A DNA stretch of 24,000 nucleotides from Candidatus Woesearchaeota archaeon. GTDB lineage: Archaea; Nanobdellota; Nanobdellia; Pacearchaeales; GW2011-AR1. Each line of letters opens with the position of its first letter. Within the stretch, counting starts at the first letter, position 1. The translations under genes were made by a program, and so were the position numbers. Positions 1 to 24,000 of this stretch are shown one piece after another. Location of the stretch: positions 10,655 through 34,654 of the forward strand of contig CAYGYN010000044.1 of NCBI GenBank assembly GCA_964354195.1. Direction: 5' to 3'. The notes under the pieces were generated by a model. The model was given only the letters and a program-made list of their open reading frames with translations, did no database searches and had not been told where the DNA came from.

Positions 1-263
1 ATCTGGCACTGCCCATTCATGCAGACTTCATTCGGATACCCTGTGCAATCATAGTCAGAATAACAATATTGTCCTGTATAAGCTCCTGTAACTTGGGGTT
101 TGGCAAATACATTCTTGAACCACAAAACAATTTTTTGCCCGATAGATGACTCCTGCGGCTGCCATTTGTTCTCGACAGCATACGCGAATGCAATCAGGCT
201 TGTGCATAAGATTATAGTTATAAAAAGGGCAAGAAATAAATTTTTGTTATTGTTACAGCCCAT
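1..263 (-). CDS. Partial CDS (N-terminal 87 codons, continues past left edge): secreted Cys-motif protein
   Basis: Absent from the ORF track because it is open at the window edge. Reverse-strand ATG at 263-261 reads MGCNNNKNLFLALFITIILCTSLIAFAYAVENKWQPQ...YCYSDYDCTGYPNEVCMNGQCQ with no stop down to position 1. A hydrophobic signal/anchor is followed by a Cys-rich segment. Confidence 0.45.
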   Translation of the reverse strand, partial: MGCNNNKNLFLALFITIILCTSLIAFAYAVENKWQPQESSIGQKIVLWFKNVFAKPQVTGAYTGQYCYSDYDCTGYPNEVCMNGQCQ

Positions 264-433
264 TTTTTCCTCTTTTTAATATCATTAATTAAGAAATTTT
301 TAGTATTTAAACATTTTTGTTATTTTCCCAGCACATTCCAGACAAGAATAAAAATTAAAACCAAATTTTTTCTTTGAAAATATTCAAATTTAATGTAATT
401 ATTTGTCACTATAGAGAAGTAAAAAGAGAAACC

Positions 434-441
434 TTTATATA
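434..441 (+). promoter_or_regulatory. TATA box (TTTATATA) for the 463 CDS, leaderless geometry
   Basis: TTTATATA begins 29 nt upstream of the ATG at 463. The same spacing recurs at most gene starts in this window. Confidence 0.5.
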
Positions 442-462
442 GTTATTTGTGTACATATTGCT

Positions 463-1479
463 ATGGAAGCATTTGACCACATTCCAACCGGTGAAGAAAT
501 ATATAAATTTATTCATAAAACTCTTAGTGTAAGGCATGATGAAAGTACGCTTACTATTGGTGTGCCCCCTGAAATAAATTCCAGGTTTATTCTCGGATAT
601 TTTGACAGACTTCAGCAATATATCCATGACTTGAAGGCAAAAGGAAGAGATGTTCATCTTGATTTGACAAGAATACCTGATCTCGAAAAGGGCGTTCTCT
701 CCGCACTCTACAACTCCTGCAGGGAAAAGGCAGAGAAAGAAGGTTCAAGGCTCATGATTTCCGGGATAACTCAAGGACAGGAAAGATGGCTCAGGGGCGT
801 TTTGAAAACCAATGCCAAATTTGAAGTTGCCGCTTACAGAGAGCAGTCTGGTTTGCGACAAGAATCTGAGAAAATAACAGACAAAACTGTGCAAAAACCA
901 AAATCAAGATTTTGGAAATATGCCGCAGTTGCGCCCTTTGCGCTTGGCACAGCCCTTGCATATGTATTGGCATTCCAGCCCATCTCAGACCTGCCCCCTG
1001 TTTCAGAAGATGAATTAAGGTTTGTAAAAGTCGTTGTTCTGAAGAGGGACAAAGACAAACTTCCTGTTCCCAATTCTGTTCCTGTTGAGTCAACTGTGCA
1101 AGAAGAGCGTCCAAAGAATCTTCCCATATTGCCTGAATTAACTGCCGAGAACATAAGGACAATATACACAAGGAATTCTGTGATTGATATCTGGGCTCCT
1201 TGGTGCGGCCCTTGCAAGTTATATGAAAAGCCATTTGCAGAAAGAGCAGAAAAATACAAGGATTCAGCTTATTTTGCAAGGATGGACCTGGACAATAACC
1301 AAAAAACAATCGAAGAATTGGTTAAAGAGGGCATCTTCTTAAAAGACGTGGAAGCAATTCCCACAACTATTTTTCTTAAAAAGGGTAAAGATGGAAAGGT
1401 TAGGGAAGTTGACAGATTTCTTGGCGGAGATATAGAAGCCCTTGAGAGCAAAATCAAACAGCATTACCCTAAAGAGTAA
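463..1479 (+). CDS. Membrane-anchored thioredoxin-fold protein with an N-terminal STAS-like domain
   Basis: The C-terminal part has the canonical thioredoxin motif (IDIWAPWCGPCKLYEKPF). There is a central TM helix (FWKYAAVAPFALGTALAYVLAF). The N-terminal ~130 aa (LTIGVPPEINSRF...VHLDLTRIPDLEKGVLSALY...GSRLMISGITQG) resembles the STAS/SpoIIAA pattern by eye. Confidence 0.85.
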   Translation: MEAFDHIPTGEEIYKFIHKTLSVRHDESTLTIGVPPEINSRFILGYFDRLQQYIHDLKAKGRDVHLDLTRIPDLEKGVLSALYNSCREKAEKEGSRLMISGITQGQERWLRGVLKTNAKFEVAAYREQSGLRQESEKITDKTVQKPKSRFWKYAAVAPFALGTALAYVLAFQPISDLPPVSEDELRFVKVVVLKRDKDKLPVPNSVPVESTVQEERPKNLPILPELTAENIRTIYTRNSVIDIWAPWCGPCKLYEKPFAERAEKYKDSAYFARMDLDNNQKTIEELVKEGIFLKDVEAIPTTIFLKKGKDGKVREVDRFLGGDIEALESKIKQHYPKE

Positions 1480-1499
1480 GCGTACATAATATAGTACTG

Positions 1500-2765
1500 C
1501 TAAATTTCCAGTCTCTCGTTAATCTCTCCAGCCACGTTTTCAAGCATCTTCTCTTTAACCTTGGATTTCCATCCATAATGCCCAAGAATCCAGCCCAATT
1601 TGACAAGCGCAGTCTCGGAGAGCATATCTCCCAAGAATATCACTCCAGCATCCAACAACTCGCGCCCGTTGGTATAAACATAAGGGTCTAATCTTCCAAA
1701 TATTGTCTGAGGCGCAGCGCAGACAACAAATCCATTCTTTATATGATGCCTGAGTCGCGGCAACCAATTGTTCGGAGCCTCGCTTACTGGAAGATGTCCC
1801 AATCCAAGAGCCTCAACAACAATTCCTTTGTATTTCAATGCATAAAAATCAAGAATGCTCGAGTCTTGCCCAGGGTAATATTTGACAAGCGCAACCTTGT
1901 CTGAATACTCAATGTCAAGTTCTGTTTTTTCCTTGTTTCTCGGGCGATATTTTGAAATAAACTCCACTTTATCAGGAAAAACGCGGGCAATCGGCTCTGC
2001 ATTGACAACCTTGAATGCATCTCTTCTCGAGCTATGAAGTTTTCTTGTTTTTGTTCCAGGCATTGCATAGCAAAAATCATCATTTGTTGACGCATGCCCG
2101 ACAAGCATTACTTCAGCAGCATCGCTTAGCGCCATTCTTGCAGCGCATTGCAAGTTCAGGTTTGCATCGCTGCTTGCCCTGTCAATGCTTCTCTGCGAGT
2201 AAGTCAAAACAACAGGCTTGTTCAAATTGCGAAGGAAAAAAGACAACGCAGCAGCAGTATATCCCAAAGTATCTGTGCCATGTGTTACAACAACCCCTGA
2301 GATTTCTTCATCGTCCAGAAGTTTCTTCACGCTCTGGGCAATTTTAATCCAGTGCTCAGAATTCATCGACTCCGAAGCAATCATGAATGGAGATTCAATT
2401 GATTTTACATTTGCAATCTTGAAAAGCTCAGGGTAAAATTTTGCAAACTCATTCACATCTGTAAGAGGCTTTGCCCCTCCTGTCTTAGGGTCAAGTTTGG
2501 AAGCAATTGTTCCCCCCGTTACAACAAGCCCAATAGAAGCAAGTCCTTTTGTCTTTGGCAGTTCAAATTTCTCCTTTTCTTCCTTGAACTTGCGGATAAT
2601 CTTGCATCCAAGAATATTTTCCTTGTTTATTCCTATATTATATCCCGACTTCAGCTTAAGCAAAACAATAGAGCTATCAGAACTTTCCAAGACCCTGCCT
2701 TCAATTTCCTCCAAGGCAAGCCTGAATCTGACATAGTCCCCGGGCTCCAAGCTCATTTCAACCAT
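1500..2765 (-). CDS. gatD: Glutamyl-tRNA(Gln) amidotransferase subunit D
   Basis: 421 aa. An N-terminal GatD-specific domain is followed by an asparaginase-type domain with VVTGGTIASK and THGTDTLGYTAAALSF motifs. ATTAAAAA TATA-like box ~30 nt upstream of the ATG. Confidence 0.9.
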   Translation of the reverse strand: MVEMSLEPGDYVRFRLALEEIEGRVLESSDSSIVLLKLKSGYNIGINKENILGCKIIRKFKEEKEKFELPKTKGLASIGLVVTGGTIASKLDPKTGGAKPLTDVNEFAKFYPELFKIANVKSIESPFMIASESMNSEHWIKIAQSVKKLLDDEEISGVVVTHGTDTLGYTAAALSFFLRNLNKPVVLTYSQRSIDRASSDANLNLQCAARMALSDAAEVMLVGHASTNDDFCYAMPGTKTRKLHSSRRDAFKVVNAEPIARVFPDKVEFISKYRPRNKEKTELDIEYSDKVALVKYYPGQDSSILDFYALKYKGIVVEALGLGHLPVSEAPNNWLPRLRHHIKNGFVVCAAPQTIFGRLDPYVYTNGRELLDAGVIFLGDMLSETALVKLGWILGHYGWKSKVKEKMLENVAGEINERLEI

Positions 2766-2804
2766 GTTTTTTCAAATCTCCCTTGTTTTTTAATATTAAC
2801 TGTT

Positions 2805-3560
2805 TCATCTTCTCGCACCCCCAGTTAAGTTTTCTTTCCAAGGTTTCTTTCTTAAAGAAAGCTTCCACATCATCTCAAAATATTTCCTGTAAGAATCAGC
2901 AATTTCTTTCTCCTTGATGACAATAACAATAGGATTCTTCTTCCACAATATTATAGCAACCTTGTCCTTGTAGATGTTAATTGCAAGCGGATTGGAATAT
3001 TTTTCAGGCAGATATCTTGTCTCAGCAAGAGAGATTTTCTTCTTCAATTTTCCAGATGCAATCATTCTTACTTTTATTCTTCTATTTACTCTATCTTTAT
3101 CATACCACTTGAAATAAAATGGCAGAATCTCGAATGCAGACTGCGAAGCCCCAAGAATAAGGATTTCTTTTCCTTTATTATCCTCCAATTGGTCCTGGAA
3201 AACAGTTTTCAATCCCTCTGTGCCTTTGTAGAAATTAGTCTCTTGTTTCTCTTTGGAGCCAGAATAAATCTCCTTCAGCATCGGCAGGTTTTCCATTATG
3301 TTATTTTCCCTCTCTTTTAATATATCAAGAAACTTCTCAGGATTAACCGCTTCGAAATATCTTCGGTTGTTCTTCAGGATATAGCCAACAACTCCTTTTT
3401 TTATCAATCGTTCTGTGATGTCATACACATTTCTTCGATGAATTCCAGTAATTCTTGATATTCTGCCCGCGAGCGAGGAACCATTCTTCAAAAGAGCAAG
3501 ATAAACCTTTGTCTCATGTTCAGTCAATCCCATTTCTCTTAGTGCGTTTTCAATATCCAT
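2805..3560 (-). CDS. TrmB-family transcriptional regulator
   Basis: The N-terminal winged HTH is typical of TrmB (LTEHETKVYLALLKNGSSLAGRISRITGIHRRNVYDITERLIKKGVV) and is followed by a C-terminal effector-like domain. TTTTAATA box 29 nt upstream of the ATG. Confidence 0.85.
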   Translation of the reverse strand: MDIENALREMGLTEHETKVYLALLKNGSSLAGRISRITGIHRRNVYDITERLIKKGVVGYILKNNRRYFEAVNPEKFLDILKERENNIMENLPMLKEIYSGSKEKQETNFYKGTEGLKTVFQDQLEDNKGKEILILGASQSAFEILPFYFKWYDKDRVNRRIKVRMIASGKLKKKISLAETRYLPEKYSNPLAINIYKDKVAIILWKKNPIVIVIKEKEIADSYRKYFEMMWKLSLRKKPWKENLTGGARR

Positions 3561-3593
3561 TGTAAGCGGAAGTATTACAACTATTAAAACCTT

Positions 3594-3625
3594 ACTAATG
3601 TGGTGATGTTTATAGCCACATTAGT
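3594..3625. promoter_or_regulatory. 10-bp perfect inverted repeat ACTAATGTGG-N12-CCACATTAGT in the divergent trmB/3682 intergenic region (candidate operator)
   Basis: Read directly: arms at 3594-3603 and 3616-3625. The spacer TGATGTTTATAG contains a TATA-like GTTTATAG. The left arm lies 5 nt from the trmB TATA (3582-3589). Confidence 0.45.
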
Positions 3626-3681
3626 ATATTTGCCCCTTCTGCGTTAGATAATTAACTAAATTCACATGGAGGAAAAACAAA

Positions 3682-4185
3682 ATGACAAACGAAATGTTGG
3701 AAAGGCAGCTTATCGACTTGGTGGCAGCTGACAGAATGTATATCCCTGTCTCAAGCATGGACAGCAAGCTCAAGAGACGAAGGGAAAGCATGGCAAAAGG
3801 CATTGTAATGCCAGAGTCCGGCATGTACAGGGGAGAAAGAGTTTACGCAAAAATCTCCACAGAAGATGAGATGAAAGCAAGAACCCTGAAAGAAGCAATT
3901 GCCGCTTTTGCGCAGCAATATCCAACGCATGGAAAAGTCCTGAATGGATTGATAGCTGAGAAAAGACTGCAGAAAGAAACCCATCTTTACTTCGGAGTAA
4001 GGGATGGATGCAGATTAACAGGCGACGATTACCTTGCTGTAATGAAAGATTTGGGTTTTGGCCCAGAGTCAGCAAAGAGCCTTTATCACGAATTGATAGA
4101 AGTCTCAAGAAACTTGTCAAGAAAGCGCGCAGATAGCGAAAGAAGCATTCTTGTAGGCAAAGTTCTTGATGAATCAGAACAATAA
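3682..4185 (+). CDS. Hypothetical protein (167 aa, soluble, no recognisable motif)
   Basis: Clean ORF preceded by a GGAGG Shine-Dalgarno-like element ~10 nt upstream of the ATG, the only clearly leadered gene here. A T-rich tract (TTTATTTTTTATTTTTGTTTT) follows the stop. Confidence 0.6.
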   Translation: MTNEMLERQLIDLVAADRMYIPVSSMDSKLKRRRESMAKGIVMPESGMYRGERVYAKISTEDEMKARTLKEAIAAFAQQYPTHGKVLNGLIAEKRLQKETHLYFGVRDGCRLTGDDYLAVMKDLGFGPESAKSLYHELIEVSRNLSRKRADSERSILVGKVLDESEQ

Positions 4186-4204
4186 GAACAAACTTATTTA
4201 TTTT

Positions 4205-4522
4205 TTATTTTTGTTTTAGCTTCTTAAACTCAAGTTCGCTTAGTTCAGTTTTCCTGTCAAGATATCTCTTGATAGGGTCTAGTTTATCCTGCATGTACAT
4301 TCCAAAAAGAGCAAACGCAGTGGCGCCTCCAACTCTGCACAAGTCACCGATATAATAATGCTGCTCAAAGAAATCATAGTGCCTTGTTATTTCTCCTCCG
4401 GCAATAGCGCCTGCACCTGCACCCACGAGCCCGAAAGCAATCATCACAAGAGTAGAATATTTCTCAGCTCTATGCCTTAATTTTTTTGCTATTTCTTCTT
4501 TCTCAAGTTCCTCACTAGTCAT
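4205..4522 (-). CDS. Small two-TM membrane protein with glycine-zipper helix
   Basis: 105 aa. Hydrophobic segments LVMIAFGLVGAGAGAIAGG and VGGATAFALFGMYM, with charged coiled termini. TTTATAAA (4544-4551) lies 29 nt upstream of the ATG. The gene sits directly downstream of the giant gene. Confidence 0.6.
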   Translation of the reverse strand: MTSEELEKEEIAKKLRHRAEKYSTLVMIAFGLVGAGAGAIAGGEITRHYDFFEQHYYIGDLCRVGGATAFALFGMYMQDKLDPIKRYLDRKTELSELEFKKLKQK

Positions 4523-4543
4523 CTAATACAGATTGAATGAGAA

Positions 4544-4551
4544 TTTATAAA
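4544..4551 (-). promoter_or_regulatory. TATA box for the 4522 CDS
   Basis: TTTATAAA, 29 nt upstream of the ATG at 4522. Confidence 0.45.
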
Positions 4552-4574
4552 CAAAATTATATTCTAAAATATAC

Positions 4575-7500
4575 TTAGTTCTTCTTCACCGCCCTCGAGT
4601 AAATTGTCCAGACATTTCTCTGGTCTCTGTCAACAAGTTCTGCAATCTCGCTGAATTTCATTCCTCTTCCCTTAAGATAGACTATTACCGCTTCAAGCAC
4701 AGTGTACTTTCTGTCTCCAAGTATCGAAGAAGGTATGAATATCTCTGTCTTTCCAACATATATCTTCTCCTTTCTCTTCTCCTGTGCTTTGTGGCAGGCT
4801 GTCCAGATTGTCCTCTCATTCCTGTTCAATGCAAGTGCAATCTCATGATAGCTCATTCCAAGATTCTCCTTCATGTACTTGCAAAGAGTTTCGAGAGCTC
4901 CAATTTCTTTGGAGAATATTGTAACTGGAATATTCATTCTTTCTGATTCACTAATCTCTTGAGTTTCTCTCTCAGAAATATCTCTTATAGCTTCCTCAAG
5001 CACCCCAACTTTTTCCAACTCATTTCTCTTTCTCAAATCAGCTTTTATCTTCAGCAGGCCCTCAACCAGGTTCTTTCTGCGTTTCTTCTTCCTATTTCTC
5101 CCACCTGCAAGAGCAAATCCAACAATAAGTATCTTGATTGTCCACGAGCCTTCATTCGCTGTTGAGTATGCCTGCCCGATGAGCTCGCTTCCCGCTTTCC
5201 TTATGCAGAAATAAAGTTGTTCCTGTCCTGTGCTCCCGTCATTGACTGTAAAGTTCCCGCGGGGCAAAAATGCGTCTGTTATGCTTACATAAGCAGAGGG
5301 AGATAATGTTGTTGCTCCGCATTCAGCATTTCCTCCAGTCGCAATTCCAACAGAAAAGTTATTTGCAAACAATGCAAGAAGACTATTGCTCTCTCCATTC
5401 AGGTTCGTTGAGTTTATCTGTATATTTCCAAGAGAGATATTCTGGTTTCCAGTGTTATTCAGGACAATAGGATCATTTGTTGCCGTCTGGTTCACAGCTC
5501 CAGGTGTCAATGAACTAAACGCAAGAGCGCTTGGCGAAGCCACAAATCCAGTAAGCGCATTAACAGTAAAGTAAGTTGAGATGTTTGTAGCCGCAGAACT
5601 GCTCAAGTCCGACACAGAAGCAGTTACATTCCATGCTCCTGCTCCATCAAACCAATACATTTGCACATTACAACTGTAATTGACATAATTTCCAATAGTG
5701 TTAATCTTCGCACAACTCAGATTAGTTCTAAGAGCCTCTCCATCTCTTGTAAAATTAGCCATTGCAGAAGAATCATTCAAATCCGCAGCACCATCGGCAT
5801 CATAAGCTGTGAAATTAACATTAACAGTCGTTGACGCGGGTCCTTCATTCAAATCCACAGCAGGAATTGCGCTCACATAGGTTATCTGAGGAGCTTGATT
5901 AACTGCTCCGAGGTTCACTTTTATAGTCCAGTTATCATTCGCAAATGCAGAATAGCTCTCGTTGTCTCTCGCTTCGCAATTCCAGAGATAAGTTCCATTA
6001 GCAATTCCATTCAATGGGAAAGATGCGCTCATTGATGAATTCGAAGAAAGAGAATTAGTATACATATTCACAATTTCCTGCTCACTTAATGCCCTGTTGA
6101 ATATTGCAACTTCATCTATTGCTCCCGAGAAAGGTCTTCTGCTTGTGCTTGACGTAGAAATAGGCCATATTCTTCCGTTTCCAACAACAAGAGGCAATGT
6201 AGACTGCAATATTGGTCCGCTGAAAGGATTATTTACCGGGAAGTTGGCGCCTGCTCCGTCCTGACTCCCATTCACATAAATAGACACAGTTGTTCCATTA
6301 TATCTCCCGACAACAAAAATCCACTGTCCCTCAGGGAATGTGCCGTTATAATTTGATTCTACCGCGCTGCCTGAAGAATTCCACACCCTGAAGAAAACAG
6401 AAGGTCTTGAACGGTCCACTGCAAGATAATAGCTTGATGAAGAAGCTGAAACAGCAATCTTGTCAAGAATTCTTGCATTTGCGTTATATGTATTGTTAAA
6501 GTTGTTTGCACTCGGCTTTATCCAGGCAGTCACTGTTATTGAACTGCCCATATTGCTCAAAGCAGGATTATCATTTGCATAAAGCGCATTTGGACTGCCA
6601 AAAATATATGCATTTGTTCCCGGGAAAACCCCTGTCTGATTCATTACAGGGCAGAATGACGACGATTCGTTTGAATTGCAATAAACATGATTGCCCAAGC
6701 CGGAAGAATCTGCATAATACGTCAAGTTCTCCCCCAAAAGAGAGTCATTGTTCATATGCAGCCAGAATACCATTGACGAATCATATGAATACTCGCCAGC
6801 ATATGCTATTCTTGTAAGATTCCAAACCCCGCTTGTATTTGTATAAAGGCTTATGTTAGACATTCTATTGACAGTTGTTGCATTGCACTGGAAAGTTATG
6901 TTGCCTGTTGTGCTTGTAGTGCCATTTGGAGGCGAAAGAAGACTTGTCCATATTTGTAAAGGGATAATTGTAAGATTATTCGAGCTCAATGTGCTTCCAT
7001 CCTGATACCCATCATTTGGCGTGACTTGGCAGCTCCAAATATCCCACAAAAATAGCTCGCTGCTGACAATAGTGTTTGTTTTATTTCGGTAAATAGTTCC
7101 AATCTCCTGCGAGGAGAGAGTATAATTAAATATAAGCACGTCATCTATCTCTCCATTGAAGAAATTATTCCAAGGCTGATGCCAGCCTATTCTTGTTCCA
7201 TTTAATCCAGTCAGTGGTGAACCGTTATAACTTCCTATCGCGGCAATACCATTAGAAGCATCAATTCCATCAACATAAATCCTAAAATTAGAAGAAGTTA
7301 CTGCCTGTCCTGATGTTGAATTGAAAACTCCAACTATGAAATGCCAGTTTCCATCATTCACAGTTCTGTTGGCATTAAGCCCTATCCATATTGCATCGGA
7401 ATCCAAGCCTATTGCAGGCACACCTGCTGAAGAATTTGTGCAATAGCTTCCTGGCACACTATTACAAAGAGGACCAATAGCCAAAGTTAAGCTCTTTCCA

Positions 7501-10500
7501 AGCCCGCTTCCCCTGTCATTGATTATAACTCCCTGATTTGCAGATGTCTTGACCCAAGCCGCCAAAGTATATTGCGTGGTTGAATTCTGAACAAAAGGAG
7601 AGATTATTGAACTATTTACCCCGTTGAACTTGTAATCTCCCTTCCCATCATATCCTCCTGTTGAGTTCCAGACAGCCCTGGAAACAACACCATTGTTCCC
7701 AAGCGAATAATCTTTTGTCCAAGTTGAAGTGCTTCCGCCCTCAAACGGCATATTAAGAACAATTATTGATTGGTTATTTAAGTACCAATTATAAATATTC
7801 TTCACTGAATCATTCTCCAAATCAGAAGTGCTTTGATTATAACATGTTAGATTCTCATTTACAGTATTAGTCCCGTAAGTCGAGCTCAAAATCGGTGGAG
7901 TTTGTGTTGGAGGGAAGTTTGGCGCAAGAGCATTGTAAGTTACATTGAAATAAAAGACATCCCAATAAGCAGTGCCTGTTCCAAATGCAGAGCCCCTAAG
8001 CTCTGATTTCATCTGGCTTCTGTTTCCTGAAGCGCCAAAGAAGTTTGAGCATTGCCAGTTCTTCAGAGCAGTCACATTTCGGCAGATTACCCCTGGATTT
8101 GCTGTTATTCCAGGGCAGGTGGAGTTGATTACTGTAAAATTAGTCCCGTTTTGATTGTCAATTGAAATATTGCAGTCAGAAGTTGAAGAAGTTGAAGCCC
8201 ACCATTCAAAGCAGGCAAGCACTTGTGTTATGTTTGAGCAGTTTGTATTTGTTGAATTGAATTCCATTATCTTCACTCCCCCATAACCTCCATTGTTGTA
8301 TCTCTGTGTCTCATAGAACCCATCATTGCATGTCAGCAAGTCAGCCCCTGAACCGCACGCGCTCGGATAAACGCCATCACAGGCAGAGCCGAACGAACCC
8401 TTGGCAGCCCTTTCCTCGGCAACACAGCTGCTCGTTCCCTCTCTAAATCCAGGGTCAGTTGTATTCATGGTGAAATTATAAGTTCCATCTGCAAGCAATG
8501 CGGCATAGGGTGTCCAAATCTCGTCAACGCATGTGCTTGTCGTAAAATTCCAGTTTATGCACTTCTCAAGGATTCTGAAACCTTCTGTTTCCTCGGGCAG
8601 AGACGTGCCATCCGCAACGATAGTAAAGTCAGTGTTATTGATTCGGGGATATACGGAGAATGAGAAATTCTGGGATGCATTTGCCTGGGAAATATCTATA
8701 ATGCTAGTTATGTTTGAGCTTAAATTAAACCCAAGAATATCAATTGTGTTGATAGTGTGATTAACAGGAGCGACATATATGTCATATATGCCTGTTGCAA
8801 GATTGACAGTGTGATTTATCATTGTCTGATTATAAACAACACTTGAAGTTATGTTTGTTATCCTGAGTGTTGCATTTATCCCATTATTCAGAGGGTCATT
8901 GATGGTTATTGTAAAAGTTACATTTTGTATAGGCGCCTGAGTCCCATTTCCAATTGTCAGGTTGTTTGAATTCTTTGTAATTCCGTCATTCTTCCCGTCA
9001 TTCGGAGTTACAGAACATGTCCAGTTCTGCCCTATAGAAAGTTCCTGGCTGACAATTAAATCTGTTCTGCTACTATACAATGCTTGAATTTGCTGTGCTG
9101 ATAAAGTTTTATTATAAATTCTTATGTCATCAATGCTTCCTGTAAATTTTTGTCCTGTCTGGTACTTGTCTCCAATACCCAGCCCATTTGTGTCATCATA
9201 CGTTCCGATTGGTCCATTAAGTGTTGAATTGCCAACTTCCACCCCATTGATATACAATCTCGCTATTGAGCCGTCATAAGTTCCTGCTGCAAAATACCAT
9301 GTATTATCATTGATTGTTTCTGAATTAACACGAGCTGCATCACTAGCATTAGTTACCTTAAATCTGATTATGTTGGTTGTCCCATTAAATTCAAAACCAT
9401 AAACCCCATATGGAGATATATCATTATTTCCATACCATACTATCTTGGCATAAGAGTTTTGGGTGCCGTTTCTTTTAAACCACGCTGCAATAGTTAGATT
9501 ATAAGTTGGTTCTAGATTATCAGAGCTGCCAACAGTTATAAGGTTAGTAATGCCATCAAAACGATAAGCTCCCTTTCCATTATATCCTCCTGTTGAATTC
9601 CATACAGCTCCTGAAACATTTCCATTGTTGCTTAACCCTGAATAATCCTTTGTGTAAGTTGAATTGCTTCCTCCCTCAAAAGGCATGTTCAAAACTTCAT
9701 AAGCCCTGTTATTCAATTTCCAACTGAAAATGTTCTTCACAGAATCCCCGTCAGCGTCATAGGTTGATTTATTGTAGCAAGTCAGGTTCTCACTTGTCAA
9801 ATTAGTCCCAAAAGTTGAATTCAAAATTGGCGTGCTTTGAGTGGGCAGGGTATTTGCGCAGTTATAAGTATATTCTGTGATATTCCCGAAAACAAATTGA
9901 AGAGTGTGATTGCCTCCAGTCAGAACCTTGCTTGTTTCATATCCGCTCTGATTGTCGCAAGTATAATTGAAATAGTGCACGCTGTTAGTTTCGTTAAGCC
10001 ATGTGTAATTCATGGTAGTATTCCCGCACCTTAACTCAAGGAACTGCAAGTCCCCTGACTCATTAAGATACCATGTTGTTCCATTCGATGCAGTTATTGT
10101 AAGATTTGCCTGTCCTGTTGTGTTAAATCCAACTGTCCAGTTTCCATCCACATATGGATAGCTGTAAAGATTGAGTATTATGAGCTGAAGTTCATATGTC
10201 TGGTTTGAGAGATGTTCAACATTCCACTCAATGTAATCAATCAAGCCATTCTCATTCATGTCAGCTGTTGTGAAATTAACGCTCTCTTTTGTTTCATTAA
10301 CCAGATGATAAAGTCTTATCATATCTGGAGAGGCTTCATAAGGCAGTTCACTAAAAGCAGTTATATCTGTATAGTTTAATTCATCAGGGGCTGAGATAGT
10401 TATAATTTTTCCGCTGCTTGTCTCTTCTTCAAAAGCCTCAGGCGCAGGAGTTTCGTAAGAAATCTCATACTGAGTTGCGTTATCCTCAAGACTGACTTCA

Positions 10501-11930
10501 ACAGGCTGCAAAGATTCATTTTGCTCCTCAGAAATAACTCTTCCTGTGAATCCTCTGCCAAATATGCCTTTTATGAAATCCCATAATCTGCTTATAATTC
10601 CATTTCCTTCGTTATCAGAAACAGCTAATCCTGTCACAAAAGCTCTTGCCTGCTCAGGCTTCTCAGTTTGTTCATCAATCTTGTTGACAGAGACATTCTC
10701 AGCCAAAGGCGGAAGCTCGATTGTTATTTCAGCAGGATTTTCGAGTTCAACAACCTTCTTCCATTTGACAGGCTGTCCCACTCTTATTTTCCCGACCTTT
10801 GAAGTGGTTATTGAGACATTTGTCTCGTTTGTTGTAATGTTCTCGGCAAGAGTCACATTCTCGGAGATAGTTAAATCTTCAAGAGGAACAAAAGGAATCA
10901 AGCCATATTCCAATCCAGTTAGTTTTAATCTTGCATTGTCAAGCTCAATCCTCAGGTTATAGAACTCTTTTGTGAGGTTTAATCCAGCCAAGTCGCAGGT
11001 TTCTTCACATATGCTATTAAACTCTCTCAGAGTTATTTCCTGAGTTGTTTCTTCCACAGAGGTTTTATTTTCTTCTGTTATATTTTCAGAAACAGGAGGA
11101 GTCACCTGCTGGGAAATGCTCTCGTTTTGAGGTGTTCCTCCTCCTGTTTGCTCTGAAGATGAAGGTTCTGAGGGCGTAGTTTCTGTAGTTGTTTCTTCTT
11201 CTGTTGGAATCGTTGGTTCTTGTTCTGATGGGGTTCCAGTTGGAGTTTCTGTAGTTGTTTCACTAGGTGTCTCAGTTGGAGTTTCACTTGGACTTTCTTG
11301 GGAGGATTCAGTTGAATCGGAGGAGGACGAATCTGAAGAAGAATCGGAATCGCCGGATGAATCTGATGATGAATCTGAAGAATCAGAGCTTGAATCAGAA
11401 TCAGATGATGAATCAGAAGAACCAGAATCTCCTTCCAATGCAAAACCAGTTATTGTGGTTCTTCTTTTTGCAATATTTGTGCTGTCAACCACAAGCAAAT
11501 TATCAAGATAAATCTTTATCTCTCCGTCTCCTGCAATCAATCCAGACAACTTGACAAAATCAAGTGTCCCATTTTCCTTAAGCGTGAATTCATAGCTCCC
11601 CGAATTATTGAAAACAACATCTGGAGTTTCAAAATAAGTCTTTGCATTTTCCTTTACCACAAACAAATTGAAGCTGGGACTGAAAAAGAAAAAGCTTGCT
11701 ATAAGAATTAAAAAAACCCCTATAAAACCAAAGCGAATCATAGTCTTCTTGTGCTTCTCATATTCCTCAAGAATTATCTGCTGCTGCCAGAGCCTGTGCC
11801 TATTTTCTTCTATCTGCTGTTTATGATAATCAGCAAGCGCCTGGTCTGGGTCATTAATGTATTTCCTAGAATCTTCTATTCTTCTTGAAAGTTCTTCGAT
11901 TAAAACTCTCGCTACGCGAGCATTTCCCAT
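4575..11930 (-). CDS. Giant (2,451 aa) two-pass surface protein: N-terminal cytoplasmic helix, TM, LamG-rich glycoprotein ectodomain, TM, cytoplasmic tandem-HTH tail
   Basis: A single uninterrupted 7,356-nt ORF. TTTATAAG lies 30 nt upstream of the ATG. Domain evidence is listed in the sub-features below. Confidence 0.9.
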   Translation of the reverse strand: MGNARVARVLIEELSRRIEDSRKYINDPDQALADYHKQQIEENRHRLWQQQIILEEYEKHKKTMIRFGFIGVFLILIASFFFFSPSFNLFVVKENAKTYFETPDVVFNNSGSYEFTLKENGTLDFVKLSGLIAGDGEIKIYLDNLLVVDSTNIAKRRTTITGFALEGDSGSSDSSSDSDSSSDSSDSSSDSSGDSDSSSDSSSSDSTESSQESPSETPTETPSETTTETPTGTPSEQEPTIPTEEETTTETTPSEPSSSEQTGGGTPQNESISQQVTPPVSENITEENKTSVEETTQEITLREFNSICEETCDLAGLNLTKEFYNLRIELDNARLKLTGLEYGLIPFVPLEDLTISENVTLAENITTNETNVSITTSKVGKIRVGQPVKWKKVVELENPAEITIELPPLAENVSVNKIDEQTEKPEQARAFVTGLAVSDNEGNGIISRLWDFIKGIFGRGFTGRVISEEQNESLQPVEVSLEDNATQYEISYETPAPEAFEEETSSGKIITISAPDELNYTDITAFSELPYEASPDMIRLYHLVNETKESVNFTTADMNENGLIDYIEWNVEHLSNQTYELQLIILNLYSYPYVDGNWTVGFNTTGQANLTITASNGTTWYLNESGDLQFLELRCGNTTMNYTWLNETNSVHYFNYTCDNQSGYETSKVLTGGNHTLQFVFGNITEYTYNCANTLPTQSTPILNSTFGTNLTSENLTCYNKSTYDADGDSVKNIFSWKLNNRAYEVLNMPFEGGSNSTYTKDYSGLSNNGNVSGAVWNSTGGYNGKGAYRFDGITNLITVGSSDNLEPTYNLTIAAWFKRNGTQNSYAKIVWYGNNDISPYGVYGFEFNGTTNIIRFKVTNASDAARVNSETINDNTWYFAAGTYDGSIARLYINGVEVGNSTLNGPIGTYDDTNGLGIGDKYQTGQKFTGSIDDIRIYNKTLSAQQIQALYSSRTDLIVSQELSIGQNWTCSVTPNDGKNDGITKNSNNLTIGNGTQAPIQNVTFTITINDPLNNGINATLRITNITSSVVYNQTMINHTVNLATGIYDIYVAPVNHTINTIDILGFNLSSNITSIIDISQANASQNFSFSVYPRINNTDFTIVADGTSLPEETEGFRILEKCINWNFTTSTCVDEIWTPYAALLADGTYNFTMNTTDPGFREGTSSCVAEERAAKGSFGSACDGVYPSACGSGADLLTCNDGFYETQRYNNGGYGGVKIMEFNSTNTNCSNITQVLACFEWWASTSSTSDCNISIDNQNGTNFTVINSTCPGITANPGVICRNVTALKNWQCSNFFGASGNRSQMKSELRGSAFGTGTAYWDVFYFNVTYNALAPNFPPTQTPPILSSTYGTNTVNENLTCYNQSTSDLENDSVKNIYNWYLNNQSIIVLNMPFEGGSTSTWTKDYSLGNNGVVSRAVWNSTGGYDGKGDYKFNGVNSSIISPFVQNSTTQYTLAAWVKTSANQGVIINDRGSGLGKSLTLAIGPLCNSVPGSYCTNSSAGVPAIGLDSDAIWIGLNANRTVNDGNWHFIVGVFNSTSGQAVTSSNFRIYVDGIDASNGIAAIGSYNGSPLTGLNGTRIGWHQPWNNFFNGEIDDVLIFNYTLSSQEIGTIYRNKTNTIVSSELFLWDIWSCQVTPNDGYQDGSTLSSNNLTIIPLQIWTSLLSPPNGTTSTTGNITFQCNATTVNRMSNISLYTNTSGVWNLTRIAYAGEYSYDSSMVFWLHMNNDSLLGENLTYYADSSGLGNHVYCNSNESSSFCPVMNQTGVFPGTNAYIFGSPNALYANDNPALSNMGSSITVTAWIKPSANNFNNTYNANARILDKIAVSASSSSYYLAVDRSRPSVFFRVWNSSGSAVESNYNGTFPEGQWIFVVGRYNGTTVSIYVNGSQDGAGANFPVNNPFSGPILQSTLPLVVGNGRIWPISTSSTSRRPFSGAIDEVAIFNRALSEQEIVNMYTNSLSSNSSMSASFPLNGIANGTYLWNCEARDNESYSAFANDNWTIKVNLGAVNQAPQITYVSAIPAVDLNEGPASTTVNVNFTAYDADGAADLNDSSAMANFTRDGEALRTNLSCAKINTIGNYVNYSCNVQMYWFDGAGAWNVTASVSDLSSSAATNISTYFTVNALTGFVASPSALAFSSLTPGAVNQTATNDPIVLNNTGNQNISLGNIQINSTNLNGESNSLLALFANNFSVGIATGGNAECGATTLSPSAYVSITDAFLPRGNFTVNDGSTGQEQLYFCIRKAGSELIGQAYSTANEGSWTIKILIVGFALAGGRNRKKKRRKNLVEGLLKIKADLRKRNELEKVGVLEEAIRDISERETQEISESERMNIPVTIFSKEIGALETLCKYMKENLGMSYHEIALALNRNERTIWTACHKAQEKRKEKIYVGKTEIFIPSSILGDRKYTVLEAVIVYLKGRGMKFSEIAELVDRDQRNVWTIYSRAVKKN
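4578..5099 (-). other. Cytoplasmic C-terminal tail of the giant protein (res 2278-2451) with two tandem sigma-70 region 4 / LuxR-like HTH repeats
   Basis: The tail starts with the stop-transfer cluster RNRKKKRRK and a charged helix. Repeat A (nt 4767-4898): ALETLCKYMKENLGMSYHEIALALNRNERTIWTACHKAQEKRKE. Repeat B (nt 4578-4706): YTVLEAVIVYLKGRGMKFSEIAELVDRDQRNVWTIYSRAVKKN. Both fit the pattern (hydrophobic)x(Y/F)xEIAxxLxRxxRT/NVWTxxxxA. There are no N-X-S/T sequons in the tail. Confidence 0.6.
5100..5150 (-). other. Second transmembrane segment of the giant protein (GSWTIKILIVGFALAGG)
   Basis: Short hydrophobic stretch immediately followed by nine basic residues in ten (RNRKKKRRKN). Coordinates were checked codon by codon against the reverse complement. 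Confidence 0.6.
5139..5894 (-). repeat. Membrane-proximal 252-aa two-domain module of the giant protein (res 2013-2264), paralogous to 14263-15036
   Basis: APQITYVSAIPAVDLNEGPASTTVNVNF...PRGNFTVNDGSTGQEQLYFCIRKAGSELIGQAYS...WTIKI aligns end to end with residues 54-311 of the 311-aa protein, ~60% aa identity by eye. Identical nucleotide runs include GTTGTTGCTCCGCATTCA and ATTCTGGTTTCCAGTGTT. Confidence 0.85.
5907..6947 (-). other. LamG (concanavalin-A-like lectin, Laminin_G_3-type) module 3, nested in a split beta-sandwich
   Basis: Res 1662-2008. Flank SPPNGTTSTTGNITFQCNA...; core SSITVTAWIKP...GQWIFVVGRYNGTTVSIYVNG...FSGAIDEVAIFNRALSEQEIVNMY; closing strand GTYLWNCEARDNESYSAFANDNWTIKV. Confidence 0.7.
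6966..7913 (-). other. LamG module 2 nested in a split beta-sandwich
   Basis: Res 1340-1655. PPTQTPPILSSTYGTNTVNENLTCYNQSTSDLENDSVKNIYNWYL...LNMPFEGGS...YTLAAWVK...GNWHFIVGVF...FNGEIDDVLIFNYTLSSQEIGTIY...WSCQVTPNDGYQDGSTLSSNNLTI. Confidence 0.75.
8031..8573 (-). other. Cys-rich central domain of the giant protein (12 Cys in ~180 aa)
   Basis: Res ~1120-1300. Cys at 1124, 1134, 1169, 1184, 1192, 1201, 1231, 1240, 1253, 1272, 1283 and 1294 by my indexing. No family recognised. Confidence 0.5.
8961..9848 (-). other. LamG module 1 nested in a split beta-sandwich
   Basis: Res 695-990. LPTQSTPILNSTFGTNLTSENLTCYNKSTYDADGDSVKNIFSWKL...LNMPFEGGS...AYRFDG...LTIAAWFK...NTWYFAAGTYDGSIARLYINGVEVG...FTGSIDDIRIYNKTLSAQQIQALY...WTCSVTPNDGKNDGITKNSNNLTI. 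The first ~100 aa are ~65% identical to module 2 by eye. Confidence 0.8.
11145..11429 (-). repeat. Low-complexity acidic linker: Ser/Asp repeats (res 168-207) then Thr/Glu/Pro repeats (res 208-262)
   Basis: GDSGSSDSSSDSDSSSDSSDSSSDSSGDSDSSSDSSSSD followed by ESPSETPTETPSETTTETPTGTPSEQEPTIPTEEETTTETTPSEP. The DNA is an imperfect GAATC(N)GA(N) tri/hexanucleotide repeat. Alternative-frame ORFs here are artefacts. Confidence 0.85.
11673..11738 (-). other. First transmembrane segment of the giant protein (IRFGFIGVFLILIASFFFFSPS)
   Basis: Res 65-86. It is preceded by a 64-aa charged helical segment ending in KHKKTM (positive-inside rule), and no A-x-A cleavage site follows. Confidence 0.65.
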
Positions 11931-11991
11931 ACTTATCTTGTATGTAAATATACTTATAAATCTATTGGTAATACCTATTATTTATGTAATA
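11928..11991 (-). repeat. Promoter-plus-start-codon repeat copy R1 (functional promoter of the giant gene)
   Basis: CATACTTATCTTGTATGTAAATATACTTATAAATCTATTGGTAATACCTATTATTTATGTAATA. It contains the ATG (11930-11928) and the TATA (11953-11960). About 85% identical to R2, which lies 95 bp upstream. Confidence 0.8.
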
Positions 11992-12022
11992 ATATGAGAT
12001 AGGCTATTTGCCAATTAACATC

Positions 12023-12087
12023 CATACCTATCTTGTATGTAAAAGCCCTTTATAAATTTATTGATAATACCTATTATTTATGTAATA
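12023..12087 (-). repeat. Promoter-plus-start-codon repeat copy R2 (duplicated promoter driving a 15-codon micro-ORF)
   Basis: CATACCTATCTTGTATGTAAAAGCCCTTTATAAATTTATTGATAATACCTATTATTTATGTAATA. It has TTTATAAA at 12049-12056 and an ATG at 12025-12023. That ATG opens MDVNWQIAYLILLHK* (12025..11978). Confidence 0.8.
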
Positions 12088-12141
12088 GCCATGCAAAGAG
12101 TTATTTAACAGTTAGATAGCACAAAACACTAAAAATCGAAA

Positions 12142-13656
12142 TCACTGCTCAAATTTTTCAAGATATTCAGAAGCCTTGCCATCCACAACCATTACTTCCT
12201 TTATTGAATGCACATTGCTGTGCCTCACAAGCGCGTTCTTTTTGTTCAAGTTCTTCGCAATGTGCGGCTCAAGCGCAATCAGCCAGCCATATATCTTGTT
12301 ATCCTCAAGATAAACTTCACTCACATGCCCTAGTTTGTTCCCATTCATCCCATATACCCGCAAATTCATTGCATCTGTGAGCCCATTCAGTTTTCCCTTG
12401 TGCTTTCTCTTCGCTCCAGCCCCAATAACTCCTCTCTCAAGCAGAGGAATCAGATATCTCACCAGAACAATTGAAATAAGACTAGCAAGCAATGCAATCA
12501 CAAGCATTATCCAGAACAAGTCTATCCAGTTTATTGCAAATACAGTTGTTACAGGGGCAGGCTTTTCCTCCTGTACTTCATCAACATCGCACCTGCCATT
12601 CTGATTTGCATCAAGACAGCATTCTAATCCTCGGGGTATGTAAGGAGAACTGCAGCTTGCGCACGCAATGATTCCTGTCTCGCCTTCACTCTGATTAATG
12701 CATTCAATTATCTGAGGCTGGGAATAATTTGTCTGATAAACTACCCTGGTGCCTCCGCCTCCACCGCCGCCAACAGTCACTATCACAACAGGTTCAGGCG
12801 ATTCATCAGCAGAATAATTCGAAAATCCAGTTACTCTGAATCTTAAATTTCCGGATGAATAATCTTCTTTGGTGCAAATGCTATCTGGGCAAACAACGCC
12901 ATTCCTCAATATTCTTGGATTTGTGAAATTCAATCCATAAAGCCATAATGTTGAAGAAACATTGAAATTAGGCAGCTCGTCAGCATTTAATTCAATCCTA
13001 TTGAATAATATATTCACATTGTTCTCAACGTCAACCACTCCGTCAAAATTATGGTCCTTATCATCAGTCACATTCAAACAATCGTCAAACTCTATTTTTC
13101 CATAATTAACATCTTCAAGAATAGTGTTGCAGAAATTCTGCAAATCTTCAAATGTATATGTATAGAAATCTGTTGAGCCTCCGCTGAAAGATGTCTTGAA
13201 TTCCCCCAGGTAGATAATTCTCAACAGCGTTGTATTGACAACAAACTGCAATCCCTCGCTAGTCTGCCCCTGGCTGTTGTTTGCATAAACCCTGATAATA
13301 TGGGTTCCATCTCCAGCAGTGAAATGAAGAGAATGGGGTATATTTGGGATATAGGTGTCTGCTGAGCCATCAAGAACATACCACGCATCATAAGCGCTGT
13401 AAACACTATAATTCAAAAGCAAACTTTCATTTATGTAAGTTCCGTTCTTAGGGGAATAGATAATTACCCCTGGAAGGCTTACAACATAAACCCTCAAATC
13501 AACAGGCTGTTCTGTCGCCTCACCTGTAACCGAAACGCTGCCAGTTATGCCTGCGCGCGAGCCATTCTCAACAACCAATATTGCAGATGCATAAGAACTG
13601 GAAATAATTAAAAAAACAATTGCTAAAAACAGCGATAAAATCAAATACCTCTTCAT
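12142..13656 (-). CDS. Type-I surface glycoprotein with C-terminal TM helix and cytoplasmic PRC-barrel domain
   Basis: Start refined to the ATG at 13656 (MKRYLILSLFLAIVFLIISSSYASA signal). The ORF-track start is a TTG 4 codons upstream, and an ATTTAAAT box lies 30 nt upstream of the ATG. The ectodomain is sequon-rich with a Gly7 linker and a Cys cluster (CINQ...CASCSS...CCLDANQNGRCD). TM helix LFWIMLVIALLASLISIVLVRYLIPLL (12439-12519). The 98-aa tail LNGLTDAMNLRVYGMNGNKLGHVSEVYLEDNKIYGWLIALEP...VMVVDG (12181-12390) fits the PRC-barrel pattern. Confidence 0.85.
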   Translation of the reverse strand: MKRYLILSLFLAIVFLIISSSYASAILVVENGSRAGITGSVSVTGEATEQPVDLRVYVVSLPGVIIYSPKNGTYINESLLLNYSVYSAYDAWYVLDGSADTYIPNIPHSLHFTAGDGTHIIRVYANNSQGQTSEGLQFVVNTTLLRIIYLGEFKTSFSGGSTDFYTYTFEDLQNFCNTILEDVNYGKIEFDDCLNVTDDKDHNFDGVVDVENNVNILFNRIELNADELPNFNVSSTLWLYGLNFTNPRILRNGVVCPDSICTKEDYSSGNLRFRVTGFSNYSADESPEPVVIVTVGGGGGGGTRVVYQTNYSQPQIIECINQSEGETGIIACASCSSPYIPRGLECCLDANQNGRCDVDEVQEEKPAPVTTVFAINWIDLFWIMLVIALLASLISIVLVRYLIPLLERGVIGAGAKRKHKGKLNGLTDAMNLRVYGMNGNKLGHVSEVYLEDNKIYGWLIALEPHIAKNLNKKNALVRHSNVHSIKEVMVVDGKASEYLEKFEQ

Positions 13657-13679
13657 AAAAATATCCAAGCAACTATATT

Positions 13680-13687
13680 ATTTAAAT
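13680..13687 (-). promoter_or_regulatory. TATA-like box (ATTTAAAT) for the 13656 CDS, possibly an internal promoter
   Basis: Lies 30 nt upstream of the ATG at 13656, in the 44-nt gap after the upstream gene. Confidence 0.4.
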
Positions 13688-13700
13688 CTATATTCGAGAG

Positions 13701-14258
13701 TTAATTTTGTTCCTGCTTCTTTCTCTTGTTCAATGCCACAACGATTATTGCCATGACAAGAATTGCAGCTCCGACAACAAGATATAATGTCCAGTTTGTC
13801 TTTTCAACAGGAATCACTGACTCTTCTTCATTGACCACAAAAACAGGCAGTCTTGTCGAGATGCTGCTGCCTATTCCTACAGCACCGCCAGTCAATCCGC
13901 TCTGCACTGTCTTGAAAGTAAACTCAACAGGATAATTTCCACCTATCTTGCTATCGCTCGGCACGCTGATTCTCACATTCATTGCAGCTTCTCCGCCCGC
14001 AGGCACATTATAAGCCTTGTTTTCATCAGTTATCGTCGTAACATCCGAGCCCTGAGAGACTTCAGCATCCAAAACAACAGGATCCACTCCCGCATTGTTC
14101 TTCAGCACAATCTGCAAATCAACTGTTTGTCCAGGTGCAATCCTCAATGGATTCTCAGACCAATAAGGCGTTGAGACTGCAAATGCATAAACTCCATTTA
14201 TCATTAAGATAGTCACAACTAACAATATTCCCGCTGCGATATAGTTTTTAGTTTTCAT
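13701..14258 (-). CDS. Small type-I surface protein: signal peptide, single Ig-like (CARDB/DUF11-like) domain, C-terminal TM anchor
   Basis: Signal peptide YIAAGILLVVTILMINGVYAFA. Beta-rich domain (PGQTVDLQIVLKNNAG...YNVPAGGEAAMNVRISVPSDSKIGGNYPVEFTF). Anchor WTLYLVVGAAILVMAIIVVAL followed by NKRKKQEQN. The ATG lies 1 nt after the upstream stop, indicating an operon. Confidence 0.8.
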   Translation of the reverse strand: MKTKNYIAAGILLVVTILMINGVYAFAVSTPYWSENPLRIAPGQTVDLQIVLKNNAGVDPVVLDAEVSQGSDVTTITDENKAYNVPAGGEAAMNVRISVPSDSKIGGNYPVEFTFKTVQSGLTGGAVGIGSSISTRLPVFVVNEEESVIPVEKTNWTLYLVVGAAILVMAIIVVALNKRKKQEQN

Positions 14259-14259
14259 T

Positions 14260-15195
14260 TTATGATATCTTCAACGTCCATGCTCTAGAGGCTGAGTCTG
14301 ATGAATATGCCTGTGCTGTAAGTTCAGAACCAACTTTCTTTATGCAGAAGTATACTTGCTCCTGCCCCGTTGAGCCGTCATTGACTGTGAAATTCCCTCT
14401 TGGTAAAGTCGCGCTGCCTATCGCAGTGTATACTGAAGGAGCCATGGTTGTTGCTCCGCATTCAACAGGAGGAGAACCCCCAGTAGTTACGCCAACACTG
14501 AAGTTATTGGAATAGATTTTTCTATTGGCATCTAACTCTCCAAGAAGGTCAGTGGTATTCAACTGAACATTTCCTGCTGTAATATTCTGGTTTCCAGTGT
14601 TGTTTAATACAATTGGATCATTTGTAGAAGTCTGATTCACGCTTCCAGGAGTTAACGATGCCCATGTCAGAGAAGCCGGCGAAGATACAAATCCAGTAAG
14701 CGCATTAATTGTGAATGTAGTAGAAACATTTGAAGCAGCAGAATTGCTTAAGTCCTTCACAAATACAGTCACATTCCAGGTTCCTGAGCCATCAAACCAG
14801 TACATAGGCACGCTGCAAGTGTAATTAACTGTAGTCGCAGTACTGCCCGCATTGGTGCATGAAACAGCCCTTACAACTTCTCCAGCCCTTGTAAAGTTAA
14901 CCATCGCAGAACTATCATTCAAATTCCCTGCCCCGTCAGCATCACTTGCCACGAAGCTCATAACTACTGTAGTGCTTGTAGGCCCTTCATTCAAATTCAC
15001 CGCGCTTATAGCAGAAACAGAAGCAATTGTTGGAGCAGTGTTTGATATTGTGACATTAACATTTACGCTTTGCTGTGTTACTTTCCCAGTTATCTTTCCA
15101 AACCAGTCAAACATCCCGGCAGACGCAAATGACGAGACTAATAATACAGAAGCTAGAACCACAACAAAAACAAGCGTTCCTCTTTTCGCATTCAT
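14260..15195 (-). CDS. Secreted two-domain protein, paralog of the giant protein's membrane-proximal module (no anchor)
   Basis: Signal peptide MNAKRGTLVFVVVLASVLLVSSFASAG. Residues 54-311 align with giant-protein residues 2013-2264. The protein ends (WTLKIS*) exactly where the giant protein enters its TM helix. TTTATAAA lies 29 nt upstream of the ATG. Confidence 0.85.
   Translation of the reverse strand: MNAKRGTLVFVVVLASVLLVSSFASAGMFDWFGKITGKVTQQSVNVNVTISNTAPTIASVSAISAVNLNEGPTSTTVVMSFVASDADGAGNLNDSSAMVNFTRAGEVVRAVSCTNAGSTATTVNYTCSVPMYWFDGSGTWNVTVFVKDLSNSAASNVSTTFTINALTGFVSSPASLTWASLTPGSVNQTSTNDPIVLNNTGNQNITAGNVQLNTTDLLGELDANRKIYSNNFSVGVTTGGSPPVECGATTMAPSVYTAIGSATLPRGNFTVNDGSTGQEQVYFCIKKVGSELTAQAYSSDSASRAWTLKIS
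14263..15036 (-). repeat. Paralogous copy of the 5139-5894 module
   Basis: See 5139-5894. Same orientation, ~9.1 kb away, with nucleotide similarity clearly visible by eye. Confidence 0.85.
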
Positions 15196-15216
15196 CAGAT
15201 AGTAAGCTGTAATTCA

Positions 15217-15224
15217 TTTATAAA
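15217..15224 (-). promoter_or_regulatory. TATA box (TTTATAAA) for the 15195 operon
   Basis: 29 nt upstream of the ATG at 15195. Confidence 0.5.
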
Positions 15225-15467
15225 CATTTCTCTGATACTATATAGGTTTTGATTTGCTCTCTTTTATTTGCTCTTTACTATTAATTCTGACTCGCTCTTG
15301 TCTTGAAGCTTCTCATCTGCGTTAAATACTATTAATTCGGATTCACCTTCACTGCGGGCTCCATTTAAAGGAAGATGACGTGTCAAGAAACCTTGGTTTT
15401 GAACCATCAGCAGATGCAATAGAAGGAGGGGTGACATATCAGGGGAACTATGAGTTCCCTTATATAA

Positions 15468-15539
15468 TGGCTCTACGAGGAATTGAACCTCGATTATCCG
15501 GTCCGAAGCCGAAGGGTCTATCCATTAACCTATAGAGCC
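15468..15539 (-). tRNA. tRNA-Arg (anticodon TCG)
   Basis: The reverse complement folds as a 72-nt cloverleaf. Acceptor GGCTCTA/TAGAGCC plus discriminator A. D stem GGTT/GACC. Anticodon stem TTCGG/CCGGA with loop CT-TCG-GA. T arm CGAGG-TTCAATT-CCTCG. No encoded CCA and no intron. Confidence 0.9.
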
Positions 15540-15582
15540 AAAACTATTAAATAACTGGCTTTTTTAATACTATTTATAAGAG

Positions 15583-16701
15583 ATGAGCAAGACATTCACA
15601 GCTTTGATGGTTTTGATGGGCACAATCATAGGCGCAGGCATCCTCGGCATTCCTTATGTTGTCTCCCAGTCGGGATTTCCAATAGGTATCATGCATATTG
15701 TTTTCCTTGGGGCGTTAATGGCACTAATAATGCTCTATCTCGGAGAAGTAATTTTAAGAACGAAAGGCAATCACCAGCTCTCAGGATATGCTGAAAAATA
15801 TCTTGGGAAACGCGGTAAGTTGTTGATGTTTATTGCTTTCGCAGCAGGAATTTATTCTGCAATATTGGCATACCTGATTGCAGAAGGCAAATCCCTGAGT
15901 TACCTGATATTCAATTCCCCAGTCCATCAATTCGAGCTTGGAATAATATTCTGGATTTTTCTCTCTGCAATAACCTATTTTGGCATAAAAGCTCTTGAGG
16001 AAGGCGACACAGTTGGAGTAATTGTTGTTTTCATAATGATAATCTCAATCTCAGTCTATTTCTCGAGCAAAATAAACATAACAAATCTGACATCTATTTT
16101 CTCAAGCAATCTATTTGTTCCGTTCGGAGTTGTTCTTTTTGCATTCCTCGGTTTCTCTGCAATTCCTGAGATTAAGCGCATTCTCAACAAAGAGCAAAAA
16201 CCCTTGCGAGGAATAATAATAACAGCTTATCTGCTGACAGCATTGATTTATCTAATCTTTGCCGCAGTTGTTCTCGGTTTCATGGGCAATAAGACTCCAG
16301 AAGTTGCAACTATTGCTCTTGGAAAACCTTTCATAGTGCTTGGGATGATAACAATGTTCACAGCTTATCTCTCTCTTTCCGTTGCAATGATAGACAGCTA
16401 TCGTTTTGACTTCAAGAAATCAAAGCGCATTTCATGGTTCTTGACAATAATAATCCCGCTGATTCTATTTATTATTCTAACATTAACAAACAACGCAACC
16501 TTCACTCAAGTCCTGAGCATTGGCGGAATAGTTTCAGGAGGCTTGACAGCAGTCATTATCTTGTTCATGGCAGAAAAGGCAAAGAGAGTTGGGAGAATCA
16601 AGCCTTATTATTCAATTCCCTATTCCCAAGTGTTGAAATGGTTTATCATTGCAATCTTTGTTCTTGCAGCAATACTCGAAATCAAGAATATTATTCTCTA
16701 A
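15583..16701 (+). CDS. Amino-acid permease (APC superfamily, Trp/Tyr-permease / AAAP-like)
   Basis: 372 aa with ~11 hydrophobic helices. The N-terminal signature FTALMVLMGTIIGAGILGIPYVVSQSGF is typical of this transporter family. Confidence 0.8.
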   Translation: MSKTFTALMVLMGTIIGAGILGIPYVVSQSGFPIGIMHIVFLGALMALIMLYLGEVILRTKGNHQLSGYAEKYLGKRGKLLMFIAFAAGIYSAILAYLIAEGKSLSYLIFNSPVHQFELGIIFWIFLSAITYFGIKALEEGDTVGVIVVFIMIISISVYFSSKINITNLTSIFSSNLFVPFGVVLFAFLGFSAIPEIKRILNKEQKPLRGIIITAYLLTALIYLIFAAVVLGFMGNKTPEVATIALGKPFIVLGMITMFTAYLSLSVAMIDSYRFDFKKSKRISWFLTIIIPLILFIILTLTNNATFTQVLSIGGIVSGGLTAVIILFMAEKAKRVGRIKPYYSIPYSQVLKWFIIAIFVLAAILEIKNIIL

Positions 16702-16913
16702 CCTCTCTCAAAAGGCTTTCTCTCAACAGTAAATTGTTTCAATGTCAGATAACAGGTTTCATAGTTCCTGCATTTCTCGCAAAAATCCGTATTAATTCTG
16801 TTCTGCCCATAAAAGCACGATAAAATCATCCCAGGCTCCATGCCTTTCTCAGTTTCAGCTCTCTGCACCTGCTCCTCCAAAGCAGCCTTAATCTTTTCCC
16901 TGTCTATTTCCAT
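16698..16913 (-). CDS. Small hypothetical Cys-containing protein (71 aa)
   Basis: ATATAAG box 29 nt upstream of the ATG at 16913. Cys pattern CFYG...CEKCRNYETC. Lies 60 nt downstream of gatB. Its 3' end overlaps the convergent permease stop by 4 nt. Confidence 0.45.
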   Translation of the reverse strand: MEIDREKIKAALEEQVQRAETEKGMEPGMILSCFYGQNRINTDFCEKCRNYETCYLTLKQFTVERKPFERG

Positions 16914-16973
16914 CCAAATTATGAGAAATTGCCTCTTATATCAATTATCAAGATGCAATATAACTAATAAAAA

Positions 16974-18353
16974 TCACTTCTTAAGCAATTTTTCCAAAAC
17001 CTTGCGAGTTATTGCAAAATCAGCCCTTTTATTAGTTGCTTTCATTATCTCCCCAAGCAGGAAGTTAAGTGCATTCTTCTCTCCTTTCTTATAATCATCA
17101 GTGGCTTTTGGATTAGCATTGATAATTCTCTCAGCAACATTTCCAAGTTGCTTCTCGTCAGTTATTTTTCTTTCTTTCTCCTCAACCTGAAAGCTTTTAG
17201 GATAAAATTTCTTCAGAATCTCCTTGCCTTTCAGCTCTGTAATTTTTCCTTCCTTGACTAATTTCAACAATCCGGCAAAATGCTCAACTTCTATGTTCAC
17301 ATCGCCCATTTTTGTCTTATTATCATTCAATAGTCTCAATAAAGGCCCTGTAATCCATGGGAGAGCAAATTTCTCGTCAATCTTCTCTGCAACTTGTTCA
17401 AAAAACTCAACAATGTCAATATTCTTTGTAAGAATTTCTGCATTTTCCTTGTCAATCTTGAATTTCTTCACAAGTTTCTTAAGTTTTTCTTCCGGACTTT
17501 CGGGAAGCTTCTCTTCAATTGAAGAAATAAACTTCTTGTCAAGAATTATCTCGGGCAAGTCAGGCTCAGAAATAAATCTGTAATCTTCAGCGCTTTCCTT
17601 TTCTCGCATTTTTATTGTCTTGCCTTTTGCTTCATCAAATCTTCTTGTTTCTTTCTTATTTCCACCTTCCTCGCTTTGTCTCTTAAGTTCATATTCAATT
17701 GCTTTTCCAATATTCTCAATAGAATTAATGTTCTTTATCTCCACACGTTCAGTTTTTCCAGGGAGATTCACATTCACATCAACTTTTATTCCTGCGTTTG
17801 AATCAATTGCCTTCAGATATTCCAAATTATGTATTAATTTCCCAAGCCATTCCATTACTTCTCCCGAACTTGAGAAATCAGGAGAGGTTATTATCTCAAC
17901 AAGAGGCAATCCCGAGCGATTATAGTCAACGCACCCTGTATCAGGAGTCCATGAAGCAGGGTCTTCCTCAAGATGCATGCTCCATATCTCAATTCCCCCA
18001 AACTTTCCTTTGACCCCTACAGAAGAGGCATATTTCCCGGAAATAGTATTTTGATAACCCTTTGGCAAATCCGGCCAGTCATAATGTTTTCTCTGCCAAT
18101 TTAATTTCTCATTTATCTTGCATCCAAGCATCAACCCTATTTGAACAGCTTTTCTGACAGCTTCTCCGTTAGGCAGCATCGGCTTCGCCCCAGGCTGCCC
18201 TGTGCATATCGGGCAGATATTAATATTTGGCTTAACCCCCTTTTCACGAGAGGCAACACACCTGCAGAAAAGCTTCTCCTTTGTAATGAGATAAGCATGG
18301 ATTTCTAAACCTATCTTTCCCCTAATCTCTTTTTCTTTCTTCTCTTTAGCCAT
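16974..18353 (-). CDS. gatB: Aspartyl/glutamyl-tRNA(Asn/Gln) amidotransferase subunit B (archaeal type)
   Basis: 459 aa. GLEIHAYL...LFCRC...NICPICTGQPGAKP...RKHYDWPDLPKGYQ...HLEEDP, with a C-terminal YqeY-like tail (ALNFLLGEIMKATNKRAD). It has GatB length and lacks the GatE insertion domain. Confidence 0.85.
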   Translation of the reverse strand: MAKEKKEKEIRGKIGLEIHAYLITKEKLFCRCVASREKGVKPNINICPICTGQPGAKPMLPNGEAVRKAVQIGLMLGCKINEKLNWQRKHYDWPDLPKGYQNTISGKYASSVGVKGKFGGIEIWSMHLEEDPASWTPDTGCVDYNRSGLPLVEIITSPDFSSSGEVMEWLGKLIHNLEYLKAIDSNAGIKVDVNVNLPGKTERVEIKNINSIENIGKAIEYELKRQSEEGGNKKETRRFDEAKGKTIKMREKESAEDYRFISEPDLPEIILDKKFISSIEEKLPESPEEKLKKLVKKFKIDKENAEILTKNIDIVEFFEQVAEKIDEKFALPWITGPLLRLLNDNKTKMGDVNIEVEHFAGLLKLVKEGKITELKGKEILKKFYPKSFQVEEKERKITDEKQLGNVAERIINANPKATDDYKKGEKNALNFLLGEIMKATNKRADFAITRKVLEKLLKK

Positions 18354-18397
18354 GAATTCCTAAAAACAGAGTGCTATAAAAAAGTTCCTAATTTAAA

Positions 18398-19249
18398 TCA
18401 CAAGAAATTTATGCAAGTCGCACTGCAGTTCATATACCCGCCGGTGTCTCCTCCGCCATTATAATAGGCATAAACTTTCCATGCACCACTATCTTGATAA
18501 ACTTTGCATTGCCAAATATCGTGCTTGCGGTCTGTGACATCATCATATAATTTAAAGGACTCTTGAGTTATTGCGCAGAAATCCCAATCTCCAGTGCAGT
18601 TAGTTATTGTTGCGCATCCTGAAGCGCAACCATTTGTGGCATTAGCCGAAAATGTTGCTCTAACCGGCGCTGTCCCTCCCCCTCCTCCAGATAATGCACA
18701 ACATTGCACAGCAGATATGTAAAATCCTCCGCAACCGTTTATAGAATATCTATATTTAACCCCAGTTACAACCTTTCCGCTCGGGCAGCTGCTCCATGTT
18801 AGGCTGCTTACTGCTGCATCGCATCCATTGACAGCAACTTCTTGGCAATCAGAAGTAGTTATTGGCCCGCCAGTTCCATCAGCAGGCCACGCATTCCTGC
18901 AATCGCTGCCAATGCAGACTCCTGCTGCTTTCATGAAATTAGTTGTGCTCACATTTCCAATGTTATAATTAATATCGCTCCCACTCTGACTCCATAAACT
19001 TCCTCCGCCTCCAGGAGGCCATGCTGTCCTGCAATCCATTGTTCCTGAGTTGTTCATGCAGAATCCCGCAGCAATAATATTGGTAGGCACTCTGACGCTC
19101 CAGTTCATCTCATCAACCGAATGCCCAAACACAGCAGGATTTGCAGGAACAGAATTATAAGCATAAACCCCCACAAATCCAATCAGAAATAATCCGATTA
19201 TCAATAAAGAAATAAAGTACTTCCTCTCCAAATTAACCTCTATTTTCAC
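18398..19249 (-). CDS. Signal-anchored Cys-rich secreted protein, MKIEVNL-leader family member P1 (GTG start)
   Basis: The leader (V)KIEVNLERKYFISLLIIGLFLIGFVGVYAYNSVPANPAVFGHSVDEMNWS is homologous to P2 and P3. Two C-x(3-8)-C-R-x-AWP motifs, Gly4-5 linkers and 17 Cys. An extra C-terminal Cys-rich domain follows AVQCCAL. Confidence 0.8.
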   Translation of the reverse strand: MKIEVNLERKYFISLLIIGLFLIGFVGVYAYNSVPANPAVFGHSVDEMNWSVRVPTNIIAAGFCMNNSGTMDCRTAWPPGGGGSLWSQSGSDINYNIGNVSTTNFMKAAGVCIGSDCRNAWPADGTGGPITTSDCQEVAVNGCDAAVSSLTWSSCPSGKVVTGVKYRYSINGCGGFYISAVQCCALSGGGGGTAPVRATFSANATNGCASGCATITNCTGDWDFCAITQESFKLYDDVTDRKHDIWQCKVYQDSGAWKVYAYYNGGGDTGGYMNCSATCINFL

Positions 19250-19298
19250 AGAATATCAAAGTATAAATTGTTTTTAATAGTTTTCCCTAATTGATGTC

Positions 19299-20048
19299 TT
19301 AGCTTATAACAATCTTGCAGCAATATCCCCATGCATGCATATAGGAGCCGTCACTCAATCTTCTTGCTCTTACATAATTAGGAGTTACTTCATATTCTGT
19401 ATTTTCCCTTTCATTGTTTGACTTCAGGAAATGGAAGCCTGCAACAGTCTTGCCAATTGCAGAGCAATTTGCAAGTGACCATTGGGGAAGAGGCTTATTC
19501 CCGCCGTCAACCCATGTGCAATTCTGATAAGATAATGTTCCGCCGTTCAGAGAAGGCCAGCTTGTTTGGCAGTTTCCTGAAAGGCAAATTTGTGACGAGT
19601 TTACTGTGCCTGATGTTGCAACAAGGCTTTCTGCTTTAATCCCTCCAGAAACAACAAGTTTTGTGTCAGGGCTTGAAGTGCCAATTCCGATGTTTCCCGT
19701 TGAGCCATTAATCACAATTCTCTCAACATGCGCGACCTCATCCCCGATAATCAAATTACCATTATTATTTGCATAGAAAGAAAACTTCTTGCCGGTGTTT
19801 TCGACAAAAATTCCTGCAAATCCTGTCCCATTTATATGCAATTTTGCCCCAGGAACACGAGTGCCTATTCCCTCGCTCCCGTTTACCAAGATATTTGAAT
19901 TAACAGACTGTCCCCAATCCACTTCATTAGGTGAGTGCCCATAAACCTCTGGGCTGTAAGCATAAACTCCTACAAAACCAACAATAACTAATCCAATTAG
20001 AATGCTAAAAACCAAAAACTTCTTATTCAACTTTACCTCTATTTTCAT
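19299..20048 (-). CDS. Signal-anchored tail-fibre-like repeat protein, MKIEVNL-leader family member P2
   Basis: MKIEVKLNKKFLVFSILIGLVIVGFVGVYAYSPEVYGHSPNEVDW. GIGT repeats (GIGTRVPGAKLHINGT, NIGIGTSSPDTKLVVSGG). ICLSGNCQTSWP motif. Ends GYCCKIVIS. An ATTTAAAT box 30 nt upstream overlaps the dys stop codon. Confidence 0.8.
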   Translation of the reverse strand: MKIEVKLNKKFLVFSILIGLVIVGFVGVYAYSPEVYGHSPNEVDWGQSVNSNILVNGSEGIGTRVPGAKLHINGTGFAGIFVENTGKKFSFYANNNGNLIIGDEVAHVERIVINGSTGNIGIGTSSPDTKLVVSGGIKAESLVATSGTVNSSQICLSGNCQTSWPSLNGGTLSYQNCTWVDGGNKPLPQWSLANCSAIGKTVAGFHFLKSNNERENTEYEVTPNYVRARRLSDGSYMHAWGYCCKIVIS

Positions 20049-20073
20049 GTAATTATGAAGATTTCAAGATTAT

Positions 20074-21120
20074 TTAAATATTGTTCTTAGCAAAAGTCTC
20101 AGCAACAAGCAAAGGAAAAATAATTGTTGCATCAGCAAAAACCTTAACATTATTCACTTCAGCCTTTAACTTGCCCCAAGATATTGCCTCTTCAGGCAAA
20201 GCTCCCGAGTCACTACCATCAAATTCCTGCGAGGTATTGATATATACCGCATAATCAGCCCCGTTCCTAAATATGTTTGCCTCAAGTATCGCATGCTTAA
20301 CCAATCCCGCGCCAAGCACAATAACTCCTGATTTTTCCAAATTAACTGTCTCGTCATTCAACCTCTTGCAATCCTCAGCAATATCAATCTTAAAATCAGG
20401 ATGCTTTGACTTGAAATAATAGATATTGCCTCCAATTGCCCCGTCAGTTATAGCAGGGCAATAAACAGGAATCTTGTTCTTCCATGCCCAATAATAAATG
20501 CTCTTTTCATTGTTTATTTTCTCGCCAAACTTCCAAATCAAGTCCGAGGGCGTGAAAACTTTGCCTATTTTTTTCTGCTCATCATAAAGCTCAAGCAAAA
20601 TAGGCTGTATAAACTCCTCAAGCTTGACGTACAAGTCATTTCCAACAAAAATATTACCAATCCTGTTTATTCCCTTATCATAAAGCTCAGCGCCCTTAGC
20701 ATTAAAACTTCCAAGAATAAAACCGGAAGAACCTGTCAGGTTCTTACGGGACAGCGGAACTTGTTCTGCTGTATCAGCCATGCATTTCATCAAATCCTCC
20801 TCAATTCCACCGGCTGTTGTGACAAGAACATGCACTTTCTTGTGCTTCGCAAGATATCTAATTATGTCCCTATTTCCCGAACTAACCATGTTTGAAGTGT
20901 ATCCAAGGAAAATCTTTGCCTTATTTTCAATCATCTTATTTACTATCTTAGCAGCCTGAGAAAAGTGAGATGCCTGGAATCCAACACTCGCAAAATTTTT
21001 AATAAGTTTCTCATAGTCAACACCGCGGTCAAAATCATAGCCCTCAATCTTGGTTCCCTCTAATTCCATGCTCTTCTTGAGCGAATACGCATCAATCAGC
21101 CGTTTATCGTCCTTTGCCAT
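20074..21120 (-). CDS. dys: Deoxyhypusine synthase
   Basis: 348 aa. FLGYTSNMVSSGNRDIIRYLAKHKKVHVLVTTAGGIEEDLMKC and a C-terminal ISWGK motif region typical of DHS (archaeal/eukaryotic aIF5A modification). Confidence 0.9.
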   Translation of the reverse strand: MAKDDKRLIDAYSLKKSMELEGTKIEGYDFDRGVDYEKLIKNFASVGFQASHFSQAAKIVNKMIENKAKIFLGYTSNMVSSGNRDIIRYLAKHKKVHVLVTTAGGIEEDLMKCMADTAEQVPLSRKNLTGSSGFILGSFNAKGAELYDKGINRIGNIFVGNDLYVKLEEFIQPILLELYDEQKKIGKVFTPSDLIWKFGEKINNEKSIYYWAWKNKIPVYCPAITDGAIGGNIYYFKSKHPDFKIDIAEDCKRLNDETVNLEKSGVIVLGAGLVKHAILEANIFRNGADYAVYINTSQEFDGSDSGALPEEAISWGKLKAEVNNVKVFADATIIFPLLVAETFAKNNI

Positions 21121-21242
21121 ATTAGATAGAATAAATAAAATTGCAAATATGTTTACAATTTAGGTATTGCAACACTCAAAAGCAATCTTTCAACTTGCAT
21201 GAAAAATAAAAAATCAATCCCTATATAAACCTTTTTCTTTGT

Positions 21243-21280
21243 CAAAAGAAAAATGGGATAAAGATTGTTTGCAATCTTTA
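21243..21280 (-). terminator. Hairpin plus T-tract downstream of uppS
   Basis: On the minus strand, 7 nt after the uppS stop: TAAAGATTG-CAAA-CAATCTTTA (9-bp perfect stem, 21259-21280), followed by TCCCATTTTTCTTTTG. Confidence 0.4.
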
Positions 21281-21287
21281 GATCTGT

Positions 21288-21980
21288 CTAATTCCCGCCA
21301 AAAGTTCTCTTCCTCTTCCCGAACTCAGAAATTGCTTCTTTAAGCTCGCAGGCATCAAAATCAGGGAAATGTACATCTGAGAAATAAAGCTCTGAGTAAG
21401 CTGACTGGAAAGGCATGAAGCCGCTTGTTCTCTTCTCCCCTGATGTTCTTATTATCAAGTCCGGCTCGGGGATTCCCGCAGAATCCAAATATCCCGCAAA
21501 ATCATTTTCATTAATTTCCCTCTTCCCGCTCTTCAGTATCTTGTTTATAGCTCTAACAATCTCATCCCTTCCCCCATAGTCAAGGCAAATCTGCACATGA
21601 AAATCGCTATTATCTTTTGTCTCTTCTTCCAACTTATTAATTTCCTCAATCAGATATTTGGGCATCCTGTCTTTCCTGCCAATGTGCCTGAACCTTATTT
21701 TGTTCTCAATAGCCTCTTTTCTCCACTCTTTTACAGCTTTTGAAACAAGCTCAAAAATAGAATCAATTTCTCGGGTATCTCGCTTCCAATTCTCAGTTGA
21801 GAAGCCCCAGAATGAAAGATATTTCACCCCTTCTCCCCTTGCTGTATCAAACAAGTCTTTAATATGCTCGTAGCTGCCTGCCTTCTTGTGCCCTGCGCTG
21901 GCAATCAATCCTTTGGATTTTGCCCATCTCCTGTTTCCATCAGGTATTATTGAGATGTGCACTGGAATCTTATTAGTCAT
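21288..21980 (-). CDS. uppS: Undecaprenyl/dolichyl-type cis-prenyltransferase (UppS family)
   Basis: HISIIPDGNRRWAK...YLSFWGFSTENWKR...DLIIRTSGEKRTSGFMPFQSAYSELYF are canonical cis-IPPS motifs. The start overlaps the upstream stop (TAATG), consistent with co-transcription and suggesting translational coupling. Confidence 0.9.
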   Translation of the reverse strand: MTNKIPVHISIIPDGNRRWAKSKGLIASAGHKKAGSYEHIKDLFDTARGEGVKYLSFWGFSTENWKRDTREIDSIFELVSKAVKEWRKEAIENKIRFRHIGRKDRMPKYLIEEINKLEEETKDNSDFHVQICLDYGGRDEIVRAINKILKSGKREINENDFAGYLDSAGIPEPDLIIRTSGEKRTSGFMPFQSAYSELYFSDVHFPDFDACELKEAISEFGKRKRTFGGN

Positions 21981-23032
21981 TATATTTCTTTCTCAAATAG
22001 CTCTTTAAACTTTTCCAAGTCTTCTGTCCTTATTCTTGCCCCAACTGCATCCCTGTGCCCGCCACCAGTTGCATTCCCGAGTTGCTTGAGCACTTCTTCA
22101 AGAGTCTGTTTAACATTCTTCCCCCTCATTGAAAGATTTGTTATTGAGCCTTTCTTGTAAGCCACAAGAATATACTTCTCAGGATAAAGATAAGACAATT
22201 CATTCGCCAAGTCAGCGCTTATGCTCATCTCTCCACCATAAATCAAATAAATAACCTTGCCAGACTCAGATTCTTTCGCTTCCTTCAATAAAATATCATA
22301 TTTCTTCTTTATATCAGCATATTTTGTCCTGAAAGGCTTGTTCATCTCCATCTCAAGAAAAATTTCATTTGGGGATTTGCATGAAATTAAGAAACTCTGC
22401 AGTTTTACGACATTGCTCACAGAATCTTTCAACCCAAAGTTTAATGCGATTGCAATCCTGCCAATCTCTGTCTTGTAATAAACATCAAACGGCTTCTCCA
22501 GCTCCTTGTTCCAGAATTCAGGATATCTTTTCGCAAACTCGGAAACAAAATCAGGCATATAATGGTCAGCAATGCAGCCCATCAGCGCAATCCACAAATC
22601 CTCCACTCTTCCAGTTATGTTGTAAGCAAGATAGCTTGTCGGCTCGTTTGTTTTTTCACTTCTAAGAGCAGGATTATAGATATGCAGGTTCTTGAATTTG
22701 TCAAAATCAGAGAGCGCTTTTGCATTCATGTCATGATGGTCAATCCAGACAACAGGAATCTGCAATTTGTCCGCACCCTCAAGAAACTCTTCTGCAACAA
22801 CAGGCTTGTCAACTATGAAAATATAATCTGCCTTAAGCTGTTCAGCTTTCTTCAGGTAAGATGCATCAAGCTCAGGATAGCTCCTGACAGCAACGCCATA
22901 GCCTCTACCAAGATACCTTCTCAGCAAAAGAAAAGCGCACAATCCATCGCAGTCATTGTCATAATAAAATATGGGATTTTGCGCTTTCTCAAGATGTTCA
23001 AGAACCTCAGATACTTCTTTCTTTGTCAGCAT
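21980..23032 (-). CDS. DHH/DHHA1-family phosphoesterase (NrnA/RecJ-like)
   Basis: Motifs YYDNDCDGLCA, VVWIDHHD and GGGHRDAVGA. Start refined to the ATG at 23032 (MLTKKEV): TTTTAAAA lies 30 nt upstream, and the ORF-track start is a TTG 5 codons earlier. Confidence 0.85.
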   Translation of the reverse strand: MLTKKEVSEVLEHLEKAQNPIFYYDNDCDGLCAFLLLRRYLGRGYGVAVRSYPELDASYLKKAEQLKADYIFIVDKPVVAEEFLEGADKLQIPVVWIDHHDMNAKALSDFDKFKNLHIYNPALRSEKTNEPTSYLAYNITGRVEDLWIALMGCIADHYMPDFVSEFAKRYPEFWNKELEKPFDVYYKTEIGRIAIALNFGLKDSVSNVVKLQSFLISCKSPNEIFLEMEMNKPFRTKYADIKKKYDILLKEAKESESGKVIYLIYGGEMSISADLANELSYLYPEKYILVAYKKGSITNLSMRGKNVKQTLEEVLKQLGNATGGGHRDAVGARIRTEDLEKFKELFEKEI

Positions 23033-23072
23033 AATAAAAGAATACAATTCCTGTTTTTAAAATCTACTAAAC

Positions 23073-23810
23073 TTAAACAATGCTTATCTTGCAGCATCTT
23101 ACTTTAATCCAATCAAGATGTGTCTCGCCAGAACTCCCCTGCCCACTTCCGGTTGCAATCTCACCATTGGGGCATAACCACTCCTTTACGCATGCACCGC
23201 ATCTTACTGCCCCGACCCAATGGCAAGTCGTATAATTGATGAAAAGTGTCCCTACACTGCCGCCACCGCCAGCCGGCCATGTTGTTCTGCAATCTGTTCC
23301 AATGCAAACTCCTGCTGATTTAAGATAATTAGTTGTGCTTATGTTTCCGTTCACTTCCAATTTTTCAACAGGGGTTAAAGTCCCAATACCCACATTGCCC
23401 TCGTCTTTCTGCAAGATTACATTTCCCCCGCCAATTCCCGAACTGCTCAAATATAAATTCTGGTATGTTGCTGTACCAAACGCCTTTATTTCATTGCCTG
23501 TAATTGAGATGCTTGGAGCACCTGTTAATCCTTGTTCATGAAATCCAATAAGTGCGCTGTTTACCAGCATGCTCCCATTGACATCCAAGTTTGTTCCAGG
23601 ATTTGATGTTCCAATGCCCATTCTTCCATTAATACTGACATTAGCTTTAATCATCTTGCTCCAATCCATCTCATCAATCGAGTGCCCGAAAACAGCAGGA
23701 TTCGCAGGAATTGAATTATACGCATAAACCCCTACAAATCCAATAAGAATTAATCCAATAAGTAAGCTAAATACCAAGAATTTCTTGTTAAGATTCACCT
23801 CTATTTTCAT
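23073..23810 (-). CDS. Signal-anchored tail-fibre-like repeat protein, MKIEVNL-leader family member P3
   Basis: Start refined to the ATG at 23810 (TTTAAATA 29 nt upstream; the track start is TTG). MKIEVNLNKKFLVFSLLIGLILIGFVGVYAYNSIPANPAVFGHSIDEMDW. Repeats MGIGTSNPGTNLDVNGS and NVGIGTLTPVEKLEVNGN. AGVCIGTDCRTTWPAGGGGS motif. Ends VRCCKISIV. Confidence 0.8.
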   Translation of the reverse strand: MKIEVNLNKKFLVFSLLIGLILIGFVGVYAYNSIPANPAVFGHSIDEMDWSKMIKANVSINGRMGIGTSNPGTNLDVNGSMLVNSALIGFHEQGLTGAPSISITGNEIKAFGTATYQNLYLSSSGIGGGNVILQKDEGNVGIGTLTPVEKLEVNGNISTTNYLKSAGVCIGTDCRTTWPAGGGGSVGTLFINYTTCHWVGAVRCGACVKEWLCPNGEIATGSGQGSSGETHLDWIKVRCCKISIV

Positions 23811-23841
23811 ATCCAAGAAAGACAAGTCTATTATTTAAACT

Positions 23842-24000
23842 TTACAATTTTTTCCAATTCCATGCCAATAATATGAGCAGCATAATCAAGCCTCCAAAGG
23901 CAAACCAAGCCCAGGGACTCAAAGAACCCAATATTGCCTGTGCTTGAACAGTTGCCTGCTGGGTGGCTGCCTGCGCAGGCGCAGCAGCAAGCATTGCTCC
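23842..24000 (-). CDS. Partial CDS (C-terminal 52 codons; begins beyond right edge): protein with C-terminal TM anchor
   Basis: The reverse strand reads ...GAMLAAAPAQAATQQATVQAQAILGSLSPWAWFAFGGLIMLLILLAWNWKKL* with the stop at 23844-23842. Open to the window edge, so absent from the ORF track. Confidence 0.4.
   Translation of the reverse strand, partial: GAMLAAAPAQAATQQATVQAQAILGSLSPWAWFAFGGLIMLLILLAWNWKKL

What the first reader, a model, noticed from the sequence alone, without database searches (positions are those of the whole stretch)
4205..15195. Eleven-kb co-oriented surface-apparatus cluster abutting tRNA-Arg
Five consecutive minus-strand genes run in this order. First is a secreted module protein (311 aa). 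Next is a type-I Ig-like protein (185 aa) whose ATG lies 1 nt after the previous stop. Then comes the TM + PRC-barrel protein (504 aa) after a 44-nt gap, then the giant TM-LamG-TM-HTH protein after a 211-nt gap carrying a duplicated promoter. Last is a 2-TM glycine-zipper protein (105 aa) after a 52-nt gap. None is an enzyme and all are envelope proteins. The cluster starts 272 bp from the 3' end of a tRNA gene, a classic island position. I found no integrase and no tRNA-derived direct repeat. Taken together, it may be a dedicated contact, adhesion and signalling system. That function is inference.
Basis: inference. Interest (0 to 1): 0.75.

Follow-up and report, generated by a model that had tools for sequence, protein, structure and literature searches.

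The report
Self-regulating giant surface protein cassette
In a tiny symbiotic-type (DPANN) archaeon, a huge sugar-coated surface protein carries its own DNA-binding switch on its inner tail. That switch appears to control the protein's own gene, and the gene travels with three helper surface proteins as a conserved set, not as a mobile island.

Summary
The five minus-strand genes, their gaps, the duplicated promoter and the nearby tRNA-Arg are all real. The "island" reading fails: composition matches the flanks, close relatives keep the same housekeeping neighbours, and the tRNA differs or is absent. Four genes (giant, Mod, Ig-TM, third protein) form a cassette conserved across more than 100 Nanoarchaeota/Pacearchaeota/Woesearchaeota loci. 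The 105-aa gene is only a lineage-specific neighbour.

The giant is a hairpin-anchored glycoprotein with three LamG domains. Its cytoplasmic C-terminal tail is a tandem sigma-70-region-4 HTH. Its leaderless promoter carries paired 17-bp operators (TACATA-N5-TAAGTA), one upstream of the TATA box and one abutting the ATG. This architecture recurs in 45 loci, and operator half-sites covary with one residue in each HTH recognition helix. In some genomes the HTH is a separate adjacent gene. I infer a membrane-tethered autoregulator.

Mod is a free copy of the giant's membrane-proximal module, and the two evolve in concert (68% identity within genomes, about 39% between). The third protein contains a Nup98/Nup145-like autoproteolytic domain with a conserved Phe-Ser/Thr site.

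Adhesion, autocleavage and contact signalling remain inference. This is a new variant of transmembrane transcription regulators.

The parts
14260..15195 (-). Mod (311 aa). A secreted two-beta-sandwich protein with no anchor. It is a free paralog of the giant's membrane-proximal module. It has a conserved but unstructured N-terminal extension (GMFDWFGKITGK...).
   Evidence: Signal peptide. 62% identity to giant aa 2002-2267. AF2 pLDDT 91.9, with low confidence for aa 22-55. Family of 69 proteins, DPANN only. G37 is invariant.
15217..15224 (-). TATA-like box (TTTATAAA) about 26 nt upstream of the mod311 ATG. It is the inferred leaderless promoter of mod311-ig185-prc. No operator motif is present here.
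   Evidence: Sequence read. No operator match outside the giant promoter.
13701..14258 (-). IG (185 aa). Signal peptide, one Ig-like domain, and a C-terminal TM anchor plus KRKK. Translationally coupled to Mod (1-nt gap).
   Evidence: It always follows Mod in relatives. Mod-IG pairs occur as tandem arrays in L007, L038, L039 and L044.
12142..13656 (-). Third protein ('PRCE', 504 aa). Order of parts: signal peptide, Ig domain, Nup98-like autoproteolytic domain, poly-Gly linker, Cys-rich segment, TM, cytoplasmic PRC barrel.
12787..13221 (-). Nup98/Nup145-APD-like (peptidase S59 / ZU5-superfamily) domain, aa 146-290. The putative scissile bond F278|S279 is encoded at 12820-12825.
   Evidence: Pfam PF04096 in homolog P0093 at E 1.1e-6, above the cutoff. 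The domain profile hits only Nup116 and Nup145 in the PDB. Foldseek hits 3nf5, 3kep and 5hb6 at TM about 0.5. P1 is Phe in 43/46 and P1' is Ser/Thr in 42/46.
12160..12363 (-). Cytoplasmic PRC-barrel domain (aa ~432-499), preceded by a TM helix (aa ~377-407, 12430-12528). It is present only in the window's sub-lineage.
   Evidence: PF05239 at E 9.2e-5. Present only in L002-L004-type relatives; elsewhere it is replaced by 2 CARDB-like domains, a TM and a short basic tail.
11927..12087 (-). Giant-gene control region. A tandemly duplicated 95-96-bp promoter unit. Each unit has the order distal operator, TATA box, proximal operator.
   Evidence: (repeat families D7, D10).
11930..11946 (-). Proximal operator of the functional promoter (TACATACAAGATAAGTA). 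Its last base is the A of the giant's ATG.
   Evidence: The same position is seen in 22 non-redundant loci.
11953..11960 (-). TATA box (TTTATAAG), centred about 27 nt upstream of the giant's ATG. This implies a leaderless transcript.
   Evidence: Sequence. The same layout is seen in relatives.
11972..11988 (-). Distal operator of the functional promoter (TACATAAATAATAGGTA).
12025..12041 (-). Proximal operator of the duplicated upstream promoter copy. It is followed by a decayed 7-codon remnant of the gene start.
12068..12084 (-). Distal operator of the duplicated upstream promoter copy. The TATA box of this copy is at 12049-12056.
4575..11930 (-). Giant protein (2451 aa). Order of parts: N-terminal cytoplasmic helical segment, TM1, ~2170-aa glycosylated ectodomain, short TM2, cytoplasmic tandem HTH.
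   Evidence: All 116 N-X-S/T sequons lie in aa 90-2267.
11667..11930 (-). Giant N-terminal cytoplasmic segment (aa 1-63) plus signal-anchor TM1 (aa 64-88).
   Evidence: It is conserved across orthologs.
11070..11432 (-). Ser/Asp/Thr/Pro-rich low-complexity linker of the giant (aa ~167-287).
   Evidence: Translation. Coordinates.
9084..9590 (-). LamG domain 1 (aa ~781-949).
   Evidence: PF13385, best stretch 795-949. Landmarks.
7113..7658 (-). LamG domain 2 (aa ~1425-1606).
   Evidence: PF13385 has 3 stretches. Internal repeat D5. Landmarks.
6084..6620 (-). LamG domain 3 (aa ~1771-1949).
   Evidence: PF02210 at 1832-1943 and PF13385. Landmarks.
5130..5927 (-). Cmod. The giant's membrane-proximal module (aa 2002-2267), paralogous to Mod.
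   Evidence: DNA repeats D1-D3 and D8. Concerted evolution.
5073..5129 (-). Short hydrophobic stop-transfer segment plus polybasic run (ILIVGFALAGG-RNRKKKRRK, aa 2268-2286). This is the inferred TM2.
   Evidence: The median hydrophobic span is 10 residues across 38 orthologs.
4770..4931 (-). HTH1 (aa 2334-2387), sigma-70 region-4 type, with recognition helix '...NERTIWTAC...'.
   Evidence: PF08281 hits. Typing.
4578..4736 (-). HTH2 (aa 2399-2451), sigma-70 region-4 type, with recognition helix '...DQRNVWTIY...'.
4205..4522 (-). g105. A small Gly-rich membrane protein with its own TATA box. It is a neighbour whose membership in the system is not supported.
   Evidence: A homolog is found only in L003. 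No Pfam hit. Promoter read.

Best explanation
This is a conserved surface-protein cassette of Nanoarchaeota-type DPANN archaea, built around a giant glycoprotein that is also its own transcription regulator.

Shown:
- The giant has an N-terminal signal anchor and a ~2170-aa sequon-rich ectodomain. The ectodomain holds a conserved N-terminal region, a variable LamG lectin region and a conserved membrane-proximal module (Cmod).
- After Cmod comes a short hydrophobic plus polybasic segment, then a C-terminal tandem sigma-70-region-4 HTH.
- The giant's promoter has a TATA box about 27 nt before the ATG, so the transcript is leaderless.
- That TATA box is flanked by two copies of a 17-bp imperfect inverted repeat, TACATA-N5-TAAGTA. 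One copy lies upstream and one ends at the ATG.
- Operator half-sites covary with one recognition-helix residue in each HTH.

Inferred:
- The tail stays cytoplasmic and membrane-tethered, and each HTH reads one half-site.
- Occupancy of the TSS-overlapping operator blocks RNA polymerase recruitment. The completed, inserted giant therefore represses its own gene.
- In most genomes this also represses the downstream Mod, IG and third-protein genes.
- The tail is synthesised last, next to a gene held at the membrane by co-translational insertion, so the feedback may act largely in cis.
- On the outside, the free Mod (anchored through the Ig-TM protein) co-assembles homotypically with the giant's Cmod. 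This would explain why the two are kept alike by gene conversion.
- The third protein probably self-cleaves at Phe278|Ser279 into two non-covalently held chains, as Nup98-Nup96 does.
- The LamG array is the likely host- or glycan-binding end.
For: Cassette conservation:
- The order giant > Mod > IG > third protein occurs in 26 full and many truncated genome loci.
- It directly follows the tail in 27 of 41 new metagenome loci that have enough downstream sequence.
- The window lineage is a cyclic permutation of that order.

HTH tail:
- All 42 tails match PF08281, best E 3e-14.
- Weak PDB profile hits are to an archaeal transcription regulator, sigma-H and RcsB.

Topology:
- 116 of 116 sequons lie in aa 90-2267, with none in the N-terminal segment or the tail.

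Fission variants:
- In L028, L030, L037 and L055 the giant ends right after Cmod, and a soluble HTHx2 gene overlaps its start.
- In L067-L070, stand-alone HTHx2 genes abut other giants.

Operators:
- 4 in the window against 0.07 expected.
- 54 of 76 sites lie in the 2% of sequence upstream of giant/HTH genes, p about 1e-73.
- A site abuts the start codon in 22 non-redundant loci.

Covariation:
- All 39 loci with Asn in HTH2 have TACATA as the left half-site. This includes 23 held-out loci.
- All 5 regulators without that Asn have TACTTA.
- The T/T loci L028 and L070 have symmetric TACTTA..TAAGTA sites.
- The N/N locus L057 has symmetric TACATA..TATGTA.

Mod and Cmod:
- 62% identity in the window.
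- Within-genome mean identity is 68%, against a between-genome median of about 39%.

APD-like domain:
-.

Background knowledge (not tested here):
- Archaeal repressors typically bind between TATA/BRE and the TSS, and activators bind upstream of BRE.
Against: - No experiment or transcript data are available. DNA binding by the tail, the direction of regulation and membrane tethering are all inferred.
- The putative TM2 is very short. The median is 10 hydrophobic residues, or 14 counting the preceding strand. The way the chain crosses the membrane is therefore uncertain, and the segment could be a processing site.
- The covariation rests on few independent switches. The non-Asn cases are all stand-alone regulators and may form one clade. 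No phylogeny-aware test was done.
- In the window lineage, Mod-IG-PRC have their own promoter without operators. Co-regulation of the four genes does not apply here.
- The S59-like domain lacks the P2 His of Nup98 in 41 of 46 members. Autocleavage is unproven.
- The Mod model gives only generic Ig-tandem fold matches. The nature of any Mod-Cmod assembly is unknown.
Confidence: 0.65

Rival explanations
1. Contact-triggered release (Notch/SREBP-like). The tethered HTH is inactive or sequestered at the membrane. Host binding by the LamG ectodomain, or force-induced dissociation at the autoproteolytic module or cleavage near the short TM2, frees the tail. The freed tail then acts on the operators.
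For: - The hairpin topology places both termini in the cytoplasm.
- A Nup98/ZU5/GPS-superfamily autoproteolytic domain is present in the partner protein.
- The unusually short TM2 plus polybasic run resembles a sorting or processing signal.
- Soluble HTHx2 versions exist, so tethering is not needed for function.
Against: - No protease gene is consistently linked to the cassette.
- The autoproteolytic domain is in a different protein from the HTH.
- There is no evidence that the giant is cleaved.
- The operator position over the TSS fits simple autorepression without any release step.
Confidence: 0.15
2. Surface filament or lattice. Mod is the major subunit of a donor-strand-type fibre or an S-layer-like lattice. 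The giant's Cmod is its nucleating or anchoring subunit, and IG and the third protein are anchor or assembly factors. The HTH only sets expression level.
For: - Mod has a conserved N-terminal extension with an invariant Gly that is not folded in the model.
- Mod and Cmod evolve in concert, as expected for interchangeable subunits.
- Mod-IG pairs can be tandemly amplified.
- Archaeal threads and bundling pili use a major subunit plus a similar cap (PMC9715654).
Against: - Both beta-sandwich domains are modelled as complete at pLDDT 96-98, with no evident acceptor groove.
- Foldseek returns no pilin, TasA or thread hits, only generic Ig tandems.
- Multimer prediction was not possible.
- This reading is compatible with the best explanation rather than exclusive of it.
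Confidence: 0.2
3. Genomic island or mobile element inserted next to tRNA-Arg.
For: - The cluster is 272 bp from a tRNA.
- The cassette lies in different genomic contexts in distant relatives.
Against: - GC is flat. The tetranucleotide correlation of cluster against flanks is 0.905, against 0.921 for flank against flank.
- Relatives at 73% and 57% identity keep the same flanking genes but have tRNA-Ser or no tRNA.
- There is no integrase and no tRNA-derived direct repeat.
- The cassette is near-universal in the clade and absent from viral contigs.
Confidence: 0.03
4. The repeated 17-bp motif is a lineage-specific core-promoter or initiator element for highly expressed leaderless genes, or the target of some other regulator. 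It is not bound by the giant's HTH tail.
For: - The motif is AT-rich and sits in core-promoter space.
- 22 of 76 sites lie elsewhere. One example is an array in L030 near two winged-HTH-like genes.
Against: - The motif is absent from the mod311 and g105 leaderless promoters in the same window.
- It tracks giant/HTH genes specifically.
- Its half-sites change together with HTH recognition-helix residues.
- In fission variants it moves to the front of the HTH gene.
Confidence: 0.08

Closest known systems
Transmembrane transcription regulators (one-component membrane-bound TFs such as ToxR, TcpP and CadC in bacteria, and ArnR/ArnR1 in Sulfolobus; survey PMC10269533, PMC6396743)
   Same: - A DNA-binding HTH and a membrane span are in one polypeptide.
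- An extracytoplasmic domain is coupled to a cytoplasmic DNA-binding domain.
- The protein likely acts at promoters from the membrane.
   Different: - The DNA-binding domain is C-terminal and is a tandem sigma-70-region-4 pair.
- The protein is a 2-TM hairpin whose 'sensor' is a ~2170-aa glycosylated LamG adhesin-like ectodomain.
- It regulates its own gene through operators flanking the TATA box.
- The HTH can be split off as an adjacent gene.
- The survey paper does not mention DPANN or this architecture.
Nup98/Nup145N/Nup116 autoproteolytic domain (peptidase S59; ZU5/GPS/Nup98 superfamily, PMC3482391)
   Same: - Fold match to 3nf5, 3kep and 5hb6.
- Shared N-terminal 'YGKIEF' motif and C-terminal 'F-x-V-x-x-F|S/T-x-Y' motif.
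- The nucleophile Ser/Thr follows a Phe.
   Different: - It is extracellular, in an archaeal surface protein.
- The P2 His is mostly absent.
- It is followed by a poly-Gly linker and a membrane anchor instead of Nup96.
- It belongs to a large family of about 3,300 representative proteins, many of them giant and multi-copy.
- Cleavage is untested.
DPANN giant and LamG surface proteins (nanohaloarchaeal SPEARE-type giants and LamG proteins; Mia14 LamG locus; PMC10266531, PMC5498576)
   Same: - Very large membrane-anchored, Ig/LamG-rich proteins.
- They are presumed to mediate host recognition.
- They have a cytoplasm-facing terminal domain.
   Different: - Those giants carry a VirB4/TraG-like ATPase rather than an HTH.
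- No Mod/IG/APD partner set and no operator architecture has been described for them.
- They come from a different DPANN phylum.
Eukaryotic membrane-tethered transcription factors (Notch; SREBP hairpin)
   Same: - A large adhesive ectodomain or hairpin topology with a cytoplasmic transcription-factor domain.
- An associated autoproteolytic, non-covalently held module in the system.
   Different: - There is no homology.
- No evidence of regulated intramembrane proteolysis.
- The comparison is functional analogy only (from my own knowledge).
Archaeal donor-strand filaments (Sulfolobus threads Saci_0406/0405; bundling pili) and two-component S-layers (SlaA/SlaB)
   Same: - Secreted, glycosylated beta-sandwich subunit with an N-terminal extension.
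- A similar-fold partner encoded next to it.
- A small membrane-anchored partner.
   Different: - No fold or sequence match.
- No acceptor groove is evident.
- The paralogous module is embedded in a giant TF-bearing protein.

Membership tests
Transmembrane transcription regulator (TTR) | DNA-binding domain and at least one transmembrane segment in the same polypeptide | tested here: met
   PF08281 HTH x2 in the tail. TM1 is clear. TM2 is short but conserved and followed by a polybasic run.
Transmembrane transcription regulator (TTR) | DNA-binding domain cytoplasmic, sensor domain extracytoplasmic | tested here: met
   Sequon distribution is 116 in the ectodomain and 0 in the tail and N-terminal segment. 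The paralog Mod has a signal peptide. The stand-alone HTH versions have no TM-like hydrophobic segment and so no signal peptide; their sequences are shown.
Transmembrane transcription regulator (TTR) | Binds target promoter DNA and regulates transcription while membrane-bound | not testable with these tools
   Only indirect evidence is available: operator conservation and HTH/half-site covariation.
Sigma-70 region 4 / LuxR-type HTH (PF08281 clan) | Profile match above the curated threshold | tested here: met
   The window tail scores 36.1 bits against a cutoff of 25.7. All 42 members match, best E 3.1e-14.
Peptidase S59 (Nup98/Nup145 autoproteolytic domain) | Sequence-profile membership (PF04096 above the gathering score) | tested here: inconclusive
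   Homolog P0093 passes (29.2 against 28.4 bits, E 1.1e-6). P0110 and P0075 are sub-threshold. The window protein itself has no hit. The family profile hits only Nup116 (E 0.003) and Nup145 in the PDB.
Peptidase S59 (Nup98/Nup145 autoproteolytic domain) | APD fold | tested here: met
   The AF2 model has pLDDT above 90 over aa 63-290. Foldseek hits 3nf5, 3kep and 5hb6 at probability 1.00 and TM 0.46-0.53 over the whole ~140-aa targets.
Peptidase S59 (Nup98/Nup145 autoproteolytic domain) | Nucleophilic Ser/Thr at P1' after Phe at P1 (HF|S motif) | tested here: met
   P1 is Phe in 43/46. P1' is Ser in 30, Thr in 12, Ala in 3 and Gly in 1. The +2 Tyr is present in 45/46.
Peptidase S59 (Nup98/Nup145 autoproteolytic domain) | His at P2 | tested here: not met
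   His is present in only 5 of 46 members. The window protein has Gly.
Peptidase S59 (Nup98/Nup145 autoproteolytic domain) | Actual autocleavage with the fragments remaining associated | not testable with these tools
   This needs protein expression and mass spectrometry.
Genomic island at a tRNA | Compositional deviation from the flanks | tested here: not met
   GC is about 0.40 throughout. Tetranucleotide r is 0.905 for cluster against flanks and 0.921 for flank against flank.
Genomic island at a tRNA | Integrase/recombinase and a tRNA-derived direct repeat | tested here: not met
   No such Pfam hit in the ten flanking ORFs scanned, which cover 463-4185 and 15583-21980; the ORFs at 21980-23047 and 23073-23825 were not scanned. 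No tRNA-derived repeat.
Genomic island at a tRNA | Presence/absence polymorphism at the same tRNA in relatives | tested here: not met
   L002 and L004 keep the cassette and the same flanks but have tRNA-Ser or no tRNA. The cassette is near-universal in the clade.
Donor-strand-complemented filament (threads / bundling pili / chaperone-usher type) | N-terminal donor strand on the subunit | tested here: inconclusive
   There is a conserved N-terminal extension with low pLDDT and an invariant Gly37. There is no evidence that it inserts into another subunit.
Donor-strand-complemented filament (threads / bundling pili / chaperone-usher type) | Incomplete beta-sandwich with an acceptor groove; fold similarity to known pilins | tested here: not met
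LamG / concanavalin-A-like lectin domain | Profile match | tested here: met
   PF13385 at E 1.7e-65 with 3 stretches. PF02210 at E 2.7e-9.
PRC-barrel domain | Profile match | tested here: met
   PF05239 scores 22.8 bits against a cutoff of 21.2. The homolog P0075 has E 7e-6. JGI labels P0071 and P0072 as PRC-barrel proteins.

The most novel reading that the evidence does not exclude
The cassette is a contact-sensing device of an episymbiotic archaeon. The LamG end of the giant binds a host surface glycan. Mechanical load is transmitted to the membrane-proximal Mod/Cmod/IG base and to the non-covalently held, self-cleaved Nup98-like module. This changes the state of the tethered tandem HTH, by release or by altered operator occupancy, and so switches the cassette on or off. 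That would make it an archaeal analogue of Notch or adhesion-GPCR signalling. It would use a domain previously discussed mainly for nuclear pores, and it would come with a readable, predictable operator code (Thr reads TACTTA, Asn reads TACATA).
Probability: 0.15. Interest if true: 0.9.

Novelty: new variant of a known kind. Interest (0 to 1): 0.74.

Why it matters
- DPANN archaea are almost entirely uncultivated. How they recognise hosts and regulate their few genes is an open question.
- This analysis gives a concrete, testable regulatory circuit in that group. It names a transcription-factor module, its 17-bp operator, a specificity rule and its target, which is the cell's largest surface protein.
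- Fusing a regulator to a giant adhesin-like protein appears to be the rule in this clade. The fusion can be covalent or take the form of an adjacent gene.
- The analysis uncovers a large archaeal family of Nup98/ZU5-type autoproteolytic domains on cell-surface proteins.
- It also documents concerted evolution between a free module and its embedded copy, which points to a homotypic surface assembly.
- Each of these can be tested with recombinant fragments, without cultivating the organism.

Tried and rejected
- Island hypothesis: rejected on composition, synteny, tRNA identity and the absence of an integrase or repeats.
- Source genome: identification failed. Only a 2.4-kb Logan contig was found. 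No source gives names for these proteins. P0070 is not on record.
- Alignment A1 was too diverse for locus scanning, so I used the 15-sequence A2 instead.
- Mod fold search gave only generic tandem-Ig hits such as Fab, RbmA, integrin and tapasin, with no specific family.
- Pfam scanning of the conserved N-terminal 750 aa of 25 giants found no shared family.
- g105 as a system member: rejected for lack of conservation beyond L003.
- PRC barrel as a core feature: rejected, because it is confined to the window's sub-lineage.
- Internal translation start for a free tail: the Met before HTH1 is not conserved.
- Literature searches found no prior description of HTH-bearing DPANN giants or their operators.
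- Multimer structure prediction (Mod-Cmod-IG, or tail plus DNA) could not be run with the tools available.

Full report
**Observation.** The window belongs to a DPANN archaeon.
- The flanking genes are GatD, TrmB, GatE/B, deoxyhypusine synthase and UPP synthase.
- All homologs of the cluster proteins come from Nanoarchaeota, Pacearchaeota or Woesearchaeota MAGs.
- tRNA-Arg(TCG) is at 15467-15540.
- The 211-nt gap holds a tandemly duplicated 95-96-bp segment.
- Co-orientation means little on its own, because 14 of 17 genes in the window are on the minus strand.

**Not an island.**
- GC is flat at about 0.40.
- Tetranucleotide usage of the cluster correlates with the flanks at r = 0.905. The two flanks correlate with each other at r = 0.921.
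- Relatives whose Mod protein is 73% and 57% identical keep the same neighbours (amino-acid permease, GatB, DHS). At the tRNA-Arg position they have tRNA-Ser(GGA) or no tRNA.
- I found no integrase and no tRNA-derived repeat, and no relative on viral contigs.

**A conserved four-gene cassette.**
- A genome scan with a Mod alignment returned 59 loci. I classified their ORFs with phmmer.
- The dominant order is giant (with Cmod and HTH tail) > Mod (~310 aa) > IG (~190 aa) > third protein (~560 aa). It occurs in 26 complete cases and many truncated ones.
- The window's lineage (L002-L004) is a cyclic permutation: Mod > IG > third protein > giant.
- A later metagenome scan with the tail profile gave 80 further loci. 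Of the 41 with at least 3.5 kb downstream, 27 have Mod > IG > third protein directly after the tail, and most of the others have partial or HTH-first versions.
- g105 has a homolog only in the closest relative and has its own TATA box. I treat it as a neighbour.

**Anatomy of the giant.**
- The protein is 2451 aa. It begins with a helical N-terminal segment of about 63 aa, then a clear TM.
- Next comes a Ser/Asp/Thr-rich linker, a region conserved among orthologs that matches no Pfam family, and three LamG domains (PF13385, E 1.7e-65).
- The membrane-proximal module (Cmod, aa 2002-2267) is 62% identical to Mod.
- After Cmod comes ILIVGFALAGG-RNRKKKRRK, then a 174-aa tail with two HTH repeats.
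- All 116 N-X-S/T sequons lie between aa 90 and 2267 (5.3 per 100 aa). None lies in the N-terminal segment or the tail. Housekeeping proteins in the window have 0-1 per 100 aa. This supports a hairpin topology with both ends in the cytoplasm.
- The second span is oddly short. Across 38 orthologs the median is 10 hydrophobic residues (range 7-27), followed by 5-10 Lys/Arg. I leave this unexplained.

**The tail is a DNA-binding module tied to giants.**
- All 42 aligned tails match Sigma70_r4_2, best E 3e-14.
- In L028, L030, L037 and L055 the giant ends exactly where Mod ends (W-x-I-x-I-x-stop), with no TM2. A soluble 164-197-aa HTHx2 gene overlaps the giant's start.
- Other stand-alone HTHx2 genes (P0186, P0180, P0177) also abut giant ORFs, before or after them with 4-nt overlaps. 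L069 has two such pairs in tandem.
- The pairing of a giant with a dedicated tandem HTH is therefore general in this clade, whether fused or split.

**Operators.**
- The window's duplicated promoter resolves into four copies of TTACATA-N4-ATAGGTAT, all in the giant's upstream region. Chance expectation is 0.07.
- Each promoter unit reads: operator, TTTATAA(G/A), operator. The proximal operator's last base is the A of the ATG. The TATA box is centred about 27 nt upstream, so the mRNA should be leaderless.
- The same layout appears upstream of giant genes in relatives whose Mod is only about 40% identical.
- Across 62 non-redundant loci (840 kb), 54 of 76 sites matching TAC[AT]TA-N5-TA[AT]GTA with at most 1 mismatch lie within 250 nt upstream of a giant or HTH gene. 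That space is 2% of the sequence, so 1.5 would be expected (binomial p about 1e-73). In 22 loci a site abuts the start codon.
- In fission variants the pair sits in front of the HTH gene.
- Operator number varies: 2 is usual, the window has 4, L017 has 5-6 and L069 has about 8. L009 shows an independent tandem duplication of the unit.

**Covariation.**
- The recognition helices read R-T-I-W in HTH1 and R-N-I-W in HTH2 in 121 of 136 typed tails.
- All 39 such loci with a captured promoter have an asymmetric operator with TACATA on the left and TA(A/G)GTA on the right. This includes 23 loci fetched after the rule was formulated.
- The two T/T regulators (L028, L070) have symmetric TACTTA-N5-TAAGTA.
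- The N/N regulator (L057) has symmetric TACATA-N5-TATGTA.
- Regulators with another residue in place of the Asn (L137, and the two in L069) also have TACTTA on the left.
- The simplest reading is that each HTH contacts one half-site: Thr-type reads TACTTA and Asn-type reads TACATA.
- The number of independent switches is small, and I did not correct for phylogeny. I treat this as strong circumstantial evidence, not proof.

**Inferred mechanism.**
- In archaea, factors bound between TATA/BRE and the TSS generally block polymerase recruitment, and factors bound upstream of BRE can activate (established knowledge). A site over the TSS therefore suggests autorepression by the completed giant. The upstream site may add cooperativity or a second mode.
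- The HTH is the last part synthesised. The gene is likely held at the membrane by co-translational insertion, so feedback could act in cis. This step is inference.
- In the canonical gene order the three partner genes follow within 20-40 nt and would share this control. In the window they have a separate operator-free promoter.

**Mod and Cmod.**
- The Mod model is confident (pLDDT 91.9) and shows two beta-sandwich domains. A conserved N-terminal extension is not folded in the model.
- Fold search returns only generic Ig tandems.
- In 35 genomes, Mod and Cmod of the same genome average 68% identity, and reach 96%. Mod-Mod, Cmod-Cmod and Mod-Cmod comparisons between genomes all have medians near 39%.
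- That is concerted evolution, most simply by gene conversion. It argues that the free and embedded modules must stay matched, as expected for homotypic co-assembly.
- IG is a tail-anchored Ig protein translationally coupled to Mod. It could tether Mod much as TM2 tethers Cmod.
- Whether the assembly is a ring, a lattice or a fibre cannot be decided here.

**The third protein.**
- Its N-terminal 300 aa are conserved. Its C-terminal part is either two CARDB-like domains plus a TM (most genomes) or a Cys-rich segment, a TM and a PRC barrel (the window's lineage).
- Several homologs hit PF04096, the Nup98 autopeptidase. One is above the curated cutoff.
- A profile of the domain alone hits only Nup116 (E 0.003) and Nup145 in the whole PDB.
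- The AF2 model is confident over aa 63-290. Foldseek recovers 3nf5, 3kep and 5hb6 at TM about 0.5 over the full target domains.
- The window's 'RFRVTGF|SNYSADE' aligns with Nup98's 'WVFKVSHF|SKYGL'. P1 is Phe in 43/46, P1' is Ser/Thr in 42/46 and the +2 Tyr is present in 45/46. The P2 His is present in only 5/46.
- Aravind and colleagues place Nup98-APD, ZU5 and GPS in one autopeptidase superfamily that also occurs in bacterial surface proteins (PMC3482391).
- An exhaustive profile search finds about 3,270 representative proteins with this archaeal-type domain. Many are giants with several copies.
- Autocleavage is plausible but untested.

**Comparison with known systems and novelty.**
- Membrane-bound one-component regulators are a recognised, widespread class (PMC10269533; ArnR, PMC6396743).
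- LamG-rich and giant surface proteins are known in DPANN as presumed host-recognition factors (PMC10266531, PMC5498576).
- Several things appear to be undescribed in the library I could search:
  - the fusion or adjacency of a tandem sigma-4 HTH with giant surface proteins as a clade-wide rule;
  - the conserved operator architecture with a specificity rule;
  - the Mod/IG/APD partner set;
  - the concerted evolution of Mod and Cmod.
- I classify the finding as a new variant of a known kind.

**Verdict.**
- The island idea is rejected.
- Interest is high for archaeal and DPANN biology, because the circuit is directly testable with recombinant fragments.

Noticed in passing
window 15084-15125 (mod311 aa ~24-37); 13519-13548 (prc aa ~37-46); giant aa ~170-176, ~428-434, ~470-476: A short motif [ILV]-T-G-x-[AV] follows the N-terminal hydrophobic segment in three of the four cassette proteins. 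It occurs in Mod 56/62, the third protein 34/43 and the giant 18/34. It is absent from IG (0/66) and present in 16/213 other TM-bearing ORFs. In Mod the Gly is invariant yet lies in an unfolded extension. It may be a processing, sorting or strand-donation signal.
   Followed up: partly
window 5073-5129 (giant aa 2268-2286): The membrane span before the HTH tail is unusually short. The median is 10 hydrophobic residues in 38 orthologs. It often ends in I-P-[AGS] and is always followed by 5-10 Lys/Arg. It resembles a tripartite sorting signal, but about 186 further residues follow it.
   Followed up: partly
window 18398-19249 and 19299-20048 (minus strand): Two adjacent paralogous ORFs (283 and 249 aa) have no Pfam hit. 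They share an N-terminus, MKIEV.L..K + hydrophobic + GFVGVYAY. Both are Cys-rich and have 2.1-2.4 sequons per 100 aa. They are probably further surface or pilin-like proteins.
   Followed up: no
L009 3490-3740: There is an independent tandem duplication of the giant's promoter/operator unit, partly masked by Ns. Here both operators lie downstream of the TATA box. Operator copy number varies widely between genomes, from 2 to about 8.
   Followed up: partly
L030 18033-18887: An ~850-nt intergenic region holds about 8 operator-like sites in ~175-nt repeats. It lies between two minus-strand ORFs with winged-HTH-like C-termini, far from the giant. The regulon may extend beyond giant genes.
   Followed up: no
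L005 10001-20978: This is a variant cassette: Mod > IG > a 733-aa protein > a 65-aa ORF > a 1453-aa giant with a weak PRC-barrel hit instead of the HTH. It is followed by MoxR-type AAA ATPase, DUF58 and VWA genes.
   Followed up: no
L038 6067-11576; L039 5211-11721: Three to four tandem Mod-IG gene pairs are followed, about 2-4 kb downstream of the last pair, by a LamG-rich giant fragment that runs off the end of the locus and in which no Cmod or HTH tail was detected. This suggests Mod-IG is an amplifiable two-gene unit.
   Followed up: no
P0192-P0326: The archaeal Nup98-APD-like domain occurs in about 3,270 representative proteins. These include giants of 2,000-7,646 aa with up to 11 partial copies. 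The repeats mostly cover the C-terminal half of the domain.
   Followed up: no
L013 14345-14576; L017 13815-14213; L040 13718-13886; L043 12667-12833: In four loci with the canonical gene order, tRNA-Cys(GCA) and tRNA-Arg(TCT) lie 0.5-1.1 kb downstream of the cassette on the opposite strand; PRCE was detected in three of the four, not in L043. This looks like sub-clade synteny rather than an integration site.
   Followed up: no
window 12022-12045: The upstream promoter copy retains the start of the gene as a decayed 7-codon ORF (ATGGATGTTAATTGGCAAATAG). L003 has only one promoter unit, so the duplication is recent and specific to this genome.
   Followed up: yes

Follow-up and report, generated by a model that had tools for sequence, protein, structure and literature searches.

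Related regulatory systems

ToxR, TcpP and CadC are transmembrane transcription regulators of a kind surveyed by Demey et al. 2023 (PMC10269533), who make no mention of DPANN archaea. Each of them places an extracytoplasmic domain, a membrane crossing and a cytoplasmic DNA-binding domain on one polypeptide, and they are thought to act on DNA from the membrane. The window analysed here, a 24,000-nucleotide stretch of DNA, encodes a very large surface protein (the giant) for which the same arrangement is predicted and the same mode of action proposed. While ToxR, TcpP and CadC have an N-terminal OmpR-type winged helix and a single TM, the giant ends in a C-terminal pair of sigma-region-4-like helix-turn-helix (HTH) domains, and the members of its family are predicted to cross the membrane twice with both ends inside, with ectodomains that range from 1,000 to over 5,000 residues and a second crossing of just 7-14 residues. 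Membership of the ToxR/CadC family was rejected, as Trans_reg_C was unmatched in Pfam and the HTH, besides being C-terminal, belongs to the tri-helical sigma-region-4 type.

ArnR and ArnR1 of Sulfolobus acidocaldarius are membrane-bound one-component regulators of surface-structure genes (PMC6396743). They share with the giant an archaeal origin, a membrane-bound one-component design and the control of surface-structure genes, which in the giant is proposed. ArnR, in contrast, has an N-terminal HTH, C-terminal TM helices and no large ectodomain, and no sequence relation between ArnR and the giant was detected. RsgI-type anti-sigma factors carry carbohydrate-binding ectodomains, and ECF sigma/anti-sigma systems are controlled by regulated intramembrane proteolysis. 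The likeness here lies in the predicted coupling, across the membrane, of a lectin-like extracellular module and a DNA-binding module of sigma-region-4 type, and the predicted N-in, single-TM, C-out start of the giant matches the anti-sigma topology; however, the sensor and the sigma factor are separate proteins in these systems and would be one chain in the giant, in which Pfam and NCBIfam models found neither an anti-sigma domain nor sigma region 2. Archaeal RNA polymerase is not known to use sigma factors.

'Sigma-70' genes (fam00359) were described as prevalent in Woesearchaeota, where anti-sigma factors were not found, and were treated as sigma factors (Castelle et al. 2021, PMC8204110); fam00359 is not listed in the supplements of that paper. 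Its 'sigma-70' signal is probably the same region-4 signal as that of the giant's tail, although the module described here consists of region 4 alone, as a tandem HTH, is in most cases part of a giant surface protein and goes with a specific putative operator. Such region-4-only HTH modules, which are not sigma factors, probably explain the earlier 'sigma-70 factors without anti-sigma factors' of DPANN genomes. EnfR (TON_1525, PDB 8hnp), a DNA-binding archaeal repressor of Thermococcus onnurineus (PMC10570040), differs from the tail in being a soluble protein of 152 aa that has just one HTH and whose C-terminal part is folded differently. In Notch, CD44 and similar adhesion receptors of eukaryotes (CD44: PMC2150876), too, a large adhesion-type ectodomain is connected across the membrane to an intracellular part with an effect on transcription; these receptors are not homologous to the giant and require proteolytic release and nuclear entry. 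A literature search found no description of the giant-HTH architecture or of the 17-bp motif reported below.

Architecture of the giant protein

The giant gene is a single ATG ORF of 2,451 codons plus stop, and the following features were read from it.

4575..11930, minus strand: giant gene (ORF translation)
11739..11930, minus strand: N-terminal segment, residues 1-64, predicted cytoplasmic (sequence and family comparison)
11673..11738, minus strand: TM helix 1 / signal anchor, residues 65-86 (Kyte-Doolittle)
5145..11672, minus strand: ectodomain, residues 87-2262 (sequons, Pfam, Cys count, structure model)
about 11031-11438, minus strand: acidic S/D/T/E/P stalk, about residues 165-300 (composition)
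9084-9548 and 6102-6437, minus strand: the best-located LamG modules, a third stretch being reported without location (Pfam)
8049-8561, minus strand: 12-Cys region (Cys count)
5145-5900, minus strand: D1-D2, conserved membrane-proximal two-domain module (paralogy to a 311-aa protein)
5100..5144, minus strand: short hydrophobic crossing segment WTIK-ILIVGFALAGG, residues 2263-2277 (hydropathy and family comparison)
5070..5099, minus strand: polybasic stop-transfer run RNRKKKRRKN, residues 2278-2287 (sequence)
4938..5069, minus strand: helical linker, residues 2288-2331 (AF2 helices at model positions 27-47 and 51-76, pLDDT 64-78)
4761..4937, minus strand: HTH repeat 1, residues 2332-2390, recognition helix RTIWTACHKA (Pfam and AF2)
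4578..4748, minus strand: HTH repeat 2, residues 2395-2451, recognition helix RNVWTIYSRA (Pfam and AF2)

The domain order claimed by the first-pass annotation was borne out, each of the features that it described being found in the sequence. The charged 64-aa N-terminus contains 12 K/R and 12 D/E and has KHKKTM at its end; it is a short variant of a family-conserved basic helical N-terminal domain of roughly 90 aa, recurs near-identically in protein P0102, and neither the N-terminal 105 residues nor the typical family N-terminus matched any Pfam or NCBIfam model. The TM helix that follows is the top hydrophobic peak of the whole protein (Kyte-Doolittle 19-mer 2.37, against a family median of 2.6). 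Beyond the acidic stalk, the ectodomain contains the 12-Cys core, with exactly 12 Cys between residues 1124 and 1294, and the three LamG modules (Pfam Laminin_G_3, E 1.7e-65, 3 stretches). It has 116 N-X-S/T sequons against 49.9 +/- 5.9 in shuffles, while the N-terminus and the tail have 0 each, in keeping with the sequon distribution noted earlier. The Laminin_G_3 domains, the signal anchor and the sequon excess together identify a LamG / concanavalin-A-like surface adhesin. Judged by its sequence, the giant is a surface protein, predicted to be N-glycosylated, of a Woese-/Pacearchaeota-type (DPANN) archaeon. At the C-terminal end, ILIVGFALAGG, RNRKKKRRK and a 174-aa tail (residues 2278-2451) follow one another as had been described.

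The C-terminal tail and its family

The suggestion that the tail has a DNA-binding-type fold was supported both by Pfam and by structure prediction. Sigma70_r4_2 matched it at 35.3 bits (gathering cut-off 25.7) over two stretches, with the match in repeat 1 at residues 2353-2382; HTH_23 gave 25.7 bits against the tail alone (cut-off 24.6), and Sigma70_r4 matched repeat 2 at tail residues 138-173 below threshold. The two repeats are mutually 34% identical (E 1e-9) and were modelled by AF2 with pLDDT above 92. Each repeat superposes on ECF sigma region 4, including the DNA-bound form, at 0.5-1 A (5fgm, 0.7 A over 45 columns; also 2h27), and the best local match among archaeal proteins was EnfR (8hnp; 0.5 A, 38% identity over 42 columns). 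Foldseek with the tail model returned no global match at E <=0.001, and a PDB sequence search with the tail profile returned nothing below E 0.08, the similarity to EnfR being sub-threshold. Recognition-helix residues R116, R119 and W122 of repeat 1 are invariant family-wide, and R181 and R184 are the invariant residues of repeat 2 (alignment A1 numbering). With a recognised DNA-binding domain and, in the first TM helix, at least one transmembrane region (the second crossing being atypical), the giant is, judged by its sequence, a putative new variant of the transmembrane transcription regulators, predicted to bind DNA in the cytoplasm. A sigma factor was considered and rejected: region 2 is absent (Sigma70_r2 unmatched by Pfam), and in every NCBIfam sigma model the match was confined to the region-4 end, with scores of 15-28 bits where the cut-offs are 43-323.

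The apparent rarity of the tail was not upheld. It recurs, as the putative output module, throughout a very large family of Woese-/Pacearchaeota proteins, the tail profile matching 2,212 protein clusters, and a search for the tail fused elsewhere, as had been proposed, found many copies at the extreme C-terminus of proteins of 1,000-5,919 aa with differing ectodomains. Species-representative genomes contributed 375 places, nearly all labelled Woese-/Pace-/Nanoarchaeota, and a scan of viral contigs confirmed no relatives. Woese-/Pacearchaeota are abundant, uncultured archaea with small genomes, whose cell surface is the interface with their hosts, and at this number of clusters and places the module would supply a widespread regulatory unit.

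The promoter and the 17-bp motif

The region 11931-12141, earlier named as a target for binding tests, was an apt choice, since it holds four copies of a family-specific 17-bp motif, TACATAnATAATAAGTA. These are the four copies in the window, and all lie within 155 bp upstream of the giant gene. A scan of the 24 kb with TACATANATRRTARGTA at <=2 mismatches gave 4 matches, all on the giant gene's strand, where 0.07 were expected by chance. The region is laid out as follows.

11930..12084, minus strand: promoter/operator region, a tandem duplicate of the unit site A - TATA - site B (motif scan)
12068..12084, minus strand: putative operator copy 1, TACATAAATAATAGGTA, upstream of TATA box 1 (0 mismatches)
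12049..12056, minus strand: TATA-like box 1, TTTATAAA, of the duplicated upstream module (read from sequence)
12025..12041, minus strand: putative operator copy 2, TACATACAAGATAGGTA (motif scan)
11972..11988, minus strand: putative operator copy 3, TACATAAATAATAGGTA, upstream of the functional TATA box (0 mismatches)
11953..11960, minus strand: TATA box, TTTATAAG (sequence; family-wide distance)
11930..11946, minus strand: putative operator copy 4, TACATACAAGATAAGTA, between TATA box and start codon (motif scan)

Sites A and B are spaced 42-43 bp start-to-start, and a remnant ATG with a 15-codon ORF lies downstream of operator copy 2. The A of the ATG follows the first T of the TATA box by 30 nt, a spacing that implies transcription without a leader. 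This distance is 30-31 nt in 29/34 family promoters, so that the last motif site covers -17 to -1; the last base of operator copy 4 is the A of the ATG, and most family loci have their final copy ending at 0 or -1 nt relative to the ATG.

The consensus derived from 238 distinct sites is sharp over 17 bp and forms an imperfect palindrome, TACATA-N5-TAAGTA. Across 1.16 Mb of related loci, essentially all multi-copy clusters were at or beside the start codon of a giant gene or a stand-alone tail gene; the few that were not lay at contig ends or overlapped the called start. When metagenomes were scanned for the motif first, family genes were found at 46 of the 49 instances that had a downstream ORF, and a 47th (locus L105) showed a window-type N-terminus, as judged by eye. 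The motif marks almost only genes that encode the HTH module. It was rejected as a general promoter element, being absent from essentially all other ORFs in the 1.16 Mb of loci, and as a TATA box, since the copy between the TATA box and the ATG cannot serve so for the giant gene. One example of a variant operator, TACTTAAATAATAAATA, was seen at the second tail gene of locus L056.

Operon partners and split forms of the module

Three partner genes of the giant lie in the window.

14260..15195, minus strand: 311-aa secreted paralogue of the giant's D1-D2 module (sequence comparison)
13701..14258, minus strand: 185-aa partner (domain scan; found in 68 loci)
12142..13668, minus strand: 508-aa partner (domain scan; found in 60 loci)

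The 311-aa protein, which ends ...AWTLKIS without a hydrophobic segment or tail, is a conserved operon partner; in most of 80 loci a homologue of it comes immediately after the giant. The 185-aa partner consists of a signal peptide, a NEW3/CARDB-like domain and, at its C-terminus, a TM of normal length (20 aa) with a KRKK run behind it, and the 508-aa partner of a signal peptide, an ectodomain, a TM helix and a cytoplasmic PRC-barrel (PRC 22.8 bits, cut-off 21.2).

Loci L075 and L079 show a different arrangement, where the HTH module is a separate soluble protein of 180 aa, encoded first in the operon and preceded by 3-6 operator copies, and where the giant stops right after domain D2 with neither a hydrophobic nor a polybasic segment. 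The HTH module and the giant are related as a fused/split (Rosetta-stone) pair. As the split module is soluble yet has the same operator, tethering is not essential to the module's role, and by comparing the two operon forms one can see, as in a natural experiment, what a transcription factor gains from being tethered.

Proposed autoregulation by a membrane-tethered tail

Our preferred reading, to which we assign a probability of roughly 0.6, is that the giant is a membrane-tethered, operon-specific autoregulator, probably a repressor, with its tail acting on the 17-bp operator. The giant would be held in the membrane by the N-terminal TM helix and by an unusually short hydrophobic segment with its polybasic run, and these two anchors would leave both ends in the cytoplasm. 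The tandem sigma-70-region-4-like HTH tail would serve as a one-polypeptide pseudo-dimer recognising TACATA-N5-TAAGTA; binding of the motif is suggested by the co-occurrence of motif and gene, and we infer that the tail acts while tethered. The putative operator copies flank the TATA box of what would be the giant's own leaderless promoter, one of them filling the TATA-to-start gap, and a tail bound there would most likely block TFB/RNA polymerase and repress the giant gene. It is the operator position that points to repression, and the motif copy upstream of the TATA box could activate instead. In most relatives the tail would repress the whole four-gene surface operon. Since the regulator would be made last and stay tethered to the membrane, expression would track the finished giant in the envelope; a cell-surface protein thus appears wired directly to its own gene expression. 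With a candidate DNA-binding module and a candidate 17-bp operator both in hand, this can be tested with recombinant protein and synthetic DNA, without cultivation.

We tentatively extend this to a surface-coverage homeostat in one polypeptide, a possible reading in which transcription would follow envelope occupancy and not cytoplasmic concentration. Each membrane-inserted giant adhesin would add one tethered repressor copy for its own leaderless promoter, and regulation would act on the short crossing (mode 8 residues): once the ectodomain is loaded or lost, this segment could be cleaved or extracted from the membrane. Paralogous giants in one genome have a common operator and common recognition helices and would therefore cross-repress, which, if true, would make the display of alternative ectodomains mutually exclusive or switched.

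A signal-released transcription factor, which is the contact-sensor reading of the first-pass annotation, seems rather unlikely. Here the architecture and the operator would be as above, but the tethered tail would be inactive until intramembrane or juxtamembrane proteolysis frees it upon ligand or host engagement or ectodomain damage, and the operator would then be bound by the soluble fragment. Helix-breaking Pro and Gly residues are typical of intramembrane-protease substrates, and one or the other is present in 57% of 115 distinct crossing segments, mostly within the last four residues; the crossing is also too short for a stable helix. Release would suit the stand-alone soluble and split-operon versions, whose sequences suggest that the module works untethered, and the lectin-/adhesin-like and variable ectodomains are such as sensors should have. 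Furthermore, only about 8 residues separate the polybasic run from the first HTH in protein P0013, and very short linkers of this kind in some members would make DNA binding at the membrane sterically tight, which favours release. However, no protease gene linked to the operon was found in the window or the loci examined, and apart from the domain-end motif WTI[KR] there was no sign of a conserved cleavage motif.

It is quite improbable that the tail is instead a non-regulatory DNA tether, which would bind the operator or, helped by the polybasic run, DNA at large, would hold the operon or nucleoid at the membrane without setting the transcription level and could, for example, link the transcription and translation of a very long secreted protein to its insertion into the membrane. 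The operator does lie on the very gene whose product needs co-translational insertion, the HTH pair is adjoined by a polybasic run, and in such tiny cells DNA would always be near the membrane; but the split module is soluble and retains the same operator, and the motif copies occupy the BRE/TATA box and the gap between TATA box and start, positions that are typical of archaeal repressor sites.

Location of the tail

Judged on hydropathy alone, the second hydrophobic segment falls short of a classical TM helix. Its best 19-mer, 15-mer and 11-mer reach 1.0, 1.67 and 2.49 (Kyte-Doolittle), and across the family, where the crossing is 7-14 residues long, the median best 19-mer is 1.09 and over 95% of members fall under the usual TM thresholds. 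Conventional TM predictors would probably miss this crossing, and a predictor that places the tail outside would for that reason be indecisive.

The low hydropathy is what an extracellular tail would predict, with the first TM as sole anchor, the HTH-like pair in a surface role and the motif bound only by soluble paralogues, a reading that we consider highly improbable. It can also draw on WTI[KR]I being the last strand of the preceding domain (WTIK of the giant is the last strand of D2, and WTI[KR] is the family domain-end motif) and on the AF2 model of D1-D2 with the crossing segment, in which D1 is beta-rich (pLDDT 61-91) and the second segment, predicted without a helix, has pLDDT below 50 and no confident structure, so that the model is uninformative about its conformation or topology. 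Yet the hydrophobic and polybasic segments occur only with a fused tail and are gone when the tail is a separate gene. The polybasic run has a family median of 7 K/R and is followed by 120-377 residues; by the positive-inside rule, a run of 3-12 K/R is a strong cytoplasmic retention signal. The enrichment of ectodomains in sequons (2.23x expected, against 0.9x in tails) and in Cys (1.08 per 100 residues, against 0.26) is absent from the tails family-wide, stand-alone soluble tail homologues have no signal peptides, and the DNA-recognition residues are equally conserved in fused tails and soluble homologues. The earlier prediction that both termini are cytoplasmic is supported indirectly by the sequons and Cys, the polybasic run, the soluble homologues and the loss of the crossing segment in split genes. 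A membrane crossing of 7-14 residues would be a biophysical oddity, relevant to the topology rules of membrane proteins. An archaeosortase-type sorting signal (PGF-CTERM and relatives) was rejected for this segment, which has no PGF-like motif, is 7-14 residues long and is not C-terminal.

There is next to no chance that the fusion is an artefact of two genes joined by a frameshift or assembly error, a doubt raised by the first-pass annotation and, on the sequences compared, effectively refuted already: although an in-frame TGA interrupts the relative in locus L001 and a stop that in locus L058, the window ORF has no stop or frame change within 4575..11930, and the same contiguous architecture recurs uninterrupted in dozens of independent genomes and metagenomes.

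Architecture of the giant surface protein

The giant surface protein is encoded by one uninterrupted ATG ORF of 2,451 codons (4575..11930, minus strand), which begins with two elements:

Residues 1-64, minus strand: charged N-terminal segment, last residues KHKKTM
Residues 65-86, minus strand: first TM helix, the top hydrophobic peak of the whole protein (Kyte-Doolittle 19-mer 2.37)

The helix is followed by an acidic Ser/Asp/Thr/Glu/Pro stalk. Laminin_G_3 was matched in three stretches (Pfam, E 1.7e-65), the 12 Cys are clustered at residues 1124-1294, and the ectodomain holds 116 N-X-S/T sequons against 49.9 +/- 5.9 in shuffles, while a count over the whole protein found none in the N-terminus or the tail. 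The junction reads WTIK-ILIVGFALAGG-RNRKKKRRKN and is followed by 164 more residues, giving a C-terminal tail of 174 aa counted from the first basic residue; its hydrophobic segment is weak, the best 19-mer reaching just 1.0 (Kyte-Doolittle). ORF, hydropathy, Pfam and sequon analyses placed all parts where the first-pass annotation had put them; the feature is real and the architecture claimed for it correct.

The tail had been read as an HTH-like fold of the DNA-binding type, and this assignment held. Scanned alone, it scored 35.3 bits for Sigma70_r4_2 (gathering threshold 25.7) in two stretches and also exceeded the HTH_23 gathering threshold (Pfam), the two repeats sharing 34% identity (E 1e-9). 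AlphaFold2, supplied with an alignment of 17 sequences, modelled the HTH pair at pLDDT >92 throughout and the linker helices at lower values. Foldseek of this model against the PDB gave no global match at E <=1e-3, and each repeat superposed locally on sigma region 4, including SigR (5fgm; 0.7 A across 45 columns), SigE on -35 DNA (2h27) and several mycobacterial ECF sigma factors (<1 A), as well as on EnfR, an archaeal repressor (8hnp; 0.5 A, 38% identity, 42 columns). A PDB sequence search found no relative of the tail among solved structures, and the family is not covered by any NCBIfam model, the sigma models of that database meeting the tail with their region-4 end only and far under their cut-offs. 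A sigma factor is out, since Pfam found no region 2 in the giant.

Family and distribution

Residues 2240-2451 retrieved 43 proteins. The majority, fragments on short contigs, repeat the arrangement seen in the window giant: the final part of a beta-rich domain (...YFC...YST..EGxWTI[KR]), then a brief hydrophobic stretch, a polybasic run, a linker and an HTH pair, with four HTH repeats in some. Soluble proteins of 160-190 aa that lack the hydrophobic segment made up a few of the 43. An HTH-pair profile run against 1.84 billion cluster representatives matched 2,212 clusters at E <=1e-3 (892 at <=1e-30), many being proteins of 1,000-5,919 aa matched at their extreme C-terminus. A one-genome-per-species scan gave 375 places, nearly all in MAGs labelled Woesearchaeota, Pacearchaeota or Nanoarchaeota, and about forty complete giants (1,200-3,300 aa) were read from the scanned loci. 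The giants have in common a basic, putatively cytoplasmic N-terminal domain of ~90 aa (MGRTRLAKA...ISY..Y.E...K..GR...EWI.YYD.YI..CE) ahead of a strong TM helix; the window giant has a shorter 64-aa variant, near-identical to the N-terminus of the related protein P0102. Whether the tail recurs on other ectodomains had been posed as a check, and it does: the tail is constant and the ectodomains vary between members (LamG, Big_13 or no Pfam domain). The tail-bearing giant is a family member, not a curiosity.

Members at four loci (L002, L036, L040, L061) are in MAGs that bear the label Patescibacteria, Bacillota or 'bacterium'; these contigs are probably mis-binned, because the distribution is otherwise exclusively Woese-/Pacearchaeota. 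Two giants are interrupted immediately before or inside the tail region, by a TGA in frame, opposite a Leu of the window giant in the alignment (L001 9938-9940), and by a stop after the linker (L058, about 8014-8165); sequencing error, pseudogene formation or a natural split could each account for them. A Hint/intein-like insertion (CYDSETEIFTDKGWKLF...KHKVYTY...IYGVDVENDIVLV), surrounding a low-complexity stretch, was seen within the ectodomain of two related giants (L001 5159-9940, about residues 600-900 of the protein; L072, ORF starting 5681).

A candidate operator

Alignment of the regions upstream of complete giants brought out a repeated 17-bp element, TACATANATRRTARGTA. With up to 2 mismatches, it occurs four times in the 24-kb window against 0.07 expected, all at 11930-12084 on the strand of the giant gene, as a [site - TATA - site] module present twice in tandem, and the final base of the last site is the A of the giant's ATG. 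The upstream copy of the duplicated site - TATA - site - ATG module (12025-12084, minus strand) keeps an ATG and a 15-codon ORF (MDVNWQIAYLILLHK), probably a remnant.

Across 1.16 Mb of loci selected by the tail there were 119 matches in 55 groups, and essentially all multi-copy groups lay on a giant's ATG, no more than a few tens of nt away from one, or a short way upstream of a gene for a stand-alone tail. The handful that departed from this were at contig ends or overlapped the called start. In the reverse test, the exact two-site pattern was searched in metagenome contigs, and 39 of 54 instances stood upstream of ORFs with the family N-terminal domain, 7 upstream of stand-alone tail genes, 5 at contig ends and 3 elsewhere, one of the last (L105) having a window-type N-terminus as judged by eye. 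The consensus of 238 distinct sites, a matrix partly circular in that the same pattern was used to collect them, is T-A-C-A-T-A-n-A-T-A-A-T-A-A-G-T-A, with uninformative flanks. Preferred start-to-start spacings were 52, 33-34 and 42-43 bp, and the TACATA half-site frequently adjoins the TATA box directly. The first T of the TATA box lies 30-31 nt from the ATG in 29/34 promoters; the archaeal TATA-to-start distance being about 26 nt, mRNA of the giant genes should be leaderless, and the last operator therefore spans -17 to -1.

A double operator also precedes a 92-aa hydrophobic ORF (MERVNILISIVKTLVKKL...) at L113 5840-5908 and L124 5291-5359; it matches neither family domain and may be a decayed N-terminus or a further regulon member. 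A second type of stand-alone tail gene immediately follows a topoisomerase-like gene of 736-745 aa (MYELVITEKPNAAKRIAEALADGKP...) in L056, L067, L077 and L078. The first three have another tail-only gene 3-7 kb off; the one in L056 combines a variant operator (TACTTAAATAATAAATA) with a first recognition helix that has diverged.

Fused and split operons

Three conserved genes follow the giant on the same strand in 60-68 of 80 loci; the window has this trio on the upstream side of the giant (12142-15195):

Gene 1, about 310 aa: duplicates the last two ectodomains of the giant and stops at WT[IL][KQ]I
Gene 2, about 185 aa: NEW3/CARDB-like, with a normal TM
Gene 3, about 560 aa: membrane protein

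In the 508-aa partner in the window (12142-13668, minus strand), the TM helix is followed by a putative cytoplasmic PRC-barrel (Pfam 22.8 bits against a cut-off of 21.2); the L001 counterpart instead stops soon after the TM.

At two loci (L075, L079) the HTH module is a separate soluble protein of 180 aa, encoded first in the operon behind 3-6 operator copies and overlapping the start of a giant. This giant retains the N-terminal domain, first TM and terminal ectodomains and ends ...SWTIKVDPQN or ...AWTIQVI, without hydrophobic run, polybasic run or tail, and the same trio lies downstream. Judged from these split operons, the sole role of the hydrophobic-plus-polybasic element appears to be to join the outside domain to the tail, and the module appears to be functionally part of the trio operon, fused or free.

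Topology of the two ends

Both ends of the giant are likely cytoplasmic, as originally proposed. For the N-terminus, a basic domain stands ahead of a strong TM helix. For the tail, the family median for the polybasic run is 7 K/R; sequons per 100 aa are 5.03 in ectodomains (2.23x expected) vs 0.58 in tails (0.9x), and Cys 1.08 vs 0.26; the soluble homologues showed no signal peptide; and in the split operons the crossing segment is missing. Against a tail inside counts the crossing segment itself, which is abnormally short at 7-14 residues (mode 8; 115 distinct sequences), contains Pro or Gly in 57% and has a median best 19-mer hydropathy of 1.09 vs 2.6 for the first TM. AlphaFold2 gave no informative structure for it.

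Proposed mechanism

The case for reading the giant as a membrane-tethered transcription factor with a predicted DNA-binding tail is considerably stronger than at the outset. Most likely, the tail would sit as a pseudo-dimeric HTH pair on the asymmetric 17-bp operator and repress the giant's own promoter, since the operator lies at the BRE/TATA box and between TATA box and start site. Fusion would make the regulator stoichiometric with the finished surface protein and keep it tethered beside it. It may act in the tethered state or once freed by proteolysis, and the ectodomain could have a sensing role, such as the contact sensing first suggested.

Transmembrane transcription regulators are known from bacteria and archaea (PMC10269533; ArnR, PMC6396743). 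'Sigma-70' genes were reported as prevalent in Woesearchaeota, with no anti-sigma factors found and the mechanism left unclear (Castelle et al. 2021, PMC8204110); these genes probably represent the present tail module. Our literature search found no description of a giant protein fused to such a tail, of the operator or of operons in which the two are split.

Other genes in the window

The neighbouring genes (GatD/GatE-like genes, TrmB, deoxyhypusine synthase) are archaeal. Three secreted or anchored proteins that are paralogous to one another (18398-19249, 19299-20048 and 23073-23825, all minus strand) share the N-terminus MKIEV.L..K(F/Y)...GL..(I/V)GFVGVYAY and have C-terminal parts with Cys; a Pfam scan of the first gave no match. 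A 338-aa protein (463-1479, plus strand) is weakly STAS-like at its N-terminus, has a TM helix in the middle and carries a thioredoxin domain at its C-terminus (Pfam E 1.6e-12).

What the first reader, a model, noticed from the sequence alone, without database searches (positions are those of the whole stretch)
4578..5150. Tandemly duplicated sigma-70-region-4/LuxR-like HTH units behind a poly-basic stop-transfer signal
Repeat A is LCKYMKENLGMSYHEIALALNRNERTIWTACHKAQEK. Repeat B is VIVYLKGR-GMKFSEIAELVDRDQRNVWTIYSRAVKK. They align position for position, sharing GM-x-(Y/F)-x-EIA, R-(N/D)-x-R-(T/N)-(I/V)-WT and a basic C-terminal helix. They are separated by ~20 aa. The pattern 'hydrophobic helix - short turn - S/T-x-x-EIA - turn - recognition helix with R..TVW' is the classic r4/GerE-type tri-helical HTH. 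Two HTHs in one chain would allow a monomer to read a direct or inverted repeat without dimerising. That makes sense for a protein immobilised in a membrane. The 95-bp-spaced direct repeat in its own promoter region (11928-12087) is an obvious candidate target, though this link is pure inference.
Basis: partly seen in the sequence, partly recalled or inferred. Interest (0 to 1): 0.85.

Follow-up and report, generated by a model that had tools for sequence, protein, structure and literature searches.

The report
Giant surface protein carrying its own regulator
A 2,451-residue surface protein of a tiny DPANN archaeon ends in a cytoplasmic pair of DNA-binding helix-turn-helix units, and comparison across many genomes suggests they bind a conserved 17-bp site flanking the TATA box of the protein's own gene, pointing to an undescribed self-regulating circuit.

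Summary
ORF 4575-11930 (-) encodes a 2,451-aa protein. It has an N-terminal cytoplasmic helix and TM, a ~2,175-aa LamG-rich ectodomain, a short hydrophobic segment, the run RNRKKKRRKN, a helical linker and two homologous HTH units.

- **Duplication:** unit A against unit B scores 73, against 20±3.6 for shuffles. Profile-profile probability is 99.9%.
- **Fold:** the tail passes Pfam Sigma70_r4_2. AF2 gives pLDDT 94 and pTM 0.86. Each unit superposes on ECF sigma region 4 at 0.6-0.9 Å.
- **Family:** more than 2,200 clusters, seen here only in Woese-/Pacearchaeota-type DPANN archaea. The module sits at the extreme C-terminus of 400 to >3,400-aa surface proteins. Otherwise it is a small soluble protein, usually overlapping a surface-protein gene that is often giant.
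- **New result:** a 17-bp pseudo-palindrome, TACWTAY-N3-RTARGTA, flanks the TATA box of these genes in dozens of species. Of 70 hits in 1.1 Mb, 57 fall in 16 kb of such promoters. The site's symmetry tracks the likeness of the two recognition helices. The window has four copies, because its promoter is duplicated.

Best reading: an autoregulatory DNA-binding module, here membrane-tethered. No binding was measured, and the second TM is unusually short. This is a new variant of a transmembrane transcription regulator.

The parts
4575..11930 (-). Gene for the 2,451-aa giant surface protein (stop codon at 4575-4577)
   Evidence: ORF list and translation. Pfam Laminin_G_3 1.7e-65 in three stretches, plus Sigma70_r4_2.
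11742..11930 (-). N-terminal cytoplasmic helical segment, aa 1-63. It is a shortened version of a ~90-aa domain (MGRTRLAKA...GKTIxEWIxYYDxYIxEC) conserved in homologous giants.
   Evidence: Comparison of N-termini from 17 fused giants and 17 partners of stand-alone modules. No Pfam family matches.
11670..11738 (-). TM1 / signal anchor, aa 65-87 (IRFGFIGVFLILIASFFFFSPSF)
   Evidence: It is the most hydrophobic segment of the protein, with Kyte-Doolittle 2.85 over 15 aa.
5145..11669 (-). Ectodomain, aa 88-2262. It holds an S/T/D-rich linker, three LamG (ConA-like) domains, many N-x-S/T sequons and a C-terminal beta-domain ending in SWTIKI.
   Evidence: Pfam. The N- and C-terminal blocks are 29-48% identical to homologues, while the middle is variable. 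The last domain is 62% identical to the 311-aa paralogue at 14260-15195.
5100..5144 (-). Short hydrophobic segment, aa 2263-2277 (WTIKILIVGFALAGG). It is the presumed second membrane crossing.
   Evidence: It is the second most hydrophobic segment, with KD 2.49 over 11 aa but only 1.67 over 15 aa. The pattern is conserved in 39 of 39 fused homologues. AF2 models a helix here at low confidence.
5070..5099 (-). Polybasic run RNRKKKRRKN, aa 2278-2287 (positive-inside / stop-transfer determinant)
   Evidence: Read directly from the sequence. A poly-K/R run is present in all 39 fused homologues.
4938..5069 (-). Helical linker, aa 2288-2331. It is a shortened form of a linker conserved in homologues (ELKEKYxLxKKE repeats).
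   Evidence: Alignment A1. AF2 models two long helices at pLDDT 81-94.
4752..4937 (-). HTH unit A, aa 2332-2393. It has a short strand (IPVTIF) and three helices. The recognition helix ERTIWTACHKAQEK lies at nt 4776-4817.
4578..4745 (-). HTH unit B, aa 2396-2451. It has a short strand (IFIPSSIL) and three helices. The recognition helix QRNVWTIYSRAVKK lies at nt 4581-4622.
11930..11946 (-). Proximal candidate operator TACATACAAGATAAGTA. It lies between the TATA box and the start codon, and its last A is the A of the ATG.
   Evidence: Pattern search found 4 hits against 0.02 expected. The position is conserved in 17 aligned promoters.
11954..11960 (-). TATA box TTTATAA of the proximal promoter, starting 30 nt upstream of the ATG. 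This implies a leaderless or near-leaderless mRNA.
   Evidence: Sequence and alignment A3. In 624 control genes of related genomes, TTTAWA peaks at -30 to -26 from the ATG.
11972..11988 (-). Distal candidate operator TACATAAATAATAGGTA, upstream of the TATA box
12024..12087 (-). Tandem duplicate of the whole promoter. It carries operators at 12025-12041 and 12068-12084, a TATA box at 12050-12056 and an ATG at 12023-12025 that opens a 15-codon ORF running to 11978.

Best explanation
The last 120 residues form a compact pseudo-dimer of two sigma-region-4-type HTH units in a single chain. This module most likely binds the 17-bp 7-3-7 pseudo-palindrome TACWTAY-N3-RTARGTA, with one unit on each half-site.

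The site occurs twice per promoter in genes that encode the module. One copy lies upstream of the TATA box. The other lies between the TATA box and the start of a leaderless mRNA. The module therefore appears to regulate its own gene or operon. Occupancy of the proximal site should block RNA polymerase, giving negative feedback. The distal site may add cooperativity or activation.

In this window the module is the cytoplasmic C-terminal tail of a giant LamG-rich surface protein whose N- and C-termini both face inward. That would make the protein a transmembrane transcription regulator, and regulator would then be made 1:1 with surface protein.

**Shown:** the duplication, the fold and profile, the size and taxonomic range of the family, the fusion or adjacency to surface-protein genes, and the conserved, promoter-specific, co-varying DNA motif.

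**Inferred:** direct binding, the sign of regulation, the membrane topology at the short second hydrophobic segment, and any dependence on a signal.
For: **Fold and profile**
- Pfam Sigma70_r4_2 is above its cut-off for the tail, and 24 of 25 homologues match.
- AF2 gives pLDDT 94.4 and pTM 0.86 for the two-unit module.
- Single units match ECF sigma region 4 at 0.6-0.9 A, including the SigE r4 / -35 DNA complex 2h27.
- The module is basic: 21 K+R against 14 D+E.

**Family and gene linkage**
- The family has 2,240 clusters at 50% identity, 1,170 of them at E<=1e-30.
- It gave 311 loci in species-representative genomes. The top 80 are all Woese-/Pace-/Nanoarchaeota-type.
- In 39 loci the module is the extreme C-terminus of 400 to >3,400-aa ORFs.
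- In the rest it is a 110-260-aa protein. Most of these overlap (by -4 to -56 nt) or closely abut a co-directional gene for a membrane or surface protein. In 22 of 48 stand-alone genes the neighbour is >=800 aa.

**The DNA motif**
- Unbiased 7-mer enrichment upstream of module genes: TTACATA in 28 of 61 against 12 of 624 controls (p 1e-23), ATACATA in 23 against 5, and ATAAGTA in 23 against 10.
- Of 70 motif hits in 1.10 Mb, 57 lie in the 260-nt same-strand upstream windows, which total 15.9 kb. At least 9 of the other 13 lie in intergenic DNA next to a module or giant gene.
- Seventeen promoters, from the window and 15 related loci, align with 25 invariant columns. These columns fall almost entirely in the two sites and the TATA box.
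- The window has 4 hits, all at 11930-12084, against 0.02 expected.

**Co-variation of protein and site**
- Proteins with unlike units (RTIWTaY and RNIWTIY) have the asymmetric site in 28 of 31 cases and never the palindrome.
- Proteins with two alike units have the perfect palindrome TACTTACAaTGTAAGTA in 5 of 7 cases and never the asymmetric site.
- Proteins with a degenerate unit A keep only one canonical half-site, in 4 of 4 cases.

**Site geometry**
- The TATA box lies about 30 nt from the ATG, as in leaderless genes of these genomes.
Against: - No binding or expression data exist, so the protein-DNA link is correlative. The co-variation is also not phylogenetically independent.
- The second hydrophobic segment is only about 10-15 residues and contains a Lys. 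The 311-aa paralogue shows that WTIKI is the last strand of the ectodomain. The cytoplasmic location of the tail therefore rests on three things: the positive-inside rule, the absence of signal peptides in stand-alone homologues, and the DNA evidence.
- Foldseek E-values for the whole module are weak (>=0.04), and no solved structure shows the tandem packing.
- 19 of 61 upstream regions had no recognisable site. Several of those module genes lie downstream of the giant gene or have doubtful starts.
- The window's 5' region is duplicated, so the roles of the four sites cannot be told apart.
- Whether a membrane-tethered tail can reach the promoter has not been tested.
Confidence: 0.62

Rival explanations
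1. Signal-released regulator. The tail is inactive while tethered, or while sequestered by the N-terminal cytoplasmic domain. Proteolysis or a conformational change triggered by the ectodomain then frees it. This resembles ECF sigma/anti-sigma pairs or Notch-type regulated intramembrane proteolysis. It refines the best explanation rather than contradicting it.
For: Stand-alone loci have the layout of a sigma/anti-sigma operon. An r4-type gene overlaps a gene whose product has a 60-130-aa cytoplasmic helical N-domain, one TM and a large ectodomain. That ~90-aa N-domain is conserved in the fused giants. The G[SA]WxI[KR] motif next to the membrane is highly conserved.
Against: No protease gene or cleavage motif was identified. 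The N-domain has no anti-sigma or other Pfam match. Some partners of stand-alone modules have no cytoplasmic N-domain at all, only lipoprotein-like signals. The window's N-domain is truncated.
Confidence: 0.15
2. DNA-membrane tether. The module does bind the sites, but its main role is to hold the gene's own locus at the membrane. This could support co-transcriptional, co-translational insertion of a very long product, or anchor the chromosome at the contact site. Controlling transcription would be secondary.
For: The sites come in arrays of 2-5 copies, like centromere or iteron repeats. The module is fused to the membrane protein itself. The products are extremely long, up to 5,919 aa.
Against: Soluble stand-alone homologues use the same sites. 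The sites sit at the classic positions for archaeal regulators, flanking the TATA box and overlapping the transcription start.
Confidence: 0.1
3. The HTH units are protein-interaction or structural domains. The conserved motif is then bound by another factor, or is a special core-promoter element for highly expressed surface-protein genes.
For: Sigma region 4 also makes protein contacts with anti-sigma factors and the beta-flap, as in the Foldseek hits 3vep and 1or7. There is no experimental binding.
Against: The motif is essentially confined to promoters of module-encoding genes. Its symmetry and half-sites co-vary with the two recognition helices. The recognition helices are the most conserved residues, with invariant R..R..W. 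The other surface-protein genes in the window lack the motif.
Confidence: 0.08
4. The tail is extracellular or vestigial, because the hydrophobic segment is too short to span the membrane.
For: The hydrophobic core is only 8-12 residues in all homologues. AF2 confidence in this segment is low.
Against: The tail is the best conserved part of the protein. It follows 8-12 consecutive K/R residues. Stand-alone homologues have no signal peptide. The protein starts N-in with one TM, so an even number of crossings gives a consistent topology.
Confidence: 0.04

Closest known systems
Region 4 of ECF sigma factors (Pfam Sigma70_r4_2; SigE 2H27, SigR 5FGM, SigD 3VEP)
   Same: The profile match is above the Pfam cut-off. 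Each unit has the same three-helix HTH at 0.6-0.9 A rmsd. Shared sequence features include GxSYxEIA and T(I/V)xxxxxRAxxK.
   Different: There is no sigma region 2 and no bacterial RNA polymerase to bind. The host is an archaeon. Two units sit in one chain and pack as a pseudo-dimer. An invariant Trp and two Arg mark the recognition region. The module acts, by inference, as an operator-binding factor and not as an initiation factor.
NarL/NarP and RcsB (LuxR/GerE-type HTH) on inverted heptamers
   Same: They belong to a related HTH superfamily, and Foldseek hits RcsB, SdiA, LiaR and VpsT. NarL dimers bind inverted heptamers TACYYMT in a 7-2-7 arrangement (PMC4886647, PMC4549865). The site here is TACWTAY-N3-RTARGTA, a 7-3-7 arrangement.
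   Different: There is no GerE profile hit, no fourth (dimerisation) helix and no receiver domain. The 'dimer' is covalent, and the spacer is 3 bp rather than 2. The resemblance between the sites is a lead, not a test.
Transmembrane transcription regulators (ToxR, TcpP, CadC; archaeal examples) as defined in PMC10269533
   Same: A predicted DNA-binding domain, a TM region and an extracytoplasmic domain occur in one protein, and regulation would proceed from the membrane.
   Different: The DNA-binding domain is at the extreme C-terminus, after a second and very short crossing. The HTH is a tandem r4-type and not an OmpR-type winged helix. The 'sensor' is a ~2,175-aa adhesin-like ectodomain. The apparent target is the protein's own promoter.
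Giant LamG-bearing surface proteins of DPANN archaea (for example nanohaloarchaeal 'SPEARE' proteins, PMC10266531)
   Same: These are very large membrane-anchored proteins with LamG/ConA-like domains in a small-genome DPANN archaeon. They are thought to mediate host contact.
   Different: The nanohaloarchaeal giants carry a VirB4/TraG-like ATPase domain. This family carries a tandem HTH tail and a conserved promoter operator instead. No sequence relationship beyond LamG was tested.
Cbp1, the Sulfolobus CRISPR-repeat-binding protein (2LVS), and the archaeal r4-type regulator 8HNO/8HNP
   Same: Cbp1 is an archaeal protein with several HTH repeats in one chain that binds repeated DNA (Foldseek rank 2-3). 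8HNP is the closest solved archaeal r4-type HTH, at 36-38% identity over 42-47 residues.
   Different: The Cbp1 match is poor (TM 0.36, rmsd about 10 A). The sequence E-value for 8HNO is only 0.08, and the match covers a single unit.

Membership tests
Sigma-70 region 4 HTH domain (Pfam PF08281 Sigma70_r4_2) | Profile match at or above Pfam's gathering score | tested here: met
   The 191-aa tail scores 34.8 bits, the 123-aa module 36.4 bits and the full protein 25.9 bits, against a 25.7-bit cut-off. Of 25 homologues, 24 match at E<=1e-3.
Sigma-70 region 4 HTH domain (Pfam PF08281 Sigma70_r4_2) | Three-helix region-4 fold | tested here: met
   AF2 units have pLDDT 93-98. Foldseek matches 5fgm, 3vep, 6kon and 6dv9 at rmsd 0.6-0.9 A over 43-45 residues with probability 1.00. 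Whole-query E-values are >=0.04.
Sigma factor (sigma-70 / ECF family protein) | Presence of region 2 (core-RNAP binding and -10 recognition) together with region 4 | tested here: not met
   No Sigma70_r2 hit was found anywhere in the 2,451 aa or in homologues. NCBIfam ECF models score far below their cut-offs (20.4 against 42.9). The gene context is archaeal: GatD/GatE, TrmB and deoxyhypusine synthase.
LuxR/GerE-type HTH (Pfam PF00196) | GerE profile match and a four-helix bundle with a C-terminal dimerisation helix | tested here: not met
   There is no GerE hit at E<=1. Each unit has three main helices and no fourth. Only fold-level similarity to RcsB, SdiA and LiaR was found.
Transmembrane transcription regulator (definition of PMC10269533) | A predicted DNA-binding domain in the same protein as at least one predicted TM region | tested here: met
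   The DNA-binding domain is supported. TM1 (aa 65-87) has KD 2.85.
Transmembrane transcription regulator (definition of PMC10269533) | DNA-binding domain on the cytoplasmic side (here this requires a second crossing at aa 2263-2277) | tested here: inconclusive
   The hydrophobic stretch is only 10-15 aa and is followed by 8 K/R in a 10-residue run. The pattern is conserved in 39 of 39 homologues. AF2 models a helix there at low confidence. No topology predictor or experiment was available.
Transmembrane transcription regulator (definition of PMC10269533) | Binds target DNA and regulates transcription while in the membrane | not testable with these tools
   Only comparative evidence exists for a cognate site in the protein's own promoter.
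ECF sigma / anti-sigma-like pair | An r4-bearing protein encoded next to a single-pass membrane protein with a cytoplasmic N-terminal helical domain | tested here: met
   This architecture is seen in many stand-alone loci and, within one chain, in the fused giants.
ECF sigma / anti-sigma-like pair | Homology of the partner's N-domain to an anti-sigma domain | tested here: not met
   Five N-domains had no Pfam match better than E 1.5e-3, all were below the cut-offs, and none was to an anti-sigma family.
DPANN giant LamG surface proteins | Very large membrane-anchored protein with LamG/ConA-like domains | tested here: met
   Laminin_G_3 1.7e-65 in three stretches and Laminin_G_2 2.7e-9. An N-terminal TM is present.

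The most novel reading that the evidence does not exclude
The giant protein is a one-polypeptide outside-in signalling device. Engagement of its 2,175-aa LamG ectodomain, for example by a host cell surface, changes the availability of the cytoplasmic tandem-HTH tail. The change could come from clustering, from release by the conserved N-terminal cytoplasmic domain, or from intramembrane cleavage. The tail then switches the protein's own promoter through the two TATA-flanking operators. This would be an archaeal analogue of anti-sigma/ECF or Notch-type signalling. It would also be the first concrete host-sensing regulatory route proposed for DPANN archaea.
Probability: 0.25. Interest if true: 0.85.

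Novelty: new variant of a known kind. Interest (0 to 1): 0.72.

Why it matters
Very little is known about gene regulation in DPANN archaea, or about how they control the giant surface proteins thought to mediate attachment to hosts. This analysis provides four things:

- a large, lineage-restricted family of DNA-binding modules;
- its probable 17-bp operator and promoter architecture;
- a fusion/fission pattern that ties the module to surface-protein genes, many of them giant;
- protein-DNA co-variation that predicts which unit reads which half-site.

All of this can be tested with a 120-residue recombinant protein and short DNA duplexes, without cultivating the organisms. If the tethered form is active, it would extend transmembrane transcription regulators to a new architecture: a C-terminal, covalent-dimer HTH on a giant adhesin. 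It would also offer a simple 1:1 feedback mechanism for dosing very expensive proteins in cells with tiny genomes.

Tried and rejected
- **Sequence search of solved structures.** The only matches were 8HNO/8HNP at E about 0.08.
- **Source of the window.** The exact giant sequence is not in the protein collection, and the GatE gene could not be traced to a contig. The source organism is therefore inferred only from its relatives, which are Pacearchaeota/Nanoarchaeota.
- **Literature.** Searches covered DPANN with sigma-70 or HTH, giant proteins, membrane-bound archaeal regulators and the motif strings themselves. None found a description of this module or site. Only the open-access library was searched.
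- **Known RNA families.** Rfam found nothing in the promoter region; its only hit in the window is a tRNA.
- **Sigma factor.** Rejected, because there is no region 2 and the host is an archaeon.
- **C-terminal sorting signal (PGF/PEP-CTERM type).** The arrangement of motif, hydrophobic stretch and basic cluster is similar, and there is a weak PEPxxWA-CTERM hit at E 0.17. However, such signals end just after the basic cluster, whereas here 164 conserved residues follow.
- **Transposon or terminal-repeat origin of the motif.** Rejected, because the copies lie only 5' of the genes, flanking the TATA box, and none lie 3'.
- **Internal promoter or start for a separate soluble tail.** There is no motif or TATA box inside the gene, and the Met before unit A is not conserved.
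- **N-terminal cytoplasmic domain.** It has no Pfam family. A single HAAS match at E 0.17 is not significant.
Full report
**The gene and its product**

The finding lies at the 3' end of ORF 4575-11930 on the minus strand, which encodes a 2,451-aa protein. Its layout, from N- to C-terminus, is:

| Residues | Feature | Basis |
|---|---|---|
| 1-63 | helical N-terminal segment | |
| 65-87 | strongly hydrophobic TM (KD 2.85 over 15 aa) | |
| 88-2262 | ectodomain with an S/T/D-rich linker and three LamG domains (Laminin_G_3, 1.7e-65) | |
| 2263-2277 | short hydrophobic segment WTIKILIVGFALAGG | |
| 2278-2287 | polybasic run RNRKKKRRKN | |
| 2288-2331 | helical linker | |
| 2332-2393 | HTH unit A | |
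| 2396-2451 | HTH unit B | |

The neighbouring genes are GatD, GatE, TrmB, deoxyhypusine synthase and UPP synthase. Together with the closest relatives, they place the window in a DPANN archaeon of the Pacearchaeota/Woesearchaeota type.

**Checking the observation**

Both quoted segments are present at aa 2349-2385 and 2415-2450. The two full units align with a score of 73, against 20.0 +/- 3.6 for 5,000 shuffles. Unit-A and unit-B profiles built from homologues match at 99.9% probability, E 2e-34. The quoted segments are 29 residues apart, not ~20.

The pattern G[SA]WxI[KR], then 8-12 hydrophobic residues, then poly-K/R, occurs in all 39 fused homologues.

**What the units are**

- The tail passes the Pfam Sigma70_r4_2 threshold (34.8-36.4 bits against 25.7), and 24 of 25 homologues match.
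- AF2 with a family alignment gives pLDDT 88.5 for the 191-aa tail. For the 123-aa two-unit module it gives pLDDT 94.4 and pTM 0.86. Each unit is a short strand followed by three helices.
- Foldseek superposes single units on ECF sigma region 4 at 0.6-0.9 A over 43-45 residues (SigR 5fgm, SigD 3vep, SigH 6kon). It also hits SigE r4 bound to -35 DNA (2h27) and LuxR-type regulators.
- Whole-query E-values are weak, and no solved chain covers both units.
- There is no sigma region 2 and no GerE profile hit. The units are therefore r4-type HTH domains, but the protein is neither a sigma factor nor a LuxR-family member.

**Conservation**

In an alignment of 37 homologues the units are the most conserved part. 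Invariant residues are concentrated in the turn and recognition helix, giving the signature R..R..W..Y...K. Against full-length homologues, the C-terminal block is the best conserved at 38-48% identity, the N-terminal block is 29-36% identical, and the LamG middle is variable.

**Family and gene neighbourhood**

- A profile search found 2,240 clusters at 50% identity, 1,170 of them at E<=1e-30. Protein lengths reach 5,919 aa, and in the long proteins listed the module lies at or near the C-terminus.
- A scan of species-representative genomes gave 311 loci. The 80 retrieved are all Woese-/Pace-/Nanoarchaeota-type, although a few records carry labels that look wrong.
- In 39 loci the module ends 400 to >3,400-aa ORFs.
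- In the more distant loci it is a 110-260-aa soluble protein. Its gene typically overlaps, by 4 to 56 nt, a co-directional downstream gene. That gene's product has a cytoplasmic helical N-domain, one TM and a large ectodomain of up to >3,300 aa.
- In a few loci the module gene instead follows a giant gene directly.
- Some homologues carry four units.
- Overall, the same module is either fused to, or translationally coupled with, surface-protein genes, many of them giant.

**The DNA element (main new result)**

Upstream regions of module-encoding genes from many species share a 17-bp element. One copy lies upstream of the TATA box. A second lies between the TATA box and the ATG.

- *Unbiased 7-mer test:* TTACATA occurs in 28 of 61 target upstream regions against 12 of 624 controls (p 1e-23). 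ATACATA occurs in 23 against 5, ATAAGTA in 23 against 10, and TACTTAC in 17 against 9.
- *Degenerate pattern scan:* there are 70 hits in 1.10 Mb. Of these, 57 lie in the 260-nt same-strand windows upstream of module ORFs, which total 15.9 kb. At least 9 of the other 13 lie in intergenic DNA next to a module or giant gene.
- *Alignment:* 17 promoters, from the window and 15 related loci, have 25 invariant columns, almost all within the two sites and the TATA box.
- *Core-promoter geometry:* in control genes of these genomes TTTAWA peaks sharply 26-30 nt before the ATG, which indicates leaderless transcription. The proximal site therefore covers the region that RNA polymerase must occupy.

In the window the pattern TACAYANNNNNWRRGTA occurs four times, against 0.02 expected. 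The hits are at 11930-11946, 11972-11988, 12025-12041 and 12068-12084, all on the minus strand, and there are none elsewhere.

**Co-variation of protein and site**

| Protein class | Site found upstream | Count |
|---|---|---|
| unlike units (A: RTIWT[A/S]Y; B: RDQRNIWTIY) | asymmetric TACATAY-N3-RTAAGTA, never the palindrome | 28 of 31 |
| two alike units (RDDRTIWTVY twice) | perfect palindrome TACTTACA(A/T)TGTAAGTA, never the asymmetric site | 5 of 7 |
| degenerate unit A (NEIALAVTY) | one canonical half-site only (ACTTACATA...) | 4 of 4 |

The classes are not phylogenetically independent. Even so, the match between protein symmetry and DNA symmetry is what direct recognition by one unit per half-site predicts.

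The 7-3-7 layout with TAC...GTA ends resembles the 7-2-7 TACYYMT sites of NarL dimers (PMC4886647, PMC4549865). I treat this as a lead only.

**Mechanism**

The best-supported reading is that the tandem HTH is a covalent pseudo-dimer that binds these operators and regulates its own gene or operon. The position of the proximal site argues for repression at high occupancy. The role of the distal site is open.

In the window's protein the module would act from the membrane. That fits the published definition of transmembrane transcription regulators (PMC10269533), but with an unusual architecture.

The tandem arrangement is not an adaptation to tethering, because soluble homologues share it.

A conserved ~90-aa cytoplasmic N-domain is found in the giants and in many partners of stand-alone modules, and it has no Pfam match. 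With the r4-type module, this gives the system the layout of a sigma/anti-sigma pair. Sequestration or release by signal is therefore possible, but it is untested.

**Caveats**

- No binding or expression data exist.
- The second hydrophobic segment is only about 10-15 residues. The 311-aa paralogue at 14260-15195 is 62% identical and ends at WTLKIS (WTIKI in the giant), which shows that this motif is the last strand of the ectodomain. The membrane crossing is therefore inferred, not shown.
- Two structure libraries were unavailable.
- The literature searches found no prior description, but they covered only open-access text.

**Verdict**

The system is a new variant of a known kind: an r4-type HTH acting as a transmembrane, autoregulatory transcription factor on a giant DPANN surface protein. 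It comes with a concrete predicted operator that can be tested directly.

Noticed in passing
window 14260-15195 (-): A 311-aa secreted protein is 62% identical (E 3e-117) to the last ectodomain of the giant protein. It ends at ...AWTLKIS, so it lacks the hydrophobic segment, the polybasic run and the HTH tail. It is a free-standing copy of the membrane-proximal domain.
   Followed up: partly
window 12142-13668 (-): The 508-aa gene directly upstream of the giant gene has the same logic with a different tail. It has an N-terminal signal or TM, an ectodomain, a TM, a basic cluster (KRKHKGK) and a C-terminal PRC-barrel domain (Pfam 22.8 bits against a 21.2-bit cut-off). It is a second surface protein with a cytoplasmic domain.
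   Followed up: partly
window 11978-12025 (-): The duplicated distal promoter copy carries its own ATG. This opens a 15-codon ORF (MDVNWQIAYLILLHK) that runs into the proximal copy's distal operator. It is probably a relic of the duplication, but it could act as an upstream ORF.
   Followed up: no
window 11742-11930 (-); L010, L013, L022, L043, L048 and other giant-gene 5' ends: The giant proteins share a conserved ~90-aa cytoplasmic N-terminal domain (MGRTRLAKA...DG(K/R)TIxEWIxYYDxYIxEC) with no Pfam family. The window's copy is shortened to 62 aa. The same domain heads many partner proteins of stand-alone HTH genes.
   Followed up: partly
window 18398-19249, 19299-20048, 23073-23825 (all -): Three paralogous ~250-283-aa proteins share the N-terminus MKIEVxLxKKF...IGLxxIGFVGVYAY and Cys-rich C-termini. 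One was scanned against Pfam and had no match. They look like a small family of secreted or pilin-like proteins.
   Followed up: no
L018, L039, L050, L057 (upstream of module genes): Some promoters carry 4-5 copies of the 17-bp site in regular arrays, for example a 64-nt period in L050. Duplication of the operator or promoter, as in this window, therefore recurs in the family.
   Followed up: partly
P0001-P0006; L015, L022, L024: Some homologues carry the two-unit module twice, giving four HTH units. In P0003 the second copy is nearly identical to the first, which points to recent internal duplication.
   Followed up: no
L007, L031, L060 (labelled Patescibacteria); L063, L065, L076, L077, L080 (labelled Methanosarcinales): These records carry the DPANN-type module and promoter motif but have bacterial or methanogen taxon labels. 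This probably reflects mis-binning or mislabelling of the assemblies.
   Followed up: no
window 15467-15540 (-): A tRNA-Arg (anticodon TCG) is the only Rfam or ARAGORN hit in the window.
   Followed up: yes
L045 14911-15474, L051 14946-15452, L053 8239-8748, L058 14649-15167: A subfamily has a degenerate unit A (NEIALAVTY in place of RTIWT.Y). Its genes sit upstream of secreted proteins with short, lipoprotein-like signals, which reach >=1,734 aa in L058. Their promoters carry arrays of ACTTACATAATAT-type half-sites. Several genomes hold both this and the canonical type a few kb apart.
   Followed up: partly

What the first reader, a model, noticed from the sequence alone, without database searches (positions are those of the whole stretch)
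12142..13656. Second surface protein in the cluster also has a cytoplasmic effector-type domain: a PRC barrel behind a TM helix
The protein has a signal peptide and a ~370-aa sequon-rich ectodomain with a Gly7 hinge and a 9-Cys knot. A 27-aa TM helix follows, then a 98-aa tail. The tail core (LRVYGMNGNKLGHVSEVYLEDNKIYGWLIALEP...IKEVMVVDG) matches the PRC-barrel signature (V.d..G.klG.V.dv..d....i..lvv). PRC barrels are small cytoplasmic beta-barrel interaction modules, found in the RC-H subunit and RimM. Stand-alone archaeal PRC-barrel proteins have been linked to the cell-division machinery. I do not recognise a PRC barrel fused to the inside end of a glycosylated surface protein. It sits directly upstream of a giant protein with a cytoplasmic HTH tail, so two adjacent genes each connect the cell surface to an intracellular module. 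This suggests a trans-envelope signalling or anchoring apparatus rather than plain adhesins.
Basis: partly seen in the sequence, partly recalled or inferred. Interest (0 to 1): 0.7.

Follow-up and report, generated by a model that had tools for sequence, protein, structure and literature searches.

The report
Surface protein with cytoplasmic PRC-barrel tail
A surface glycoprotein of a tiny (DPANN) archaeon ends inside the cell in a small PRC-barrel domain related to archaeal cell-division scaffold proteins, and the same membrane-spanning tail cassette is attached to more than a hundred unrelated surface proteins in these archaea, which suggests a shared way of fastening surface proteins to an internal scaffold.

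Summary
Window 12142..13656 (-) encodes a 504-aa type I membrane protein. It has a signal peptide, a sequon-rich ectodomain, a Gly7 hinge, a Cys-rich juxtamembrane module, one TM helix and a 98-aa tail. The tail is a genuine PRC barrel. It passes Pfam PF05239 (26.5 bits; gathering score 21.2), as do all 6 orthologous tails. A family profile matches A. fulgidus CdpB1/CdpB2 structures (E 6.6e-16). The AF2 tail model (pLDDT 86.5) hits 8onw/8qzo, reaction-centre H subunits, MTH1859 and CdvA.

A full-sensitivity search shows the block "Cys knot + TM + basic linker + PRC barrel" is a modular C-terminal cassette. It occurs in 125 of 148 non-orthologous representatives, with ectodomains from under 40 to about 2,900 aa. 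The named carriers come from Pacearchaeota, Woesearchaeota and Nanoarchaeota MAGs. Charge bias and sequon distribution place the barrel in the cytoplasm.

The four-gene cluster is conserved, but most relatives of this gene lack the PRC tail. The giant neighbour's cytoplasmic parts do not co-vary with the tail.

Best reading (inferred): the tail is a membrane-proximal self-association or docking module that ties surface proteins to a CdpB/SepF-like scaffold. It is not a signalling output. I found no description of this architecture in the literature I could search.

The parts
12142..13656 (-). Gene for the 504-aa type I surface protein with a cytoplasmic PRC-barrel tail (stop codon included)
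   Evidence: ORF list and translation. An identical protein, P0001, and full-length orthologs P0002-P0006 at 70-41% identity exist.
13679..13686 (-). TATA-box-like element TTTAAATA, about 23-30 nt upstream of the ATG
   Evidence: Read directly from the sequence. TTTAAATA or TTTATATA is at the same spacing in L001, L003, L005 and L006; in L004 it lies further from the called GTG start, which is probably miscalled. This is a consensus match only. That it means an own promoter with a short or absent leader is inference.
13582..13656 (-). Signal peptide (about aa 1-25, ending SSSYASA)
   Evidence: Hydropathy peak over residues 1-31 and an A-x-A motif. Conserved in the orthologs.
12772..13581 (-). 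N-terminal ectodomain module (aa 26-295). It is sequon-rich and specific to the gene family of this cluster.
   Evidence: Shared at 38-50% identity with about 45 relatives that lack the PRC tail. AF2 predicts an Ig-like beta-sandwich at about aa 63-140 with pLDDT 60-79. No Pfam, NCBIfam or PDB homolog was found.
12751..12771 (-). Gly7 hinge (aa 296-302). It marks the junction between the family-specific half and the region leading into the cassette.
   Evidence: Homology to the non-PRC relatives ends at this point.
12577..12702 (-). Juxtamembrane Cys-rich module (aa 319-360). The core motif CSSPYIPRGLECCLDANQNGRCDVDE (335-360) is the start of the shared cassette.
   Evidence: C335, C346, C347 and C356 are invariant in the orthologs. 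The motif PY..G.ECCLD.N.N..CD.DE occurs in 35 other cassette carriers just outside their TM helix. BLASTP cassette alignments begin at residue 335.
12442..12540 (-). Single transmembrane helix (about aa 373-405)
   Evidence: Kyte-Doolittle 19-residue window values reach 2.92. AF2 predicts a helix at 377-409 with pLDDT about 80.
12367..12441 (-). Basic juxtamembrane linker (aa 406-430, including KRKHKGK)
   Evidence: 6 K/R in the 24 aa after the TM helix against 1 in the 15 aa before it. In 125 carriers the means are 5.27 and 1.9, with after > before in 112 and the reverse in 6.
12172..12366 (-). PRC-barrel domain (aa 431-495)
   Evidence: Pfam PF05239. PDB profile hits to A. fulgidus CdpB1/CdpB2. 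AF2 tail model with pLDDT of at least 93 over residues 21-80 of the tail. Foldseek hits to 8onw, 8qzo, RC-H subunits, 1pm3, 9s9g and 3htr.
12145..12171 (-). C-terminal helix after the barrel (about aa 496-504, part of ASEYLEKFEQ); the S-E-x-L-E motif is conserved across carriers
   Evidence: The AF2 tail model predicts a helix at tail residues 87-94. The A3 consensus reads ...DxKxSExLE.... The free-standing 92-aa relative P0132 carries the same motif. Its role is unknown.
13701..14258 (-). Cluster neighbour: 185-aa protein with a signal peptide, an Ig-like domain, and a C-terminal TM helix followed by a basic end
   Evidence: Weak NPCBM_assoc match, E 8.4e-4, below the gathering score. The gene holds this position in all related loci.
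14260..15195 (-). Cluster neighbour: 311-aa secreted protein, a paralog of the giant's membrane-proximal segment
   Evidence: 62% identity over 269 aa to giant residues 2002-2267, E 1e-107. The gene holds this position in related loci.
4575..11930 (-). Cluster neighbour: 2,451-aa giant surface protein with a cytoplasmic N-terminal helix plus TM helix, three Laminin_G_3 stretches, a C-terminal TM helix and a double-HTH tail

Best explanation
Shown. The gene encodes a type I single-pass surface glycoprotein. It is a chimera. Residues 26-295 belong to a gene family specific to a conserved four-gene surface cluster of Pacearchaeota-like DPANN archaea. Residues 335-504 are a widespread mobile C-terminal cassette made of a disulfide-rich juxtamembrane module, a TM helix, a basic linker and a PRC barrel. 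The cassette places a CdpB-like PRC barrel in the cytoplasm, with a median of about 28 residues between the end of the TM helix and the barrel core.

Inferred. The barrel works as it does in the archaeal PRC proteins with solved structures, namely as a protein-protein self-association or docking module at the inner face of the membrane. By pairing with other PRC barrels, it would tie the ectodomain to a sub-membrane scaffold that may be linked to SepF/FtsZ. Candidate partners are other cassette-bearing surface proteins, minimal TM+PRC proteins and free-standing CdpB-like proteins. Such a tie could fix, cluster or position surface proteins and resist pulling forces on them. On this reading it is a generic anchoring cassette, not a signalling output specific to this cluster.
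For: Domain identity:
- Pfam PRC passes its threshold for the tail and for all 6 orthologous tails.
- The 46-sequence tail profile hits 8qzo_A at E 6.6e-16 and 8onw_A at 3.3e-12.
- The AF2 tail model has pLDDT 86.5.
- Foldseek's top hits are the A. fulgidus CdpB1:CdpB2 complexes (TM-score 0.71-0.78 normalised to the 8onw chains). Next come RC-H subunits, MTH1859 and the CdvA filament.

Topology:
- Positive-inside bias holds in the window protein and in 112 of 125 carriers.
- Sequons run at 4.62 per 100 aa outside and 0.35 inside.
- Cys runs at 1.13 per 100 aa outside and 0.33 inside.

Modularity:
- 125 of 148 non-orthologous representatives have a TM helix plus a C-terminal PRC barrel. Their ectodomains range from under 40 to about 2,900 aa.
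- The ectodomains differ: Laminin_G_3, coiled-coil, CarboxypepD_reg-like, or nothing recognisable.
- BLASTP similarity to P0064 and P0082 is confined to residues 335-504.
- The Cys motif is shared by 35 carriers.
- 14 further loci from DPANN MAGs and metagenomes each carry one such gene; most are large and several are cut by a contig end.

Mechanistic precedent:
- CdpB1 binds SepF, and CdpB1/B2 form homo- and heterodimers that chain into membrane-proximal filaments (10.1101/2023.03.28.534543).
- CdpB1/2/3 localise to the division ring (10.1101/2023.03.28.534520).
- The best-conserved tail segments (G..VY...G..IGKV.EVYLE..KIYGWLIK) correspond by my inspection to the strand hairpin that forms the CdpB dimer interface.
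- Free-standing relatives exist that could serve as partners, namely P0058/P0059 from Nanopusillaceae and P0132.
Against: - No interaction was tested. I had no multimer prediction, and no SepF, FtsZ or free PRC gene lies in the window or in any of the 22 loci examined.
- The PRC tail is dispensable for the cluster. Most family members have only a short basic or coiled-coil tail. One ortholog (P0007, L005) has lost the barrel.
- The conserved strands are the general PRC signature, so their conservation does not prove that the dimer interface is retained.
- How many carriers a single genome has is unknown.
- The tail is no more conserved than the ectodomain among orthologs.
Confidence: 0.5

Rival explanations
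1. Address label rather than anchor. The PRC tail binds SepF or CdpB only to deliver or retain the protein at the division site or another defined membrane zone, for example so that new surface material is inserted at midcell. It bears no mechanical load and does not polymerise.
For: The tail profile is much closer to one of the two A. fulgidus paralogs (8onw_A/D, E about 3e-12) than to the other (8onw_H, E 0.076). The closer one is the first domain of the 8qzo chain. If that domain is CdpB1, which is my inference from the entry titles, it is the paralog that binds SepF directly. CdpB proteins localise to midcell.
Against: Nothing here distinguishes targeting from anchoring. The cassette sits on very diverse proteins, including giants of 2,000-3,000 aa that look like adhesins. 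It is hard to see why all of these should go to the division site. Which 8onw chain is CdpB1 was not verified.
Confidence: 0.2
2. The PRC-tail protein and the adjacent giant with its HTH tail form a dedicated trans-envelope signalling apparatus, in which the PRC barrel contacts the giant's cytoplasmic N-terminal helix or HTH tail.
For: The two genes are adjacent in all five relatives with enough contig. Both proteins have cytoplasmic modules. A 19-nt motif repeated upstream of the giant is conserved in distant orthologous loci, which suggests the giant is regulated.
Against: The same cluster type exists with a PRC-less version of this gene in most relatives. The giant's N-terminal helix and double-HTH tail are conserved in both cases, so they do not co-vary with the PRC tail. 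The cassette occurs on more than 100 unrelated proteins outside this cluster, with varied neighbours. PRC barrels have no known catalytic or signalling activity. One ortholog lost the barrel but kept the cluster.
Confidence: 0.1
3. Docking like the reaction-centre H subunit. As in RC-H, where a TM helix is followed by a cytoplasmic PRC barrel that caps the L/M subunits, the barrel sits on the cytoplasmic face of a polytopic membrane protein or complex and stabilises a membrane assembly.
For: RC-H subunits are strong structural matches (E 4e-4 to 2e-3, rmsd 1.5-2.5 A over 65-75 columns). They share the order 'TM helix then cytoplasmic barrel'. 23 of 148 representatives are minimal N-terminal TM + PRC proteins with the RC-H-like layout.
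Against: The sequence profile is far closer to CdpB (E 6.6e-16) than to any RC-H, none of which reached E 1 in the PDB sequence search. Pfam found only PRC in the protein and no RC-H-specific N-terminal domain. No recurring polytopic partner gene lies next to the carriers.
Confidence: 0.1
4. A biogenesis or translation-linked role. By analogy with RimM, whose PRC barrel binds ribosomal protein uS19, the tail engages ribosomes or RNA-processing factors, for instance during co-translational insertion of very long secreted proteins.
For: Archaeal PRC genes often neighbour translation and RNA-processing genes (10.1101/2023.03.28.534520). An NrnA-like DHH/DHHA1 gene lies about 8 kb away in the window.
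Against: The tail is the last part of the protein to be synthesised, so it cannot assist co-translational export of the ectodomain. The closest relatives by sequence and structure are CdpB proteins, not RimM. The DHH gene is not adjacent.
Confidence: 0.05

Closest known systems
CdpB1/CdpB2 (archaeal cell-division PRC-barrel proteins; A. fulgidus structures 8onw and 8qzo)
   Same: They are the closest relatives by both sequence profile (E 6.6e-16) and fold (Foldseek top hits). Both are archaeal and both act at the cytoplasmic face of the membrane. The short helix and strand that precede the barrel in CdpB also seem to be present in the tail model.
   Different: CdpB proteins are free-standing soluble proteins of about 76-97 aa. 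They reach the membrane indirectly through SepF. Here the barrel is covalently tethered behind a TM helix at the end of a glycosylated surface protein. Binding to SepF and filament formation are untested.
Photosynthetic reaction-centre H subunit (RC-H)
   Same: The order is the same: a single TM helix followed by a cytoplasmic PRC barrel. It is a strong structural match.
   Different: In RC-H the TM helix is N-terminal with almost no external part, and the barrel caps the L/M subunits of a photosystem. Here the TM helix follows a 370-aa ectodomain, the organism is a DPANN archaeon, and the sequence is much closer to CdpB.
CdvA (Sulfolobus ESCRT-based division; 9s9g)
   Same: [quoted passage not shown] It is a structural match.
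   Different: CdvA is cytoplasmic, with a coiled-coil domain and an ESCRT-III-binding peptide. It has no TM helix and no ectodomain.
YlmC/YmxH and MTH1859 (small stand-alone PRC-barrel proteins)
   Same: Same fold. JGI's automatic name for the cassette carriers is 'sporulation protein YlmC with PRC-barrel domain'. 1pm3 is a structural hit.
   Different: These are stand-alone proteins of 80-100 aa, and the automatic name carries no functional information. The sequence match to 1pm3 is weak (E 0.14).
Shared C-terminal anchoring modules of prokaryotic surface proteins (LPXTG/sortase, PGF-CTERM/archaeosortase) and integrin-type cytoplasmic tails
   Same: The logic is the same: one C-terminal module shared by many unrelated ectodomains. 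Like integrin tails, it is a folded or dockable cytoplasmic end on a single-pass surface receptor. This is an analogy from general knowledge.
   Different: No sorting-enzyme signal is present, and the weak Gram_pos_anchor hit belongs to the 185-aa neighbour, not this protein. The module here is a folded cytoplasmic domain, not a cleaved sorting signal. There is no homology to integrins.

Membership tests
PRC-barrel domain (Pfam PF05239) | Match to the family profile above the curated gathering score | tested here: met
   22.8 bits for the whole protein and 26.5 bits for the tail, against a gathering score of 21.2. 6 of 6 orthologous tails match. 9 of 10 other cassette carriers match.
PRC-barrel domain (Pfam PF05239) | The PRC fold: a small, strongly bent, mostly antiparallel beta-sheet barrel | tested here: met
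   The AF2 tail model (pLDDT 86.5) has six strands and short helices. All top-50 Foldseek PDB hits are PRC-barrel proteins at probability 1.00. This rests on a predicted structure, not a solved one.
CdpB-type archaeal division PRC proteins | Closest sequence and structure relationship among characterised PRC proteins | tested here: met
   Sequence profile: 8qzo_A at E 6.6e-16 and 8onw_A at E 3.3e-12. Foldseek ranks 1-9 are 8onw and 8qzo chains.
CdpB-type archaeal division PRC proteins | Small, free-standing soluble protein of about 76-97 aa | tested here: not met
   The barrel is residues 431-495 of a 504-aa protein, behind a TM helix. It should therefore not be filed as a CdpB ortholog.
CdpB-type archaeal division PRC proteins | Direct binding to SepF and/or localisation to the division ring | not testable with these tools
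   This needs pull-downs, size-exclusion chromatography or microscopy. No sepF or ftsZ gene is in the window or the loci examined.
CdpB-type archaeal division PRC proteins | Homo- or heterodimerisation through the beta3-beta4 hairpin, and filament formation | not tested
   No multimer prediction was available. All I can say is that the corresponding strands are the best-conserved part of the tail family.
Reaction-centre H subunit (PRCH + PRC) | RC-H-specific N-terminal domain and a phototrophic reaction-centre context | tested here: not met
   Pfam finds only PRC in the protein. The window carries archaeal housekeeping genes (GatD, GatE, deoxyhypusine synthase, TrmB) and no photosynthesis genes.
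Type I single-pass surface glycoprotein (N-out, C-in) | Signal peptide, one TM helix near the C-terminus, positive-inside charge bias, and glycosylation sequons and Cys confined to the N-terminal side | tested here: met
   This rests on hydropathy and composition analysis only; no dedicated topology predictor or experiment was used.
Trans-envelope signalling proteins (membrane-tethered regulators, anti-sigma-like) | A recognisable cytoplasmic output domain (DNA-binding, enzymatic or sigma-binding) in this protein | tested here: not met
   The PRC barrel is the only domain found in the tail. The HTH units belong to the neighbouring giant, not to this protein.

The most novel reading that the evidence does not exclude
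In Pacearchaeota, Woesearchaeota and Nanoarchaeota-type DPANN archaea, dozens of different surface proteins, including 2,000-3,000-aa putative adhesins, are physically wired through a shared TM+PRC cassette to a CdpB/SepF-type sub-membrane polymer. That would make it an archaeal counterpart of integrin-to-cytoskeleton coupling. It could organise the host-contact surface, transmit force, or couple surface-protein placement to the division machinery in episymbiotic cells.
Probability: 0.25. Interest if true: 0.85.

Novelty: new variant of a known kind. Interest (0 to 1): 0.62.

Why it matters
PRC-barrel proteins were only recently recognised as core parts of archaeal cell division, through CdpB1/2/3 and CdvA. 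How the archaeal envelope is connected to the cytoplasmic division and cytoskeletal machinery remains largely open.

This finding shows a large family in which a CdpB-like barrel is covalently attached to the inner end of surface glycoproteins. That gives a concrete, testable candidate for such a connection. It occurs in the archaea whose lifestyle depends most on their surface, the DPANN episymbionts with giant putative adhesins.

It also gives a practical handle. The cassette (Cys motif, TM helix, basic linker, PRC barrel) can serve as a search signature to list the surface proteome of uncultivated DPANN genomes. The tail is small enough for direct biochemistry with SepF and free PRC proteins.

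If the tail turns out to be only a passive stop-transfer decoration, the finding reduces to a domain-architecture note.

Tried and rejected
- Full-length AF2 with 8 sequences gave a poor model (pLDDT 47). Only the TM helix, the tail and one Ig-like domain were usable, so I did not fold-search it.
- A word-indexed homolog search with the tail profile returned only 4 proteins. The full HMMER scan was needed to see the cassette family.
A narrower alignment, A4, worked but used restrictive peptide patterns. It gave only 4 genome loci and 10 metagenome loci, so genome-level counts of carriers could not be obtained.
- I looked for a second PRC gene or a recurring partner near the cassette genes. None turned up in the window or in 22 loci.
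- The ectodomain could not be identified. Pfam, NCBIfam and a 46-sequence profile against PDB sequences gave nothing credible; the best was Nup116 at E 0.011, which I treat as chance.
- The 185-aa and 311-aa neighbours have no solved homologs.
- I tried to name the source assembly of the window through P0001. It carries no name and no contig record.
- Literature searches for this architecture (PRC barrel with DPANN lineages, surface protein, transmembrane or cytoplasmic tail) found nothing relevant. The search covers only the held open-access library.
- I rejected the idea that the tail is extracellular.
- I rejected the idea that the Pfam hit is a chance match.
- I rejected the idea that the PRC tail is integral to the four-gene cluster.
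Full report
**1. The observation**

The minus-strand ORF at 12142..13668 exists. It matches the MKR/MKK starts of the orthologs, so the protein is 504 aa.

My own hydropathy and composition analysis found the following features.
- An N-terminal hydrophobic segment ending SSSYASA, which looks like a signal peptide.
- 12 N-x-S/T sequons, all between residues 31 and 321.
- A run of seven glycines at 296-302.
- 10 cysteines, all before the TM segment. Six of them (319, 332, 335, 346, 347, 356) cluster just outside the membrane.
- A strong hydrophobic segment at about 373-405.
- A 98-aa tail that opens with KRKHKGK. There are 6 K/R in the 24 residues after the TM helix and 1 in the 15 before it.

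**2. Is the tail a PRC barrel?**

Yes. Several independent tests agree.
- Pfam PF05239 scores 22.8 bits (E 9.1e-5) on the whole protein and 26.5 bits (E 6.7e-6) on the tail alone. The gathering score is 21.2.
- All six orthologous tails match PRC individually, best E 3.3e-7.
- A profile of the six tails hits the PDB sequences 8qzo_A (E 3e-7) and 8onw (E about 1e-4).
- A 46-sequence profile raises this to 6.6e-16 and 3.3e-12.
- AF2 on the tail with that alignment gives pLDDT 86.5 and pTM 0.72. It predicts six strands and short helices.
- Foldseek against the PDB returns only PRC barrels. First come the A. fulgidus CdpB1:CdpB2 complexes 8onw and 8qzo (E 2e-5 to 4e-4, TM-score 0.71-0.78 on the 8onw chains). 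These are followed by reaction-centre H subunits, MTH1859 (1pm3), the S. islandicus CdvA filament (9s9g) and 3htr.

The tail profile is much closer to one 8onw chain type (A/D) than to the other (H, E 0.076). The closer type is the first domain of the 182-aa 8qzo chain. I infer that this is CdpB1, but I could not verify it.

**3. Relatives and synteny**

The protein has an identical database copy (P0001) and full-length orthologs at 70, 52, 43, 41 and 43% identity (P0002-P0006). P0007 is an ortholog whose gene stops just as the barrel begins. No PRC remnant is encoded downstream in L005, so this is a natural loss.

About 45 further relatives share only the N-terminal ~290 aa up to the glycine hinge. 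Those with names come from Pacearchaeota and Nanoarchaeia MAGs. After the hinge they carry about 250 aa of a different ectodomain, a TM helix and a short basic or coiled-coil tail.

In every relative with enough contig, the order is a ~310-aa gene, a ~170-185-aa gene, this gene, then a giant gene. The PRC-less relatives P0025 and P0028 sit in the same cluster type, with the giant placed before the other three genes rather than after them. The cluster is therefore widespread, and the PRC tail is a lineage-specific variant of one of its components.

The window belongs to an archaeon. It carries GatD, GatE, deoxyhypusine synthase, TrmB and a cis-prenyltransferase.

**4. The key new result: a modular cassette**

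I ran a full HMMER scan of 1.84 billion cluster representatives with the tail profile. It found 305 proteins at E <= 1e-3 and 75 at E <= 1e-10. I analysed the 148 listed non-orthologs.

| Architecture | Count |
|---|---|
| TM helix then PRC barrel at the extreme C-terminus | 125 |
| of these, external part > 1,000 aa (proteins up to 3,037 aa) | 27 |
| of these, external part 301-1,000 aa | 45 |
| of these, external part 41-300 aa | 30 |
| of these, minimal N-terminal TM + PRC | 23 |
| No TM helix (free-standing proteins or fragments) | 22 |
| Other | 1 |

Further statistics on the 125 carriers:
- K+R averages 5.27 in the 15 residues after the TM helix and 1.9 before it. After exceeds before in 112 proteins and the reverse holds in 6.
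- Sequons run at 4.62 per 100 aa outside and 0.35 in the tails.
- Cys runs at 1.13 per 100 aa outside and 0.33 in the tails.
- The barrel core begins a median of 28 residues (IQR 21-46) after the TM helix.

The ectodomains are unrelated to one another. They include Laminin_G_3, coiled-coil and CarboxypepD_reg-like regions, or nothing recognisable. Nine of ten carriers tested pass Pfam PRC.

The carriers that have names are "Candidatus Pacearchaeota archaeon" or "Nanoarchaeota archaeon". They are auto-annotated as "PRC-barrel domain-containing protein" or "sporulation protein YlmC with PRC-barrel domain".

BLASTP of the window protein against P0064 (528 aa) and P0082 (2,847 aa) aligns only residues 335-504 (E 2e-30 and 8e-22). 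The juxtamembrane Cys motif PY..G.ECCLD.N.N..CD.DE is present in 35 carriers. The mobile unit is therefore Cys module + TM helix + basic linker + PRC barrel. The window protein is a chimera of the cluster-specific N-terminal half and this cassette.

Fourteen additional loci each hold one such gene. They come from Pacearchaeota, Woesearchaeota and Nanoarchaeota MAGs and from metagenomes. Most of the genes are very large, and several are cut by a contig end. Their neighbours are varied housekeeping genes with no recurring partner.

**5. Mechanism**

What is shown is a type I topology with a CdpB-like PRC barrel held close to the inner membrane face, on a cassette shared by many surface proteins.

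What is inferred rests on published work.
- CdpB1 binds the FtsZ membrane anchor SepF. CdpB1/B2 form homo- and heterodimers that chain into membrane-proximal filaments (10.1101/2023.03.28.534543).
- CdpB1/2/3 are ring components in Haloferax (10.1101/2023.03.28.534520).
- In CdvA filaments the PRC domains make the lateral cross-strand contacts (PMC12818579).

In every structurally characterised archaeal case the PRC barrel is a self-association or docking module of a membrane-associated scaffold. The most economical reading is that the cassette tethers surface proteins to such a scaffold or to one another. Free-standing relatives that could be partners exist (P0058/P0059, P0132). I put about 0.5 on this reading.

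The rivals are:
- targeting only, to the division site (0.2);
- RC-H-like docking onto a polytopic partner (0.1);
- a translation or biogenesis role (0.05).

**6.

The giant has a cytoplasmic N-terminal helix (MGNxRxA..L[IV]EEL...) followed by a TM helix. At the other end it has a C-terminal TM helix followed by two Sigma70_r4-like HTH units. These parts are conserved in clusters with the PRC tail (window, L002) and without it (L007, L008). Their presence is therefore independent of the PRC tail. That argues against a dedicated PRC-giant interaction but does not exclude it.

**7. Comparison and novelty**

[quoted passage not shown] It should not be filed as a CdpB ortholog, because the free-standing architecture is not met and SepF binding is untestable here. 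It resembles RC-H only in the order "TM helix then barrel".

The two 2023 surveys of archaeal PRC proteins that I read mention fused forms such as CdvA. They do not mention transmembrane or surface-protein fusions; "transmembrane" occurs zero times in both. Three further full-text searches found nothing on this architecture. Automated annotation does already flag the domain.

I therefore rate it a new variant of a known kind. I set interest at about 0.62, because it offers a concrete and testable link between the archaeal surface and the division or cytoskeletal machinery in DPANN archaea.

**8. Limits**

- There is no dedicated topology predictor, no multimer modelling and no whole-genome census behind these conclusions.
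- The organism of the window could not be named.
- The carrier statistics use a simple hydropathy threshold of my own.
- The tail profile includes the basic juxtamembrane residues, which favours tethered forms in the hit ranking.

Noticed in passing
window 14260-15195 (-) versus 4575-11930 (-), giant residues 2002-2267: The 311-aa secreted protein is 62% identical over 269 aa (E 1e-107) to the giant's membrane-proximal ectodomain segment. The match ends exactly where the giant's C-terminal TM helix begins (WTLKI / WTIKI). It is a free copy of the giant's 'base' domain, which suggests the two co-assemble.
   Followed up: partly
window 11929-12085 (-), in the spacer upstream of the giant gene: The 19-nt motif TTACATAMAWRATARGTAT occurs four times here and nowhere else in the window (0.01 expected by chance). 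It lies inside a tandem duplication of about 96 bp, and the last copy overlaps the giant's ATG. Two copies are conserved upstream of the giant gene in L001/L002 (the 70%-identity relative) and in L004 (the 43%-identity relative). It could be an operator, possibly for the giant's own HTH tail.
   Followed up: partly
window 12577-12654 (-), protein residues 335-360: The Cys-rich motif contains D349-A-N-Q-N-G-R-C-D-V-D-E360. This fits an EF-hand / thrombospondin-type-3-like Ca-binding loop consensus (DxNxNGxxDxxE). The motif is conserved in 35 other cassette carriers. Ca binding is inferred from the pattern alone.
   Followed up: no
window 4575-5300 (-), the giant's C-terminal tail; L007 1789-8388; L008 1-6499: The giant's cytoplasmic double-HTH tail (…MSYHEIA..LNR.ERTIWT… and …FSEIA.L.DRDQRN.WTIYSRA.KK) is highly conserved across distant clusters, while the ectodomains diverge completely. 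The L008 giant appears to have the HTH pair duplicated and carries a faint intein-like Pfam hit.
   Followed up: partly
L005 5082-6386 (P0007): This ortholog ends at ...QLSYVGR, just as the PRC barrel should begin. The 135-nt spacer before the giant gene encodes no remnant of it. The barrel has been lost naturally while the cluster was kept.
   Followed up: yes
L020 4463-15003, compared with window 4575-18353: The flank is the same (amino-acid permease, GatE-like and GatD-like genes). In place of the four-gene cluster, however, there is a single 1,931-aa cassette-bearing giant. The locus next to the permease may be a hotspot where surface genes are exchanged.
   Followed up: no
window 13679-13686 (-); L001, L003, L005, L006 upstream of the orthologs: A TATA-box-like TTTAAATA or TTTATATA lies about 23-30 nt before the ATG in the window and in L001, L003, L005 and L006. 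This implies an own promoter and a very short or absent leader rather than obligatory co-transcription with the upstream genes.
   Followed up: partly
window 12145-12171 (-), protein residues about 496-504: A short helix follows the barrel, and its S-E-x-L-E-K motif is conserved across cassette carriers and in the free-standing 92-aa relative P0132. Its role is unknown; it might be a partner-binding peptide.
   Followed up: no
P0008 (396 aa): This relative has the N-terminal module, the Cys motif and the TM helix but no PRC barrel. It is labelled 'Candidatus Woesebacteria bacterium', which is a CPR bacterium. It is probably a mis-binned archaeal contig.
   Followed up: no
window 21980-23047 (-) and 21288-21980 (-): An NrnA-like DHH/DHHA1 gene and a cis-prenyltransferase lie about 8 kb from the PRC-tail gene. 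In haloarchaea cdpB1 is adjacent to nrnA (10.1101/2023.03.28.534520). Here the distance makes a functional link unlikely.
   Followed up: no

What the first reader, a model, noticed from the sequence alone, without database searches (positions are those of the whole stretch)
14263..15036. Secreted stand-alone copy of the giant protein's membrane-proximal 252-aa module; ~750-bp direct repeats bracket the cluster
Residues 54-311 of the 311-aa protein align without large gaps to residues 2013-2264 of the giant protein (nt 5139-5894), ~60% identity by eye. Shared blocks include LNEGP.STTV, DADGA..LNDSSAM.NFTR, MYWFDG.G.WNVT, NALTGFV.SP, DPIVLNNTGNQNI, NNFSVG..TGG, ECGATT, LPRGNFTVNDGSTGQEQ.YFCI.K.GSEL..QAYS and WT.KI. 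The small protein has its own signal peptide and stops exactly where the giant protein enters the membrane. Possible readings, all inference: (a) a soluble subunit that docks on or polymerises with the stalk base; (b) a decoy or competitor for whatever binds the juxtamembrane module; (c) a gene-conversion donor. The two copies are direct repeats in the same orientation. Homologous recombination between them would delete ~9 kb and create a 'mini' protein of signal peptide + module + TM + HTH tail. This is testable as a structural variant.
Basis: partly seen in the sequence, partly recalled or inferred. Interest (0 to 1): 0.7.

Follow-up and report, generated by a model that had tools for sequence, protein, structure and literature searches.

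The report
Free copy of giant protein's base
A small secreted protein of a DPANN archaeon is a true paralogue of the last outside-the-cell module of a neighbouring giant, DNA-binding-tailed surface protein; the pair is conserved across many related archaea and kept alike by repeated gene conversion, which suggests (not proven) that both plug into one cell-surface assembly.

Summary
Residues 43-310 of the 311-aa protein align to residues 2002-2267 of the 2451-aa protein at 62% identity (E 1e-107). Both lie on the minus strand, and the small protein ends where the giant continues into a hydrophobic and polybasic stretch.

The small gene is intact. It has its own TATA box, signal peptide and conserved leader. 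It heads a conserved cassette (g1, g2, g3 plus giant g4) found in more than 20 Pacearchaeota, Woesearchaeota and Nanoarchaeia genomes.

The module forms two beta-sandwiches (AF2 pLDDT 91.5) and has no Pfam or PDB sequence match. It belongs to a family of at least 2078 clusters, either free or placed just before a 2xHTH tail in giants.

A tree of 43 modules groups free and embedded copies by genome, not by type, which indicates recurrent module-limited gene conversion.

In this genome the copies are old: 64.7% nt identity, saturated dS, dN/dS 0.19, longest identical run 22 nt. The proposed 9-kb deletion is therefore unlikely, and no natural mini-protein was found.

Function is inferred. The best guess is a shared docking or base module. 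A neutral paralogue or a regulatory decoy remain possible.

The parts
14260..15195 (-). g1: 311-aa secreted protein, made of signal peptide, conserved leader and two-beta-sandwich module.
   Evidence: ORF and translation. An identical protein is in public data as P0001. 67 stand-alone homologues of about 300-350 aa were found. The AF2 model has pLDDT 91.5.
15118..15195 (-). g1 signal peptide (residues 1-26: MNAKRGTLVFVVVLASVLLVSSFASA|G).
   Evidence: Read directly from the sequence. AF2 places a helix at residues 4-24. The AxA cleavage site is inferred.
15070..15117 (-). g1 leader (residues 27-42, GMFDWFGKITGKVTQQ). It carries the conserved FDW...ITGxAT motif, which the giant's module lacks.
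   Evidence: Consensus of 53 sequences, with T36 and G37 at least 90% conserved. The [ILVF]TGx[AVSI] motif is enriched after N-terminal hydrophobic segments, 37/141 ORFs against 16/414. AF2 confidence is low here.
14266..15069 (-). Free copy of the module (g1 residues 43-310).
   Evidence: BLASTP 62% identity, E 1e-107. Two beta-sandwich domains at about residues 55-165 and 166-310. Cysteine pairs C113/C127 and C246/C284 are invariant or nearly so. Six to eight N-x-S/T sequons are conserved in both free and embedded copies.
5130..5927 (-). Embedded copy of the module (giant residues 2002-2267). It is the last extracellular unit of the giant.
   Evidence: BLASTP alignment. AF2 of the giant's C-terminal part shows the same strand pattern, pLDDT 88.8. 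No alignment column distinguishes free from embedded copies.
5073..5132 (-). Short hydrophobic stretch ILIVGFALAGG (residues 2267-2277) followed by the polybasic run RNRKKKRRK (residues 2278-2286). This is the presumed stop-transfer or membrane crossing.
   Evidence: Read directly from the sequence. The stretch is 8-14 hydrophobic residues in 56 homologues. AF2 gives no helix and pLDDT below 50.
4578..5072 (-). Cytoplasmic tail of the giant: a helical linker followed by two HTH units.
   Evidence: Sigma70_r4_2 scores 25.9 bits against a cut-off of 25.7. AF2 shows helices at 288-329 and two HTH-like units. The tail has 0 sequons and 22% K+R. In L021 and L029 the tail is a separate soluble protein.
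4575..11930 (-). g4: the 2451-aa giant. It has an N-terminal cytoplasmic segment, a TM at about residues 64-86, a Ser/Thr/Asp-rich linker, three Laminin_G_3 domains, then module, crossing and HTH tail.
   Evidence: The ectodomain has 116 sequons, or 5.3 per 100 aa.
13701..14258 (-). g2: a 185-aa protein with signal peptide, a small beta-rich domain and a normal-length C-terminal TM anchor. Its start codon lies 1 nt after the g1 stop codon.
   Evidence: NPCBM_assoc scores 19.9 bits, below its cut-off. g2 always follows g1 in the related loci.
12142..13668 (-). g3: a 508-aa protein with signal peptide, a conserved N-terminal region of about 290 aa, a Gly-rich linker, a TM and a cytoplasmic PRC barrel.
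   Evidence: Orthologues follow g2 in the related loci. There is a sub-threshold resemblance to the Nup98 S59 autopeptidase.
15217..15224 (-). TATA-like box TTTATAAA, with 21 nt between the box and the g1 ATG, implying a leaderless transcript.
   Evidence: Read directly from the sequence. The same box is present in the L004 and L002 orthologues.
11954..12087 (-). Promoter of the giant gene (TTTATAA, with 23 nt between the box and the ATG). Promoter, conserved upstream element and first codon are duplicated in tandem with a 96-nt period.
   Evidence: Repeat D9, 38 nt, 95% identical. Sequence shown.

Best explanation
SHOWN. The 311-aa ORF (g1) is a real, conserved gene for a signal-peptide-bearing two-beta-sandwich protein rich in conserved N-glycosylation sequons. 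Its body is paralogous to the last extracellular module of the neighbouring giant LamG protein (g4). In g4 the module is followed by a short hydrophobic and polybasic stretch and a tail with two HTH units. g1 heads a conserved cassette with g2 (a small membrane-anchored protein) and g3 (a larger membrane protein). This cassette sits next to g4 in Pacearchaeota, Woesearchaeota and Nanoarchaeia genomes. Within each lineage the free and embedded modules have been repeatedly homogenised over exactly the module, which is concerted evolution by gene conversion. No residue consistently distinguishes the two kinds. In this window's lineage the last homogenisation predates the split from its nearest sampled relative, and both copies have since evolved separately under purifying selection.

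INFERRED. The module is a shared membrane-proximal base or docking unit. Free g1 is made in step with anchored g2 and acts with g3 to build or join a surface assembly. The giant adhesin or sensor joins the same assembly through its own copy. Conversion, or selection that tolerates it, keeps the two copies compatible. The giant as a whole is read as a membrane-tethered transcription regulator with an adhesin-like ectodomain.
For: Paralogy: 62% identity over 269 aa, E 1e-107.

The gene is real and conserved:
- 67 stand-alone homologues.
- 2078 cluster representatives at E<=1e-3. Of the top 150, 93 are stand-alone size and 31 are giants of at least 1000 aa, and 29 of those 31 carry the HTH signature.
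- g1 has its own TATA box and a start codon for a leaderless transcript.

Cassette linkage: g1-g2-g3 lies next to a module-bearing giant in about 20 loci, in either order. The g1 stop and g2 start are separated by 1 nt or overlap by 1 nt in the window, L002, L003/L004, L007 and L031, 4 nt apart in L032 and 25 nt apart in L005.

Concerted evolution:
- Same-genome free+embedded pairs have 100% bootstrap in 8 genomes, and an all-free versus all-embedded split has 0%.
- Within-genome identity is 55-86%, against 40-74% (mostly 48-65%) to the best orthologue.
- The L016 pair is 90% identical at nucleotide level over 758 nt that coincide with the module.
- In L007 the copy next to the giant is 59% identical to it, while the distal copy is 31%.
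- No type-discriminating column exists.

Selection: dN/dS is 0.14-0.23.

Extracellular location: sequon density is 3.9 per 100 aa in g1 and 5.3 in the giant's ectodomain, against 0-0.8 in cytosolic proteins and 0 in the tail. Six to eight sequons are conserved in both copy types, and the cysteine pairs are conserved.

Cytoplasmic HTH tail: it is a separate soluble ORF in L021 and L029, and it scores a Sigma70_r4_2 match at threshold.

g1 does not depend on the giant's module: L005 keeps g1-g2-g3 although its giant lacks the module.
Against: No physical interaction was tested; no multimer prediction was possible and there are no experiments. Homogenisation of adjacent paralogues can be neutral. 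Across loci, identity does not correlate with the distance between copies (Spearman -0.18, p 0.47), so the idea that conversion stalled here because of the rearrangement rests on L007 and on the window/L004 site patterns only. Foldseek gives only generic tandem-Ig matches with TM-scores of 0.2-0.3. g2 and g3 show no homology to the module, so they offer no clue to a shared interface. The supposed membrane crossing is 8-14 residues long and is not modelled as a helix. This leaves the giant's topology, and so the 'membrane-proximal' label, partly inferred.
Confidence: 0.45

Rival explanations
1. Neutral paralogy. g1 is an independent small surface glycoprotein, for example an envelope or S-layer-like component or a minor adhesin. 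It shares an all-purpose 'leg' module with the giant. The two copies are homogenised only because they are usually adjacent direct repeats, with no physical or regulatory link between them.
For: In 14 of 17 genomes with a pair, the copies are 0.2-1.1 kb apart and in the same orientation, which favours conversion. The fold is a generic tandem beta-sandwich. L005 keeps g1 without a module-bearing giant. g1 is far more often free than embedded, 93 against 31 in the top 150.
Against: Both copies and their linkage are kept in small DPANN genomes across lineages that have diverged to about 40% identity. No type-specific residue has emerged despite long coexistence. The module in giants always sits at the same place, just before the crossing and the HTH tail.
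Confidence: 0.3
2. Regulatory decoy or competitor. The giant is a contact-sensing, membrane-tethered transcription factor. Free g1 competes with, or caps, its juxtamembrane module for a partner such as g2, g3 or a protease. This would set the threshold for release or activation of the HTH tail.
For: The giant combines an adhesin-like ectodomain with HTH units. The crossing segment is short and rich in Pro/Gly, which is compatible with intramembrane cleavage; that link rests on general knowledge and was not tested. The tail can exist as a free cytoplasmic protein. g1 is identical to the giant's module at all conserved positions.
Against: No protease is linked to the cassette in this window. g1 persists where the giant has no module or HTH tail (L005). 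There is no evidence of cleavage.
Confidence: 0.12
3. Donor-strand fibre. g1 polymerises through its conserved N-terminal leader, as chaperone-usher pilins or archaeal thread and bundling-pilus subunits do. The giant's module would serve as the membrane-anchored base subunit.
For: A conserved leader of about 30 aa is unstructured in the monomer model. The top Foldseek hit is a donor-strand-complemented CfaB-CfaB fusion, E 2.8e-4.
Against: Both sandwiches are modelled as complete, with pLDDT above 95 and no missing strand. The TM-score to CfaB is only 0.32. The giant's module is preceded by other domains rather than a free groove.
Confidence: 0.05
4. Recombination substrate. The two direct repeats serve programmed or frequent deletion or phase variation. 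This would yield a mini-protein made of signal peptide, module, crossing and HTH tail.
For: The geometry is right: recombination between same-orientation copies 9.1 kb apart would fuse the g1 5' end to the giant's 3' end.
Against: Nucleotide identity is 64.7%, synonymous sites are saturated (dS 1.65) and the longest identical run is 22 nt. No post-split exchange is detectable. Among the 117 hits and the 150 listed representatives, no complete mini-protein with a signal peptide was recognised. Of the six short candidates read, the two followed up were a gene cut by a contig end (P0075) and a split gene (P0047), and the other four were not traced. In most genomes the order is giant then g1, where the same event would instead remove the tail.
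Confidence: 0.02

Closest known systems
SPEARE-type giant surface proteins of Nanohaloarchaeota, and LamG-rich DPANN surface proteins generally (PMC6642349; PMC5498576)
   Same: Both are very long, mostly extracytoplasmic proteins with laminin-G and other adhesion domains. Both have a membrane crossing near the C-terminus and a cytoplasmic C-terminal region that acts on DNA. Both are thought to mediate host contact (PMC6642349, read; LamG hits here).
   Different: The cytoplasmic part here is two Sigma70_r4-like HTH units, not a type III restriction enzyme. No serine-protease domain is found. Here the juxtamembrane module also exists as a separate secreted paralogue inside a conserved g1-g2-g3 cassette; the passages of that paper that were read (a term search) mention no such free paralogue.
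Transmembrane transcription regulators (TTRs: ToxR, CadC, TcpP and relatives; PMC10269533)
   Same: One polypeptide combines a DNA-binding domain with a transmembrane region and an extracytoplasmic sensing part. TTRs are reported in archaea. From general knowledge, some bacterial TTRs have small co-encoded partners (ToxS, TcpH) that act on their outer domain.
   Different: The HTH units here are C-terminal and of the sigma-70 region 4 type. The ectodomain is about 2200 aa and adhesin-like. There are two crossings, and the second is only 8-14 residues long. The partner is a paralogue of the regulator's own juxtamembrane module.
Concerted evolution of surface-protein paralogues by intragenomic gene conversion (for example Helicobacter babA/babB, Neisseria opa and pilE/pilS; from general knowledge)
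   Same: Segmental exchange occurs between nearby paralogous surface-protein genes, so that copies cluster by genome rather than by locus.
   Different: Here the effect is homogenising and both copies are under purifying selection (dN/dS 0.19). It is not diversifying antigenic variation. The 'donor' is a complete, promoter-bearing gene, and one partner is a domain inside a giant protein.
Shared envelope-docking modules, such as bacterial SLH domains or the SlaA/SlaB canopy-plus-anchor arrangement of archaeal S-layers (from general knowledge)
   Same: The principle that different envelope proteins carry the same module in order to join one surface structure, together with a small membrane-anchored partner protein.
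   Different: No sequence or fold membership was found. Lattice formation by g1 is pure conjecture.
Membrane-proximal tandem beta-sandwich 'legs', such as integrin alpha calf-1/calf-2, and the two-FnIII scaffold RbmA (Foldseek matches)
   Same: Two consecutive beta-sandwich domains next to the membrane or matrix.
   Different: The match is at fold level only, with TM-scores of 0.15-0.3, about 10% identity and no functional implication.

Membership tests
Tandem immunoglobulin-like beta-sandwich fold | Two all-beta sandwich domains. | tested here: met
   AF2 models have pLDDT 91.5 (g1) and 88.8 (giant C-terminus), with 7 and 9 strands in the two domains. Foldseek hits are all tandem Ig/FnIII proteins.
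CARDB / NPCBM_assoc (NEW3) Pfam domains | Sequence match above the Pfam gathering score. | tested here: not met
   g1 matches 0 Pfam and 0 NCBIfam families. The neighbouring g2 scores 19.9 bits against a cut-off of 24.4 for NPCBM_assoc. The resemblance of the 'NNTGN' strand to CARDB-type motifs is from memory only.
Transmembrane transcription regulators (PMC10269533) | A predicted DNA-binding domain. | tested here: met
   Sigma70_r4_2 scores 25.9 bits against a cut-off of 25.7. PF08281 is precomputed in many homologues. AF2 shows two HTH-like helical units.
Transmembrane transcription regulators (PMC10269533) | At least one predicted transmembrane region that places the DNA-binding domain in the cytoplasm. 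| tested here: inconclusive
   The N-terminal hydrophobic segment of about 23 aa is clear. The stretch before the tail is only 8-14 aa and is not helical in AF2. The sequon distribution and the free soluble tails in L021/L029 argue that the tail is cytoplasmic.
Transmembrane transcription regulators (PMC10269533) | Binds DNA and regulates transcription. | not testable with these tools
   A conserved element, TTACATAAATAATAGGTATTA, lies upstream of the giant's TATA box. It is a candidate operator and nothing more.
SPEARE proteins (PMC6642349) | Laminin-G plus other adhesion domains in a long extracytoplasmic part. | tested here: met
   Three Laminin_G_3 stretches, E 1.7e-65.
SPEARE proteins (PMC6642349) | Serine protease domain and a cytoplasmic type III restriction endonuclease domain. 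| tested here: not met
   No such Pfam match; the cytoplasmic part is HTH.
Silent gene-conversion donor cassettes (pilS/vls type) | The donor lacks a promoter or start codon or is partial, and the exchanged segment is under diversifying selection. | tested here: not met
   g1 has a TATA box, an ATG and a signal peptide. It is full-length in 93 of the top 150 family members. dN/dS is 0.19.
Donor-strand-complemented fibre subunits (chaperone-usher pilins, archaeal threads and bundling pili) | An incomplete sandwich that lacks a strand, plus an N-terminal donor extension. | tested here: inconclusive
   The sandwiches are modelled as complete at high confidence. A conserved unstructured leader exists. 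The CfaB fusion is the top Foldseek hit, but with a TM-score of 0.32. No multimer model was possible.
S-layer protein with separate membrane anchor | Forms a two-dimensional lattice and is the most abundant envelope protein. | not testable with these tools
   Only indirect hints are available: conserved sequons, tight g1-g2 coupling and the g1-g2 tandem duplication in L022.
Peptidase S59, Nup98-type autopeptidase (concerns g3, not g1) | Pfam PF04096 above its gathering score, and an HF|S autocleavage motif at the end of the domain. | tested here: inconclusive
   10 of 18 g3 orthologues hit PF04096, but only at E<=0.1 (best E 8.1e-5). The one score shown, 22.6 bits for the L008 g3, is below the cut-off of 28.4. 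The top PDB profile hit is Nup116, E 0.045. The motif V[TA][GH]F[ST]xY is nearly invariant, with HF in 3 of 18 and GF in 11 of 18.

The most novel reading that the evidence does not exclude
The cassette encodes a previously undescribed contact-sensing organ of Pacearchaeota- and Woesearchaeota-type DPANN archaea. In this reading the giant is a mechanically loaded, membrane-tethered transcription factor. Its LamG head binds a host surface, and its base module sits in a collar or lattice of free g1 subunits held by g2 and g3. Recurrent gene conversion is what keeps the base compatible with the collar. Pulling on the giant, or loss of g1 contacts, exposes the unusually short Pro/Gly-rich crossing segment, and the 2xHTH tail is freed or activated to switch gene expression. 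g3, with its Nup98-like GF/HF-S-x-Y site, would be a self-cleaving, sheddable part of the same device.
Probability: 0.15. Interest if true: 0.8.

Novelty: new variant of a known kind. Interest (0 to 1): 0.55.

Why it matters
DPANN archaea live attached to other cells, and how they sense and hold their hosts is largely unknown. This locus defines a large family with no Pfam, NCBIfam or PDB sequence match, comprising at least 2078 clusters at 50% identity. It also defines a conserved four-gene surface cassette. In that cassette a giant adhesin-like protein with a DNA-binding tail shares its base module with a free secreted protein, and the two are kept alike by gene conversion.

Three concrete handles follow:
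- Candidate partners for co-folding or pull-downs.
- A candidate operator upstream of the giant gene.
- A candidate cleavage site in g3.

These could be used to ask whether surface contact is wired directly to transcription in these organisms. The locus is also a clear prokaryotic example of concerted evolution between a whole protein and a domain of another protein.

Tried and rejected
- **Sequence annotation of the module.** Pfam, NCBIfam and PDB sequence searches gave nothing.
- **Homology of g2 or g3 to the module.** hhalign gave probabilities of at most 4%, so this was rejected.
- **PDB sequence search with the HTH tail.** Only E>0.2 noise was returned.
- **Recent conversion in the window lineage.** The four-taxon site patterns give the 'by genome' pattern (17) about equal to the noise pattern (18), against 64 'by type'. 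There is a weak local excess at aligned nt 271-360, which I regard as inconclusive.
- **Distance dependence of homogenisation across loci.** This was not significant.
- **Natural mini-proteins.** P0075 is cut by a contig end, and P0047 is the 3' part of a split giant gene.
- **First genome scan.** The scan with the 53-sequence alignment failed for lack of a conserved block. It succeeded with 13 sequences.
- **Literature searches.** I found no description of this cassette, the module or the pairing.
- **Last protein search, on the g3 N-terminal region.** It found only 7 relatives and no supporting annotation.
- **First tree script.** It timed out and was redone.
Full report
**1.

The window carries a 311-aa ORF (g1) at 14260-15195 and a 2451-aa ORF (g4) at 4575-11930, both on the minus strand.
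- BLASTP aligns g1 residues 43-310 with giant residues 2002-2267 at 62% identity and 79% similarity, with four gap positions and E 1e-107.
- The repeat finder recovers the same pairing as direct repeats 9139-9145 nt apart, 72-78% identical in the best ungapped blocks.
- A codon alignment of the whole module gives 64.7% nucleotide identity and a longest identical run of 22 nt.
- g1 ends at ...AWTLKIS. The giant continues ...SWTIKILIVGFALAGGRNRKKKRRK and then runs through a 165-residue tail.

**2. Anatomy of the two proteins**

g1 has three parts.
- It starts with a typical Sec-type signal: K4/R5, a hydrophobic run and ASA|G. This is my reading of the sequence, supported by the AF2 helix at residues 4-24.
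- A conserved leader follows (consensus SAG.FDW...ITG.ATS). It is unstructured in the model.
- The rest forms two beta-sandwich domains at about residues 55-165 and 166-310 (mean pLDDT 91.5).

The giant's C-terminal 451 residues fold into the same two sandwiches (pLDDT 88.8). A segment with no predicted structure follows, then a long helix and two HTH-like units.

Two cysteine pairs are invariant or nearly so. Six to eight N-x-S/T sequons are conserved at the same positions in free and embedded copies.

Sequon density separates the compartments:

| Protein or region | Sequons per 100 aa |
|---|---|
| g1 | 3.9 |
| Giant ectodomain | 5.3 |
| Giant N-terminal 63 residues | 0 |
| Giant tail | 0 |
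| Housekeeping proteins of the window | 0-0.8 |

So the module lies outside the cell and the tail inside.

Pfam finds three Laminin_G_3 domains in the giant and a Sigma70_r4_2 match at threshold. The module itself matches nothing in Pfam, NCBIfam or PDB sequences. Foldseek returns only generic tandem Ig-like proteins with TM-scores of 0.15-0.3, such as a CfaB-CfaB fusion, RbmA and integrin alpha legs.

**3. Surroundings**

The window comes from a DPANN-type archaeon.
- It encodes GatD, GatE, deoxyhypusine synthase and TrmB.
- Homologues are labelled Pacearchaeota, Woesearchaeota or Nanoarchaeia.

g1 has its own TATA box, with 21 nt between the box and the ATG. g2 (185 aa; signal peptide, small beta domain, normal 19-residue C-terminal TM) starts one nucleotide after the g1 stop. 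g3 follows (508 aa; signal peptide, conserved N-terminal region, TM, cytoplasmic PRC barrel). Then comes a 210-nt spacer that holds the giant's own TATA promoter.

This set is conserved elsewhere.
- g1-g2-g3 lies next to a module-bearing giant in about 20 further loci.
- In most loci the order is giant-g1-g2-g3, with the two module copies only 0.2-1.1 kb apart.
- The window and its close relatives L002-L004 have the order g1-g2-g3-giant.
- L007 has that order and also a second g1 directly after the giant.
- g1 and g2 are tightly spaced in many lineages (1 nt apart or overlapping by 1 nt).

There are three variants.
- In L005 the giant lacks the module and ends in a PRC barrel, but g1-g2-g3 remain.
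- In L021 and L029 the HTH tail is a separate soluble protein. It is encoded just upstream of the giant with an overlapping ATGA, and the giant ends at the module, as g1 does.
- In L022 the g1-g2 pair is duplicated in tandem.

**4. Size of the family**

A profile search of 1.84 billion cluster representatives finds 2078 proteins at E<=1e-3 and 781 at E<=1e-30.
- Of the best 150, 93 are g1-sized (360 aa or less) and 31 are giants of 1000-5919 aa.
- In the listed giants that were inspected the module lies roughly 170-400 residues before the C-terminus.
- 29 of the 31 giants carry the tail's RDxRN[IV]W signature one to four times.

The literature searches found no description of this module, the cassette or the pairing.

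**5. Concerted evolution**

- In 17 genomes with both copies, the free and embedded modules of one genome are 55-86% identical. Each is typically only 40-65% identical to its best counterpart in another genome.
- A bootstrapped neighbour-joining tree of 43 modules gives 0% support for a split into free and embedded clades. It gives 100% support for exclusive same-genome pairs in L011, L016, L019, L021, L023, L025 and L027, and for the giant of L007 with its adjacent g1.
- The L016 pair is 90% identical at nucleotide level over 758 nt that coincide with the module. Other pairs are 70-80% identical.
- The g1 leader, the g2-g3 synteny and the giant's flanks are not part of the exchanged tract. 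Module-limited gene conversion therefore fits better than repeated whole-gene duplication.
- No alignment column distinguishes free from embedded copies.
- In L007 the distal g1 is 31% identical to the giant's module and the adjacent one 59%. This hints that proximity matters. Across all loci, however, identity does not correlate with distance.

**6. This genome in particular**

The window and L004 each have a 63% pair. Their free copies are 72% identical to each other and their embedded copies 74%. Each type forms a 99.5% clade, and the four sequences together form an 88.5% clade.

Four-taxon site patterns are 64 'by type', 17 'by genome' and 18 'other'. The last homogenisation therefore predates the split of these two organisms, and nothing detectable has happened since.

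Synonymous sites between the two window copies are saturated (dS 1.65), and dN/dS is 0.19. Both copies are kept by purifying selection.

- The geometry is right, but the DNA is too diverged.
- Of the six short database proteins whose sequences were read, the two I followed up, P0075 and P0047, were a gene cut at a contig end and a split gene.

**7. The tail and an unexplained crossing**

The stretch between the module and the polybasic run is only 8-14 hydrophobic residues in 56 homologues, and it often contains Pro or Gly. AF2 gives it no helix. By contrast, the TM segments of g2, g3 and the giant's N-terminus are of normal length. Sequon statistics and the free tails of L021 and L029 nevertheless place the HTH units in the cytoplasm. 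How so short a stretch crosses the membrane is open.

**8. What it most likely is and does**

Shown:
- g1 is a conserved, separately expressed, secreted paralogue of the giant's last outer module.
- The linkage of g1-g2-g3 with the giant is conserved.
- Conversion is recurrent and limited to the module.
- Both copies are under purifying selection.

Inferred (about 0.45 for the whole statement; the evolutionary part alone about 0.85):
- The module is a shared base or docking unit.
- g1, produced in step with anchored g2 and together with g3, forms or joins a membrane-proximal assembly. The giant joins it through its own copy.
- The giant is a membrane-tethered HTH regulator with an adhesin-like head. 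It is closest in architecture to SPEARE proteins (PMC6642349) and closest in concept to transmembrane transcription regulators (PMC10269533).

Rivals:

| Rival | Confidence |
|---|---|
| Neutral homogenisation of adjacent paralogues with no interaction | 0.3 |
| Decoy or competitor that tunes signalling through the tail | 0.12 |
| Donor-strand fibre with the giant's module as base | 0.05 |
| Recombination substrate for deletion | 0.02 |

None of the first three can be excluded without multimer modelling or experiments.

**9. Novelty and score**

Giant LamG surface proteins, membrane-bound regulators and gene conversion between surface paralogues are all known. The following appear to be undescribed:
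- this module family;
- the g1-g2-g3-giant cassette;
- the pairing of a free protein with a domain of a giant HTH-tailed protein, kept alike by conversion.

I rate it a new variant of a known kind, with interest 0.55. It is a solid and widespread pattern with testable consequences for DPANN host sensing, but its function is still inferential.

**10. Side observations**

These are listed separately:
- a Nup98-like autopeptidase resemblance in g3, with a nearly invariant GF/HF-S/T-x-Y motif;
- a shared ITGxA leader motif in g1, g3 and g4;
- a tandemly duplicated giant promoter;
- a second paralogous family of small membrane proteins in the window.

Noticed in passing
window 12142-13668 (-), g3 residues about 140-291; orthologues in L002-L032 (alignment A4): The conserved N-terminal region of g3 resembles the Nup98/Nup116 autopeptidase (peptidase S59). 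10 of 18 orthologues hit PF04096 at E<=0.1 (best E 8.1e-5; the one score shown is below the cut-off), and the top PDB profile hit is Nup116 (E 0.045). At the expected end of the domain sits a nearly invariant motif, L.F.V[TA][GH]F[ST].Y[SY].[ED]E.P (window: LRFRVTGFSNYSADESP). It recalls the HF|SKY self-cleavage site; 3 of 18 orthologues have HF. An S59-like self-cleaving domain in an archaeal surface protein would be unusual.
   Followed up: partly
window g1 residues 34-39 (about 15079-15096), g3 residues 37-41, giant residues 156-162; same positions in related loci: The motif [ILVF]TGx[AVSI] follows the N-terminal hydrophobic segment in g1, g3 and the giant across lineages (ITGKVT, ITGSVS, ITGFAL). 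It is often repeated in g3 (ITGETITGEAT). It occurs in 37 of 141 ORFs that have an N-terminal hydrophobic segment, against 16 of 414 others. The giant's TGFA/TGFS versions resemble the g3 GF-S site. It may be a shared processing or docking tag.
   Followed up: partly
window 5100-5132 (giant residues 2267-2277) and 56 homologues: The presumed membrane crossing before the HTH tail is only 8-14 hydrophobic residues, often containing Pro or Gly, and is followed by a polybasic run. AF2 does not model it as a helix. Other TM segments in the same cassette are 19-23 residues long.
   Followed up: partly
window 11954-11991 and 12050-12087 (spacer 11931-12141): The giant gene's promoter is duplicated in tandem with a 96-nt period and 95% identity over 38 nt. 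The duplicated unit holds the TATA box, a conserved upstream element TTACATAAATAATAGGTATTA and the first ATG. The distal copy opens a 15-codon ORF. The upstream element is conserved in L004 and L002 and could be an operator, possibly for the giant's own HTH tail.
   Followed up: partly
window 18398-19249, 19299-20048, 23073-23825 (all -): Three paralogous proteins of 283, 249 and 250 aa share a near-identical N-terminus (MKIEVNLNKKFLVFS..GFVGVYAY; DNA 73-82% identical over 92-152 nt). Two of them carry GIGT..P..KL.V.G repeats, and all have Cys-rich C-terminal parts. None has a Pfam match. They are interleaved with housekeeping genes.
   Followed up: partly
L021 5999-9945 and L029 1793-6048: In two Woesearchaeota genomes the HTH 'tail' is a separate soluble protein of 169-200 aa. 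It is encoded immediately upstream of the giant with an overlapping ATGA, and the giant ends right at the module (…SWTIGII*). This is a natural split version of the fusion seen in the window.
   Followed up: partly
L022 11422-14686; L007 17712-19173: L022 carries two identical tandem copies of g1-g2, which is either a real recent duplication or an assembly artefact. L007 has a second g1-like gene, followed by a 191-aa ORF, directly downstream of the giant in addition to the upstream g1-g2 set.
   Followed up: no
window 15467-15540 (-); L003 9758-9850: tRNA-Arg(TCG) lies about 270 nt upstream of g1. The orthologous position in L003 holds a 93-nt gene with the same acceptor and T arms but about 20 extra nucleotides in the anticodon region. 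ARAGORN calls it tRNA-Ser(GGA); it may carry an intron. Relative to L004, the window also has an insertion of about 120 nt between the tRNA and g1, containing a repeated GAATTAATAGTA.
   Followed up: no
window 7633-7697 and 9565-9629 (giant residues about 696-960 and 1338-1600): The giant contains an internal duplication of a LamG-containing unit. The shared protein pattern is PTQ.TPIL.ST.GTN..ENLTCYN.ST.D...DSVKNI..W.LNN......LNMPFEGGS.ST.TKDYS, and the DNA is 83% identical over 65 nt.
   Followed up: no

Follow-up and report, generated by a model that had tools for sequence, protein, structure and literature searches.

A conserved leader joined to diversified heads in a family of small, putatively surface-mounted proteins of DPANN archaea

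Three open reading frames (P1, P2 and P3) in the 24,000-nucleotide stretch of archaeal DNA analysed here (the window) encode proteins that begin alike and continue differently, which raises the question of what the common beginning does and what it carries. Pacearchaeota and Woesearchaeota are abundant, uncultured and assumed to live attached to other cells; we know of no host-recognition molecule in either group. The source archaeon is tiny, belongs to the DPANN and is probably symbiotic.

All three frames were recovered on the minus strand where the initial annotation had placed them, including the GTG start of P1 (Table 1). Between P3 and the P1/P2 pair lie DHH, UPPS and deoxyhypusine synthase (DHS) genes, and a fourth, truncated paralogue was found on contig C96 of the same genome. 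A TATA-like box of its own, about −31 to −22 from the start codon, precedes each of P1, P2 and P3. The box of P1 also precedes the same-slot gene of a relative, and the position of the P3 box speaks against a start at the TTG further upstream (23825).

Table 1. Coordinates of the genes and of the annotated features in the window.
Feature	Position	Strand	Remarks
P1	18398..19249	(-)	283 aa, GTG start; in order: leader, two Cys-stapled hairpins, six-Cys domain with terminal CC, Gly5 hinge, 7-Cys C-terminal domain
P1 leader	19100..19249	(-)	aa 1-50; n-region, hydrophobic helix, V-Y-A|Y, GHS..E..W
P1 Cys hairpin 1	19016..19060	(-)	aa 64-78; C-x8-C-R-T-A-W-P
P1 Cys hairpin 2	18884..18916	(-)	aa 112-122; C-x4-C-R-N-A-W-P
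P1 TATA-like box	19271..19280	(-)	ctattaaaaa; about -31 to -22 from GTG
P2	19299..20048	(-)	249 aa; in order: leader, capping loop, short beta-helix unit (putative), capping loop, Cys hairpin, CC-ending tip domain
P2 leader	19914..20048	(-)	aa 1-45
P2 capping-loop motif 1	19839..19871	(-)	aa 60-70; GIGTRVPGAKL; weaker module-profile match, E = 3.8e-4
P2 capping-loop motif 2	19656..19688	(-)	aa 121-131; GIGTSSPDTKL
P2 Cys hairpin	19554..19586	(-)	aa 155-165
P2 TATA-like box	20071..20078	(-)	tttaaata; -30 to -23 from ATG
P3	23073..23810	(-)	245 aa from ATG at 23810; P2-type architecture
P3 leader	23661..23810	(-)	aa 1-50
P3 capping-loop motif 1	23586..23618	(-)	aa 65-75
P3 capping-loop motif 2	23358..23390	(-)	aa 141-151
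P3 Cys hairpin	23274..23306	(-)	aa 169-179
P3 TATA-like box	23832..23839	(-)	tttaaata; -29 to -22 from ATG at 23810
HTH_20-type regulator, 3' end	23842..24000	(-)	C-terminal membrane helix; cut by contig end

The leaders follow the pattern MKIEV(N/K)L..K, a 20-residue hydrophobic stretch, VYA-Y and GHS..E..W. With 56–76% identity over the first 45–50 residues they are indeed shared by P1–P3, though not "almost identical" as first described; the contrast to the aligned parts of the heads (23–42%) is clear all the same. This speaks against leaders that are no more conserved than the rest, and the homologous modules that P1–P3 have in common speak against three unrelated families. Judged by these sequence comparisons, P1, P2 and P3 are true paralogues. 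At the nucleotide level, repeats join the leaders at 73–82% identity, and leader DNA is 67–85% identical, with many synonymous differences. Most within-genome pairs gave an omega of approximately 0–0.12 at dS 0.4–1.1; purifying selection on the leader is strong. With dS values of 0.4–1.3 in the leaders, their identity cannot be put down to recent gene conversion.

A leader profile matched 785 protein clusters at E <= 1e-3 among 1.84 billion representatives, and among the best 150 of these 785 matches nearly all begin at residues 1–9, the latest at residue 22. In 153 leader-bearing representatives G42, H43 and E47 are invariant, and A30 (149/153), P38 and K9 (146/153 each) and V28 (137/153) nearly so. 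Many related genomes hold one to six copies of the family, the leaders being closer to each other within one genome than across genomes. As a module, the leader appears to be specific to the lineage of Pacearchaeota/Woesearchaeota-type archaea. It has no Pfam model (150 members scanned) and no NCBIfam model, Pfam and NCBIfam searches with the heads of P1–P3 gave nothing, and in the literature searched no description of the leader family in DPANN archaea was found; leader and family are, as far as these searches reach, undescribed.

Concerning the heads, the GIGT repeats reported for P2 and P3 (two each) were confirmed, and a motif scan found no capping loop in P1. Their proposed tail-fibre-like nature is supported by a module profile that matched solved trimeric fibres in the PDB: Bd2133 (8OND, E = 7.5e-16), Bd2439 (8OL4, 2.5e-9) and Bd1334 (8OML, 8.6e-7), and also MyRF (7DC3, 1.2e-3). 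PHROG tail-fibre families matched at E = 4e-6 and one Thermus phage protein at 2e-6. In the mosaic adhesive trimer (MAT) fibres of the predatory bacterium Bdellovibrio bacteriovorus the motif is the capping loop of a trimeric beta-helix, and N-terminal parts are conserved while tips are swapped (PMC10769870). P2 and P3 both contain the pattern V-G-G/N-pi-x-x-P-x-x-x-L that bounds such a beta-helix. On profile evidence the two proteins share a homologous module with Bdellovibrio MAT fibres, S74 tailspikes and MyRF, and we infer that a trimeric beta-helix would form in them as well.

Similar to the NS74 subgroup of MAT fibres (Bd2133, Bd1334, Bd2439; Caulton et al. 2024, PMC10769870), the capping loop of P2 and P3 reads V-G-I-G-T-x-x-P-x-x-K-L; there it closes the trimeric beta-helix just before the tip, and here the second motif lies just before hairpin and tip. 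Both families also combine an N-terminal part that is conserved with tips that are swapped, have more than one paralogue in a genome, and belong to an organism that, presumably also in the case of the archaeon, has to recognise other cells. In contrast, P2 and P3 are archaeal, comprise about 245 instead of about 1,000 residues and hold one beta-helix unit at most; P1–P3 are four times shorter than any MAT fibre characterised so far, and their Cys-rich tips have no sequence match among solved structures. Given the homology of the GIGT repeats to fibre capping loops, P2 and P3 look like 245-residue miniatures of ~1,000-residue adhesins. The conserved beta-rich N-terminal domain of ~130 residues that lies behind the signal peptide of MAT fibres was not found in P1–P3, where a 50-residue leader with membrane helix and GHS..E motif stands instead; about 20 conserved residues follow the helix, and the profile matched the module only, the solved MAT chains being without that domain.

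The beta-helix capping-loop module is likewise known from S74 tailspikes and tail fibres (K1F endosialidase, the T5 L-shaped fibre pb1) and from the eukaryotic MyRF. Peptidase_S74 (PF13884) is absent from P1–P3, and a search of the ~83%-complete genome assembly did not find it either; without this C-terminal intramolecular S74 chaperone, P2 and P3 are compatible only with the NS74-type subgroup. Unlike S74 phage fibres, P1–P3 are not virion parts, their genes being chromosomal and in conserved slots. Since the capping-loop module occurs in only 57 of the 153 representatives and is missing from P1, the fibre role cannot be extended to the whole family.

The motif C-x4-8-C-(R/Q)-(T/N)-x-W-P was found in all three proteins, twice in P1 and once each in P2 and P3, with a Gly-rich stretch after every copy. 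DNA repeats join the copies of this hairpin module at 76–84% identity, and the DNA around the second hairpin of P1 is 77% identical to the hairpin region of P3. The CC doublet is common to all three as reported, but it is C-terminal only in P2 (243–244) and P3 (239–240) and internal in P1 (183–184). The additional C-terminal domain of P1, described as containing eight cysteines, was found to contain seven, and P1 counts 17 in total. Overall, the leader-profile matches, the head groups and the identity contrast bear out one conserved leader combined with diversified modular heads; the heads have a median length of ~166 aa and fall into 50 sequence groups.

Cysteine accounts for 3.2% of residues in the members compared to ~1% in neighbouring housekeeping proteins, and the count is even in 146 of 153 members. 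Only two cysteines lie in the first 50 residues across all 153 representatives. Each protein has four to six N-x-S/T sequons. Cysteine content and sequons point to an extracellular character; the proteins are disulfide-rich and probably glycosylated. Neither the P2 tip nor the C-terminal half of P1 gave a significant match when searched by sequence against the PDB. AlphaFold2 monomers reached a mean pLDDT of 57.7 for P3 (18 sequences) and 56.8 for P1 (32 sequences). Only membrane helix, stem and Cys hairpins were modelled with moderate confidence (in P1, a confident helix 10–32 and hairpins at 63–74 and 106–121), the region between the capping loops of P3 remained at pLDDT 40–55, and Foldseek of the models against the PDB gave no match with E < 1. 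Due to the poor monomer models, we make no claim on the fold of the tips.

The leader exhibits the features of a class I signal, namely K9 and K10, 20 hydrophobic residues, V28 at −3 and A30 at −1. Ordinary secreted proteins of the window have similar signal ends, e.g. ...GVYA-F, and the genome encodes two archaeal signal peptidase I (SPase I) homologues. As judged from sequence, cleavage by signal peptidase accounts for the near-invariant V-x-A ahead of an aromatic residue no less well than an anchor would. A dedicated signal peptidase was also considered and rejected, as, across 41 genomes, presence of the leader and number of SPase I matches did not go together. No lipobox Cys at +1 was found in the 153 representatives, and P1–P3 gave no NCBIfam match to the archaeosortase signals PACE-CTERM or PGF-CTERM, the proteins stopping right after the tip domain. 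With neither C-terminal anchor nor lipobox nor archaeosortase signal, P1–P3 show no visible means of retention if the leader is cut.

Same-genus genomes and two other contigs share the gene order GatE, family gene(s), DHS, UPPS, DHH, family gene(s), SIMPL and/or HTH. When genes in the same slot are compared, the neighbours are 58–87% identical and the heads 11–25%. The family genes thus occupy two conserved slots with changing heads and are chromosomal, not mobile. More distant members lie in unrelated gene contexts. A conserved partner gene was not identified, since only in the closest genera is the slot bordered by the SIMPL and HTH_20-TM genes.

We consider it fairly probable that P1–P3 and the C96 copy belong to a family of small exported proteins of DPANN archaea of the Pacearchaeota/Woesearchaeota type, in which one leader mounts mosaic heads with varied tips on the cell surface. 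The leader of ~50 residues (MKIEVN-I/L-x-KK, a hydrophobic helix of ~20 residues, V-x-A plus aromatic residue, and G-H-S-x-x-E outside the membrane) would carry the protein through the membrane via Sec. Cleavage behind the Ala may then leave a conserved stem of 20 residues at the N-terminus, or the leader may be kept as a membrane anchor; either way it would provide a common function in export and mounting. The heads are patchworks of exchangeable modules. The head of P2 and P3 would be a fibre in miniature, with a capping-loop motif on either side of one short beta-helix unit; units of this type build intertwined homotrimers in the MAT fibres of Bdellovibrio, the S74 tailspikes of phages and MyRF. 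The disulfide-stapled hairpin comes next, then a Gly hinge and a small tip rich in Cys. In P1 the capping loops are lost, and two hairpins and two Cys-rich domains are stacked. We infer export, trimerisation, display at the surface and a part in adhesion; the varied binding tips would likely be displayed to recognise a partner cell, a host or a substrate, which makes P2 and P3 candidate cell-recognition proteins.

A bolder version, offered tentatively and rather doubtful in its full extent, takes the leader as a device of Pacearchaeota/Woesearchaeota-type archaea dedicated to surface mounting, in which the retained helix and a collar of the invariant His and Glu (perhaps with a metal on the three-fold axis) trimerise and anchor the smallest known tail-fibre-like adhesins. 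The interchangeable tips would serve as host-recognition proteins in the uncultured symbionts of this type, and the leader would co-evolve in each genome with a shared partner. Such co-evolution would explain why paralogous leaders remain alike while their synonymous sites drift.

On the favoured reading of surface-mounted mosaic heads, the family offers small expressible candidates with mature proteins of ~200 residues. Their module also occurs in the prey-recognition fibres of Bdellovibrio and in receptor-binding proteins of phages, and their tips differ between close relatives in the same slots; the tips might serve as probes for partner cells or glycans of the source community. The leader, an uncatalogued putative N-terminal export or mounting signal, provides a search handle for the surface repertoire of Pacearchaeota and Woesearchaeota.

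An alternative that we regard as unlikely, yet worth keeping in mind, is free secretion: the proteins would be soluble Cys-rich effectors (toxin-, bacteriocin- or signal-like) and the stretch after the cleavage site a pro-region instead of a stem. Conotoxins and other small secreted Cys-rich families follow the same logic of a conserved leader. The V-x-A before the aromatic residue, the lack of a visible anchor after cleavage, the small, Cys-rich and diverse heads and the two thirds of members without fibre modules are in accordance with such effectors. Against them stand the modules in P2, P3 and 57 of 153 members, which are known only from adhesive trimeric fibres, and the strong purifying selection on n-region and helix, unexpected in a discarded leader. 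Quite improbable, in our view, are pilin-like subunits, in which the prepilin peptidase would remove the n-region of 10 residues as a class III signal of non-canonical type, with the helix in the filament core. Type IV pilins do have the N-terminal helix in common while their heads differ, and the n-region here is as long as a class III signal, with KK at its end. The leader helix is conserved, with more similarity within than between genomes, and the genome encodes a Peptidase_A24 homologue. However, the studied archaeal prepilins (PibD and FlaK substrates) require Gly, Ala or Ser at −1, and no prepilin-type [K/R]-[G/A/S] site was found before the helix in the 153 representatives: positions 9–11 read K-K-(Y/H/F), with Lys at −1 and Tyr, Phe or His at +1, and G/A/S are never the common residue. 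More distant leader-bearing members have ordinary basic n-regions, no pilus-assembly gene lies nearby, and a trimeric-fibre module would be hard to fit on a pilus surface. A conserved face on the leader helix was not indicated either, as the helical periodicity of conservation lacked significance, its power being reached in 1,926 of 5,000 shuffles.

The weak PHROG tail-fibre matches and the single phage match could point towards remnants of an integrated virus, i.e. captured tail-fibre genes without a cellular role. This origin is very improbable: the genes are embedded among essential housekeeping genes in an arrangement preserved across genera, the neighbourhood contains no further viral genes, purifying selection acts on the leaders, and the copies recur in many related genomes. 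Least probable of all is programmed variation, with the heads as targets of a diversity-generating retroelement (DGR) or as switching cassettes that use the leader as recombination handle. DGRs are common in DPANN archaea, and the assembly forks at the HTH_20 gene, exactly upstream of P3. At this fork, however, the divergence begins upstream of the leader; no reverse transcriptase (RVT_1) was found in the 83%-complete genome, nor were near-identical template/variable or cassette-switching repeats detected, and leader DNA of 67–85% identity with many synonymous differences is too diverged for frequent homologous exchange.

The leader of the proposed surface-mounted family can also be compared to N-terminal signals known elsewhere. 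The YSIRK-G/S motif of Gram-positive cocci and the ESPR of autotransporters and trimeric autotransporters are n-region motifs found on many surface proteins. Similar to these, the leader places an n-region motif on otherwise different proteins, akin to a family-specific export label; in contrast, it is archaeal, has no sequence relationship to them, and its conservation spans the helix and 20 residues past the predicted cleavage site. Conotoxin superfamilies and the Vsp/Vlp lipoproteins of Mycoplasma are multigene families that combine a conserved leader with a rapidly diversifying mature part, and P1–P3 share this layout of one leader and diversified mature parts. They differ from these families by the absence of a lipobox and of promoter or phase-variation repeats and, compared to the signal regions of conotoxins, by leader synonymous sites that are free to vary.

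The three open reading frames predicted in the initial annotation, the paralogues P1, P2 and P3, were all found (see table), together with the common leader postulated there: M-K-I-E-V-(N/K)-L-x-(K/R)-K, 20 hydrophobic residues, V-Y-A-Y, 5-13 residues and G-H-S-x-x-E-x-x-W. Leader identity among the three is 56-76%, compared to 23-42% in the alignable parts of the heads (the remainder of the proteins) and 19-27% when the heads are counted over the longer one. DNA-level repeats provide independent support: they link the three leaders (73-82% identity) and also connect the hairpin modules of P1 and P3 (77%). A fourth family member begins on contig C96 of this assembly, where the contig end truncates it after 49 residues. 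The proposed GIGT motifs occur twice each in P2 and P3 and are absent from P1, where the module is reduced to its first half (W-S-Q-S-G-S-D-I-N-Y-N-I-G-N-V-S) and lacks the loop. Likewise, P1 has two copies of the loop C-x4-8-C-(R/Q)-(T/N)-x-W-P and P2 and P3 have one apiece, every copy followed by a Gly-rich stretch, and a CC doublet closes a small Cys-rich domain in all three. Only the cysteine count of the extra C-terminal domain of P1 had to be corrected, from 8 to 7; P1 contains 17 in total.

Positions of family genes and associated features
Feature	Location	Strand	Remark
P1	window 18398-19249	minus	283 aa, GTG start at 19249
P2	window 19299-20048	minus	249 aa
P3	window 23073-23810	minus	245 aa
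Sequence upstream of P3	window 23811-24000		compared with L005 (C96) 1-400
Relative's gene in the P1 slot	L051 11665		ATG start
Regulator/SIMPL locus	L005 181-771 and 779-1531	minus
Regulator/SIMPL locus	L006 2389-3745
Regulator/SIMPL locus	L050 1-1101
Regulator/SIMPL locus	L051 7219-7962
LAGLIDADG_3 ORF	L006 6360-7268		302 aa
Tandem array	L055 (G401:C4) 3531-6909		six ORFs
Family members, same-genus genome	L044 (G003:C63) 1249-1986 and 5402-5719
Signal peptidase I homologues	C35:5061-5276 and C79:854-1114

A leader profile of 53 positions, built from eight leaders of the window and one syntenic contig, matched 785 of 1.84 billion cluster representatives at E <= 1e-3, of which 114 reached E <= 1e-10. 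Among the 150 best matches listed, nearly all begin at residue 1-9, in proteins of 48-455 aa. Across 153 representatives G42, H43 and E47 never vary (numbering as in P3), an aromatic residue occupies position 31 in 152, and A30 (149/153), K9 and P38 (146/153 each), S44 (143/153) and V28 (137/153) are retained in most; these sequences were picked by the profile, which makes the conservation partly one of ascertainment, although they represent 50%-identity clusters. Pfam searches with 150 members gave no match except two with Gly_rich_2 and one weak Meg, NCBIfam gave none for P1-P3, and where the sources provide a name it is "hypothetical protein". The distribution is patchy: within the same GTDB family 17 of 24 genomes have the leader (E <= 0.01), and in a phylum-wide sample of 400 high-quality genomes 18 do (E <= 1e-5), all of the same class, with 1 to 5 matches per genome. 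The leader-bearing relatives are MAGs that bear the label Pacearchaeota, Woesearchaeota or Nanoarchaeota; the representative library comes without taxonomy, so that calling the leader "DPANN-specific" is based on the genome searches.

A more distant genome has six tandemly arrayed ORFs with leaders of this type, of which the search matched five; the array is flanked by a methionyl-tRNA synthetase and a tRNA-binding-domain gene. Several of its heads start with a C-x-x-G-Q-x-(V/L)...W-x-C motif. The array leaders have ordinary basic n-regions and retain V-Y-A-Y...G-H-(S/T/N)..E; the leader core thus consists of helix end and extracellular motif, and the MKIEVN n-region is a subfamily feature. 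One same-genus genome (L044) contains a family member with an internal 16-residue duplication within the leader and a second copy that loses its frame just after GHSVDE, followed by 100 aa of unrelated sequence. Since DHS (deoxyhypusine synthase) and UPPS (undecaprenyl-diphosphate synthase) are each split in two on this contig, assembly or sequencing errors are likely.

The heads look extracellular in character. The number of cysteines is even in 146 of the 153 members, their content is 3.2% versus about 1% in neighbouring cytoplasmic proteins, and only two fall within leaders over the whole set. P1-P3 each carry 4-6 N-glycosylation sequons. The 151 heads of at least 40 residues, from 154 proteins compared, form 50 single-linkage groups, the one of 91 being joined through common modules. 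Among these are the Cys hairpin (73/153 members, by pattern) and the GIGT module (57/153, by profile; two or more in 14); an A-G-x-G-I segment and several kinds of Cys-rich tips recur as well. For the tips, PDB sequence searches with the P2 tip and the C-terminal half of P1 gave no significant match.

The GIGT module connects the members that carry it to trimeric fibres. The whole-family profile already matched the Bdellovibrio fibre structure 8OND (E = 1.1e-3), and a profile of the module itself (50 positions, ten instances from the window and related loci) matched Bd2133 (8OND, E = 7.5e-16), Bd2439 (8OL4, 2.5e-9), Bd1334 (8OML and 8ON4, 8.6e-7 and 9.9e-6), human MyRF (7DC3, 1.2e-3) and Bd3182 (8OJN, 0.011). 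The Bdellovibrio structures are mosaic adhesive trimer (MAT) fibres, in which the motif V-G-G/N-pi-x-x-P-x-x-x-L forms a capping loop edging an intertwined trimeric beta-helix; this loop is common to MAT fibres, S74 phage tailspikes and MyRF (Caulton et al. 2024, PMC10769870). Bd3182 has one beta-helix between two capping loops 96 residues apart, and the two loops are separated by 61 residues in P2 and 76 in P3. In Bd2133 and Bd1334 the best-matching loop closes the final beta-helix and directly precedes the tip; the second loop of P2 and P3 stands before hairpin, Gly hinge and tip. P2 and P3 are thus read as one-unit miniatures of such fibres. Weak additional support comes from PHROG tail-fibre families (E = 4e-6) and from one Thermus phage protein over P3 residues 55-178 (E = 2e-6). 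Within the genome, which is about 83% complete, the GIGT module was found only in P2 and P3, and an S74 chaperone domain was not found.

AlphaFold2 monomer models were poor overall (pLDDT 57.7 for P3 and 56.8 for P1), as expected from shallow, mosaic alignments and from chains whose folding probably requires trimerisation. Residues 10-33, the membrane helix, are confident, as are the stem and first hairpin of P1 (block-mean pLDDT about 70-82 over residues 41-80), and both Cys loops of P1 are modelled as beta-hairpins. Foldseek against the PDB gave no match with E below 1.

The leader itself is under strong constraint. Over the first 31 residues, within-genome paralogues are more alike than same-slot leaders of different genomes: 28-31 residues are identical among the four paralogues of the syntenic contig, 28 between P1 and the C96 copy and 26 between P2 and P3, compared to at most 22 between genomes. 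Near-identical leaders nevertheless differ synonymously at 6-11 of 31 codons, with dS of 0.4-1.1 and omega of 0-0.12 (one pair at 0.45), values that are rough at only about 20 synonymous sites per comparison. Fresh gene conversion as the source of the likeness is ruled out by these differences. Constraint this tight would not be expected of a generic signal peptide that is discarded, and the leader, hydrophobic helix included, therefore appears to interact with something specific. No significant helical periodicity of conservation was detected along the helix.

The charged n-region and the 20-residue helix would direct N-in, C-out insertion through Sec. Whether the leader is then cut or kept is about evenly balanced: the near-invariant V-x-A fits signal peptidase I and a like signal end is seen in further secreted proteins of the window, whereas the tight constraint on the helix and its likeness within a genome favour retention or a specific partner. 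Prepilin-type processing is far less probable than either because the cleavage motif is missing, and an interpretation as pilin-like proteins fails at the same site. The number of signal peptidase I genes did not track leader presence (0-3 matches among 41 related genomes); the present genome, of about 0.9 Mb, has two archaeal homologues. With the leader either cut or kept, the invariant G-H-S..E just outside the membrane would be the best candidate for a common mounting or collar function; a metal site on the three-fold axis, such as other trimeric fibres show, is no more than a guess.

The window represents the final 24 kb of a 34.6-kb contig in a 0.89-Mb assembly of 108 contigs. Its housekeeping genes, identified from Pfam annotations of orthologues at 58-87% identity, encode a GatE/GatB-type amidotransferase, DHS, UPPS and a DHH phosphoesterase. 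The order GatE, 1-2 family genes, DHS, UPPS, DHH, 1-2 family genes, SIMPL and/or HTH_20 regulator (with a C-terminal membrane helix) is conserved in four same-genus genomes and two metagenomic contigs. The family genes thus sit in two long-standing chromosomal slots and not on a mobile element. When heads occupying one slot are compared between genomes, identity over the longer head is only 11-25% and the module architecture often differs, whereas the flanking genes share 58-87%; an exception is a P2-like gene of one same-genus genome, whose start is 73% identical over the 59 residues available.

This synteny, together with the selection on the leader, contradicts an origin as viral remnant. 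As to variation of the heads by a diversity-generating retroelement or by cassette switching, no reverse transcriptase was found in the genome, at its completeness of about 83%, nor any near-identical repeats, and the leaders are too diverged. Freely secreted Cys-rich effectors are a less probable reading, most plausible for the numerous members that lack fibre modules. For P2 and P3 we prefer a trimeric fibre, in which, by homology, the beta-helix unit would form a short stalk presenting the disulfide-rich tip. Varied tips in fixed slots would then provide ligand diversity, and for such an organism partner-cell surfaces would be the obvious ligands. Mosaic trimeric adhesive fibres whose N-terminal parts do not vary are an already known kind, as are motif-bearing signal peptides; on the predator's surface, MAT fibres keep the N-terminal part constant and exchange the tips, and archaea are not mentioned in that study (PMC10769870). 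New are the occurrence in archaea, the miniature size, the Cys-rich tips, the placement in fixed slots and the leader itself, which is without a curated model; no description of this family was found in the paper library searched.

Nearly every family gene in the window and its relatives has a TATA-like box of its own, placed about -31 to -22 relative to the start codon, which suggests separate promoters and leaderless or near-leaderless mRNAs. The box position favours the ATG at 23810 over an upstream TTG as start of P3. Since such mRNAs usually require AUG, P1 with its GTG may be poorly translated; the relative's gene in the P1 slot has the same promoter box but ATG. In the closest genera, directly upstream of the DHH-side slot lie genes for a SIMPL-domain protein and for a regulator of ArsR/HTH_20 type that has a membrane helix at its C-terminus; their order varies between genera, and the regulator is missing from one contig. 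A homing-endonuclease-type LAGLIDADG_3 ORF lies between DHH and UPPS in a syntenic metagenomic contig and is not in the window. Upstream of P3, the first 125 nt compared between the window end and C96 are 100% identical and fall in the 3' part of the HTH_20 regulator gene. The sequences diverge through the end of this gene, the intergenic region and the leader, and are unrelated past about residue 32. Of the two branches of this fork, one continues into P3 and the other into a different member of the family with a P1-like leader, representing either two strain haplotypes with different genes in one slot or a duplicated slot.
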